Positions 1 to 64,000 of a DNA stretch of 64,000 bases are shown here, piece after piece. The notes below the pieces were generated by a model that searched no databases, had not been told where the DNA came from, and worked only from the letters and a program-made list of their open reading frames with translations. The DNA is taken from NCBI GenBank assembly GCA_965202585.1, contig OZ241828.1, forward strand, positions 50,654,001 to 50,718,000, given 5' to 3'. Numbering within the stretch: position 1 is the first letter of the stretch; the number at the start of each line of letters is the position of its first letter. A program made the translations under genes and the position numbers. This stretch comes from Thalia democratica. Lineage: Eukaryota.

Positions 1-3000
1 TTTGAAAAAAGTGTTAAAGAAGACATTTCTTGATTTTTGAAAAAACCAGAAATTTACAATTAACAATAAAAGTGATAGAAAAATAAAATGTGATGCTTAC
101 CTAAACTATCTTAAATTTTACACTGGTTGTTTTTGTGATAATTGTAACATTTAAAACAATTTTTAGCTAAAAACTTGAGGTCTAACTAAATTTAAAGACT
201 TGTAACTCAATCCTTAAGTTGTTTGTTTTTCAGCATTTTTTTTTTATTCTAGTGATTTATGAACTGAAACCTTTATTCCCAGAATTCAACAAGTCTCTTT
301 TTAATGTTTTCAGTCTAATTTTTCCACATTCATTTTAATATTTTCCTTATTTCTTCATCAGTTAATCCACCATTACTGCTAATCTTCTTTCAAGTCCAGC
401 TTCTGTTAACTGGTGTCCATTTATGCTTATAAAATTTCTGTCTGAAATTTATAAAGCTTTACTATATTTTAATACAAAGTGTGTTAATGCAAAAGTAATT
501 TTTTTATTAATATATACTTCACAAATATCTTAAAAGCTAACTAAAATTAAAAAAAAAGTATTAAAGCCTAGACATTTGAGACTAAAAAAAGCCCTAAGTT
601 AAATAGTAACATTTATTAGTTAACTTTTTTGTTACATATTCCTAACAAATGTAAGTTATAACAAAACTTGAAGTTAAAATATCTACAGTCAAAAACTGGG
701 AACATTACACATATACATATTTTTTGAAATAGAAATTAAAGCTAGAACTAAAACAGTTCTAATAATTTGGTTTAAACTTTATTAAAGCATGCCATTTAGT
801 TTTAACAAATAATCAGCGTGTTCACTAGTTTTAAAGAAATGTTCAAGTTTTGAAGACTACAAGTTTTTTGGCCAATTTTGAAAAGTTTTCAACTAAAATT
901 AAGGAAAAAATTCTAGGTAAACCAATAAAAAATTAGCAAAAATCTTGGGCAAACTATCAAAATCTTAAGAACAACTACATAGCTGTTAGAAAACATCTAT
1001 ATTAGCTACTGTTCATATTCTTTAAATTAATTTCAATATCAATTTACATGTTGATATACTGTACTGTTTTCATAAGAGTTATTAAGTTTACTTTTATAGA
1101 ATATAGTTTGATGTTTAAGTCTTTATGCCTGTTTGATATAAATTATAGCATATTATGAAAACTATATGCTAAGGACAATAAATCAAATAATCTGACATTT
1201 TTTTTCCATCTGAGTTTTTTTGAATTCCTTATTAAAGCTTTTATCAAATAAAAAGCATAACATCTAATTTCATTTGGTAGTTTTAGCTACCAAACTGTCA
1301 TAAAAAGTAGTTATAAATAGTTCCACAAGATTATTTGATGAACTAAAATAATAATTAATCTCCATTGTCTTAACATTCAATTTTTGTTAAGAATTCCAGG
1401 ATTTTCCAGGTAAAATGGCCATCCTGAATAATCATGGATGCTATTTAGTCAGTAAAAAAAGGATTTTAAAAATAAGTCAATAAAAATAAGGAAACTGAAT
1501 TTTTTTTTACTTTTCATTACTTTTTTATAGTAGTGAGATTGTTTTTTAACTTATAAAAATGTTCTAGGTATGTAATAAAAATCTACTTTGAGTTACTTTC
1601 TGTTGACTAAGTTACTATTACTTAGCACAAAAAAAGACTTTAAAAATGTATGAGAGATAGCCATATTTGTAAAAAGTATTCCATACATTTTATTGTCAGT
1701 ATTCTAAGAAATTTCACAACTTATTGAAATGGTTCTTTTTCTTGAGCCATACATGGTGAAATTTTAGGAAACATGCTGAAATAGTTTGTAAGCATGTAGT
1801 TTTGATTTTTTTATTTTATTTTAAATTAAAACTTTAAATAATTAGTTTGTTTTTCCAAAAGACATTTTATGAGATAATTTCCTTTAATGAAATGATTCAA
1901 GAACTAGTAACTTATTTTCTGTTAAGTTTCAAAATTAATTAGTTAATAATGAAGAAGAAAACTATATTTTTAGTTTGCACCTTACAAAGAAACCTATTGT
2001 ACCTAATAATTGTGGCTGATTTAGTTTTTTTTTACAAATTTTTCAACTTTTTCTGATTTTATTCCAGGTTTTGATTTTCTTGAAACTTCTGTTTTCAAAT
2101 TTTAATATAAAAACAAATAAAATGTAAAATATTATTTACAGTTTATTTTTAAAGAAATCTTTTAATTTCAGGATATATTGCCACCCTGCCTACTTTAAAA
2201 GCTTAAACCTATTTACTTAGCTTAATTTAACTTGAGTAATATCAAATACCTGATAGCTAAAATAAAACATAAAAAAATATAAACAGCATGGAAATACAAG
2301 TTAAATTCCCCACATTGCCTTAATATAATTAATTAAATACTGTTATAATAGTTCAAATGTATTTAATTTAAGCTAATTATAAGAAGAAGTATAGGAAAAG
2401 CTTTAAGTTTTTTTTATTTAAATAATTCAAAACTTTTACATGTCTTTCAATTTCATTGTTCTATTTTGTATCATCATTAATTTTAAAAATAGTTACTAAA
2501 ATGTTGAAAATTAAAAAAAAAAAAGTTTATATGCTTTTAAATATGTCTTATTTAAACCAACTTAAAAATATCATATTTCAACCGTATTACTTAATTACTT
2601 GGCTAATTAGAAAAAGTTATAATCTTTTAAAACTTTTAATAATATTTAGATTAAGAAGTTTACAATATTGCAACAGAAATATCAGAAAAAATTGTCTAAC
2701 ATGTAGAATAATTTCAAATTGATTTTTAATGAATATGCTTTAAAGGATTCAAAATGTGTTATAAAATTAGAATGTACTGTATATATTAAAATATAAAAAA
2801 GGTATACATTTTATTAGCAATTTTAGTATTTTATCTTATAGAATTTCTTAAAATAATTATCAGATAGAGATGGGTATACAGAATATAAATTTAAGTAAGA
2901 GTATTACATTTTTTTTTCTAAAGATTGTAGTTACTAGCTATAAACAATGACAAAACTTTAGGAAAAAGTTAAATCAAACTTTTTTTAATCACCAGTTTAT

Positions 3001-6000
3001 ATTTCAACTATTACGAAGGTAGCTTTTACATTTGAGAACCTTTTTTGGATTTTAGAAAAACTAATTAAGATGAGAAGTTTATGAATAATGATAATGAATT
3101 ATTTCGACTTTTATAATTGATATATCATGATTTACAAACTTATAGCTTGGATCTCTACATATTCTTAAATTTCTTTTAATACTTTGAGATTGTTTATAAT
3201 GATAAACTTTTTATATAAACAAATAAAAAATTGTGCCTTCTAAACTAACCACTTCTTAGTTTATGTTCAGAAAATATTTTGTTTATGTGTTCTATTATAA
3301 CTATATAATAAATTATTTGTATTACAAATTAAAGTTTTTTGTTAAAAAATATAATAGTAAATAAGCAAACTTTATTTTTTAACTTAATTTATTTAAAACA
3401 ATTTTGGTTAAACAGAAAAAATAAATTTTAAACTTTACCATATTTTGTTATAAAATTTATATTGTTATAAGACTTATTGATCAACTTTTGTTACAATCTA
3501 GTGTATTTTTTAGTAATCTCTTTATTTTTTGTAAAAAAAAAAACAATTAATCTCAATCTGAAATTTTAAGTTAGTGTTTTCAAAACCCTGATCAAACTTT
3601 TATTATAATACTAAGACCTTATGAAATTACTGTCAATCATTTTAAGAGTAATACTTATAATTTACATCTAGTTACAACACCTTAAAAATTCTAAGGTTCT
3701 AAACTCATTAGATTTTTTTGTAATCAAGTTACAGTTAGTCTTAGTATTAAAATTTTTTTTAATATTTTTTCTAATATACAGTTCAATTCAATATTTAATG
3801 TTAATCAGTGTTTGTTTAAAAGTTTTCTATACCTAAGTTTTTACGATTTTTAAATTTAATTAATTCAAGTAAATATATTTCTAAACCAGCATTCAAACAT
3901 CAATGTAATTATTTAAATGTTTTGTTTTTTAATTTTAAATGATGCTTGTAAATTTAAAATTTATGTTTTTATTTTATTAATTTTAAATATGCCAACCACT
4001 GGGTTTTAATTTTGCATTTTCAACTTTCAATAAAACCCCTACACATCAAGCCACATATTTATAAAATTTAATTATTATTGAAGGTCTTTAATATAAAAAT
4101 AAAAAAATTATAATGCAGTCATGTAAAAAATTATTAACTTGTATTTAAAGTTCTGTAAAAACTAGCTTTAATTATGATTTTATTGACAATTTACCATATT
4201 TAGTACTTATTTTGTTTTATGTTTTTAAATAATATTAAGTAAAAGAACCATTAAACATAGCTACTTTATATAAATAATTTTTTAGGCTTTACACCTAAAT
4301 CACCAGACAAATAGCTTAGTGCATCCTCATTTATTTAATTAATTAGCTTACAGAATATTCATACAGTTGGTAAATCTCTAGACATTAAAGCTTTAGGGAA
4401 AGTACCGAAACGAGTAGAACTATTTCAGGTATGAGTTCAATAATACTTTAAAAGTTTTATTTCTTATTTAATTTATTTCTACAGAGCAAAGTTTCTCAAA
4501 GTGTGCACCGAAAAACTTTGCTTTGTACTTAATTTTTAGTGACTTATAGTATTATATATGAAAGAAAAATTTATATTGCTTAGTAACTGCCTTTTTTTTT
4601 TTAATAGTCATAGACAAATACTATAAAATGTTTATAGTGCACAGTTTTGAAAATTATTGAACTCACATGCATTGAATATCTACTCTATAAATATCCAAAA
4701 CTATAAGACAGAAGTGTAATTAAGATACAGGTTGAATTCAATATTTTTAAATGGCAACTTTAGTAGTAGCAAAGTAAAGCCCATATTTTGAACAAATTTT
4801 GCCCTAAAATTTCTTTCATTTTTCAAGACATTTTGGATTTATCAGACATTTTTGATAGCTATTTTTAACAAAGTCCACAAAAACTAAGAGTGTACCTATA
4901 TCTTAATTTAAAAGATAAAAGTAGTAGGCTATTTTTTTTATGTCAACAGCTAGAGGTCTATTTTTTTGTTTTAGAGTCTTGCCTTATAAAAGCTCAATTT
5001 TTTTTATTTAAATATAATAAAATTGTGCATGTGCAAAAAGTTTAAAGTTCTTAAAAGCTTGTAAATTTTATAAAATTTTAATTGCTTTTTTTAATAGTGT
5101 AAAATTGTAATATTGTATTAATTAATAAACTAGTAATATTTTATCAAACTAACTAGTAAAAATTAGTTTTTTGTATGTTAAACAACATAACTATTCTTTT
5201 AAATTTTCAATAGAACTTTTAGCTAAAGCATATATAATAAGTTTAAAATACATATTTTTGATATGTTTTTTAAGGTTTATAAAAATAATTGTTTACTATT
5301 CAAAAAAAAACAATTCTACAAAGTGTTAAGCCCTGTAATATTTTTAACTTAAAAACCTAAACAAATAAAAAATTTTACATCAAAATTTATAATTTTAGTT
5401 AAAAATATCTCAAAGGTATATCGAGCTAAATATGGTATTTAAATAAAACACAAAAATAAAACAAAATCACTACAAAATTTTTGCTAATATGATGTAGTAT
5501 ACATTTAAATATTGTATTTTGATAGAATTTTATTACAGTATTGGTTCTTAGAGTTTAAATAATTTTTGGATTGAGCATATTTTTTCTTATTAAGTTTGAC
5601 AAATATTGTTTAAAAGTTTTACTTAAACAGTCAAAACAAGCAAAGTAAAGAAAGCATAGACATACAATATAGATGTTTTTATAAGTGAGTTTTAACTGTT
5701 AGAATTTATATTTTTTCTTGATGAAAACTTAAAACTAAATAACGCTCTTAAAATTTGACTAGAAAGCAGGCTTTTCAATAAACTAGACAAACTTTTGAAG
5801 CTATTTTTTGCAAAAGTTTCTTTGATGAAATTTAATAACAAACATTTAATGAAAAGTTTTTTTAGTTTTAAGTCGTACTTTAACTTTAAAACTATGCATT
5901 TTTAGTAGTTTAATTATCAGTATTATTACTAAAGCTTAAAAAAAATTATTGCTGATTAAAACAATTTTTTAAGCATAAATTGTTATTAGTTAACTAGAAA

Positions 6001-7017
6001 ATGTGATTACTTAAACTTTAAGTGCATTCTTTAAACGTTGATTTTTTAATTAGTTCTTAAAAAAAGGATACAATTTTGAAAAGTATATTAAAATTAGCTA
6101 TTAAGCTTTTTTTTATTGCAAATAACAGCATAGTACGTAAATTGAAATCAAAATATAAGCTACTTAAATTTTATTTTACGGGTTCTAACATTAAAAGACT
6201 CTATGCTGAAACTAATAACGAAAATAAATAGCTTTTTCTTTCGATACTTATTTACACAATAATGAGCTTTACAGATATTCAATGTTAACTTATAATCCTT
6301 TATAGATATTAAAAGATTAAACACATTTTTATAGTAAAATCAATTTACAAATTATATTTTAATACGAGTATTAATTAAAAATACTTACAAAAAAATTTCA
6401 ACTTGTTATTAATATATACGTTAATTCCATTATTGTTTTAAACAATTAAATAAAGTAAACTAATTAAATTAAGTTGTTGTTTTTCAGCTTTTTTTATTGT
6501 TTAATAAGAATACATTGTAGAAACACAGTTAGAAACAATTATAAAAAGTTTTTTAAACCTCAACATAATTTTATTTAGTTTTAAATCTTTTTAGCTTGAT
6601 TTAAAAATGTATAAGTTTAAAGTTTTAACAAAACTTATTTTTTTTACTTTCTTTAATTCAAGACAAAGCTTTTTATTTGCAGACAAAAGTCTTAACACCG
6701 TTTTAAGCATTTTTATAACGTAAAACAAGTTTTCTTATAATAGAACATTAAATTAACCAAGTCATAAGAATTTTAATTTGATTATATAATTTGTTTTATT
6801 TTAATTAGCTAAAATGTTGTTTATACAAAGATTAAAAAAAGATTTTTCAAGCAGCTGTTTGGTGTCTTTTAAGAAATTTAACAACTTAAAATTTAATTAC
6901 AGTTTTGCATTTTGATGATAGAGACTTATAATTAAACTTTTTTAAATTAAGGTAAGATTTTTAAAAATTTTATTGTAACTTAATGTACAATGTTTTCTTT
7001 TGATCAGGCGTGACTAG

Positions 7018-7283
7018 TATAAATTAAAGTACGTGCATATTGTAGCTAAGTTTTTAGCATTGTATACGTTATAGATTTTTTTGTTAACATAAAACTTTAA
7101 TTTCCTAGTGTTCTACAGAGTTTTAACTACAAAATATTTATTTCAAATACTTATTTTTTAGGAAAAAATTTCAAACTAATTATTTTTCATGTCATATCTT
7201 TAACAATAAATTTATAAATATTTTCAAGTTAAATGAATTTTAAAAGCGTAAAGCAAAGAAAAATATTTTTCCTGCAGTCAGGT
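7018..7283 (+). promoter_or_regulatory. Putative promoter and non-coding first exon of the Pim-like kinase
   Basis: TATAAA at 7018-7023 next to CpG-containing sequence. Donor-like CAG|GTAAAT at 7282 pairs with acceptor TTTTTACAG| at 7773, 25 nt before the ATG. Inferred only. Confidence 0.3.
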
Positions 7284-7798
7284 AAATAATTCAGCTAAAA
7301 AATTGTTTTTACTACTTATAGATCTGTTTTTTTTAGAAGGTAAATAACATTTGCTTGTAAATTCAATATTATCACTATTTTTATATAGTACATTTTTAAA
7401 TGATTTTAAAGCAACTTTGTTTTTTAATGTGATAATGCTTTTGATTAAAAGGTACAATCAAAAAATTTCATATTTTTCAATATTTGACAAAACTCAATTG
7501 CAACAGTCATTAAACCATTTTGTTTTTAGACTTCAATTTTATATCGTAGTTAGATTCAATAGCATCACTTATAAAGTGAAATATAAAATATTTTTAACTT
7601 TTTGTTTACTTAAAAAAATTTTAGGAATTTTTCAAACTTATTGATATACCTTATTTTGTTTCTTTTTATTCTTATGCAACTCAAGTTTAAAAAAATAATA
7701 ATAATTAACATGCTCACTAATGTCTACGAATCCTCATAGTATCTCAAATACAATGAGTTTAGTATTTTTACAGAGTATTTAATTGTATAAAGTTGTAA

Positions 7799-10728
7799 AT
7801 GTTACCGAGTAAAAACTTCAAAGATAACAGTTTCTACCTGGCAAACCCTACAGTGCAGTCTTTTACAACTAAACCACAAGAGGCAAACAACAAGATGCAG
7901 CCTACAGGTTTACAAAATATATATCAGCAACACATGAATGCACAATACAATGGGCAACCCAACCTTGCTTACAATGTGCAAGGCATGTACATACCCAGAT
8001 CTTCAAAACAGTACGTAGGAGTCCAGAACAACATTTATATCCAGCAAAATCGGAACCAACAGAACCAAAGTGGATTACATCTAGGTTACCAAAGCACAAA
8101 CAAAAATGCTAACTATACCCAAAACATGAGCAAAAACTTTCAAGGTACTCAAGGTTTACAAGATTACTACAAAGCGCAAGCTACTCCACTATTGAGTAAT
8201 ACCAACCAACAAAGATATCAAAACCAACAAATGAATGTTGCGCGTCAAATGAAACAACCAATAGACGAGCAACACATGTTTAATACATTAATGCAGAACG
8301 TTAACACGCGAAAACGTTTGATTGAAATGTACCAGGAACTGATGGAACAGCAGCACAACACAATGCAAGCTCAAAACAATGTTCAAACTGCACAATTGGT
8401 TGACATACAAAATTCGCAGAAAAACCAACTCCAAGTCCAGCAAGTATTAAATCCTCCTAATCCTAAGACTAACAATGTGGTTCCTTTCGAACAAAGCGTA
8501 GATTCAATGGGAGGAACAACATATTTTCATCTATTCTACCAGATCAAAGAAAAGATCGGTGAAGGCGGTCAAGGATCTGTATACTCGGGTAAGCAAAGGT
8601 TGTATAACATTCAGATTTACGAAAAAACATTTTATTAGTATATACTTAAACACCGTACATAATTTTTTTTTATTAATTTTTTTTTGAATATTTTAAATAA
8701 AGTTTGAAATTTATTTTTTAAATTTCTTAAAACTAAATAAAAACTTTTTTTCTCAAAAAATATACATAAAAACTAAACTTTATAAAAATTTTTTTGAAAA
8801 CGACTCTATCTTAATTGAAGTTTAAAATTTAAATAGGTGTTTGTTTATACGATTCTCAAGACATTGCGATAAAAATTATAAGTTTGGATAAAAACTCTTT
8901 ATTCATCGACTACAAGGGGAAGAATCTTCCATATGAATTAGCTATGCATCTAGCTGCTTGTGAATCTGAAAAAAACAAAAACTTGGGATCTACTGGTATG
9001 TTTTTTCTTTAATTATTTTTATAGTTGTTAGCCTTAGTATTTAATTTAAAAAGCTATTCAAAAAAATAACACAAAAGTTTTTTTAATTTATTCAATTTTT
9101 AAACTTTTTTATTAATTAACTTCTATTTAATGTTAACATACAATGCTTTTAAATTAATAAATGCGTTTCATAGTTTATTACACTAATATGTGCAATAGTA
9201 AAACTTTTAAATGTTTTGTTAACATGTATTTTTGACAACTAGTAGTTTACAACGATTGAATTGTTAATAGAATTTTTTTTAAACTAAAAATCAAATGTTT
9301 AAACACTTATAATTGAGCCTTGTATAACGTACTTAAAATTATTGGTATCTTAGGTATAATACAAATATTCGATTGGTTTATGTTTTCCAAATGTTGTGTA
9401 ATAGTAATGGAAAAACCAAAAAACTATGAAGAACTCGCAAAATATATGACTAAAAACGGATCATTATCAGAAGAATCAGCAAAAACAGTTTTTATACAGG
9501 TAGTTTTTTTTTTTATAAGTTTATAGAATTAATTACAATAAACACTTAAAAATATTTTTTGTTAACCTGATTTTGGAACTTGCCAATTAAGTAGTATACA
9601 CATGTTTAATCTTAAACATCAATACAAAAAAGTTTTTTGTACTGGACTATAACTGTTTATGTGCTAAATATAGAAGAGGATAGTGTTTTACTTAGTTTTG
9701 TATCAAAATTTTTTTCAAAAGTATTTTAAAGAATATAGAATTATTTCTTAACTCTATTTTAAGAAATTTCTTAGCTACTTTTATTAAACAGTTTTGTATT
9801 ACTTTAGTAGAAAATAAAAATTTTCACAAATACTAACGTTTTAAATAAGTCTTTATTTGTCATTGTGTTTTCGCCGTTTTATAACTTCCTAAGAAAAGTA
9901 CAAATATAATTTAATAAAAAGTAGAACTATAAGACGGTATATATTACTACAAACAGCTTTGGAATATTATGCAAAATCTCCATAACAGTTCAATAGCACA
10001 CAAAGACATAAAAGCTGAAAATATACTTTTCAACCCGGTTACCAATGAAATAAAGTTGTTCGATTTTGGCTGTGCAACTTTTAATTCGGTTAGTTTAAAT
10101 CGAAGTATTAGTATAAAAAATTCATTATCCAATGATGGTGTATGGATTGAAATAAATGTGTTACCTTTTTAAAAGTCTCCTTACTGAATAATAACAAAAT
10201 ACTATCGATAGAAACATTCTAAAAATTTTAACCTGAATAATTTTTAAGTAAAATTCATATGATTTCTAGTTACTTTACTTGGAAGAATTTTATCAAATGG
10301 CAAATTGTTTGAATTATTCGTAAAAAACCTTTCAAGTAATTCATTTGTTTCTTTCTGTTAAAAGTTTAAAACCGTTGTAACAGTTTCTACTATTTTTTTA
10401 ACAGAAAGAAATTTTAACCGTAGTATCGGGTACCGAAAACTGCTATCCCCCTGAGTTTTTCACTGGAAATATTACAACTGGGGAAGACCTGGACAGATGG
10501 TGCATTGCTCTGGTATTGTACACCATTATTGAATGTAGTATTGCGTTTAAAACTCCTCAAGAAATTGTTTTCAATGATCTACCTTTGTCAAATGGTCATT
10601 CACCGGCATATTTGGATTTGATAACCAGCTTGTTGCACAAAAATCCTCAACGTAGGCTAAATTATGAGGAATTGAGTGCTCACCCTTGGATTTTAAGTTA
10701 TGACACACTTTTGACAAAGTTTTCTTGA
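7799..10728 (+). CDS. Pim-like Ser/Thr kinase with Q/N-rich N-terminal extension, 5 exons, 516 aa
   Basis: Exons 7799-8588, 8837-8995, 9354-9499, 9957-10088 and 10405-10728 join at GT-AG sites in frame (1551 nt). Motifs: GEGGQGSVYSG, IAIK, PYE (alphaC), GIIQIFDWF, MEKP hinge (Pim ERP-like), HKDIKAEN, DFG, GTENCYPPE, HPW. Confidence 0.85.
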
Positions 10729-12737
10729 CCCTCGAAATTTAGTTTAAAAAATTTAAGCCATCAGAAAATATAAAGTTGGGTAATTATGAACGTTTTTTAA
10801 TTTTGTGCTAGTTTTTTTTATTAAGTAAATTGGATTAAATATTTTATGCTAGTTCCTTTTAGTTTTGAAAAGCAGCAATTTTATAGTTTGTACACGCTAA
10901 CTTTTTAAAGATTAAATTGCCTTTTTGTAGATCTTTAAAACCTTTTGATTACTCTTAAAAGCCTTTAACTACGTGTTTTACACGCATTTGTAAAAACTTA
11001 AAATATCGTTTGTTACTGAGTTTAAACTGGTAAAGTATAAAATTTGAACTTATAAATTTTTCTGCAGTCTAGTTGTGTTTAAAGGCTTTTCATGTAGTTT
11101 TTATTAAAATTTTCAATAGTTAATTCTCTTGTCGATAAAATACGAATAAGCATCTATTTGAAAACTTTTAAAATAAAGTACGAGTACATTAAAAAAAAAA
11201 AAAAGAAACAGGGTTGTCACTTAGGCCATTTTAAAATAGTAACAAAACTCCGGCTGTTTGAAATCAACTTTTACAAATGAATTTCATTATGTGGTGATCA
11301 CCATTTTGATTTTATTTATGAATAGAGCGTTTTTAAGTTTAGCCCATAAACTCTAGCTAATTATATTTAAACTACTATTCCAGCTAGTTTTTGGTGACTT
11401 TATATGTTTTTAAAGACTAAGCCCTCTAAATCACCGATTCTTAACCTTAACTAAATTTACCCCTGTGGATAAAATTCCTTGTTTTAAGGGGTAAATTTTC
11501 TTTAGTACAAGTTTTGTAAATGAAGGTTTATTTATTACTTTTTTAATTTATAAGTTAGTAATTAACTGTATTTTTTTTTTGAGTTAGATAACTCTTTATA
11601 TTTTACGATTTACTATATTTAATAAGCTTAAAGTTAAAAAAATAGTTTTTTTTTTCCTCAAAATTACATACTACTTCGTATATTGTGGGTAAATTTGGTA
11701 ATAGGCTTCCAAAAAGGGTAAACATGAAAAAATATTAAGAACCGCTGTTGTAAATAATGATTTTATTTTAGTTTCAAAAAGCTTGTAGCATTTAGGAAGT
11801 ATGGTTTTATTTTTACTTTCAGCAGTTAGTTGCACTTGTTTAATGTCTTGAAATAAGAACAAATTGATTATTTTGTTTTTAAACTTTTAATTTGTCAAAA
11901 TAGATATCTGCTTATAAGATAAGCAGGCAAGAAATAGTTTTTCTTAGTTTGAAGATCTTTTCGATAATAAAAAACTTGTAGAGCTTTACTTCTGGTTTAT
12001 ATCTACTTATGACTAAGACTAATTATCACTAATTATACTAGCTCACTAGACATGTATACATAAAGTGTAAAACTTCAATTACGTTTAATTTCTGCTTTAG
12101 TATTGAACTGTAACGTAGAAACACAAATTTGTGTCAAATTGTTTAAAATAATTAAGCATTTTTAATAACTCTGATAGACTAGTAAGAAAAATATAATAAA
12201 AACTAACTACTTCTATTATTTAAGAAATTTGTGTATATTTTTCATTATTTGTTTTAAAAGTTAATTTTTTTTTTAAGTATAAATAAAAACTGAAAAAAAA
12301 AGTTCAAAAAAGTAAATAACCAGTTATTCAACATATAGTCAGTACTAAAGCACATTACTAACTTTACAGTTTTATTACATAGCCTTTAAAACGGTCCGTT
12401 TACATTATTATAAACTTACTTTTTAAAATAAAGAATGTAGCAACAATCGTAAACAAAATGTATCCTACTATTTTTGAGTACGAAATAGTACTTAAAAAGT
12501 ATTTTCATAAAGTGTAACATTTAAAGAAAAATGTTGTGGTTAAATAAGTAAAACCTTTAGTTGGTAAAAATAATAATTTACATTCTGAAAGTTTTTGATT
12601 GACGTCAGTACTATTTATAAAAATATCGGATCTACGTTCTTTAAATAATAAACAAAAAGTATTAATAATAAGTTTGAAACCTAACATGATCTTAGTAAAA
12701 CACTACTTTTAGTGCATATTTATTTTTGTTTATTAAA

Positions 12738-12807
12738 CGACAAAAAAAAGCGCTCAAAATATTTGGTCCTATGACCTGGTGCACGAGGAACCTTTCGGTT
12801 ATTGAGC
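12738..12807 (-). repeat. Short structured interspersed repeat (SINE-tail-like); other copies at ~29931-30040, ~37607-37676, ~58255-58300, ~60841-60900, ~61078-61110
   Basis: Shared core GATAACCGAAAGGTTCCTCGTGCACCAGGTCCTAGGACCAAATATTTTGAGCGCTTTTTT, found in both orientations in the window. Confidence 0.65.
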
Positions 12808-12820
12808 ATATCACTAAGGG

Positions 12821-13477
12821 GAACGGGTCAAATATGCACGAGGACACTTTTGCACGAAAGATCAAATATTCACAAAGGGGCGCTTTTGCACGAAGATATT
12901 TTTGCACGAAGACATTTTGCACGAAGGGTCACTTTTACACGAGGGGCCACTTTTGCACGAAAGATCATTTTTCACGACAGTAAAAAAATAAAAAAATATA
13001 TAAAAAATGTTAAAAAAAGCAACATAATAAGAAGATTAGTTAATAAAAAAAAGTTACCGACCGAGGGTAAGGGTTAGGGGTAACAGTGATAGTAAAAATA
13101 GATATAAAATATAAAAATAACAAAAAAAATATTTAGAAAAAAGTATAAAAAAAATTTAAATAAAAAATAAAAACAGTTATCGACCGAGGGTAAGGGGTAA
13201 CAGTATGAAAAAAAAAACCTAAGAAATGTTATCAAAAAAAAAAGACAAAAAAACTACCGACCGACGGTAAGGGTTAAGGGTAACAGTGATAGTATTAAAA
13301 AATGTAATTAAAACTAAAGTTAAAAAATAAATTAATAACTTTTAAATTTTAAATGAGTGCAACAATGTTTTTGTTCAAAAGTGTCTTTGTGCAAAAGTGA
13401 ACCTTCGTGCAAAATTGACGCCGTGCAAAAGTGCCTTCGTGCAAAAGCGTTTTTGTGCATATTTGACCCTTCGTGCA
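12821..13477. mobile_element. Foldback/MITE-like element with subterminal repeat arrays (copy 1)
   Basis: Inverted termini GGGTCAAATATGCAC (12825-12839) / GTGCATATTTGACCC (13455-13469). Left array of TTTTGCACGAAG units, inverted CTTCGTGCAAAA units on the right. Three central direct repeats CGACCGAGGGTAAGGGTTAGGGGTAACAG. No TSD found. Confidence 0.7.
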
Positions 13478-14140
13478 TCATTAGACTTCTAGCCATCACT
13501 AAAATCTTAAGATACCTCATAATGCAAAGTATAAATAGAAAATGGTAAACCTGTTGGTAGCCTAACTAAAAGTAATTTGGAAAGTGTTTAAAAATATTTA
13601 GGGCCTTTTAATATTAATTTTTATTAAAAAACCTGTTATGTTTTAAACAAAGTCAAATGTTATTTTTAAAGTTCATGAATTAAGCAAATTCTAAATTTAG
13701 TACAAAATTTTTTACTATCTAAGAAAGAAAAGAGAACACCAATAAAAAACTTAAGTGTGTTATAAATAAAAAAACAACATATTCAAAAAATATACTAGTG
13801 TATTTAGTGGTATGGTAATGAATTACAAATACATTCATAAACAGTTTAGTTTTAGAAAATAATTAAACTTATTTTCTTATCGTAATTTTTAATAATATAA
13901 ATTTACGTGTTTAGGAGAGTTTATTTTACTTAAAAGGGATTATAAGCTTATGTAGCCACAGAAAATACTCTTAACTTTGATTATTAATGATATGCATGAT
14001 AGTTAAAAGTATTTTTTATTTAGGTTATTCACATTTTTTACCAAAAAAATTGAACGCAATTTTAAAGAAAATATGTAACCTTGTAAAATTCTAAATATGA
14101 TTTTCATTTGATTGCAAAAAAAATCTTAGATATCTAATCT

Positions 14141-15308
<1,168 letters not shown>

Positions 15309-15410
15309 GTTGTTACTAACTTTTACTTGACAATTTAGAGCTAAATTATAAACTTGAATTTTGTTTTAATTCTTCTCTTATATAGTACATTTTATTCATT
15401 GTCTTCTGGC

Positions 15411-15525
15411 GTAAACATTGACAAGTGGCAAGAATTGCGTTAAATTTGTACACGTGTAATGTACAACGTTTCGTTAAACAAACATCTTAAAGAAAAGAAG
15501 AACTTTTCACGTGGCTGTGACGTGA
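15411..15525 (-). promoter_or_regulatory. ARF-like gene upstream motif cluster (identical at 40261-40375)
   Basis: GTAAACA (forkhead-like) at 15411, CACGTG at 15451 and 15508 (the latter in CACGTGGC), TGACGTGA at 15518. These lie 100-220 bp upstream of the ATG. Confidence 0.5.
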
Positions 15526-16039
15526 TTTTTCATCGTAAAATATAAAAATCTAAATTTTTAAGTAATTACTTAATATTTTTTAAACTTGCATAAGTATATT
15601 TAGCTAAGACACTTCTTTAAAACTATATTGATTTTATCAAAAATTTAGAATATCTAAGTAACGTCTACAAAAAACCGCCGCTTTTATGTATAAGTTATAT
15701 AAGAAAGAACATGCTTTATAGTATTTTGGAGCTTTTAAAATTGAAATGATAAGTTGTGACAAGCTTGGGAAAGTTTCAGAATAAAGTTAAAATACGCAGT
15801 TTTTTATTAGATACTCACAAAAAATAAATAAATAATTCAATACTTAAACTTAAATAAACATTTTTTTCATATAATAAATATCAAAAAAAAAACTGTTATG
15901 CAATATTTGTGTGATGTAGCTTCGAACAATTTAAAATTGCTAATATAGTTCATTAACTTTCGGCAAGAAATAACTACGTTTGGATACAAAATTTTTGTAT
16001 AATGAACAATGAAGTATATAATAAGCTACAAAATAAAAA

Positions 16040-19000
16040 ATTAAAAAGTTGTTTACTAACAATTACTAGGAATTTTTCAAAAATTCTTTTACCTAATACA
16101 TTTACAGCTTTTAAATATATCAATTTCTAGTTCTCCTTTGCAGCTGTAGAAACATTTTTATATGAAATTAAGTAAAAATATCAATACAATTTTTACTAGT
16201 TAGTTTTATTTAGTTCTCGTAATGATTTATTCCAATCATTAGTTTTGTTGTTTATGCTTATAAAATATTTTTTGTTGTCAGGAAGTTCACTTAAAATAAG
16301 GAAAAATATGTATAAAAAAAGTATAAAAAATAAAAAAAATGTTTTTTAATAAAAACATACGGAAATTGAATTTTTTGCCAACTTTAAGTTTTAAGATTTA
16401 TTCAAAACCACTTCATTTTTGATAAAAGGATAATTATATTTAAATGAGTTTTTATTTAAACCAAAACTGATCAGTACAAAATTATGTTTTATATACCATT
16501 ATTCGGTGATTAATAAATTTGATGTAACAACTTGTACAAACCAATTAGAAAAACTGTTTAGTAATTGTTTTAAATCACTCTCTAAAAATAAATAAAAACT
16601 GTACTTTTTCGAGTAATCTAAATATAAATTTTCAGCTAATTTTGTTTCGACAATTAGGTTTTTATTTATTATAAGTATATTTCTTTTTTACGCATTACAT
16701 AAAGCAAATGTAAAAATTATAGTGCAACTGTTTCATGTAATGTATAAGTTTTACACAGAGTAATAATTAAAATACAATAAAGCTAATATTTTACGTTACT
16801 GATTCTCAGCTATTAAAATTAAAAAAATAAAACTTGAAGTATATATAGTAGAAGTAAACTAGTTACACAAAACTAAAAACATTATATTGCATATTTGTTG
16901 AATTGTCTAAACACTTTTATTCAAAAATTCAAGTTTGCTTCCGTCTAACACGAAAATCTACAAAACTTCAATAAGTGACTCTAAAATTTGTTGAATTCTA
17001 AAAGTATTTTTTCAATTTGTTAAAAACAAGTAAATAAGTAACTTCACCGTATTATTACCATTAGCTATTGGTTATACTCTTTTTATTCTTTTCCAAGGTA
17101 TTTTGGAGTCATTTTTTTGCGCTTTAAACTGTAAAAATCCTTCTAAAGCCCAGTTTCACTTTTATACATGCAGCGTTCAAAATAGTTTTAAAATGGTTTG
17201 TTTATCTGAAATTAACCTGAGTTGATAAAAATGCTAAAAATGTAATTTTTTGTCTAAAGGTCGTATTCAATTGTGGTCAAACGTGTAAACATAGCTTTCG
17301 TAACGAAACTGCCCTCTTTCAAAAAATACTTGCTGCTACGACCGCAATTTCAATGACTTTGAGCGTTTTGTTTATTGAGGTGATGTGTAAATTTGCAATA
17401 AGCTAAGTTCCATAATATGCCCAAATTTTTTTTTGTTAGCAGGTAGTCTTTATTTAAATAGTTTTCAATTAAAAATAAGTTTTTAGTTGAAATTTGTCAA
17501 AGATAAACGTTTATTACTTACTTATAGTTTTATAAACAGGTGTTTAAAATCTTTTATTATAAGTTTTAAAATTTAAATTTTTTTTAGTTTAAACATATTT
17601 ATGTTATTAAGTAAACTTTGTACTACAAACTGTTTCAAGGCTGAATAGTTGTAAATAGCTATAAGAATTGAAGATTAATTAATTAAGATTAAAGAAAAAT
17701 TGTTTACTAAAAATTACTAGGCATTTTTCAAAAATTCTTTTACCTAATACATTTACAGCTTTTAAATATATCAATTTCTAGTTCTCCTTTTACAGCTGTA
17801 GAAACATTTTTATGTGAAATTAAGTAAAACATCAATACAATTGTTACTAGTTAGTTTTATTTAGTTCTCGTAATGATTTATTCCAATCATTAGTTTTGTT
17901 GTTTATGCTTATAAAATATTTTTTGTTGTCAGGAAGTTCACTTAAAATAAGGAAAAATATGTATAAAAAAAGTATAAAAAATAAAAAAAATGTTTTTTAA
18001 TAAAAACATACGGAAATTGAATTTTTTGCCAACTTTAAGTTTTAAGATTTATTCAAAACTACTTCATTTTTGATAAAAGGATAATTATATTTAAATGAGT
18101 TTTTATTTAAACCAAAACTGATCAGTACAAAATTATTTTTTATATACCATTATTCGGTGATTAATAAATTTGATGTAACAATTTGTACAAACCAATTAGA
18201 AAAACTGTTTAGTAATTGTTTTAAATCACTCTCTAAAAATAAATAAAAACTGTACTTTTTCGAGTAATCTAAATATAAATTTTCAGCTAATTTTGTTTCG
18301 ACAATTAGGTTTTTATTTATTATAAGTATATTTCTTTTTTACGCATTACATAAAGCAAATGTAAAAATTATAGTGCAACTGTTTCATGTAATGTATAAGT
18401 TTTACACAGAGTAATAATTAAAATACAATAAAGCTAATATTTTACGTTACTGATCCTCAGCTATTAAAATTAAAAAAATAAAACTTGAAGTATATATAGT
18501 AGAAGTAAACTAGTTACACAAAACTAAAAACATTACATTGCATATTTGTTGAATTGTCTAAACATTTTTATTCAAAAATTCAAGTTTGCTTCCGTCTAAC
18601 AAGAAAATCTACAAAACTTCAATAAGTGACTCTAAAATTTGTTGAATTCTAAAAGTATTTTTTCAATTTGTTAAAAACAAGTAAATAAGTAACTTCACCG
18701 TATTATTACCATTAGCTATTGGTTATACTCTTTTTATTCTTTTCCAAGGTATTTTGGAGTCATTTTTTTGCGCTTTAAACTGTAAAAATCCTTCTAAAGC
18801 CCAGTTTCACTTTTATACATGCAGCGTTCAAAATAGTTTTAAAATGGTTTGTTTATCTGAAATTAACCTGAGTTGATAAAAATGCTAAAAATGTAATTTT
18901 TTGTCTAAAGGTCGTATTCAATTGTGGTCAAACGTGTAAACATAGCTTTCGTAACGAAACTGCCCTCTTTCAAAAAATACTTGCTGCTACGACCGCAATT

Positions 19001-19148
19001 TCAATGACTTTGAGCGTTTTGTTTATTGAGGTGATGTGTAAATTTGCAATAAGCTAAGTTCCATAATATGCCCAAATTTTTTTTTGTTAGCGGGTAGTCT
19101 TTATTTAAATAGTTTTCAATTAAAAATAAGTTTTTAGCTGAAATTTGT
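16040..19148 (+). repeat. Recent local duplication within copy 1 (A-C-A arrangement)
   Basis: 16040-17497 is near-identical to 17700-19148. The spacer 17498-17680 is a copy of 20661-20840. The corresponding part of copy 2 is single-copy. Confidence 0.9.
17033..17457 (+). other. Candidate exons of an unannotated membrane-protein gene (also at ~18683-19108; disrupted at ~41885-42258)
   Basis: Open frame 17033-17195 (FTVLLPLAIGYTLFILFQGILESFFC..KM), donor GTTTGT, AG-bounded 120-nt exon 17260-17379 (VVFNCGQTCKHSFRNETALFQKILAATTAISMTLSVLFIE), then a tiny terminal exon. Introns are ~60 bp. No start codon found. Confidence 0.3.
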
Positions 19149-20309
19149 TTTAACTGAGAACTTTAAAGTTAAGAAAAGCTAAGTTTTAAAAAACTATGAT
19201 AAAAAAAGTATAATTTTTTGAATGATCATTTAATACTTGAGTTTGTTTATATATAACTACAGTTTTTCTATGTCTTGAAAAAAAATAATTTCTTAACAAA
19301 ATTTAAATTTAAATCATACTTGAAACAATTGCTTAAGAGAAACTTTTTAACAGTCCCAAAAAGCTAAATTAGTACTTAAGCATGAAATTAACGTGGTGTA
19401 GGTTTGAAATAAGTCATTAAATAATTTCTATAACTGTCAGGTATAGTTATTTTAAGCTTAGCTTTAAAATTAATTAATATAGTAACATTGTTTTCAACAA
19501 GTAAAGAGCTTATTACTATGTCTAAAAGTATGTAACACTGTAGATTTATAAATGCTTGATCATTTGCTTAGAGTTTTTAGATTTTCAGATACTTTTTTGC
19601 TATAAATTAAGTGTCAACTTTTTTAATATCATATATGTATTATTTATATGTATATATGTTTGGCTTTTATTTATAGATATTAATATTTTGTTTTATTATT
19701 ACTTTATCTCTTTTCAATTAATTGGTAATAGATCCATCCATTTAAAATAAATTTAGATCCAGTCGAATTCTGATATTAGCAAAAATAGACGTATTTGTGA
19801 TCCGGTAGTCCACTAGTTTTGATCTATTTATCTATTAATATTTACTTTGCAATGTCTTAGAACATTGAATGGTACAACAATAATAAAAAAACAACAATAG
19901 AAATAAACTTTAACGAATAAACAATTCTTCAAGTTACTAAGTCGCTTTGAAATTTGTTTTTGTAAACCATTATTTTTAACTTATAACTTTTAATGTTCAC
20001 TTTTTAGTATTGTGTTCATTGTTTTTGAAATAATTTTTGACATAGTAGGATTACTAAAATAATCTTATACAGTACAAAACATATTTAATATTTTACAATT
20101 TAGTCTGTAGTCAGCAAATTTTTTTTTGTTAACTACTAAAGATATAACTAGTGTTTTCATCGATTACTTAACCGAAAAAAAGTAAAACATTAGAAAAATT
20201 TATGTTTAACGGTAAAAAATTAAATAAAATTGTACATATACAATTATACTAACTTAAAAAAGTAACCAGCTGTAAAAGTGAATAAAATAATAAATTAAAG
20301 GTATAGATT

Positions 20310-20660
20310 AAGGATTGGCAACGTGCTGGCTGTGGGCTGGATCTTGTCCGCCAATAGATACTTCTGACCTGCGAAATGTTTTTTATCTTAAAGCATCTTT
20401 TTTATACCAAAAAAATTCGAGCTTTTTTATTAAATACAATTTGATGTGTGCTCTTGATTTGATTTCTAGTAGGCAGTAGAGTTTATTAAAGCCGTTTTTT
20501 ATTGCATCTTAAGTTAAAAAAAAATTTTGTTTAAATTTTATTATCTTATTTTTACAATTAAGCGATTTACAAAAAAATATTTTAACAAAGTCCGGAACAA
20601 AAAAAACTTTAGTTGGTAAATCTGGTCCGTCGACTAAGGAAGTTTCTCACAAGTTTAGAC
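20310..20660. mobile_element. Degenerate hAT (Charlie/MER58-like) MITE remnants; a further end fragment at 23866-23900; both also in copy 2
   Basis: GGATTGGCAACGTGCTGGCTGTGGGCTGGATC and CAGGGGTCGGCAAAC..GCGGGCCGCA resemble hAT-Charlie type termini. No TSD found. Confidence 0.35.
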
Positions 20661-21079
20661 CAAAGATAAACGTTTATTACTTACTTATAGTTTTATAAAC
20701 AGGTGTTTAAAATATTTTTTTATAAGTTTAAAAATTTTTTTTTTTTTTAGTTTAAATATATTTATGTTATTAAGTAAACTTTGTACTACAAACTGTTTCA
20801 AGGCTGAATAGTTGTAAATAGTTATAATAATTGAAGATTAAATTATTAAAAATACCAAACATGAATTATCAATTAACTTGCTAGTTGCTGAAATCAAACA
20901 TCTAGTTGCTGGTTGTTTAGCAACTATATCAGAAATATAGGTAAACATGTTTATTATAAACATTAAAAAGTATCAATGTATCTTACTAAACACAACTTAC
21001 TAATATTTGTTTTAGTTCACCATTTTGATAAGTTAATAATTGAAAAAAAAACCTATAAAGTTTTTCTACAGTTTAAGTG

Positions 21080-21960
21080 TAACACTATTCCAAGTTTCAC
21101 TTGAAAACCGTTTTGTTTTTAAGAGAAAATTAAAAGTTATTGCATTTAAATTCTTGCCCGGGCAAAGTATGATGGAACAAAAAGTGAGAAAGAGAATAAA
21201 GAGAATGAGAGCGCATTTCTCTTTTAAGGCGTGTTATAAAAACTGCATGATGCAACGATTTATTTTAATGTTTTTGGTCACAAGCTGATAAGGTTATACG
21301 ATAGACTGAGCTGTGTTGACAGAACCGCCAGGAGCTGCAGAGACTGTTTACAAGAAAGACACTTGAATATTGGTATTGAGTTGTTTTATATTGTTTTAGT
21401 ATATATATTTATAATTGTATTTGTTAGATTTAAAGATTGTTATTTAAAGAAAGTTTTGTAATTCTCTTACTGTACACTTTATAGCTCTTCTGATTTTTAA
21501 CAAGTGATTTATTAAAAGCATTTTTACAGTGGTTTAATATAAAGCATTTTTCACATAAGTGACATACTTTTATAGTTCTTGTAGTTTTCAACACTTGGTT
21601 TTGCATTTAATTTTAAGTATTTTTAAAAATATTATTTAATTTTTTATAGTGGTTAACTTACAGTATTTTTGTACACATATTACATATATAATAATTCTTG
21701 TTATTTTAACAATGGATTTTGTGTTCATTGAAGTTCGTTTAACAGAGAAACTCACTCAATTGTTGTGCCTGGTTATTTATAGTAGTATTGATATCTAGTA
21801 ATACTTAGTCTAGGGTAAAGTTATAACTATGTCAAATCCCAATAGTAAAGTAACACTCAGATTAAGCCCTAAGCGTAAGCGTTCTAGGGGTAATGAACCT
21901 TTGGATGTCACCAACACCCAATCGTTTCAAAAGAATTATAAATTTTCTTTCATTTGTTGT
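21080..21960 (+). mobile_element. Copy-1-specific ~0.9 kb segment, probable retroelement fragments
   Basis: Absent at the matching copy-2 position (~47525-47555). Contains an ATG-started basic peptide MSNPNSKVTLRLSPKRKRSRG at 21829. Confidence 0.35.
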
Positions 21961-22531
21961 GCCTAAACAATAGTTTTGAAATGAATTTTATCTTAAAAAT
22001 CATAGAAATTAAACAGATCCAGTATTTAATTACATTGCAAAACTTTAACTAATACTGTTTTTAATTAATTGTAAACTTTCCATAAAATTATTACAAACAC
22101 AAACTATTTTTACGTTTAATTTTATTCAACTTAGTTTTTTAATAACATTCTAACTCAGGGTTCTATGCTTGGTAATTTAGGTTATAATTTTCAAAAATAC
22201 ATCAATATTTTTTACATTATTTTATCAGTTAAGTAACATTTTAACTTTAGTGTTTACGTTTTCTCACCTTTAAGTTTGTTAAAACAAAGTAGCTAATATT
22301 TAGCTTTTGTCATAAGTATAGTTTTTTTTTTAAATATAAATGCGAAGTATTTGAAAATTTTTAATTAGAATCTTTTTAATGTGTAGACAGTAGATCTAGT
22401 TATAGTTTACAGATAGATCGAGAACGGTTTTTATATTTACAACCTTTTAGAGGTTTTAAGTAAATACTTTTTAATGTACAGCGTTTTGCTAGTAGTCTTT
22501 AAATAAATCCTGTATTAATTTATTTATCAGT

Positions 22532-23638
22532 ATGTTGGACATCGACGTAAAAATTTTATTATTTTCGCTAAATGGTAATAATGATAATAACACTACTTTG
22601 GTTAAAAAAAAACATTGTTTCGAACAAATAATAACAACCGCTAGTTGACGCATTTTTGCCATGTAGAATTAACTACCGATCACACCGGGTTTCATGCTTT
22701 AATCAGCATTTTACATCATGCAATCATGTCTTGACCAGGTGATGTTATGTAACAAAGACGTATATAAACGGACGAGCGAATGAGAAAGCAGATCATTTGG
22801 ATTTTAACGTTAACATGAAGCATCACTACGCCATTTTCCAGTCCGAAGCGTAAGTCGCCATCTTGGAAAAGCTAGCTGAACTCCCGGAAAACCTTCTCTT
22901 GGCGCTCTGAGTATAAGTCGCCATCTTTCAAAAGTTAGATGATTTCCGGCAAAACATTCTTATTCAAGTATTTGTTTGTTTGTCTGAAATATTAACTTTG
23001 TACTTAACTTCATAAGTTCGTAGTTTTTATATCTTGTTCTATATACATTTTGTCTACCTACTTTAGCAACGTCGACGGGGCGTACAACTTGATTTGAGTT
23101 GTTAACGTGCTTACTCATAAGCCTAGGCATATTGCAGCAGACAAGCAACAACAACTTCCAGTTTGGATCAATTTAAACATTGAACTCCACGCATAAGCCC
23201 ACGCATTCGGTGGCATAAACTTATTACTTTATTTCTAATATCTATTTATCTTGCATGCTCTACATCCGGTGTCAACGAGGAAGTATAAGTCCTTACTTTC
23301 TGAACCAGTAAACTGTACGAGCAACCATCTGTTACAGCCAAAGTAGAATTTTGAACTGCAAGAAGCCGTCTTAAGTAATAAGTTTTCTTAACAGGTCTTT
23401 GTTTGTATTGTATAATAAAGCATATAGATACTTGTTAGTCTATATTTAAACTTAAACTTCAAGTAAAATAAATAGGGTATTTGCTCTTACACACTCTTGC
23501 ACTCGGTCGCAGACCGAGGTAGCAACTAAAGATAAAGATGGCCCCGAAGCTACTGCTAATCTGGCTCCTGTCGAAACTGCCGAACCTTTTACAGAGGCGG
23601 TTTCACATGAAGCTAGAGACCCAAGTAGCCCGGAGTTC
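22532..23638 (+). mobile_element. Copy-1-specific ~1.1 kb LTR-like insertion upstream of FMO copy 1
   Basis: Copy 2 reads TTATCAAGTATACATTAGTC (~48112) without it. The insert starts TGTTG and has TATATAAA (22761), three CGCCATYTT motifs, AATAAA, a hairpin CTCGGTC-GCA-GACCGAG and a truncated protein-like frame. No second LTR or PBS found. Confidence 0.5.
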
Positions 23639-24146
23639 ATCAAGTACACGTTAGTCTATTTTTACGCATAGTTGATTTGCATGAAAAAACATTTTTAGTT
23701 ATTATAGCTTTGTTTACGTACTTTAAAACAAAACAAGCTTTTATTTTTGTTAAAAAAGTTTGAAAAGCGTAATTGAATGATGCAGTTCGGACTTTATGAT
23801 ATGAAAAATACTTTGTAAGTGTTAAATACGTGATTTAAACAAGTTGAACCATCATAATGCTAAACCAGGGGTCGGCAAACTGAGTCCTGCGGGCCGCAAC
23901 AAACCTTTCTATTTGAAGTGTATACTAAATAATAACATCTTTAAAAGTTAAACTAAGTTGTTAAAATTTTATACGCATTCAATCCTCTAAGCCGTTTTTT
24001 ATTCTAGCTTTAAACTTAACTTAGATATTATTAAGAAGATAAATTAAGTGAGTATCATAAGCAACTAAAACCGTAACATGCACTGACTTAAATAAAACTT
24101 TAACTACCAAAGTAAAATATGTGAAATTTCAGAAATTATTTTAAGT

Positions 24147-25502
24147 ATGACAAAAAAAGTGTGCATTATTGGCGCCGGACCTTCGGGCATGGCCCTGATC
24201 GGAAACTTGAAGAAAATAAGCACGGAGCAAGGAGTGGAGCTGAAAGTGACTTGCTACGAAAAACAGGAGGAAGTCGGGGGACTGTGGAACTTCACTTGGA
24301 GGACGGGAACGGACAAGTACGGAGAAAACGTGCACGGCTCCATGTACCAGGACCTGTTCAGCAACGGGCCCAAGGAGTGCCTCGAAATTCCGGAGTACAC
24401 CTTCGAGCGGCACTTCGGCAAGGAGATCCCGTCTTTCCCGCCTCGGCGTGTGCTGAAGGATTACTTGAGAGGATACTGGAAGTTTTTGGGAGTCGACGAA
24501 GAAGCCGACGTGCTGAAGAGCCACTGTGTTAGGCAGGTGAACTACCGGGATGACAAGTTCACCGTGAAAGTCGCAAACTTGCCGGAAGATTCGGAGTTCG
24601 AGGAAACGTTCGACTACCTGGTCGTGGCGACGGGGCATTTTTCAGTTCCAAACGTGCCTCAAATTACCGGCATGAGCAACTTTCCCGGGCGAATTTTGCA
24701 CTCCCACGATTTCAGGAGCGCCAAAGAGTTCACCGGAAAGGACGTGCTGGTTGTGGGAGCGAGTTACAGCGCTGAGGACATCGGGCTTCAGTGCTACAAG
24801 TTTGGCGCCAAAAGCGTCACCACTTCCTACAGGACCAAGCCGATGGGTTTCAATTGGCCGGATACCGTCGTGGAACGGCCTTTGGTTACTAAAATTGAGG
24901 GAAAAACTTGTTTGTTCAAGGACGGCTACAAAAAAGACGTGGACGCGATAATAATGTGCACGGGGTACAAGCACCACTTTCCTTTTATGCCCAAGGAACT
25001 GAGGTTGAACACAACAAACATTTACAACCTGCCAAACTTGTACCGAAACTTACAGTGGTATGCAACTGATAACGGTCAGAAGGATTGCAACGGCAGGCTT
25101 TTTTACGCGGGTATGCAGGATGAGTTCTACACGTTTACCATGTTCTCATTGCAAGCCATGTGGGTATCGAATGTAGTTTGCGGTAAAATAAAAGTTCCGG
25201 TTGCAGCCGAGTGCAAGGAAGAAATTAAGAAATGGCTCGATTCTAACAAGGACTTGACGGATTATTTCATGGAAATTGATTCGCAGACTAAATATTTGCA
25301 GCGGCTGGCAACGGATATCAAGTATGAAAAAGACTTGGACGTTGCTGACATGTTCATTCAATTGCTACATGATAAGGCGAAAGATATTCTGACATACAGG
25401 GACAAGTCGTTTGTTTCAAAGTTTTCTGGTAACAAAGCTCCCGCTCAAAAAGCCCCATGGATCAAAAGCTTTGATGACAGCATCAAAAACTACATTCAAT
25501 GA
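24147..25502 (+). CDS. Bacterial-type flavin-containing monooxygenase (trimethylamine monooxygenase/mFMO-like), copy 1, intronless, 451 aa
   Basis: Motifs GAGPSG, GGLWNFTWRTG, SNGPKECLE, ATGHFS, FPGRILHSHDF (FMO signature), GASYSAEDIG, CTGY, GMQD and C-terminal PW..DDS. No C-terminal membrane anchor. Confidence 0.93.
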   Translation: MTKKVCIIGAGPSGMALIGNLKKISTEQGVELKVTCYEKQEEVGGLWNFTWRTGTDKYGENVHGSMYQDLFSNGPKECLEIPEYTFERHFGKEIPSFPPRRVLKDYLRGYWKFLGVDEEADVLKSHCVRQVNYRDDKFTVKVANLPEDSEFEETFDYLVVATGHFSVPNVPQITGMSNFPGRILHSHDFRSAKEFTGKDVLVVGASYSAEDIGLQCYKFGAKSVTTSYRTKPMGFNWPDTVVERPLVTKIEGKTCLFKDGYKKDVDAIIMCTGYKHHFPFMPKELRLNTTNIYNLPNLYRNLQWYATDNGQKDCNGRLFYAGMQDEFYTFTMFSLQAMWVSNVVCGKIKVPVAAECKEEIKKWLDSNKDLTDYFMEIDSQTKYLQRLATDIKYEKDLDVADMFIQLLHDKAKDILTYRDKSFVSKFSGNKAPAQKAPWIKSFDDSIKNYIQ

Positions 25503-26614
25503 AAAAAAGCTTAAAACTTAACTTGTTATGTAAATATAAAATCATTTGCATAAACAAATGTTTTTTATTTAAATTTTCACCATAGTTTGCTCTTAGAATT
25601 AATTTACCATGTTAAAAGTTTTATCTTTAATGTTGCTTTAACTTAGTACCTGTTTGTTGTTCCCAACAAACCATACCTAATTATCTGTATATGTATACTC
25701 TGTGCTTTGAATATTAAAAGTTGTTTTATGCTACTTATGAGTCACTATTTATAATTTTTTATATGAACGAGTTTTGTTTATGTGCAAAATAAAAGGATTC
25801 AGTTTATTTTTTGATTTATTTACATGCAACTTTTGTTTTTCTATAATACAGAAGTTTTACCTAAAAAATTTAATTGTTTGTACAAAAAATTTAGTGTTGT
25901 TAGAAGCTTATAATTGCTTTTACTTCTAATTATTTACATGTCAAACAAAACTCATTAAAAAACTAATTTAAATAATAGCTAGTACAAAAATTAGTTTTAC
26001 TTAAGTCGTAGCAGAGTTTCCCAAATTTCAAGACTAAAAATGTTCAATACTGAAAAAATAGTTTTTTGTTTTAATATTAAATGTTAAATTAAGTAGAAAT
26101 GTGACGACTTTCTGATATAAATCTAACAACTTAAGTTGTATTGTTGTTAAAAAACTATAAGTAAATTGCCACAATTACTCGAATCGAGTATGACATTAAG
26201 TTAAAACAAACAAACCTTAATCAGAGCTTTTATTTTTAGAATTCTGGTTGTAAGCAGGGGCGTTGCGTTGGAGCAGATGCTCTATCTAAAAATAAATAAC
26301 AAATTATTATAATATTTTTTATTTGTTAAAATGTAATTTTTAAATGTTTATCATTAAAAGGGGTTTTTCTTAACTGAAATACAACAACGAAAATACCTAA
26401 CTTTATTTTAATTTATTTAATAATGCAATGAAAATTAAAATTTAATTGTACAAGTAAACATTCTGTGTGTTTTCTTAACAAGTAGAAATAAGTAATTAGC
26501 GCTAAAAATATTCTAAGCATTAACACCAAAACTTGCGTTCAAACTATTTAGTATTTCAAGCTTAGCTAGATTTTAAAATTATACTATATATTAGATACAT
26601 CGTATGATGCAGAC

Positions 26615-27682
26615 CAGTAGCGTAGCGTGGTATTTTGGTCAGGGGGTGCGCAAATTTTTTTCTCAAAAAATCCTCTAAATTAAAACTTTTGTAATTAGCT
26701 ATAAAAAAACTTTTTATAAGTAATATAATTGAAAATAATTTATTAAGTAAAATAACTTCGTTAACTGTTTTAAAAAATATTTGTATATTACAAAATTAAA
26801 CAATTAAATAAAAGTATAAATTTCATTAGAATTACTTATACTTGCACAAATGTAAACTTACTAAATAAAAATTGTTTTTATTACTTACAGTAAACTTTAT
26901 ATCTTTAAAATTTAATATATTCAATAAAACGAAAGTATCTGTTTTTTTTACGAAAAAATATCAATCTCTTTAATATACATTACAACAGTGATAAAAACAC
27001 CTCATTGCACATAATCTTAATAAAGTTACACAGAAGTTAAAATAGACCAACTTTATAACTGTTATTACAGTTTATTAAAACTTTGTAAAATAGTTAAAAG
27101 TATACTTTTTAAATTCAATTTATTTGATTGCATTTGTTTAAAATAAAAATCACAAACAAAGTTTATTTCTCATAGGCCGATACGCTTTTTCTTGTATGTT
27201 TACAAAAATAAAGTTCAGAAAACTAGCAGTAGTCTTAACAATGTAGCTTAAAAAAAAATTGTAAAATTGTTTAATTTTTCTTTAAGCGTGACGTAATTTT
27301 TATAAACTTTTTTTAGAAAAATAATCTGCCATAAGGTTATACTACAGCGGTGCGCTATATTAATTGCGTGCTTTTTGAGTCTAAATTCTTATGAAGTTAA
27401 TGAACTTATAAAATTTTTCCTTATGGAGTTTTTCATCAACATCGGTGCGCATTTCAATTACGCACCGAATCAGTATATTGAGTAATAACATATACTTTCC
27501 TAACTTGTCACTAATTGGTATTCAAAATTTCGTTTAACTTTTTGAATACTAGATAAACATAGTTGAAAAAAGGCAGAAAAAATAAACTATAAAGGATAAA
27601 GATATTACATTCTTTTTTTTTACATTTTTCTTTTTTTGGGTGGCACGCATGCGCCAGTGTCCCTCCCCACGCTACGCCACTG
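26615..27682. mobile_element. Non-autonomous hAT element (1068 bp)
   Basis: 16-bp TIRs CAGTAGCGTAGCGTGG / CCACGCTACGCCACTG (1 mismatch). 8-bp TSD ATGCAGAC at 26607-26614 and 27683-27690. Absent from copy 2. Confidence 0.9.
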
Positions 27683-27690
27683 ATGCAGAC

Positions 27691-29930
27691 CAATATAAAA
27701 GAATTTATCTTACTGAAAGATCTAGACCTAAGATTCACTATGCAATAATGTTTCTCACTTTGAAAATGATTTGTTCAACTATGTAAAAATATAAAATTTA
27801 AAAAGCAAAATTCAGTTTTTCAAAGTAAGCTTAAACATTCTATAAAAAGTATTAAACAAAAAGAAAAAGTAATAGTTAAAGCTGACAAAACTGATAATCT
27901 TTACTCAATGGATGTGGATAACTACAAAAAATTATTATTTGAAACTTTTACTTCAAAATACAAAAAAGCTACAACCGAAATTGTCAACAATATCAACGCT
28001 GAGGCAGAACTTTTAATCTCTAAGAATAAAATAAAAAGTAAAATTAGAAATATAAGTAATTAAAATGCTTTTATCACACTTAAGGATCATAAAGAAAAAT
28101 TTCTATACAAAAAATCATGTAGATTAATAAATACATGCAAGTCTAGTTTAGGAATAATAATAAGAAAATACTGGAAAACATTCTGCCTGTAATAAGATCT
28201 AAAACAGGACTGCTACAGTTGAAAAACTAATTTGAAGTTTTTGGATGGTTTAATAACATCAAAAATAAGAATCTATTCATTTTCATGAAACTGGTTGTTA
28301 TGGATTTTTATCCTAAGATTTCCAAAGAGCTCTTAATAATTGTTATTCAATTTGCAGGAAAATATATTGATGTTATTAATGACCAAGTTGAAATCATACT
28401 TCACTCAAGTAAAACCATTCTATTTTTCGATAATGAGTGCTGGATAAAAAAGAACTCTGCACATGATCTTTTTGATATATCAATGGGAAGTTTTTTTGAG
28501 CAGAGGTTTGTGAATTGGTAGGATTATTTATCTTAAGTGAGCTAATAAATAATAAAAAAATGGACAAATCTAATTGTGGCCTTTAGCGAGTTGACAGTTT
28601 GCTCATAGTTAAAAAACGATCACCAAGATTTATTGATCAAATGAGGAAATCTATAACGAAAGCGTTTCAGCAACATAACTTAAAAGTGATAATTGAACTA
28701 AGCACACAAATGGTGGACTTTTTAGACATAACTATGGACCTGGAGAAGGACGAATATCTTCCATTTAGTAAAGAGAATGCTAAGAATATATATATGAACT
28801 TCAACTCAAATCATCCATACTCATCAATATTTGACAAGATATAAGATCCTTATGAAAAGACTTTAAAAAAAAGTGGTTTTAAAGCAACACTATCATATGT
28901 TCAAAATAGTTTTATCGGAAAAATTAGAAGAAATTTAAGGAAAAAGAAAGTTTTTTACTACAATGCTCCTTTCAGTAATTGTATAAAAACGAATATAGGG
29001 AAAGAATTTCTAAAATTAGTATCTAATTGGGCCTCTATAGTTCTATATTTCATAGAAATACAATAAAGATTTCAGATTCCTGTATGTCTAACTTGGAAAA
29101 AGAATTGTCCAATTACAACCAGAAATTACTTCAAAACTCAAACGAAACAACTTTAGAAAACATCAAATTTTGCAATTGTAGATCAAAAGCTAATTGTCCA
29201 GTTAACGGTGAATGTCTTACTAAAGAAGTCATTTATAAGGCAACAGTTATGCATAAAAACAAGGAAAATATTTACATTGGTTCAACTGGAAGACAATTCA
29301 AAAGTAGATATTATGAACATACTCAATCCTTTAGAAATGCAAAAAAGAAAGAAAGTACAAGATTAAGTAGATTTATTCACAAAATCAAAATGGCAATGTT
29401 GATTGGAGAAAAATAATAAAATGGGAGATTATTCATCGTAGTAACCAAAATAGACCTAGTAAACTTTGCACCCTCTGCAATTTGGAGAGACTGAAATTGC
29501 ATTTGCAGACAACAACATACTTTTGAACTTAAGATCAGAATTGGTAGGAAAATGTAGACATTTTACAAAGTTTTCTTTGAAATCTTGATTTACTAAATTT
29601 AAGTTTAATTAACCTACCTTTGTTTGCTTTATGTAATTTTGTTTTTTATATTGTCTTTTTTTTTTCTTGTTATTATTGTATTTTACGTTAATGATAATCT
29701 ATTTTGCTGAAAATTACTTAAATTTGATTAATTAACTAAATACCTAATCAACTAATTACTCATCTCTAACTGTATAAAGTGTTTGTCTATTGCAACTTGT
29801 TGGTTTGTTTACTTGTGATCATCGCTTTAGCGTGAAACAATTGTTAAGTAATAAACTCAATATAACTTTTGTCTTAATTGTAAATTTTATAAATATTCAA
29901 ATATTTTTGATTATATATATAGTTTATTGA
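27691..29930 (+). mobile_element. Decayed Penelope-like retroelement (RT + GIY-YIG endonuclease)
   Basis: Broken frames encode VIVKADKTDNLY, DFYPKISKELL, FDISMGSF..AEVCELVGLFIL, VDFLDITMDL, YMNFNSNHP, CNCRSKANCPVNGECL and IYIGSTGRQFKSRYYEH. Many stops and frameshifts. Absent from copy 2. Confidence 0.9.
29809..29851 (+). ncRNA. Minimal type I hammerhead ribozyme fold in the Penelope 3' region
   Basis: TTACTT-GTGATCA-T-CGC TTTA GCG-T-GAAAC AATT GT-T-AAGTAA. Stem I TTACTT/AAGTAA, core G3 U4 G5 A6 U7 C8 A9, stem II CGC/GCG, GAAA, palindromic stem III ACAATTGT, cleavage triplet GUU. Confidence 0.7.
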
Positions 29931-30778
29931 AAAAAAAAAAGATACTCAAAATGTTTGGTCCTAGGACCTGGTGCACGAACAGCCTTTCGGTTATCGAAGT
30001 CGCACACCACGGATACCTTTTAACGTCTTGTCCAGGACTATACCCTAACAAAAATGCGTAGGCTTTGTTTTTATTACAAAAATGTTTCGAGGCTTATTAG
30101 TTTTATCTTTTGTGAACTTAAATAAAATAAAACAAATAAATTACAACATTTTATTAAAATATTATATTACCCATCACATCAGAGTTGCATAGTTTGTAGT
30201 CTGTATTTTTTTTTGCTCTTTGCACTCAGAATTTTGTGCATCTCCTCTCAAAAAGTTAAGCGTAATAAACTAATATATTTGAATCTCTAAATTTGAGATA
30301 GTTTTATTTCTAACGCCCTTAAATCTAAAACATGCTAATTTGTGGCGACCTCTCATCAAAAAATGGCAACTACTATATAAAAATTACCTAAAAAAACCAT
30401 AGAACGAAGAAGTAACTTCTTTTCGTTTTAGTAGCTAATTATAATTACTTAAAAACTTTTTTTTGTCTATTAAATAAATATGAAGAGATATCTTTTATCT
30501 AATTTTTATTCATTATCTATAAAATGTAGTTACAAGTTTGGCATAAGAATATCTCAAATTATGCTACTTCTAAAATTTTAACAAGAAACAATAAAAAACC
30601 ACAAGTGAAATTAAAAAATATTTTTTTAAATATGATAATAACAAAAAACTTTATATAAACAGAAAAATATTCAAAACTTGTGGTGTTAAAAAACAGTACT
30701 TCAATTACATTAAGTTTTTTAAGTTTCTAAGTTTTATAATTAGTAAATGCTTTTAGTGTTGTATAATTTTTTTCTTCA

Positions 30779-32250
30779 TCAAAGTAGTAGCTTTTTTTTT
30801 GTTAAACAAAAGAACAAACATACTTTTAACACACTAAAGAGGTGAGAAAGAATAGAACAAAAATAATCATAAAAACACTTAGAAGGCGACAAAATCAGTT
30901 TAACTGGTTTAACCACCTGGCTGCGCAGCTGAGACGAAGCCAGACTGTATATCAAAGGGTCCAGGCACTCGCTGGAACTGACGCAGAGGTACGATATTAT
31001 TCCGAACCAGTAGTCCAGCATTTTGTCACTGGCTTTCGACTCGGAAATGTTGGAAATTATCGTCCACAGTAGGTAGGCTACAAATGGGACGTAACCCGCG
31101 GCAAACGTGGCTATGATGGCCGTCAGCTGCTTGTATATTCGCCTGTATCGCTTCACCACGAAGAAGTCGTTTAAAAGGCGGAAATTTGAAATTTTAGCTT
31201 AAAATTAATTAATGTTTTTTGTTGCTGAAAGTTTAATTAATATGTTAATCTACACGTTTCTTAAAATGTTTTCTAAAATTTTTTTTTTAGGTTTGTAATT
31301 AAATCTTAAATTTTTTACAGTATGTTATGATAACTTAATTAATCTATAAAACAATCTTTTAAACAAAAGCAGAATATGTAAATATATGTGTAGATGCTAA
31401 GTATTGTTTTATGATTAGCTTTTTTCACAGTTCATTAATGCAATTCATTGTTGTAGAGCTAATTATTTTGTATGAAAAACTTTTTTTTTCCGAAATTGTT
31501 TACAATTGTTTCAGTGCGATTTGTACCAATTGTCAAAACAGCTTTTATAATAAAAGTATACGTGCATATAAAGATACAAATAAAACAGTACAGTTTTAAT
31601 TATTAATTTTATATAAACTTTTTCTGTTCGGAGAGCGCCACATAAATGAGTGAGGACAGTACTGCAATGATTATTAGAGGTACTACAAACATAATAGAGT
31701 AAGCGACAACTGCGTATAAAAAATACCCCATAACAAAATCGTCCATTACAGAGCAAGTTGGCCACGGTGACTCTGTATCAGAATAAAATAAAACTAAAAT
31801 ATATTTTCTTCTTTTTAAAGCAATCTATATTAAACTTAATGTTAACCGTGAACAATTGTTATTGTTTTTATTTGCAAACAAAAATTATTCAAAACCTTAA
31901 AACTCGTTGTCTTAAATATTTTATTTTGCAAGTAGTTTAAAACCTGCTTTTTAAAAAGTAAAAATAATGTTTTGCATGTTCAACTTTAAAGAAGGTTAGA
32001 TCAACATTAGTTATGAGTTTTAGACTAACGCTGGTCATTATGACTTCTAACACCGCAAAGTAAACACAACGGAGCACTTGCAGCCAATGACAGAGACCAG
32101 ATAATAATCACATAAAAAGTATTTCTTTTCTTGAGACGTCATTTATGGCAAAGGGTTTTTTGACTGCCAGATATCTCAGGTATGCGTACAGCATGATGTG
32201 CAGTGAAGTAGAATAGCTAGTAGTGAAATCCATCAACCAGCAGAACTTGC
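30779..32250 (-). pseudogene. Rhodopsin-class GPCR, copy 1, truncated and disabled
   Basis: Exon 1 and promoter are absent (cut by the junction at ~32410). Exon 2 is 221 nt vs 222 nt in copy 2 (-1 in an A-run at ~32114-32120). An ~80-bp deletion at 31184/31185 removes the exon 4 acceptor. Confidence 0.85.
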
Positions 32251-32673
32251 CTTAAAATCATCTTTATACCACTTAAACACGTATTAATTTTTGAAAAAAT
32301 ATGTAGTTTAAGAAAGAACTTGTGTGTATTTGTTTTAATTGTAGCATTGAAAGAAAAATTTTTGTAAACATAGTTTATTTAATAAAAGTAATATATAAAT
32401 AATAAATTTCATTTTATATCGTAGTTAGAATCAATAGCATCACTTATAAAGTGAATTATAAAATATTTTTAACTTTTTGTTTACTTAAAAAAATTTTAGG
32501 AATTTTTCAAATTTATTGATATACCTTATTTTGTTTCTTGTTATTCTTGTGCAACTCAAGTTTAAAAAAATTAATAATAATTAATATGCTCACTAATATC
32601 TACGAATCTTCATAGTATCTCAAATACAATGAGTTTAGTATTTTTACAGAGTATTTAATTGTATAAAGTTGAA

Positions 32674-35598
32674 ATGTTACCGAGTAAAAACTTCAATGAT
32701 AACAGTTTCTACCTGGCAAACTTTACAGTGCCGTCTTTTACACCTAAACCACAAGAGGCAAACAACAAGATGTAGCCTTCAGGTTTACAAAATATATATC
32801 AGCAACACATGAATGCACAATACAATGGGCAACCCAACCTTGCCTACAATGTGCAAGGCATGTACATACCCAGATCTTCAAAACAGTACGTAGGAGTCCA
32901 GAACAACATTTATATCCAGCAAAATCAGAACCAACAGAACCAAAGGGGATTACATCTAGGTTACCAAAGCAGAAATAAAAATGCTAACTATACCCAAAAC
33001 ATGAGCAAAAACTTTCAAGGTACTCAAGGTTTACAAGATTACTACAAAGCGCAAGCTACTCCACTATTGAGAAATACCAACCAAAAAAGATATCAAAACC
33101 AACAAATGAATGTTGCGCGTCAAATGAATCAACCAATAGACGAGCAACACATGTTTAATACATTAATGCAGAACGTGAACACGCGAAAACGTTTGATTGA
33201 AATGTACCGGGAACTGATGGAACAGCAGCACAACACAATGCAAGCTCAAAACAATGTTCAAACTGCACAACTGGTTGACATACAAAATTCGCAGAAAAAC
33301 CAATTCCAAGTTCAGCAAGTATTAAATCCTCCTAATCCTAAGACTAACAATGTGGTTCCTTTCGAACAAAGCGTAGATTCAATGGGAGGAACAACATATT
33401 TTCATCTATTCTACCAGATCAAAGAAAAGATCGGTGAAGGCGGTCAAGGATCTGTATACTCGGGTAAGCAAAGGTTGTATTAACATTCAGATTTATGAAA
33501 AAAACATTTTATTAGTTATTTTTGTATTTAAACACCGTACATAAATTTTTTTTATTAATGTTTTTTAAAATATTTTAAATAAAGTTTGAAATTTTTTTTT
33601 TAATTAATTTCTTAAAACTAAATAAACACTTTTTCTTTCTAAAAATATGCATAAAAACTAAACTTCATAAAAAATGTTTTGAAAACGACTCTATCTTAAT
33701 TGAAGTTTAAAATTTAAACAGGTGTTTGTTTATACGATTCTCAAGACATTGCGATAAAAATTATAAGTTTGGATAAAAACTCTTTTTACCATCGACTACA
33801 AGGGTAAGAATCTTCCATATGAATTAGCTATGCATCTAGCTGCTTGTGAATCTGAAAAAAACAAAAACTTGGGATCTACTGGTATGTTTTTCCTTTTATT
33901 TTTTTTATAGTTGTTAGCCTTAGTATTTAATTTAAAAAGCTAAAAAAAAAATAACACAAAAAGTTTTTTCAATTTATTCAATTTTTTAATTTTTTTTTTG
34001 CTTAACTTCTATTTAATGTTAACATACAATGCTTTTTAAGTAATAAATGCGTTTCATAGTTTATTACACTAATATGTGCCATAGTAAAACTTTTAAATGT
34101 TTTGTTAACATGTATTTTTGACAACTAGTAATTTACAACGATTGAATTGTTATTAGAATTTTTTTTAAACTAAAAATCAAATGTTTAAACACTTATAATT
34201 GAGCCTTGTATAACGTACTTAAAAGTATTGGTATCTTAGGTATAATAAAAATATTCGATTGGTTTATGTTTTCCAAATGTTGTGTAATAGTAATGGAAAA
34301 ACCAAAAAACTATGAAGAACTCGCAAAATATATGACTAAAAACGGATCATTATCAGAAGAATCAGCAAAAACAGTTTTTATACAGGTAGTACTTTTTATA
34401 AGTTTATAGAATAAATTACAATAAATACTTAAAAATATTTTTCGTTAACCTGATTTTGGAACTTGCCAATTAAGTAGTATACACATGTTTAATCTTAAAC
34501 ATCAATACAAAAAAGTATTTTGTACTGGACTATAACTGTTTATGTGTTAAATATAGAAGAGGAAAGTGTTTTACTTAGTTTTGTATCAAAATTTTTTAAA
34601 GAGTATAGAATTATTTCTTAACTCTATTTTGAGAAATTTCTTAGCTACTTTTATTAAACAGTTTTGCATTACTTTAGTAGAAAATAATATTAAACACAAA
34701 TACTAACGTTTTAAATAAGTCTTTATTTGTCATTGTATTTTTGCCGTTTTTTAACTTCCTAAGAAAACTACAAATATAATTTAATAAAAAGTAGAATTAT
34801 AAGACGGTATATATTACTACAAACAGCTTTGGAATATTATGCAAAATCTCCATAACAGTTCAATAGCACACAAAGACATAAAAGCTGAAAATATACTTTT
34901 CAACCCAGTTACTAATGAAATCAAGTTGTTCGATTTTGGCTGTGCAACTTTTAATTCGGTTAGTTTAAATCGAAGTATTAGTATGAAAAATTGATTATCC
35001 AATGATGGTGTATGGATTGAAATAAATGTGTTACCTTTTTAAAAGTCTTCTTGCTGAATAATAACAAAATACTATCGATAGAAAAATGCTAATAAATTTT
35101 AACCTGATTAAATTTTAAGTAAAATTCATATGATTTCTAGTTACTTTACTTGGAAGAATTTTATCGAATGGCAAATTGTTTGAATTATTCGCAAAAAACC
35201 TTTGAAGTAATTCATTTGTTTCTTTCTGTTAAAAGTTTAAAACCGTTGTAACAGTTTCTACTATTTTTTTAATAGAAAGATATTTAACCGTAGTATCAGG
35301 TACCGAAAACTGCTATCCCCCTGAGTTTTTCACTGGAAATATAACTACTGGGGAAGACCTGGACAGATGGTGCATTGCTTTGGTATTGTACACCATTATT
35401 GAATGTAGTATTGCGTTTAAAACTCCTCAAGAAATTGTTTTCAATGATCTACCTTTGTCAAATGGTCATTCACCAGCATATTTGGATTTGATAACCAGCT
35501 TGTTGCACAAAAATCCTCAACGTAGGCTAAATTATGAGGAATTGAGTGTTCACCCTTGGATTTTAAGTTATGACACACTTTTGACAAAGTTTTCTTGA
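32674..35598 (+). pseudogene. Pim-like kinase copy 2, disabled
   Basis: CAG>TAG at codon 34 (32773-32775). A +1 insertion in exon 2 (TCTTTTTACC vs TCTTTATTC) gives TAA at 33805-33807. A -1 deletion at the start of exon 5 gives AAA GAT ATT TAA at ~35276-35287. The two frameshifts are in T-runs, so sequencing error is possible for them. Confidence 0.8.
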
Positions 35599-37690
35599 CC
35601 CTCGAAATTTAGTTAAAAAAATTTAAGCCATCAGAAAAAAAAATGTTGGGTATATTTATGAACGTTTTTTAATTTTGTGCTAGTTTTTTTTATTAAGTAA
35701 ATTAGATTAAATATTTTATGCTAGTTCCTTTTAGTTTTAAAAAGCAGCAATTTTATAGTTTGTACACGCTAACTTTTTAAAGATTAAATTGCCTTTTTAT
35801 AGATCTTTTTAACCTTTTGATTACTCTTAAAAGCCTTTAACTACGTGTTTTACATGCACTTGTAAAGACTTAAAATATCGTTTGTTACTGAGTTTAAACT
35901 GGTAAAGTATAAAATTTGAACTTTTAAAATTTTTCTGCAGTCTAGTTGTGTTTAAAGGCTTTTCATGTAGTTTTTATTAAAATTTTCAATAGTTAATTCT
36001 CTTGTCGATAAAATACGAATAAGCATCTATTCGAAAACTTTTACAATAAAGTACGAGTACATTAAAAAAAAAAAGAAACGGTTGTCACTTAGGCCATTTT
36101 AAAATAGTAACAAAACTCAGGCTGTTTGAAATAAACTTTTACAAATGAATTTCATTATGTGGTGATCACCATTTTGATTTTATTTATGAATAGAGCGTTT
36201 TTAAGTTTAGCCCATAAACTCTAGCTAATTATATTTAAACTACTATTCCAGCTAGTTTTTGGTGACTTTATATGTTTTTAAAGACTAAGCCCTCTAAATC
36301 ACCGATTCTTAACCTTGGCTAAATTTACCCCTGTGGATAAAATTCCTTGTTTTAGGGGGTAAATTTTCTTTAGTACAAGTTTTGTAAATGAATGTTTATT
36401 TATTACTTTTTTAATTTATAAGTTCGTATTTAACTGTTTTTTTTTTGAGTTAGATAACTCTTTAAATTTTACGATTTTTTATATTTAATAAGCTTAAAGT
36501 TAAAAAAATAGTTTTTTTCCTCAAAATTACATACTACTTCGTATATTGTGGGTAAATTTGGTAATAGGCTTCCAAAAAGGGTAAACATGAAAAAATATTA
36601 AGAAGCGCTGTTGTAAATAATGATTTTATTTTAGTTTCAAAAAGCTTGTAGCATTTAGAAAGTATGGTTTTATTTTTACTTTCAGCAGTTAGTTGCACTT
36701 GTTTAATGTCTTGAAATAAGAACACATTGATTATTTTCTTTTTAAACTTTTAAATTGTCAAAATAGATATCTGCTTAGAAGATAAGCAGGCAAGAAATAG
36801 TTTTACTTAGTTTGAAGATCTTTTCGATAATAAAAAACTCGTAGAGCTTTACTTCTGGTTTATATCTATTTATGACTAAGACTAATTATCTTTAATTATA
36901 CTCGCTCACTAGACATGTATACATAAAGTGTAAAACTTCAATTACGTTTAATTTCTGCTTTAGTATTGAACTGTAACGTAGAAACACAAATTTGTGTCAA
37001 ATTGTTTAAAATAATTAAGCATTTTTAATAACTCTGATAGACTAGTAAAGGAAAATATAATAAAAAATTAACTACTTCTATTATTTAAGAAATTTGTGTA
37101 TATTAGTCATCATTTGTTTTAAAAGTTAATAATTTTTTTAAGTATAAATAAAAAACTAAAAAAAAAAAGTTTAAAAAAGTAAATAACCAGTTATTCAACA
37201 TATAGTCAGTACTAAAGCACATTACTAACTTTACAGTTTTATTACATAGCCTTTAAAACGGTCCGTTTACATTATTATAAACTTACTTTTTAAAATAAAG
37301 AATGTAGCAACAATCGTAAACAAAATGTGTCTTACTATTTTTGAGTACGAAATAGTACTTAAAAAGTATTTTCATAAAGTGTAATATTTAAAGATAAAAT
37401 GTTGTGGTTAAATAAGTAAAAACTTTAGTAAGAGAAAAAAAATATTTTACATTCTGAAAGTTTGTGATTGATGTCACTAATATTTACAAAAATATCGGAT
37501 CAACATTCTTTAAATAATAAACAGAAAATATTAATAATAAGTTTGAAACCTAACATGATCTTAGGAAAACACTACTTTTAGTACATATTTATTCTTGTTT
37601 ATTAAACGACAAAAAAGCGCTCAAAATATTTGGTCCTAGGACCTGGTGCACGAGGAACCTTTCGGTTATCAAGCATATCACTAAGGGGAA

Positions 37691-38296
37691 CGGGTCAAAT
37701 ATGCACGAGGACACTTTTGCACGAAGGATCAAATATTCACAAAGGGGCGCTTTTGCACGAAGGGTCACTTTTACACAAGAGGCCATTTTTGCACGATGAA
37801 TCATTTTTGCACGAGAGTAGAAAATAAACAAAATAAAATAAAAATGTTAAAAAAAACAACGAAATAAGTAGATAAATTAAAAAAAAAAGTTACCGATCGT
37901 GGGTATGGGTTAGGGGTAACAGTGATAGAAAAAATAAGTAAAATTAAAAAAAAATAACAAAAAAACGCATTTAGAAAAAAAAAAGTTTAAATAAAAAATA
38001 AAAACAGTTATCGACCAAGGGTAAGGGTTAGGGTAACAGTGATGAAAAAAAAAACCTAAGAAATATTATCAAAAAAAAAAGACTAAAAAACTACCGACCG
38101 ACGGTAAGGGTTAAGGGTAACAGTGATAGTATAAAAAATGTAATAAAAGCTAAAGTTAAAAAATTAATTAAAAACTTTTAATTTTTCAACCCGTGCAACA
38201 ATGTCTTTGTGCAAAAGTGACCCTTCATCAAAATTGACGCCGTGCAAAAGTGCCTTCGTGTAAAAGCGTTTTTGTGCATATTTGACCCTTCGTGCA
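37691..38296. mobile_element. Foldback/MITE-like element (copy 2)
   Basis: Same structure as 12821-13477 with a shorter left array, so insertion predates the segmental duplication. Confidence 0.7.
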
Positions 38297-38963
38297 GCAT
38301 AGACTTATAGCAATCACTACAATCTTTAAGCTACCTCATAATCCAAAGTACAAAAAGAAAATGGTAAACTTGTTGGTAGCCTAACTAAAAGTAATTTGGA
38401 AAGTGTTTAAAAATATTTAGAGATTTTTAATATTAGTTTTTATTAAAAAACCTGTTATGTTTTAAACAAAGTAAAAATATTTTTTTTAAGCACATGAATT
38501 AAACAAATTTTAAATTTAGTACAAAGTTTTTTACTATCTAAGAAAGAAAAGAGAACACCGATAAAAAACTTAAGTGTGTTATAAATAAAAAAAATCAACA
38601 TATTCAAAAAATATACTAGTGTATTTAGTGGTATGGTATTGATTTACGAATACATTTATAAACAGTTTAGTTTTAGAAAATGGTTAAACTTATTTTCTTA
38701 TCGTAGTCTTTAATAATATAAATTTACGTGTTTAAGAGAGTTTATTTTACTTAAAAGGGATTACAAACTTATGTAGCCACAGAAAATACTCTTAACTTTG
38801 ATTATTTAATGATATGCATGATAATTAAAAGTATTTTTTATTTTGGTTATTCACATTTTTTACCAAAAAAATTGAACGCAATTTTAAAGAAAATATATAA
38901 CCTTGTAAAATTCTAAATATGATTTTCATTTGATTGCAAAAAAAAAACTTTGATATCTCATTT

Positions 38964-40158
<1,195 letters not shown>

Positions 40159-42722
40159 GTTGTTACTAACTTTTACTTGACAATTTAGAGCTAAATTATA
40201 AACTTGAATTTTGTTTTAATTCTTCTCTTATATAGTACATTTTATTCATTGTCTTCTGGCGTAAACATTGACAAGTGGCAAGAATTGCGTTAAATTTGTA
40301 CACGTGTAATGTACAACGTTTCGTTAAACAAACATCTTAAAGAAAAGAAGAACTTTTCACGTGGCTGTGACGTGATTTTTCATCGTAAAATATAAAAATC
40401 TAAATTTTTAAGTAATTACTTAATATCTTTTTTAAATTTGCATAAGTATATTTAGCTAAGACACTTCTTTAAAACTATATTGACTTTATCAAAAATTTAG
40501 AATATCTAAGTAACGTCTATAAAAAACTGCCGCTTTTATGTATAAGTTATATAAGAAAGAACATGCTTTATAGCATTTTGGAGCATTTAAAATTGAAGTA
40601 ATAAGTTGTGACAAGCTTGAGAAAATTTCAGATTAAAATTACAATACGCAGTTTTTTATTAGATACTAACAAAAAAATAATAAACATAGTAATACTTAAA
40701 CTTAAAGAAAGATTTTTTTTATAAAAAATATTCAAAACTTTTTATGCAATATTTGTGTGATGTAGCTTCGAACAATTTAAAGTTGCTAATATAGTTCATT
40801 TACTCTCGGCTAGAAAATAACTACGTTTGGATACAAAATGTTTGTACAATGAACAATGTAGTACAATGTAAACTACAATATAAACATTTAAAAAAATGTT
40901 TACTAACAATTACTAGGCATTAAAAAAAAACTCTTTTACCTAATACATTTACAGCTTTTGAAAAAATCAATTTTTAGTTCTCTTTTTACAGCTGTAGAAA
41001 TATTTTGATTGTGAAATTAAGTAAAATATCAATACAATTTTCACTAGTTAGTTTTATTTAGCTTTTGTAATAATTTAGTTCCATCATTATTTTTGTTGTT
41101 TTTAATACTTATAGATTTTTTTTTTGTCAGGAAGTTTACTTGAAATAAGGAAAAATATGTAAAAAAAAAGTTAATAAAGATTAAAAAAAATGTTTTTTAA
41201 TAAAAACAAACGGAAATTTTTTTTCTTGCCAACTTTAAGTTTTAAGATTTATTCAAAACCACTCCGTTTTTGATAAAAGAATAATTATATTCAAATGAGT
41301 TTTTATTTAAACCAAAACTGTTCAGTACAAAATTATGTTTTATATACCATTATTCAGTGATTATTAATTTTGATGTAACAATTTGTACAAACCAATTAGA
41401 AAAAACTGTTTAGTCATTGTTTTAAATCACTCTTTAAAAACAAATAAAAACTTTACTTTTTCGAGAAAACTAAATGTAAATTTTCAGCTAACTTAGTTTC
41501 GACAATAAGGTTTTTATTTGTTATAAGTATATTACTTTTTTACGCAATACATAAAGCAAATGTAAAAATTATAGTGCAACTGTTTCATGTAATGTATAAG
41601 TTTTACGCAAAATAGTAACTAAAAAACAAAAAAGCAAATATTTTACGTTTCTGATCCTCAACTATTAAATTTTAAAATTAAAACTTGAAGTATATATTGT
41701 AAAAGTAAATTAGTTACACAAAACTAAAAACTTTATATTGCATATTTGTTGAATTGTACAAAACATTTTTATTCAAAAATTAAAGTTTGCTTCCGTCTAA
41801 CAAGAAAACCTACAAAACTTCAATAAGTGAATATAAAGTTTGTTAAATTCTAAAAGTATTTTTTCAATTTGTTCAAAATAAGTAAATAAGTAACTTCACC
41901 GTATTATTACCATTAGCTATTGGTTGTACTCTTTTTATTCTTTTCCAAGGTATCCCAGTTTCACTTTTATACATGCAGTCTTCAAAATAGATTTAATGGT
42001 TGGTTTATTTGAAATTAACCTGAGTTGATAAAAATGTAATTTTTGTCTAAAGGTCGTATTCAATTGTGGTCAAATGTGTAAACATAGCTTTCTGAACGCA
42101 ACTGTCCTCTTTCAAAATATATTTGCAGCTGCTAGTGCAATTCCAATGACTTTGAGCGTTTTGTTTATTGAGGTAATGTGTAAGTTTGCAATATATTAAA
42201 AGCTTACTTCCATGATATGCCAACACAATTTTTTGTTAGCGGGTAGTATTTATTTAAATAGTTTTCAAATAAAAATAAGTTTTCCTCGGAAATTTATTTT
42301 AACTGAGAATTTTAAAGTTAAGAAAATCTAAGTTTTAAAAAAGTTTAATAAAAAAAGTATAATTTTTTGAATGATCATTTAATACTTGAGTTTGTTTATA
42401 TATGTCTACAGTTTTATCTATATCTTAAATAAAATAATTTCTTAACAAAATTTAAATTTAAATCATATTTGAAACAATTGCTTAGGAGAAACTTTTTAAC
42501 TGTCCCAAAAAGCTAAATTAGTACTTATGCATGAAATTAATGTGGTGTAAGATTTTAAATAAGTCATTAAATAATTTCTATACCTGTCAGGTATAGTTAT
42601 TTCAAGCTTAGCTTTAACATTAATTAATATACTAACATTGTTTTAAACAAGTAAAGAGCTTATTACTAAGTTTAAAAGTATGTAACACTGTAGATTTATA
42701 AACGTTGATCATTTGCTTAGAG

Positions 42723-45700
42723 CAGGGTTTCCCAAAGTGGGCGATATCGCCCCCCTGGGGGCGATTTTAGTAAGTCGGGGGGTGATAATTAGTAAGGGGG
42801 CGAAAGGGTGGGCGATAACTAGTAAGGGGGTGAAAAGGGGGCGATTTTAAAATTTATGCTATTTTATTAATTGTAGCTTGCTAACAAATATTTGACCCTG
42901 AGGTTAAACTTAAACAAAAATAGTTTATTTTGTTTATGTAAAATATAGAGAAAAAATCAAGTACTTATGACTCCTACTTTCAAGTAAAATACATACTTAC
43001 ATTCATATATTTTCTTATTTAAAAATTGCATAGATCATAGACGATCGGAATACCTCTGACCATTTTATAACCTGAAATATATGTTAATTTGGATCATAAA
43101 TGGTTTGTAAAAATCTATGTTATATATTCTTAAATTTTTAGGTAAACTGGCAATCCTGTATACTTTTATTCTTATTGGAAATATCATGAGGTGATAGTTA
43201 TATCACTTCATTATATTTCAAATTGTTTTTTAAAAGTTACTAAGTTAGACTGAGAAATAAAACTGTACAGGGTTGCAAATTTACCTAGAAACCTGAAAAA
43301 ACCTGGAATTTGACAATTTAGGCAAAAAAAAAACCTAAAATATCTGAAATTTTTAACAATTTCAACATATTAAGTAGTAAAATTTCGATTTGACACAAAA
43401 AAGCTATCACATAGGTAATAATATAAATCCCTTCGAGACAGATCTTTTCGAAGTAAACGACTTACAGGAAACCTTCTCAGACTTACAAACTGACCTTGAA
43501 CTTCAAGTAAATGTTTCCAAAGAACGATATGAAAGCTTTTGGACTCAACAAAAACTAAGGCAAAAGTATTCAATAATTTGAGAGGAATTTAGATTGTTGT
43601 TTATAGTTTTTCCTTTTAGCTATGTTGTTGAAAAAGCTTTCAGTTCAGTTATCAACATCTTGAGCAAAAGATTAAATCTAGATATTTGTAAAGGAGACTT
43701 TATTTTACTGATTGAGAATCAGATTAGAAAAACTTGCAAGCAGTCATGAAGCTCATCCTTCTAATTATATTAGACTTCAGTAGCAGACATTATTTTATGA
43801 AAGTTTTTTTTATTTTATTCGATCTTTTGAAATACTTCTTATTTAACCTGGTTTGTATTGTATTTAAGTAGTCTTTATATAATAAAAGTTTTATTAAATT
43901 GTTATTTATTCTACAACAGGTTTGTAAAATGCCTAATAAATATTAATTACGGTAGACTTCCTCTTGAGTTCGCACATTTTACCCAAAAAAAAAAAGTGCA
44001 AATTTATAGTTTCTAAAATTTAACTTAATTAAAGTCTATTACTAACTAAGTATTAATAAAAAAAAGATAAATAATATTTAATAGCTTATATAGATCTATT
44101 TTTCTAATGAATGTTTGTTTTATGTTTTAGTTGATTTCGTGTTTATGCATAACGTTATCATTTTATAAAAAAATGACAATAATTATTTGAGTTTGCACAT
44201 TTTGATTTTGTTCAAATTGCGAACTCAAGCGGAAGTCTACTGTATTTATTAAATGGTTTATGTTTTAAACCTGATAATAGTTTTATTTTGACCTGGTGAA
44301 TTTTGTACTTCATATTTGTCGTTTAACATTACACTAAAAGTTTTTATAGCATAGTGATTAAAGTATTTGTTTGAAAGAAATTTATTTGACATATTTCGTT
44401 ATTACTTGTTTAATCTGTATAAACAAAAAAATCTTGATAATCGTTAAAGTTATTTCAATTTTTTTATTGGTTTTAAAAGAGTAAAGATTTGAGGTCTCTG
44501 TTTTAAATGACTTCAAATTTTTCATTTAAAAGATTGTTAAACTCAATTTTATTTTCTAACTTGATTTATTATTGTTAAAAAAAATATATATTAAGGAATT
44601 CTAAACTATTAATACAACTGTTTTTAGTTTTATCTTAATTTTTAATATATTAGCAATTAGATTGTGTTGTTTATTTTAATAGTTCAACACTAGATTTTAG
44701 TTTTTCACTATTTTCTTCTGGTAAATTATTATAGGCTAATGACTAGAGAAAAAATAAATTTAAACAGTATTAAAAAAGCCATCAAAAAGACTGTTACAGT
44801 TACAAAACAAAATTTCAACCTAATTAAAAGAATATTTTAATCGATTACTTTCTGTTCACAGAATTAACTGTAAAACTTTTGATTTTATTTTTTGAATTCA
44901 AATTAAGAAAAAGAAATTGTTAAAATTAATGTTTAGTTTCCTAAAGGTTATTCCAAGTCAAATACTATTTAATGGTGTTCTACTACAAAATAAATAGTTT
45001 AAAAAGTTTAAATAAAGTTTTTAACTTTACAACTAACTTGCTTATAATATTTCTTAGCATTGAAATTAATAATTTTACTGCATTAACTGAAGCTGTTGAT
45101 GAAACCACTTTTCATGTGAGATAATCAACCAGTCGGTCTAACTTCCTAAAACTAGATCAAAAACTATGTTTTAATATTTAATTTATTATATGTAAAATAT
45201 ACTGTTCATTCTTTTATAGTTTTTTAATATCTGTTATAGAAATTTAGAATACGCTTGTTTATAAAATAGTTTAAGTATTTTGTGCGGCTTAAATAAGTTA
45301 CTTAGTATTAACTTCCAAATGTCTGAAATTCGTTATGTGAGAGATTATTATAATGTCAGGTTTAAGTTAAGTTTTCAGATGGGTAACATACGGTTTCGAT
45401 CCAGTCACATTTTGACCTGCTAAGTAACTTGAAAACTACTTGTGCAAAATAAACAAAATTTAGTCTTTTGATACTTAATATTTTGAAATACACTCTCAAT
45501 TTGGTTTTCAGTTCACAATGTTATTTCCTAGATCACAATAATACTAAATAATTTTCGTACAATTTTGCTTGAGCTTTTTAATTTTCATATATGTTATATT
45601 TTTTAATTATGCAGCCCGCAATTAAATTTTTTTAACGAGTTGGAACTAGAAAAGATTTTTTAGTAAATATGAATTGCTGACTACAAAAGTTTATCCACCA

Positions 45701-46046
45701 CTACCCTAAAAGTTTCATTAGTTTCAAAACAATTCATATCTAAACAGGATTAATTACAGATTACTCAAGGCTTTATAATAATTAAGTATTTTAAAACACT
45801 TTACTGGGCTTATAAAAAAACAAATGTAACTTATTTTCTCAAGCCCTGTAAACTACTTTGAACACAGCCCCAAAGTGCGTGCATAAGAAGTACCAGACTA
45901 AATTACATTTCGAACACAACTTTTTCGGCTCAAAAGTTTGTACTCAAGAGAAAAACTACTTTGTAAAATCGTGGGTGGGGGGGGGGGCATTATTTTTCAA
46001 ATTTCTGAAAAGGGGGCGATATATAAAATGAGTTTGGGAAACCCTG
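42723..46046 (+). mobile_element. Non-autonomous hAT element, Buster/Charlie type (3324 bp)
   Basis: 14-bp TIRs CAGGGTTTCCCAAA / TTTGGGAAACCCTG. 8-bp TSD GCTTAGAG (NNNTANNN) at 42715-42722 and 46047-46054. Empty site at 19566-19573 in copy 1. Degenerate transposase C-terminus at ~43400-43765 (..SYVVEKAFSSV..LDI..HEAHPSN-like). Confidence 0.92.
43950..44242. mobile_element. Tc1/mariner-type MITE nested in the hAT element (293 bp)
   Basis: 25-bp TIRs CGGTAGACTTCCTCTTGAGTTCGCA / TGCGAACTCAAGCGGAAGTCTACTG (2 mismatches), flanked by TA on both sides. Confidence 0.85.
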
Positions 46047-48641
46047 GCTTAGAGTATTTAGTTTTTTAGATACTTTTTTGCTAAAAATTAGGTGTCAATT
46101 TTTTTAATATCAAATATGTATTGTTTATATATTTTTTTTGGCTATTATTTACATATATTAATATTTTATAATATTATTACTTTATCTCTTTTCAATTAAT
46201 TGGTTATAGATCCAGCCATTTAAATTAAATTTAGATCCAGCCGAATTCTGATATTAGCAAAAATAGACGTATTCGTTGATCTGGTCCACTAGTTTTGATC
46301 TATTTATCTATTAAAACTTACTTTGCAATATCTTAGAACATTGAATGGTACAATAGTAATAAAAAAACAACCAACAGAAATAAACTTTAACGAATAAACA
46401 ATTCTACAAGTTACTAAGTCGCTTTGAAATTTGTTTTTGTAAACATTTTAAACTTTTAACTTTGATTGTTCACTTTTTAGTATAGTGTTTATTGTTTTTG
46501 AAATAATTTTTGACATAGTAGGATTAATAAAATAATTTTATACAGTAAAAAACATATTTAATATTTTACAATTTATCGTCAACTACTAAAGATATAACTA
46601 TTGTTTTCATCAATTACTTAACCGAAAAAAAGTAAAATACTAGAAAAATTAATATTTAAAGGTAAAAAATTAAATAAAATTGTACATATACAATTATACT
46701 AACTTAAAAAAAGTAACCAGCTGTAAAAGTGAATAAAATAATAAGTTAAAGGTATAGATTAAGGGTTGGCAACGTGCTGGCTGTGGGCTGGATCTTGTCC
46801 ACCAATAGATATTTCTGACCTGCAAATTTTTTTTTATTTTAAAGCATCTTATCTATACCAAAAATATTCGAGCTTTTTTATAAAATACAATTTGATGTGT
46901 GCTCTTGATTTGATTTCTAGTAGGCAGTAGAGTTTAGTAAAGCACTTTTTTTATTGCAACTTTAGTTTAAAAAAGTTTTTGTTTAAATTTTATGATACTA
47001 TTTTTACAGTTAAGCAGTTTACAAAAAATTGTTTTAACAAAATCCGGAACAAAAAAAACTTTAGTTGGTAAATCTGGTCCGTCGACTAAGAAAGTTTCTA
47101 ACAAGTTTAGACTAAAGATAAAAGTTTATTACTTACTTATAGTTTTATAAACAGGTGTTTAAAATCTTTTAACATACGTTTTGAAACTTAAAAAAATTCA
47201 GTTTAAATATATTTGTGTTATTAAGTAAACTTTGTACTACAAACTGTTTCAAAGCTGACTAGTTGTAAACAATTACAATAATTAAAGATTAAATTATAAA
47301 AATTACCGAACATAAGTTAAAAATTAACTTGCTAATTGCTGAAATAAAACATCTAATTGCTGGTTGTTTAGCAATATTAGAAACACGGGTAAATATGTTT
47401 ATTATAAACTTTAAACAGTATCAACATATCTTACTCAACACAACTTACTACTAATATTTGTTTTAGTTAACCTTATTGATAAGTTAATAATTAAAAAAAC
47501 GTATGAAGTTTCTCTACAGTTGAAATACTAAAAAAATTCTTTTTATTGTTTAACAATGGTTTTAAAATGAACTTTATCTAAAAAACATAGAAATTAAACA
47601 GAACCAGTATTTGGTTACATTTCAAAATTTTAACTAATACTCTTTTTTAATCTATGTAAACTTTCCATAAAATTGTTACAAACACAAACTTTTTTTACGT
47701 TAAATTTTATTTAACTTTGTTTTTTAATAGCATTTTAACTCAGGGTTCTATGCTTGGTAATTTAGGTTATACTTTTCAAAAATACATCAATATTTGTTAC
47801 ATTATTTTATTAGTTAAATAATATTTAAACTTTAATGTATACCTGTTCTTACCTTTAAGTTTTTTAAAACGAAGTAGCTAATTTTTAGTTTTTGTCATAA
47901 GTATGTTTTTTATTTTCAAAATATAAATGAGAAGTATTTGAACATTTTTAATTAGAATCTTATGAATGTGTAGATAGTAAGTCTAGTTCTAGCTTGTAGA
48001 TAGATCGAGATCAGTTTTTATATTTACAACCTTTTAGAGATTTCAAGTATATATTTTTTGATGTACAGCGTTTTGCTAGTAGTCTATAAATAAATCCTGT
48101 CTTAGTTTATTTATCAAGTATACATTAGTCTATTTTAACGCGTAATTAATTTGCATGAAAAACCATTTTTATTTATTATAGCTTTGTTTACGTTCTTTAA
48201 AACAAAACAAGCTTTTATTTTTGTTAAAAAAGAAAAACAAGCATCTATTTTGTTAAAAAAAATTAAAAAGCGTAATTGAAAGATGCAGTTCGGCCTTTAT
48301 GATATTAAAAATACTTTCGAAGTGTTTAATACTTTATTCAAACAAGTTGTATCATCATAATTCTAAAACAGGCGTCGGATTTTCTGAGTCCTGCGGGCCG
48401 CAACAAATACTTTTATTTGAAGTGTATACTAAATAAACACATCTTCAAAAGCTGAACTAAACTGTTAAAATTTTATACGCATTCAATCCTCCAAGCCTTT
48501 TTTTATTCTAACTTTAAACTTAATCAAAGTCTTATTTAGAAGATGAATTAAGTAAGCAACTACAACCGTAACATTTACTTACTTAAATAAAACTTTAATT
48601 ACCAAAGGAAAATATGTGAAGTTTCAGAAATTATTTTAAGT

Positions 48642-49997
48642 ATGACAAAAAAAGTGTGCATTATTGGCGCCGGACCTTCGGGCATGGCCCTGATCGGAAA
48701 CTTGAAGAAAATAAGCGCAGAGCAAGGAGTGGAGCTGAAAGTGACTTGCTACGAAAAACAGGAGGAAGTCGGGGGACTGTGGAACTTCACTTGGAGGACG
48801 GGAACGGACAAGTACGGAGAAAACGTGCACGGCTCCATGTACCAGGACCTGTTCAGCAACGGGCCCAAGGAGTGCCTCGAAATTCCGGAGTACACCTTCG
48901 AGCGGCACTTCGGCAAGGAGATTCCGTCTTTCCCGCCTCGGCCTGTGCTGAAGGATTACTTGAGGGGATACTGGAAGTTTTTGGGAGTCGACGAAGAAGC
49001 CGACGTGCTGAAGAGCCACTGTGTTAGGCAGGTGAACTACCGGGATGACAAGTTCACCGTGAAAGTCGCAAACTTGCCGGAAGATTCGGAGTTCGAGGAA
49101 ACGTTCGACTACCTGGTCGTGGCGACGGGGCATTTTTCAGTTCCAAACGTGCCTCAAATTGCCGGCATGAGCAACTTTCCCGGGCGAATTTTGCACTCCC
49201 ACGATTTCAGGAGCGCCAAAGAGTTCACCGGAAAGGACGTGCTGGTGGTGGGAGCGAGTTACAGCGCTGAGGACATCGGGCTGCAGTGCTACAAGTTTGG
49301 CGCCAAAAGCGTCACCACTTCCTACAGGACCAAGCCGATGGGTTTCAATTGGCCGGATACCGTCGTGGAACGGCCTTTGGTTACTAAAATTGAGGGAAAA
49401 ACTTGTTTATTCAAGGACGGCTACAAAAAAGACGTGGACGCGATAATAATGTGCACGGGGTACAAGCACCACTTTCCTTTTATGCCCAAGGAACTTAGGT
49501 TGAACACAACAAACATTTACAACCTGCCCAACTTGTACCGAGACTTGCAGTGGTACGCAACTGATAACAGTCAGAAGGATTGCAACGGCAGGCTTTTCTA
49601 CGCAGGTATGCAGGATCAGTTTTACACGTTTACCATGTTCTCATTGCAAGCCATGTGGGTATCGAATGTAGTTTGCGGTAAAATAAAAGTTCCGGTTGCA
49701 GCCGAGTGCAAGGAAGAAATCAAGAAATGGCTCGATTCTAACAAGGACTTGACGGATTACTTTAAGGAAATTGATTCGCAGACTAAATATTTGCAGCGGC
49801 TGGCCACGGATATCAAGTATGAAAAAGACTTGGACGTTGCTGACATGTTCATTGAATGGGAACATGATAAAGTGAAAGATATTCTGACATACAGGGACAA
49901 GTCGTTTGTTTCAAAGTTTTCTGGCAACAAAGCTCCCGCTCACAAAGCCCCATGGATCAAAAGCTTTGATGACAGCATCAAAAACTACATTCAATGA
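48642..49997 (+). CDS. Bacterial-type flavin-containing monooxygenase, copy 2, intronless, 451 aa
   Basis: Intact ORF. 12 aa differences from copy 1 by hand count. Keeps GMQDQ and FIEWEH, closer to the Methylophaga mFMO sequence as I recall it. Confidence 0.93.
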   Translation: MTKKVCIIGAGPSGMALIGNLKKISAEQGVELKVTCYEKQEEVGGLWNFTWRTGTDKYGENVHGSMYQDLFSNGPKECLEIPEYTFERHFGKEIPSFPPRPVLKDYLRGYWKFLGVDEEADVLKSHCVRQVNYRDDKFTVKVANLPEDSEFEETFDYLVVATGHFSVPNVPQIAGMSNFPGRILHSHDFRSAKEFTGKDVLVVGASYSAEDIGLQCYKFGAKSVTTSYRTKPMGFNWPDTVVERPLVTKIEGKTCLFKDGYKKDVDAIIMCTGYKHHFPFMPKELRLNTTNIYNLPNLYRDLQWYATDNSQKDCNGRLFYAGMQDQFYTFTMFSLQAMWVSNVVCGKIKVPVAAECKEEIKKWLDSNKDLTDYFKEIDSQTKYLQRLATDIKYEKDLDVADMFIEWEHDKVKDILTYRDKSFVSKFSGNKAPAHKAPWIKSFDDSIKNYIQ

Positions 49998-51710
49998 AAA
50001 AAAGCTTAACACTTAACTTGTATTGTAATATAAAACATTTCTAAGAAACATAAATTGTTTTATTTTTAACCATATATATGCTCATAGAATTTAAATACCA
50101 TGTAAAAAGTTTTATTTTAAATGAAGCTTATACTTAGTACCTGTTTGTTCTTCCCAACAAAACACACTTCATTATCTGTATATGTATACTCTGCTTTGAA
50201 TACTAAAAGTTGTTTTATGCTACTTATGAGTCACTATTTATAATTTTTTATATGAACGAGTTTTGTTTATGTGCAAAATAAAAGGATTCAGTTTATTTTT
50301 TGATTTATTTACATGCAACTTTTGTTTTTTTTATAATACAGAAGTTTTAACTAAAAGTTTTAATTGTTTGTATAAAAAACTTAGTGTTGTTAGAAGCTTA
50401 ATATTGTTTCTACTTCTACTTATTTACATGTCAAACAAAACTCATTAAGAAACTAATTTAAAAAATAGCTAGTACAAAAGTTAACTTTACTTAAGTCATA
50501 AGTAGAGTTTTCTAAATTTCAAAAGTAATAATTTTGAACACTGAAAAAACAGTTTTTGTTTCAACTTTAAATGTTATACTTTAGTAGATATGTGACTACC
50601 TTTGATCTAAAATCTAACAACTATAGTTGTATTGTTGTTAGAAAAATATAAGTGAATTGCCACATAATTACTCGACTCGAGTATGACATTAAGTTAATAC
50701 AAACAAACCTTAATCAGTATTCAGAAATCTTATTTATAGAATTCAGGTTGTAACCAGGGTTGTAAAATTAACAAATTGTTATAACATTTTCAAATTATTA
50801 AAATATATTTTTTTATGTTTTTGTTTAAAAATGACCTGTCTTAATTGTAATACAATAACAAAAACATCTAACTTTATTAACATTCTTGGTGTTTTTCTTA
50901 ACAAGTAGAAATAACTAATAAACGCTAAAAATATCATAAGCACTAACATTCATTTGCATTCAAACTATTTATTTTTCCAAACTTGGCTAAATTCAAAAAA
51001 TATTCAACTAGTTTAGGTTATACCATAATCAAAATGTGCTAGGTTTTGTTTTATTACAAAAAATTTCGAGGCTTACTAGTTTTATCTTATAAGAATTTAA
51101 ACTAGTCAAAACCAATAAATTACAACGTTTTATCAAAATATTATGTCACCCATCACATCAGAGTTGCAAAGTTTGTAGTTTTGTATTTTTTTTGCCCTTT
51201 GCACTAAGAATTTTATGCATCTCCTTATAAAAAGTTAAGCGCAATAAACTAATATAGTTGAATATCTAAATTTGAAATATTATTTCTAACGACCATAAAT
51301 CTAATCCATGCTAATTTGTGGCGACATGCTCATCAAAAAATGGCAACTACTCTATGAAAACTACCTAAAAAAACCATAAAACAAAAAAGTAACTTCTTTT
51401 CCTTTTAGTAGCTAAATGTAAATATTTTAGACAATTTTTTGCTTTTAAGTAAATATGAAGAGATTTATTTTTTTCTAAGTAATTTTTATTATCTAGAAAA
51501 TGTAGTTACAAGTTTTGTGTTAAAATACTTCAAACTTATGCTACTTAAAGAAATTTAAGAAGAAACAATAAAAAAAACCATAAGGAAATTTCAAAAACTT
51601 TTTTTTATAAAACATGATAATAACAAAAAACTTTATATAAACAGAAAAATACTCAAAATTTGTTGTGTTAAAAAAACTGTACTTCAATTACGTTAATTTT
51701 TTTAAAGCTT

Positions 51711-53987
51711 TTAAGTTTTATATTTATGAAATGCTTTTAGTGTTGTATATTTTTTTTCTTCATCAAAGTAGTAGCTTTTTTTTGTTAAACAAAAAAACAA
51801 ACATACTTTTAACACACTAAAGAGGTGCGAAAGAATAGAACAAACATAATCATAAAAACACTTAGAAGGCGACAAAATCAGTTTAACTGGTTTAACCACC
51901 TGGTTGCGCAGCTGAGACGAAGCCAGACTGTATATCAAAGGGTCCAGGCACTCGCTGGAACTGACGCAGAGGTACGATATTATTCCGAACCAGTAGTCCA
52001 GCATTTTGTCACTGGCTTTCGACTCGGAAATGTTGGAAATTATCGTCCACAGTAGGTAGACTACAAATGGGACGTAACCCGCGGCAAACGTGGCTATGAT
52101 GGCCGTCAGCTGCTTGTATATTCGCCTGTTTCGCTTCACCACGAAGAAGTCGTTTGAAAGGCGGAAAGCACCTTTGCACTTTGACACTGCGAACACTCTG
52201 CTTTGGCTAAGTGATTTTATTTTTCTGAAAAAGCAACAAACATTTTTTTTTGTACATTTTAGCTAAAATTAATTAATGTTTTTTATTGCTGAAAGTTAAA
52301 TTATATGTTAAACTATACGTTTCTTAAAAATGTTTTTTATTTTATTTTTTTTTAGGTTTGTAAATAAATCATCAATGTTTTATAGTATGTTATGATAATT
52401 TAATTAAGCTATAAAACATTTTTTTAACAAAAGCAGAATTTGTAAATATATGTGTAGATGCTAAGTGTTGTTTTTTTGATTAGCTATTTTCACAGTTCAT
52501 TTATGCAACTCATTGTTGTAGATCTAATTATTTTGTATAAAAAACTTCTTTTTTATCCTGCAAATTTTTACAATTGTTTCAGTTCGATTTGTACCAATTG
52601 TCAAAACAGCATTTATTATAAAAGTATACGTGCATATACAGATACAAATAAAACAGTACAGTTTTAATTATTAGTTTTATACAAACTTTTCCTGTTCGGA
52701 GAGCGCCACATAAATGAGTAAGGACAGTACTGCAATGATTACTAAAGGTACTACAAACATAATAGAGTAAGCGACCACTGCGTATAAAAAATACCCCATA
52801 ACAAAATCGTCCATTACAGAGCAAGATGGCCACGGTGATTCTGTATGAGAAAAAAATAACAAAAATATATTTTCACTTTTTTTAAGCAATCTATACTAAA
52901 CTTAATGTTAACCGTGAACAATTGTTATTGTTTTTTATTAGCAAACAAAAATAATTCGAAATCTTAAAATTTGTTGTGTTAAATATTTTTTTGCAAGTAT
53001 AGTTTAAAAAATGCTTTTTAAAAAGTAAAAATAGAGTTTTGCATATTCACCTATAAAGAAGGATAGATCAACATTAGTTATGAGTTTTAGACTAACGCTG
53101 GTCATTATGACTTCTCACACCGCAAAGTACACTCAACGGAGCACTTGCAGCTAATGACAGAGACCAGATGATAATCACATAAAAAATGATTTCTTTTCTT
53201 GAAACGTCGTTCATGGCAAAGGGTTTTCTGACTGCCAGATATCTCAGGTATGCGTACAGCATGATGTGCAGTGAAGTAGAATAGCTAGTAGTGAAGTCCA
53301 TCAACCAGTAGAATTTGCCTTAAAATCATCTTTATACCACTTAAACACGTATTAAGTTTTTGAAAAAGTATGCAGTATAAGAAAGAACTTGTGTGTATTT
53401 GTTTTAGTTGTAGCATTGAATAAAAAATATTTGTAAAAAAATTTTTTATTGAAAATAATAAACAAAAACTACCTCTTCTAGAAATTTAATAACGAAGCTT
53501 AAATACTAAATATTTTTTAATAATATAAATTTAATGCGTGCATTCCTTTTTGTTCGCAAAATTTAAACTTTAATGTTTACCAAAATTCTAAACTTATTGA
53601 AACAATCCACACTAAAAAGTATCTGCAATTTATTTATTTAATCTGTTTTAAAAGTCATACTACCTAAGTAAATTTTACAATAGCTAATCTTTACAACTAA
53701 CAAAGATAAGAACCCCACAGCCAGTTTTCGAAACCCCAAGTTCTACGGTAGAGCAACAGTGGAGAGCACAGAACGCTGGAAATCAGATCTGAGAAGCACA
53801 AGCTGCAAATGATGAGGTTCTGTTTTGTTTGCAGATCTTTACACCTCAGTATCGTTGCTATGACGAGCAAGTTGCCAAGTGCGCCAACTAGTGACAGTAG
53901 ACAAACCACCACCGTGATGCCAACTTCCTCTCGCTTCTCATGAAACAAGGTTGAGTTTTCAAAAGAAGTTGAATTACCAGAGATCAT
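51711..53987 (-). CDS. Rhodopsin-class (family A) GPCR, copy 2, 4 exons, ~391 aa
   Basis: Exons 53987-53702, 53318-53097, 52840-52687 and 52224-51711 total 1176 nt, in frame. TM motifs GN, LCFSD, C-KFYW, YLRY, IW, ECL2 Cys, VP, GYVP, DPLIY. The far C-terminus may instead be spliced at AAA|GTATGT. Confidence 0.88.
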
Positions 53988-55340
53988 TTTGAAACCTGTG
54001 TAAAGTTTCAACTTTTAAGTATCTAAATGTGTAGGCTGTTCTGATATTTTCTTAAACGCTCAAAATTAAACATCTTTACCAACTAATGATTAGAAATATA
54101 AATACCTTTGAGCTGTTAATAAAACTATTATCAAATACTTGAATAATAAAAAATCAAAGGCTACAAATTCGTGTTTGTTTAGCATAACATATTGTAAGTT
54201 GTAAATCTAAGCTTTAAATAAACATAATATAGCAGTAGAACGACATTATAAGAACATCAGTCAGCGCAAACACCGCACTATCTTACTCAAGGAAACATAT
54301 GTTACAGTGTTATGTTAGATATATATCTGACATCTTTCGATTTTTTGTCACCAATGTCTTAACTTTAACTTAACAAATTAAACTGAAACTCTGATCGATT
54401 ATAGAATTTTTTGTAACATTTTATGTACCAAAATTTTAAATAAATAGTTTGTAACAACAAAAAATTACAAAGTGTTTAAAACCTTTTAATTTTGAACATA
54501 CAGTGTTTTTAATACAAAACTGAAACTTAAAGCCGAACCATATAAAACGTACTGAGATTAATGTAAGTTACTAAATAAACTAAAACTATATAATAAATAA
54601 GAGTTATTTCTTAAACAACACTATAAAGGTATACTTGGTGAAAATGTATATTACCACTAATATTAAACATATATTATATAGGTGCACGATAATTCAAACT
54701 CTTAAAACTCAAATTCTCACATTTTGAATTATTGAGATTTATCTCATACAATAGTTTTTCAAATTCAAGTTGTTATTTGAGATATAAATAAATAACTCTT
54801 TTAACTTCTGATATAATGCATTACTTTATAAACTATGATTTTTTTAGTAAATACTTTTGTCGAAGATTTTTTACAACCATAATTTTAATTAATATATTTT
54901 TCTGGTACTTTGTTTTTTTTTTAATTTTAATTTGTATTTTGAGACACATTCCATTAATAAATTTCAAATGGACTTGAATAATGGTAATTTCAATTGTCAT
55001 GAAGCCATATTATATAATGTATTAGTAGCAACATAGCTTTTACATAACGTACACTAGCTATTTATATATTTAACGTATTTTGAATTTTGAATTTAATTAT
55101 TTAACGTATAAAGTTTATCGTAAAGCTTTAGATTTAACTACCAAACGATGTAGTTTTTCTATTTTAAAATTTAGCAAAATTTAATCAAATATCATAAAAA
55201 AAAGCTATTAAAAGTATTAAAGCATTGTTTTTATTTCGGTAAATGCTGCTAAGCAACTTCTAAACGTCATAAGTAGTCTAAAATAAAGTTTGGAAGAACA
55301 TTAATTTTTCAAACTTTATACATAATTGAAAGTAACGACT

Positions 55341-56607
55341 ATGGAGAAAAAACTTTTATTTATAGCCCTTCTATCATCTTGTTATCCACTTAACAGCTTG
55401 TATAACACATCCGCATCAGATACAGATGATGTTTATACTTCTGACGAGTACAAAATTAAGTGCTCAAAAATAACCGATTATGAAAAAAGTGTAAGAGACT
55501 TTCTAAAGCTTCAAACTGGGGTCGTGGACATCCAGCAAAAGAAATTCGTTGAAATGACCTTCACAGAAAAGTTGTTTGCCATGAACCCCTGGAAAGAGCC
55601 GGAGCCAATAAATGTATGCGACGACAGGATTCCCTGCCTGTTCGGCTTACTCTTGAAACAAAAACATGACTTCATCAACTCTCATATCCGTGACTTTGCT
55701 GCGACTTACGGGTATAAACTGAACAAGTATCACGTAATTATTATTTGGCTGTTCGCCCTTTGGGCAACTAAAATTCTCACAATGTTAGTTTTTACTGTTT
55801 ATAAAAAAAAAAGTTTGTTATGTGTTTTATTTTTGTTCGAAGCAAGTTTGTCCTATTTTACTTTTACTTTTTTTTTTGTTGTGCAAATACAAAGCTTTAA
55901 GTGGTTTTATGAAAAAATTTATCAAAGTAAAAATTTAAAACCAATAAATAAAAATAAATTATTAAAATAAACCAAATGTTTAACAAAAAACTTAAAAAAA
56001 ATCATTTGTTTTAGTTTGTTCATTTCTATGACATATGCGACTGCTCGAAGAGTTGTTAATGGATTGTATCGAGGATTAACATCTTTGATCATAACCGCTT
56101 TTTGGGTTATAAAAATTGCTATTTATAAGCTATTTGAGGACATAAAAACCCAGATCGACAAAGTTTTCAACAGCTTGAAACAACTGATGGAAACAGCTTT
56201 CCAATTGAAAAAAACTACTTTTTCAATACTTTTCAATTGTGCTTATGTCGCTTTGAAATTCATTGCAACATCTTTCATTTCGCTCATCAATGCAAATATT
56301 AGGACTGCGTTTTTAAAAGCTCCAAGAGATTTGACTAGATTAATTAGAGAGTATTTCAACTTTGGTAAAAAGGTATTAATCATTTAGTTTATAAACTTTT
56401 ATTATTCTACTTTATTTTATAAATTTTAGAATGTTTGAAAATGTTTTAACACCTTTCAAACAAATTAAATTTTTAGAATTACATTAGATGTTTTAAATAA
56501 TGATATTTCAATAAACATTTATTAACCAGGATGAAACAGTCCAAATCCAGCTTGAAAGTTCCAACGATTCAGGGATAGAAAATGTCATGAATGATAAAAC
56601 AAGATAA
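55341..56607 (+). CDS. Uncharacterised predicted signal-peptide and transmembrane protein, 3 exons, 292 aa
   Basis: Exons 55341-55783, 56015-56372 and 56530-56607 join GT-AG in frame (879 nt). N-terminus MEKKLLFIALLSSCYPLNS is signal-like, followed by hydrophobic stretches (VIIIWLFALWATKILTILFISMTY; LIITAFWVIKIAIY). No family recognised. Confidence 0.65.
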
Positions 56608-56679
56608 ATACGTCCTTTGTTTTACAAGTTTCATTGGAAAAACTTAAACACCACTGGTGTTATACATCAAGAATTGTAC

Positions 56680-57472
56680 ACTTAATAAATTGTACACTTA
56701 TTGTTATTCTTTGCTTGTGAGCAATGTTAGATATGACTTCTTGTGCTGGGGAAGAGCAGATAAAAAATGTTTAAATGATATCAATGTTCTCATAAACAGA
56801 GCACTTAGATGCATACATTTTAAGAAATATGATGGTAGTGTAAGAAAATTAAAAATTCAAAAAAATATATTAGATGTTGAAAGTCTGTATCTATATGAAT
56901 TAGGTCTATTTATGTTTAAGTTTAACAATAATTTTTTACCAAATAACTTTAATAGTTATTATAAAAGTGTAAAAAATATCCAAAATTTTCATACGAGGTC
57001 TTCGGAAACAAAGTTTTTCCTACCTAGATTCAACAGCAAAATAGGTCACAAATCGCTATCCTACCAAGGAAGTAAGTTATGGATTAAGCTACCAATATGT
57101 TTGATTAATAAGTCATTTTGGATAGTTCCAGGATGAACTTAAAAGTTATCTATTAAAAAGTGGTTAACAAGGTCATTAGTGATCATTGCTACTCGTCTAA
57201 CTACTTTTGTTTAAGGCGTTAGTAGTATTTGTTATTTAATGACCAACTTTTATATTTTTATTTTGTTTTTTTGTTCATAAATTGATTTGTTTAGTTACAA
57301 AAACAGTGGTTGAGTAAATTTATAGTAAATAGATTGCAATATTTTTTATGTGGTTATCTATCTTTCTTAAGATTATTTTTTAAGATTACTTTATTAAATT
57401 AAGTTCAGAATACCTACAAACTTTTTATTCTTTTTTGTTTATTTTTAGAACGCCAATGTAATAAAAAAAAAA
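56680..57472 (+). mobile_element. 5'-truncated non-LTR retrotransposon (CR1/L2-type ORF2 C-terminus plus 3'UTR)
   Basis: CWG..LNDINVLINRALRCI..LFMFK..LP..HTR..G.KSLSYQGSKLW..LP pattern typical of these LINE C-termini. A-rich tail at ~57460-57472. Confidence 0.75.
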
Positions 57473-58539
57473 GTTATAGATGTATATACTTTAACATAAA
57501 ATTAAGTATTTAAGAAGTAGGCTGAGATAATTGTTTCAAGCAAACTTATGTTAAAAAAATTACTTTTCTGAGGAAATCAGAAAAAAAAATTCTTCTTTTT
57601 TATGTTTACAAATATTGTCTGCCTTCTATTTTTTTACATTTTCAGACTTCGCTAAGTATGCAAAACATAAAAAAAGTATATTTTAAAATAGAAAGAAATT
57701 TGTTGTTGTTAATATTATTATTGTTTTTTTTTTCTTATTTAAAGCATAAGTTTTACAGTATTTATTTTTATAGTTTCATATATAAAAGTTAAGTTCAGTT
57801 ATGTATTCACTTCTTTAAAATTGTTAAAAAGTTATATAACAATTTATTTATTCATTCGAATGTAAAATTATATTTAGTGTTCAAGTAAAATTATTAAATG
57901 AAATAAAAATTACAATTTTAGCACAAAATACTGACAAAATTAAACGTAAAAATATTTAAGCGTATAACATTTTTAATTTCTTTAAAAAAGTTTTAACCTA
58001 TCATTCAAGTTTTCACATGTTTGCTATTAGTAGTTTGTCTCATTTTATAAGTTAATTTAAAGTTATATCTATTATATATAAGTTTTAGTTGTTATGTTAC
58101 TAAACAAGTTTTTAAGTACGTTTTTAAACACAAAATTTATTTAATTTTGTTTAGCTTTCTTTTCATTCACTTCGTTAAATTGATTGTTTTATTACTAAAA
58201 ATTTAAAAGACAAAAAACATTATGTGAAATAGCTCATAAGAAACTTTATAAGCATGTGGTGTACGACTTGATAACCGAAAGGCTCCTTTGTACTTTAGGC
58301 CCTTTGACCAAACTTTTTGAACGCATTTTTTATCGTTCAATAAACAATACTTATACTAAACAATACTTATATAGTATTTTATCAAAGCTCATCTACATTT
58401 TTCTTTTTTTTTTCAAAATACTTAAATTAAAATTTAACAAAAACAAAAAATGGTTAGGACCATCAAAAAAATCAGTCTCATTCTTAAATAAACGCTTTGA
58501 AGAGATCTTTCGTTTATTAAAAAACAAACATTTTTAATT

Positions 58540-59269
58540 CTGTAGACAACAAAAAAATATACTAGCAACTAGAGAAGATTAAATACCGTAAAATAAATAT
58601 ATTTAGCAAAATTTAAAATAAAAGTAAAAACTACCATTTTATTAAAATACTGAATTTCATACCTATACTTCAAGTTTAATGGAACACTTATATTTTAGAT
58701 TAGTCAGTAAAGTTTGATACAATTTTTTTAATTTGAGAAACTCAGATAACGACACTTTAGAAAAATACTTTTTTTTACTGTAACTAAGAAAAACTATTTC
58801 TATAAACAACAAACAATTGAAAAACATATAATACAAATATAATAAAAAACTATACAGAACAATGGTGGATTAGAAAAACTAAGGCAAAAACTAATTTAAA
58901 CAGTGTTTTTAAGGAATAGTTTTTATTAAAAAATTCAAAATATCATCAATTTTTTTTTGTTTATCAAGTACAATATTAGAAGATTTTTTTAATTGTTTGT
59001 TGTTTATAGAAATAGTTTTTCTTATTTGCAGTAAACAAAAGTAATTTGCTAAAGTGTCGTTTTCTCAGTTTCTCAAATTGAAAAAATTATATCAAACTTT
59101 ACTGACTAATCTCAAATATAAGTGTTCCATTAAATTTGAAGTATAGGTATGAAATTCAGTATTTTAATAAAATGGTAATTTTTATTTTTATTTTAAATTT
59201 TACTAAATACATTTATTTTACGGTATTTTATCTTCTATAGTTGCTAGTATATATTTTTGTTTTCTACAG
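58540..59269. mobile_element. Long inverted-repeat element (MITE/foldback, ~730 bp)
   Basis: ~285-bp arms (58536-58820 vs 58985-59273) are near-perfect reverse complements around a ~165-bp spacer. Termini CTGTAG..CTACAG are flanked by AATT on both sides. Confidence 0.85.
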
Positions 59270-62200
59270 AATTGAAAAGGTTTGTTTTTTAATAAATGAA
59301 AAATCTCTTTAAAGCGTTTGTATAAGACTGAATTTTTGATGGTCTTAACCATTTTTTGTTTATCTAAAATTCAATCCTGTCCGGCCTTTAAAATCAAAAG
59401 AGGAAGACTACCTTAATCCCATATTAATTAAATAATTAAAATTTAACATGTTTAATTAAGCTTACATTTAAGCTATTTTCAAAAACGATAGATATAAACC
59501 TGTTATTTTAATTTCTTTTACAAAAAATATTCGATTTAAATGTAATTACTCTGTAGAAAAATTTTTAAAATGTAATATATATTCAAAATTAGTAAAAATA
59601 GCTTTAAATAAACTGTCAATCAACTTTTTATTGTTATGATTATTTTAGAAAACGCTTTAAAAAGAACTCTGAATTTACTTTAAAATTTAATGGACCGGGC
59701 TTAAGTAATCCTTAAAAGAAAAACAAAAAGTGATTTCCTTTTCATATCCAAAGTTTATTTAGCAGTAAAAGAAGTTTTGAACGAAAAAAAACTTTTTGAA
59801 TATTTGGCACGGAATTTAATTTCAATAAACTAAACAGGTGACAATCAAAAAAAGCTTACCATCTAAAAGTTTAAAATATAAAAAAAAAGAACATTTTAGA
59901 TGGAATATAAAGCTCATCATAAAATTTTAATTACAAAGTATAAACAAACTAGTTCTTAAATGCTATTCCTTATGTTAAATAAAAAGCAAACTAATAATTT
60001 TCTTGCATTTACACCACAGCAATTTAAAAGCAAGTTGGTTTTGATATTTGGAAAGTCTGCAACCAAAATTTATGTTAAAACTTATAAAATTAATTTTAGT
60101 TTGATTAAAAGCGTAGAGGCTAGTTCATTACCTAATTTCATAAAATCTTAGTAAGTTTCAATTTTGCAAATAAAAAAGTTTTGAACTACTAGTTAAACTT
60201 TATGGTAGTGTTCTATTTAGTACTTTTTTATGTAGTTAAACTTACATCAAATATATCAGTGCTCACAGCACAAACCTTTATTTACTACTTATATTTTTAA
60301 CATTATCTATAGCAAATACGCTTGGTCTTTTGGTAATCCGTATTCAGTTAATATTTTAATAAGTAGTCAATAAATTTACGATATACACATTTTTGAACTA
60401 AAGAATATCCCAAAACTGTGCATAAATATAACAATAATGAATTGTTTTTAGTTATTTGCTTACTTGAAATTTTTCGCTAACAAGTTTAATTGATGGCCGG
60501 CTAATCGTACAGTTCGTTGTTATATTTTTTAATCTTTAAAAACAAGGTTTTTGACAATCAATATCAGTTGAACTTTATATTTTACTTGTAGTTTTTGCAT
60601 TTATCCTTAGAATAATTTTTTTCCGAAATTTGACTACACTATTAAATATAGTTACTTAAAAACTTAAATAACTTCAAGAAATTGGGGGCTGATAAGATGA
60701 CACAAAAAGCAAAAAATAAAGGTCCTTTATAAACAAGAAAAATATTAAAACTATAATCCTAGAAATTTTAACAAGTGGGAAGAAATAAAATTTTAATGTA
60801 TAAAGGTTTAATTAAACCAGTCAATAAAACTAACACTCTTATAATCGAAAGGTTCTTTGTGCACCAAGACCAAATACCTTGAGCGTTTTTTTTTTGTCGC
60901 TCAATAAACTAACACTGATAGACTAATGCAAAAATAAAACTTTTCTTTAAGTTATTAGCAAGTTGAAATTTAGTAACTGATTGTTTTGATTTATTGTATA
61001 TTTACTTGAGGCTATTGACATTGTTCAAAACAAAGTTAATTATAATAAAATTTATACAGTTATTGAACATAAAAAACAAGCGCTAAAAAATTTAGACTAA
61101 GGACCTGGCGAATTTTTTAAGTCTTTGCTTATTAAACATATAATAAATGTATCTAATTTTTTGTAAAAGAATATTTTAATAAGAGGCGCATTAGTTTTAT
61201 ATAAATATTTCTGTTAATCAGTCTTTTAAATAACAAAAAACGTTTAGTTCTAACTATTTTCTACTACTATATATATAGAGTATAATTATCGAAATGAAGA
61301 TTAATTAAAAAGAAAAAAAAATCAAAGGAAATTTTTATTAAAATTATAATGTTTGAAGTCGTTTTACAAGTTTTACTAAACAAAGATAAGATTAATAAAA
61401 AACATCAATATTACTTTCTAAATACGTTCAAATTCATTTTCTGAATGTTGAAAAGTTTAAAAACTTTTATTTCAGAAACAAATAACAACTTAAAAAATTA
61501 TGTGCTAAAAAGCAAACTATTGTTACTATGAAACCAGAAATTTAAGCAAAAAGTAAAATACTTATATCAGATTTTAAAAGACTCCGCAAAACTCAAAGAG
61601 TTATCAAAGTTTACAAATTTAAAAAAAATATTGACATTACAGTTAGAGGAATACATTGTAAGCATTTTTATGGTTATATGAATTTCATTAAATTTTAATT
61701 AACTCTAATATTTTTATTTATGAAGCAAGTTGTATATATTTGGTACATTATTAATACACAGATTCAAAGGTAGTCATTATAATCGAAAACTTCAGTATCT
61801 AAATAACAACAGTTTTTAAAGTCGCGATATCTAAAAAAAAGAACTATTGAAGTGAAATGTTTGATTTATCGTAGAACTGCTTTCATATTCAGGCTTAATT
61901 ATCAAGGCGAACTGAATTAAGCATAATGTAAATAGACAGAAAATAAAAATTCTTTAAATATGTTCACAACTTCAAGTAACATTAAATTGTAAATTTATAC
62001 GAGTATAGCATCATCAGAAAAGTAGTAATAAAAACACGTCGGTGAAAAAAATGTTGTCATATTAAACGTAATAATAAAAATTCAACATGATGAAAATTGC
62101 AATACAACGCAAATACTGTCAAAAAATGCACTAAAATAATGTACCGATTTTTTTTTTTGCAAAACTATACAAGATTGTTGTGTTGAGTGCTAACACAATA

Positions 62201-62495
62201 ACTTTATTGTAATTGTTATACGTTGCTAAAAAAAATTAAAATTGAACCGTATCAAACAGACGCAACCAATAATAAAAAGGCATTGAGTTATTATATATAT
62301 GAAGGCATATCATGAATGTAGATCAAAACTTTAAATTGTTGGCGTATCCAAATAGGACTAGGTACCAAAACTACTTTATCTTTAAAAGCTTTTTTTTTGA
62401 AAACTTTTAAAATCAATACATAATTTGTAAATTTGTAAAAATTCACTATTCAGTCGATTTTCAGTCACTTTTCAAGTTTTTATTCTAGTTTTCAA

Positions 62496-63788
<1,293 letters not shown>

Positions 63789-64000
63789 TTAAAACGACGC
63801 ATTGATAAGTTATAAGAAAAAAGCATGTTTGATCAAGTTTTAAATACAGAAAGGAATACATTACTCTTTATTATTGAACTATGCGTTTCTTAACCAAAAC
63901 GGGAGTCGTTCGCACAAAAAATGCGTCAATAACTTACGACGTCTATTCATAAAATCAAACAAATTTTCAAAAATCGAACGGTTTGGTTTTACAGAATATG

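Follow-up and report, generated by a model that had tools for sequence, protein, structure and literature searches.

The stretch of DNA analysed here (the window, 64 kb in all) lies at 50.65 Mb on the chromosome-scale scaffold C4 of an 801.8-Mb tunicate assembly. The ORF flagged in the first-pass annotation, here called copy A, appears in the ORF list of the window as an intact frame of 451 aa from ATG to stop, and every motif that had been quoted for it is present in the translation. A second intact ORF of 451 aa (copy B) is 97% identical, the two copies differing at 32 nucleotides and 12 amino acid residues. By self-BLAST of the window the two ORFs were found to be parts of a head-to-tail repeat with a unit of ~24.5 kb. 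The flanks are 88-93% identical between the units, and there is no N anywhere in the window. The tandem repeat carries ARF and seven-transmembrane (7TM) genes along with the flagged ORF, in agreement with the earlier proposal that it was duplicated together with its ARF and GPCR neighbours. The ARF exon encoding WDVGGQ was found again near 39.5 kb in unit 2, and the unit-2 7TM exon matched Pfam 7tm_1 with an E value of 1.1e-6 and 28.7 bits, slightly below the cut-off of 30.5. The features of the window are as follows.

7532..32393, no strand: tandem unit 1 (ARF, Tmm-like copy A, 7TM exon), from self-BLAST
32408..53460, no strand: tandem unit 2 (ARF, Tmm-like copy B, 7TM exons), from self-BLAST
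14144..14996, minus strand: gene for an ARF-family GTPase in unit 1, split by short introns into 3 or more exons; GKT/PTIGFN, WDVGGQ and NKQD motifs in open frames
23967..24126, plus strand: upstream block conserved in copies A and B and in the related species' locus (alignments), a predicted outron or promoter region
24127..24132, plus strand: TTTCAG, putative trans-splice acceptor of copy A, from its position 14 nt 5′ of the ATG; kept in contigs L008-L014
24147..25502, plus strand: Tmm-like FMO copy A, from the ORF and its Pfam, NCBIfam and PDB matches; the fast-evolving twin
25503..25851, plus strand: 3′ UTR of copy A, with AATAAA at 25788-25793, from an RNA-library contig and the end of contig L012
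30779..31159, minus strand: 3′-terminal exon, encoding TM6-TM7, of a rhodopsin-like 7TM gene in unit 1, an open frame whose unit-2 twin matches Pfam 7tm_1
48622..48627, plus strand: TTTCAG, putative acceptor of copy B, from its position
48642..49997, plus strand: Tmm-like FMO copy B, an ORF with a profile score of 583 bits; the conservative twin
51711..53304, minus strand: rhodopsin-like 7TM gene of unit 2 in several exons (51711-52196, with further exons in 52677-53304)

Judged by its sequence, copy A is a full-length class B flavin monooxygenase of the trimethylamine monooxygenase (Tmm)/mFMO type. The translation matched the FMO-like family of Pfam (PF00743) with 122 bits against a gathering cut-off of 22, the NCBIfam trimethylamine monooxygenase model NF058570 with an E value of 1e-170 (residues 4-451 on profile positions 1-442 of 443) and the Tmm/mFMO entries of the PDB with E values from 5e-136 (7D4K) to 1e-122. 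Identity to the solved structures is 48-50%. The sequences GAGPSG, FPGRILHSHDF and GASYSAED are present, and these columns are invariant in the alignment. Bacterial Tmm/mFMO proteins (Pelagibacter HTCC7211 Tmm, 7D4K; Roseovarius RnTmm, 5IPY/5GSN; Methylophaga mFMO, 2VQ7) have the same length, are colinear with copy A throughout and likewise have no membrane anchor; the GAGPSG FAD motif, FxGxxxHxxxF, GxSYSAED, CTGY and most cofactor ligands are shared with them. With the cofactor-binding and gate residues of Tmm7211 as the reference (PMC8498191), 15 of 20 cofactor-binding residues are identical in copy A and 16 of 20 in copy B. N73, R229, N291, D325, T329 and R418 are kept; in the numbering of Tmm7211, D314 is a kept residue and Q315 is Glu in copy A only.

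The tunicate proteins differ from bacterial Tmm in several respects. All score under the equivalog cut-off of NF058570 (675 bits), with 568.7 bits for copy A, 583.1 for copy B and 483-569 for the other paralogues of the genome, whereas 25 evenly drawn bacterial Tmm proteins gave 770-857. The equivalent of Trp70 is Phe in copies A and B and is replaced in all tunicate copies, and copy A also carries Q326E. Moreover, the tunicate proteins fall outside the bacterial clade (see below), and the gene is nuclear, eukaryotic and, as judged from an orthologue, trans-spliced. Vertebrate FMO3 and FMO1-5, the known TMAO-making enzymes of animals, belong to the same superfamily (PF00743) and the same chemistry would be expected of them, but ancestral mammalian FMO structures matched residues 1-227 only (E 1e-20 to 1e-27). 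Vertebrate FMOs are ~530 aa in length and are reported to be membrane bound (PMC10682829), whereas the 451-aa tunicate protein has a polar tail and no hydrophobic one. The earlier assignment to the Tmm/mFMO type without a membrane anchor is thus sustained by the full-length match to that type, the partial match to the FMO1-5 type and the polar tail.

By analogy with the solved Tmm enzymes, copy A would be a soluble FAD- and NADPH-dependent enzyme in which NADPH reduces FAD. The reduced FAD would then react with O2 to give a C4a-hydroperoxyflavin shielded by NADP+, which would oxygenate a small soft nucleophile, the likeliest substrates being trimethylamine (giving TMAO) or dimethylsulfide (giving DMSO). 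Both the substrate and the physiological role are proposed by this analogy, and the substrate is a guess because no assayed animal Tmm-like enzyme was found in the literature searched, the residue corresponding to Trp70 is a different one in all tunicate copies and Q326E is found in copy A. The term 'trimethylamine monooxygenase-like' was not found in any paper in that literature.

Copy A is a nuclear tunicate gene, arranged in tandem with copy B. Contamination and an unlinked contig were both ruled out by the position on a chromosome-scale scaffold, by AT-rich flanks shared with contigs of related species and by a depth matching the flanks, and hence the earlier judgement that simple contamination was unlikely proved sound. 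In two runs covering intergenic repeats the contig depth was 137-149 over the ORF versus 72-98 over single-copy flank contigs, a ratio of ~1.5-2 as expected for two collapsed copies. The ORF therefore belongs to the host chromosome, and it is processed as a host gene. The genome contains five Tmm-like loci on three scaffolds, with paralogues on C2, on C8 and on C4 1.2 Mb further along. These paralogues are diverged (30 to 69% identity), and one (L005) is interrupted by a 386-nt GT-AG intron in phase 1, which lies between WRTG and xD of the WRTGxD motif. The Tmm-like proteins of the window had no entry in the public protein collection.

The Tmm-like ORF is expressed. An A-type contig from an RNA library (run X5, an independent 2016 sample) covers 24753-25840 with 3 mismatches and includes 338 nt of the 3′ UTR; no RNA contig lay over the copy A ATG in the runs examined. 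The TTTCAG 14 nt upstream of that ATG has its counterpart before copy B and is conserved in the related-species contigs L008-L014. In a close relative, the orthologue indicates that this sequence is a working spliced-leader acceptor. Its mRNA product (P0132) has the N-terminus MG-FYLNK-KVFLS-M, in which FYLNK is the Ciona spliced leader translated in its sole open frame and KVFLS corresponds to the 15 nt directly after the homologous AG in genomic contig L010. This evidence consists of the protein sequence of a related species' orthologue, not reads of this species, but the junction in P0132 is exact, and the suggestion that TTTCAG ties the ORF to host RNA processing is borne out by use of the acceptor in the orthologue. 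Among the 90%-cluster sequences only P0132 has the spliced-leader signature. Contigs L008-L011 and L014 are genomic-like, and L012 and L013 are of mRNA length and colinear with the genome through the acceptor, which is unspliced there. The 3′ end of L012 is homologous to position 25851. Exact matches to the 16-nt Ciona spliced leader with GT directly after it number 1048 in the genome versus 22 for the control, and hence the leader belongs to this genome, although the copy number of its genes cannot be read from this count. At four such loci that were inspected the downstream sequences are unrelated, and one of them resembles a retroposed trans-spliced mRNA.

Copy A is intronless and has 48% GC in a genome of 25% GC. 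However, the ordinary FMO of this genome (L006, of the 'FMO GS-OX-like' type), which is only 30% identical to the Tmm-like protein, is likewise a single uninterrupted ORF with a GC3 of 0.62, AT-rich flanks (22% GC) and an AG acceptor shortly 5′ of its ATG. The relatives of L006 track the species tree, ascidians first (the nearest named relatives are Ciona, 52%; Phallusia, 51%; and Clavelina, 46%), then molluscs and amphioxus; together with the Ciona spliced leader this identifies the host as a tunicate. As this vertically inherited host FMO has both properties, the intronless ORF and the GC richness of copy A are not foreign marks. GC content as a foreign signal was ruled out by the L006 control together with the orthologue in L010, the GC3 of which is only 0.36. 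The statement that all host-type genes have introns is true of the neighbours in the window, but L006 is an exception.

The origin of the gene was assessed by maximum likelihood phylogeny (IQ-TREE, LG+C20; support pairs are given as x/y). The 28 bacterial sequences formed one clade (99/95), the 57 animal, own and short-contig rows formed another (100/99), and the two were sisters (97/95). The 57-row clade holds all five own loci and all 16 animal-labelled rows, one of which represents a cluster including a Mnemiopsis protein. For most rows of this clade a eukaryotic origin was deduced from contig size and context; L125, L126 and L129, for example, are gene-poor and AT-rich or have LITAF or KH-domain neighbours. 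Forcing the tunicates together with the bacteria was rejected by the AU test (p 1.65e-5, delta lnL 158.5), and when 23 evenly drawn Pseudomonadota Tmm were added the bacteria still fell on one side (SH-aLRT 98; row L118 of that tree, 182 aa from a wrong ORF, is to be disregarded). Among 185,579 bacterial and archaeal species genomes the best match was 51% identical, the bacteria all lying at 46-51%. Pairwise identity alone does not separate the groups (49-53% for bacteria versus 50-51% for non-ctenophore animals).

The gene is of a previously known kind, a RefSeq-annotated family of marine invertebrates. Proteins named 'trimethylamine monooxygenase-like' in RefSeq, of the same size and the same clade, come from Bolinopsis microptera, Rhopilema esculentum, Ruditapes philippinarum, Ylistrum balloti and Tubulanus polymorphus; further animal members are found in Acropora, Desmophyllum, Mizuhopecten, Tigriopus, Eurytemora, Acartia, Sanderia and Mnemiopsis. 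These are 42-56% identical to the tunicate proteins. There is no tunicate among the named matches, whereas five loci are present here. Within the animal clade the tunicate paralogues group with Bolinopsis and Mnemiopsis in a subclade (100/99) that leaves bivalves, cnidarians and copepods outside. Hence, the topology departs from the species tree in placing tunicates beside ctenophores, although branching within this subclade is poorly resolved, with open forks. No ascidian was found among the 120 best matches of either Tmm-like query, though ascidian proteins are in the database, and the distribution of the family is patchy. The contexts of the outgroups are mixed: P0244, the most basal, lies in a bacterial ABC-transporter operon, and other outgroups look eukaryotic.

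The most straightforward reading, which we consider probable, is that copy A is a tandem gene of the tunicate nucleus within a five-locus Tmm/mFMO-type family that is part of a marine-animal clade, and is not a recent import from bacteria. As this family sits within a wider animal clade that is sister to bacterial Tmm, the gene was eukaryotic long before this lineage arose. The first-pass annotation had proposed acquisition from bacteria. Recent acquisition of a bacterial gene by this tunicate lineage would account for the bacterial nature of the best characterised relatives, for an intronless ORF of 48% GC in a 25% GC genome and for the missing ascidians among the 120 best matches, but we consider it extremely improbable. 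The tree, the AU test, the best bacterial identity of 51% and the intron of one paralogue all argue against it, as do the divergence of five paralogues over three scaffolds, the same flanks around the orthologues of related species, the equally intronless and GC-rich L006 and the NF058570 scores of 569-583 bits versus 770-857 in bacteria. That annotation had itself named placement in a broad eukaryotic clade as evidence against transfer, and the protein does group (100/99) with ctenophores, cnidarians, bivalves, a nemertean and copepods. Receipt of the gene by the pelagic tunicate lineage from another marine animal or a protist is improbable, although less so. The subclade shared with Bolinopsis and Mnemiopsis would fit such a transfer, as would the lack of Ciona, Phallusia and Clavelina homologues among the 120 best matches of either query. 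However, the branching order within that subclade is poorly supported, ancient paralogues lost differentially would produce an identical pattern, ascidian orthologues that have diverged may rank below the 120 best matches and fast-evolving tunicate proteins can be misplaced.

An older event, in which one bacterial gene entered an early animal or an earlier eukaryote and was then inherited and patchily lost, has a better standing, although we consider it somewhat unlikely. The outgroups do not settle where the Tmm family is rooted, and the whole animal clade could therefore have an ancient bacterial origin. The sister group of this clade is bacterial Tmm rather than the other FMOs of animals, the most basal outgroup lies in a bacterial operon and a published FMO phylogeny with patchy taxonomic patterns, in which horizontal transfer was not excluded (PMC10682829), can be counted on the same side. 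On the other side, reciprocal monophyly fits a transfer from eukaryotes to bacteria, or an old shared family with losses, equally well; other outgroups look eukaryotic; and no donor lineage is prominent, all bacteria being 46-51% identical. Such an ancient transfer is compatible with the tunicate nuclear gene at this locus and differs from the favoured reading only on the deep origin. A broader scenario, which we regard as distinctly unlikely, is that a Tmm-type family spanning ctenophores to pelagic tunicates traces back to a single exchange with bacteria in the very distant past and that zooplankton oxidise trimethylamine and dimethylsulfide themselves, the tunicate members perhaps being expanded and restricted to pelagic forms. 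If this were true, zooplankton would be a source of TMAO and DMSO currently credited to bacteria.

The gene is under purifying selection, with dN/dS of 0.17 between copies A and B and of 0.07-0.09 versus the orthologue. When the changes between A and B were polarised against two outgroups, the derived ones numbered 12 non-synonymous and 10 synonymous in copy A but only 1 and 8 in copy B. The 12:1 replacement excess of copy A gave a binomial p of 0.0034, and a Fisher test on the ratio of non-synonymous to synonymous changes gave p 0.045. The copy A replacements include Q326E, W406L and H434Q, whereas copy B keeps Q326, W406 and H434, which are found in 51/51, 51/51 and 49/51 bacterial sequences, respectively. 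The Q326 position is Gln315 of Tmm7211, which contacts FAD and NADP+ (PMC8498191). After the tandem duplication copy B would thus have stayed under strong constraint while copy A gained many replacements at conserved positions, and for this reason the activity of copy A may be altered or weakened.

The asymmetry of the derived changes and the loss of Q326, W406 and H434 raise the possibility that copy A is a duplicate that is decaying or has shifted in function and that copy B alone does the ancestral job. We consider this a tentative reading and on balance doubtful, as the frame of copy A is intact, the A-type RNA-library contig from the independent 2016 sample has the same derived states with 3 mismatches, two named animals share Glu at the Gln326 position and the Fisher test gave a p of only 0.045. 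It is highly improbable that the copies are haplotypes of one locus that the assembler laid in tandem. In the Logan contigs over the ORF, run X1 had an A-like path only and run X3 a B-like path only, and the flanks diverge by 7-12%, a value that tunicate heterozygosity can attain. However, a single path per run is expected because contig builders pop such bubbles, the units follow each other head to tail across a 14-nt junction without any gap in the sequence and differ by kilobase-scale insertions, and a 12:1 replacement asymmetry is unusual for alleles. As a pair of tandem genes, one conservative and one fast-changing in its active-site residues, copies A and B provide a natural test of which residues set activity in Tmm-type enzymes.

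These results remove a tempting false positive for gene transfer from bacteria to animals: the absence of introns, a high GC content and best-characterised matches in bacteria are insufficient cues in this genome, even in combination. Tmm-type monooxygenases are a widespread animal family, the function of which is so far uncharacterised in the literature searched. Tmm-like genes of animals are transcribed in ocean plankton samples, so that marine surveys treating tmm as bacterial can include transcripts of animals. One animal-type Tmm sequence has already been assigned to a Planctomycetota MAG.

The open reading frame described in the first-pass annotation (copy A) was recovered, each of the motifs quoted for it being present in its 451-residue translation, and it has an intact twin (copy B) from which it differs at 32 nucleotides and 12 residues. 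Self-comparison of the window gave a head-to-tail repeat (7532-32393 versus 32408-53460), the flanks of which are 88-93% identical with kilobase-scale indels, and both repeat units carry ARF-family and 7TM neighbors on the minus strand. The window contains no N residues, and its GC content averages about 25%, with 40-41% in the two 2-kb bins that hold the ORFs.

Features of the tandem locus (window coordinates)
24147-25502, plus strand: copy A, Tmm-like FMO of 451 aa, ATG to stop (ORF translation)
48642-49997, plus strand: copy B, intact twin (ORF)
24127-24132: TTTCAG of copy A, 14 nt 5' of the ATG
48622-48627: TTTCAG of copy B
14144-14996, minus strand: ARF-family GTPase gene, at least three exons, unit 1; the WDVGGQ exon recurs near 39.5 kb
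30779-31159, minus strand: exons of a rhodopsin-like 7TM gene, unit 1
51711-53304, minus strand: exons of a rhodopsin-like 7TM gene, unit 2

What favors a true tandem is that the head-to-tail junction has no gap and that the units differ structurally. In the two sequencing runs that also covered the intergenic repeats, the depth of the ORF contigs was 137-149 versus 72-98 for unique flank contigs, the value predicted for two collapsed copies. Owing to bubble popping, the Logan contigs gave a single path over the ORF in each run (A-like in X1, B-like in X3) and thus the reads leave the co-occurrence of both copies within one individual unproven. Unit 1 also contains a 1.45-kb local direct duplication (16043-17497 versus 17695-19148, 98.8% identity) that is younger than the 24.5-kb tandem, and 58431-58824 and 58985-59371 are inverted repeats of each other (about 390 nt, 90% identity). 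The flanks of copy A at 22800-24005 and 26552-26800 are very high-copy repeats, with summed contig depths of 10^4 to 4x10^5 versus about 100 in unique DNA.

Copy A scored 122 bits against the Pfam FMO-like model (cut-off 22), and its residues 4-451 aligned to positions 1-442/443 of the NCBIfam trimethylamine monooxygenase (Tmm) model NF058570 with 568.7 bits, below the curated cut-off of 675. On the latter model bacterial proteins scored 770-857 bits, the tunicate copies 483-583 and other animal proteins 514-692. Solved bacterial Tmm/mFMO structures matched copy A end to end, with E values from 5e-136 (7D4K, the Pelagibacter Tmm) to 1e-122, whereas an insect FMO did no better than 2e-53 and ancestral mammalian FMOs gave 1e-20 to 1e-27, confined to the first 227 residues. 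Hence, as a statement of similarity, the description of the protein as bacterial-type rather than FMO1-5-type holds. By homology, the enzyme would be expected to oxygenate small amines at N or small sulfides at S, with NADPH and FAD as cofactors.

Two database searches found named animal homologues of 43-56% identity, and cluster look-ups added further animals. Homologues are present in ctenophores (Bolinopsis, Mnemiopsis), jellyfish (Rhopilema, Sanderia), corals (Acropora, Desmophyllum), bivalves (Ruditapes, Mizuhopecten, Ylistrum), a nemertean (Tubulanus, 42%) and copepods (two Tigriopus species, Eurytemora, Acartia). A scan in which a single genome stood for each bacterial and archaeal species gave at least 598 relatives; identity peaked at 51% among the matches listed and was 46-51% throughout the top 80. 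In a 93-row maximum likelihood tree (LG+C20+F+G4 by PMSF) the 28 bacterial rows formed a single clade (99/95), sister (97/95) to a clade of 57 (100/99) made up of our own, named-animal and short-contig rows, within which the five own loci fell with the ctenophores into a 100/99 subclade. Constraining tunicates to group with bacteria, the grouping of the original hypothesis, cost 158.5 lnL units and was rejected (AU p 1.65e-5, with rows fixed once the tree was known). Upon addition of 23 Tmm proteins drawn evenly from 401 Pseudomonadota genomes the bacteria still fell on one side (SH-aLRT 98); one row of that tree, L118, was a bad extraction. The only row labeled bacterial within the animal clade, L124 (GCA_038528015.1, JBCBFD010000657.1), is a 1657-nt singleton assigned to a Planctomycetota MAG. 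This contig has a Tmm-like ORF of 68% GC, flanks of 40% GC, a downstream AATAAA and no neighboring gene within its 1657 nt, and is probably a mis-binned eukaryotic sequence. The longer contigs in or near the animal clade are gene-poor or AT-rich, or have LITAF or KH-domain neighbors. On one 22-kb metagenome contig (L126:8001-10842) the Tmm-like gene is followed by a second FMO-like fragment, and other plankton genomes may likewise have tandem duplications in this family.

Given the animal-clade placement, the AU test and the 51% best listed bacterial identity, the proposed recent acquisition from bacteria is not supported, whereas enzyme type, integration and acceptor are. With this gene a tunicate joins an animal Tmm-like family that has been annotated before but is unstudied. 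The basal outgroups are mixed, one lying within a bacterial operon and others being eukaryotic-looking, and an ancient transfer, whichever its direction, is indistinguishable from an old shared family. The internal topology of the animal clade departs from the species tree, and no ascidian was among the best hits listed for the Tmm-like queries, though the database includes ascidian proteins. This patchiness could reflect any of loss, old paralogy and eukaryote-to-eukaryote transfer; a published FMO phylogeny with patchiness of the same kind favored duplication and loss and left horizontal transfer possible (PMC10682829).

Integration of the gene in host DNA was borne out by the shared flanks, the depth and a trans-spliced orthologue product. 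The window lies on scaffold C4 (50654001-50718000) of an 801.8-Mb assembly, and contigs of a related species (92% protein identity) share about 300 nt of AT-rich sequence directly upstream of the ATG, TTTCAG included, as well as the 3' flank. The host is a tunicate, and the presence of near-identical DNA and RNA in marine plankton metagenomes and metatranscriptomes suggests that it is pelagic. The genome gave six matches: copies A and B, paralogues on C2 (452 aa, 69%), C8 (448 aa, 51%) and farther along C4 (L005, 51.9 Mb, 51%), and the distant L006. The tunicate Tmm-like set is five loci, one of them intron-bearing and one a tandem pair evolving asymmetrically. The L005 intron (GT-AG, 386 nt, phase 1) falls within the conserved WRTG|xD motif, and splicing gives a clean 456-aa protein. 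At L005:1308-1345 (C4, about 51.897 Mb) this intron has a partial copy of its own exon 2 start, in-frame G-L-D-E-F-G-E-P, which could represent either the remnant of an exon duplication or an alternative exon. L006 is the ordinary FMO of the genome and only 30% identical to copy A; its nearest named relatives are from Ciona intestinalis (52%), Phallusia (51%) and Clavelina (46%), then molluscs and amphioxus, and it is clearly of vertical descent. As L006 is itself one uninterrupted ORF of GC 0.49 and GC3 0.62 in flanks of 22% GC, and the copy A orthologue of a third species has a GC3 of only 0.36, intronlessness and GC richness are uninformative on foreign origin and were discarded as foreign marks.

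The strongest indication of expression and integration is the N-terminus of P0132, a Tara-derived unigene product (90% cluster), which reads MG-FYLNK-KVFLS-M. KVFLS-M corresponds to the 15 nt 3' of the AG plus the ATG in the genomic contig L010, and FYLNK to the sole open frame of the spliced leader (bases 2-16). The leading MG is compatible with a template-switch oligo ending in ATGGG. Hence the TTTCAG, called acceptor-like in the first-pass annotation, is put to use for trans-splicing in an orthologue; contigs L012 and L013 are colinear through it, so unspliced molecules exist too. All loci of the family in this genome have a pyrimidine-rich AG 13-19 nt 5' of the ATG. The 16-nt Ciona leader, the sequence of which is confirmed by PMC1488885, has 1048 occurrences with a following GT in the genome versus 22 for a reversed control, and four dispersed loci inspected on C1 had the exact leader, then unrelated sequence. 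Thus, the leader is the genome's own, but the count is not the number of spliced-leader genes. One of these loci, L017, resembles a retroposed trans-spliced mRNA, its leader preceding a short UTR, an ATG and an open frame. An RNA-library contig with three mismatches spans 24753-25840 (coding sequence plus 338 nt of 3' UTR) and stops 47 nt beyond the AATAAA at 25788, and B-like contigs are present in an oligo-dT library. Although transcription cannot be proved from contigs, two orthologue contigs of mRNA length terminate at the corresponding position.

Of the 20 FAD and NADP+ ligands of Tmm7211, which also has a gate residue, Asp314 (PMC8498191), copy A keeps 15 and copy B 16, including N73, R229, N291, D325, T329 and R418. 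The Trp70 equivalent (W in 51/51 bacteria) is F, C or Y in all tunicate copies. The dN/dS ratio was 0.17 between the copies and 0.07-0.09 against the orthologue. When changes were polarized by two outgroups, copy A had 12 non-synonymous and 10 synonymous derived changes and copy B had 1 and 8 (binomial p 0.0034; Fisher p 0.045). Those of copy A include Q326E at the Gln315 position (Q in 51/51 bacteria), E405Q, W406L and E407L (W in 51/51) and H434Q (H in 49/51). This excess of replacements suggests that copy A is the relaxed or shifting twin, and copy B would be the likelier of the two to have the ancestral activity. Since the duplication (24147-25502, 48642-49997), 17 of 18 polarized synonymous changes were G/C to A/T, and GC3, at 0.75 in the related species, is down to 0.64 here and to 0.36 in the third species; in this gene it seems to be declining toward the AT-rich level of its surroundings.
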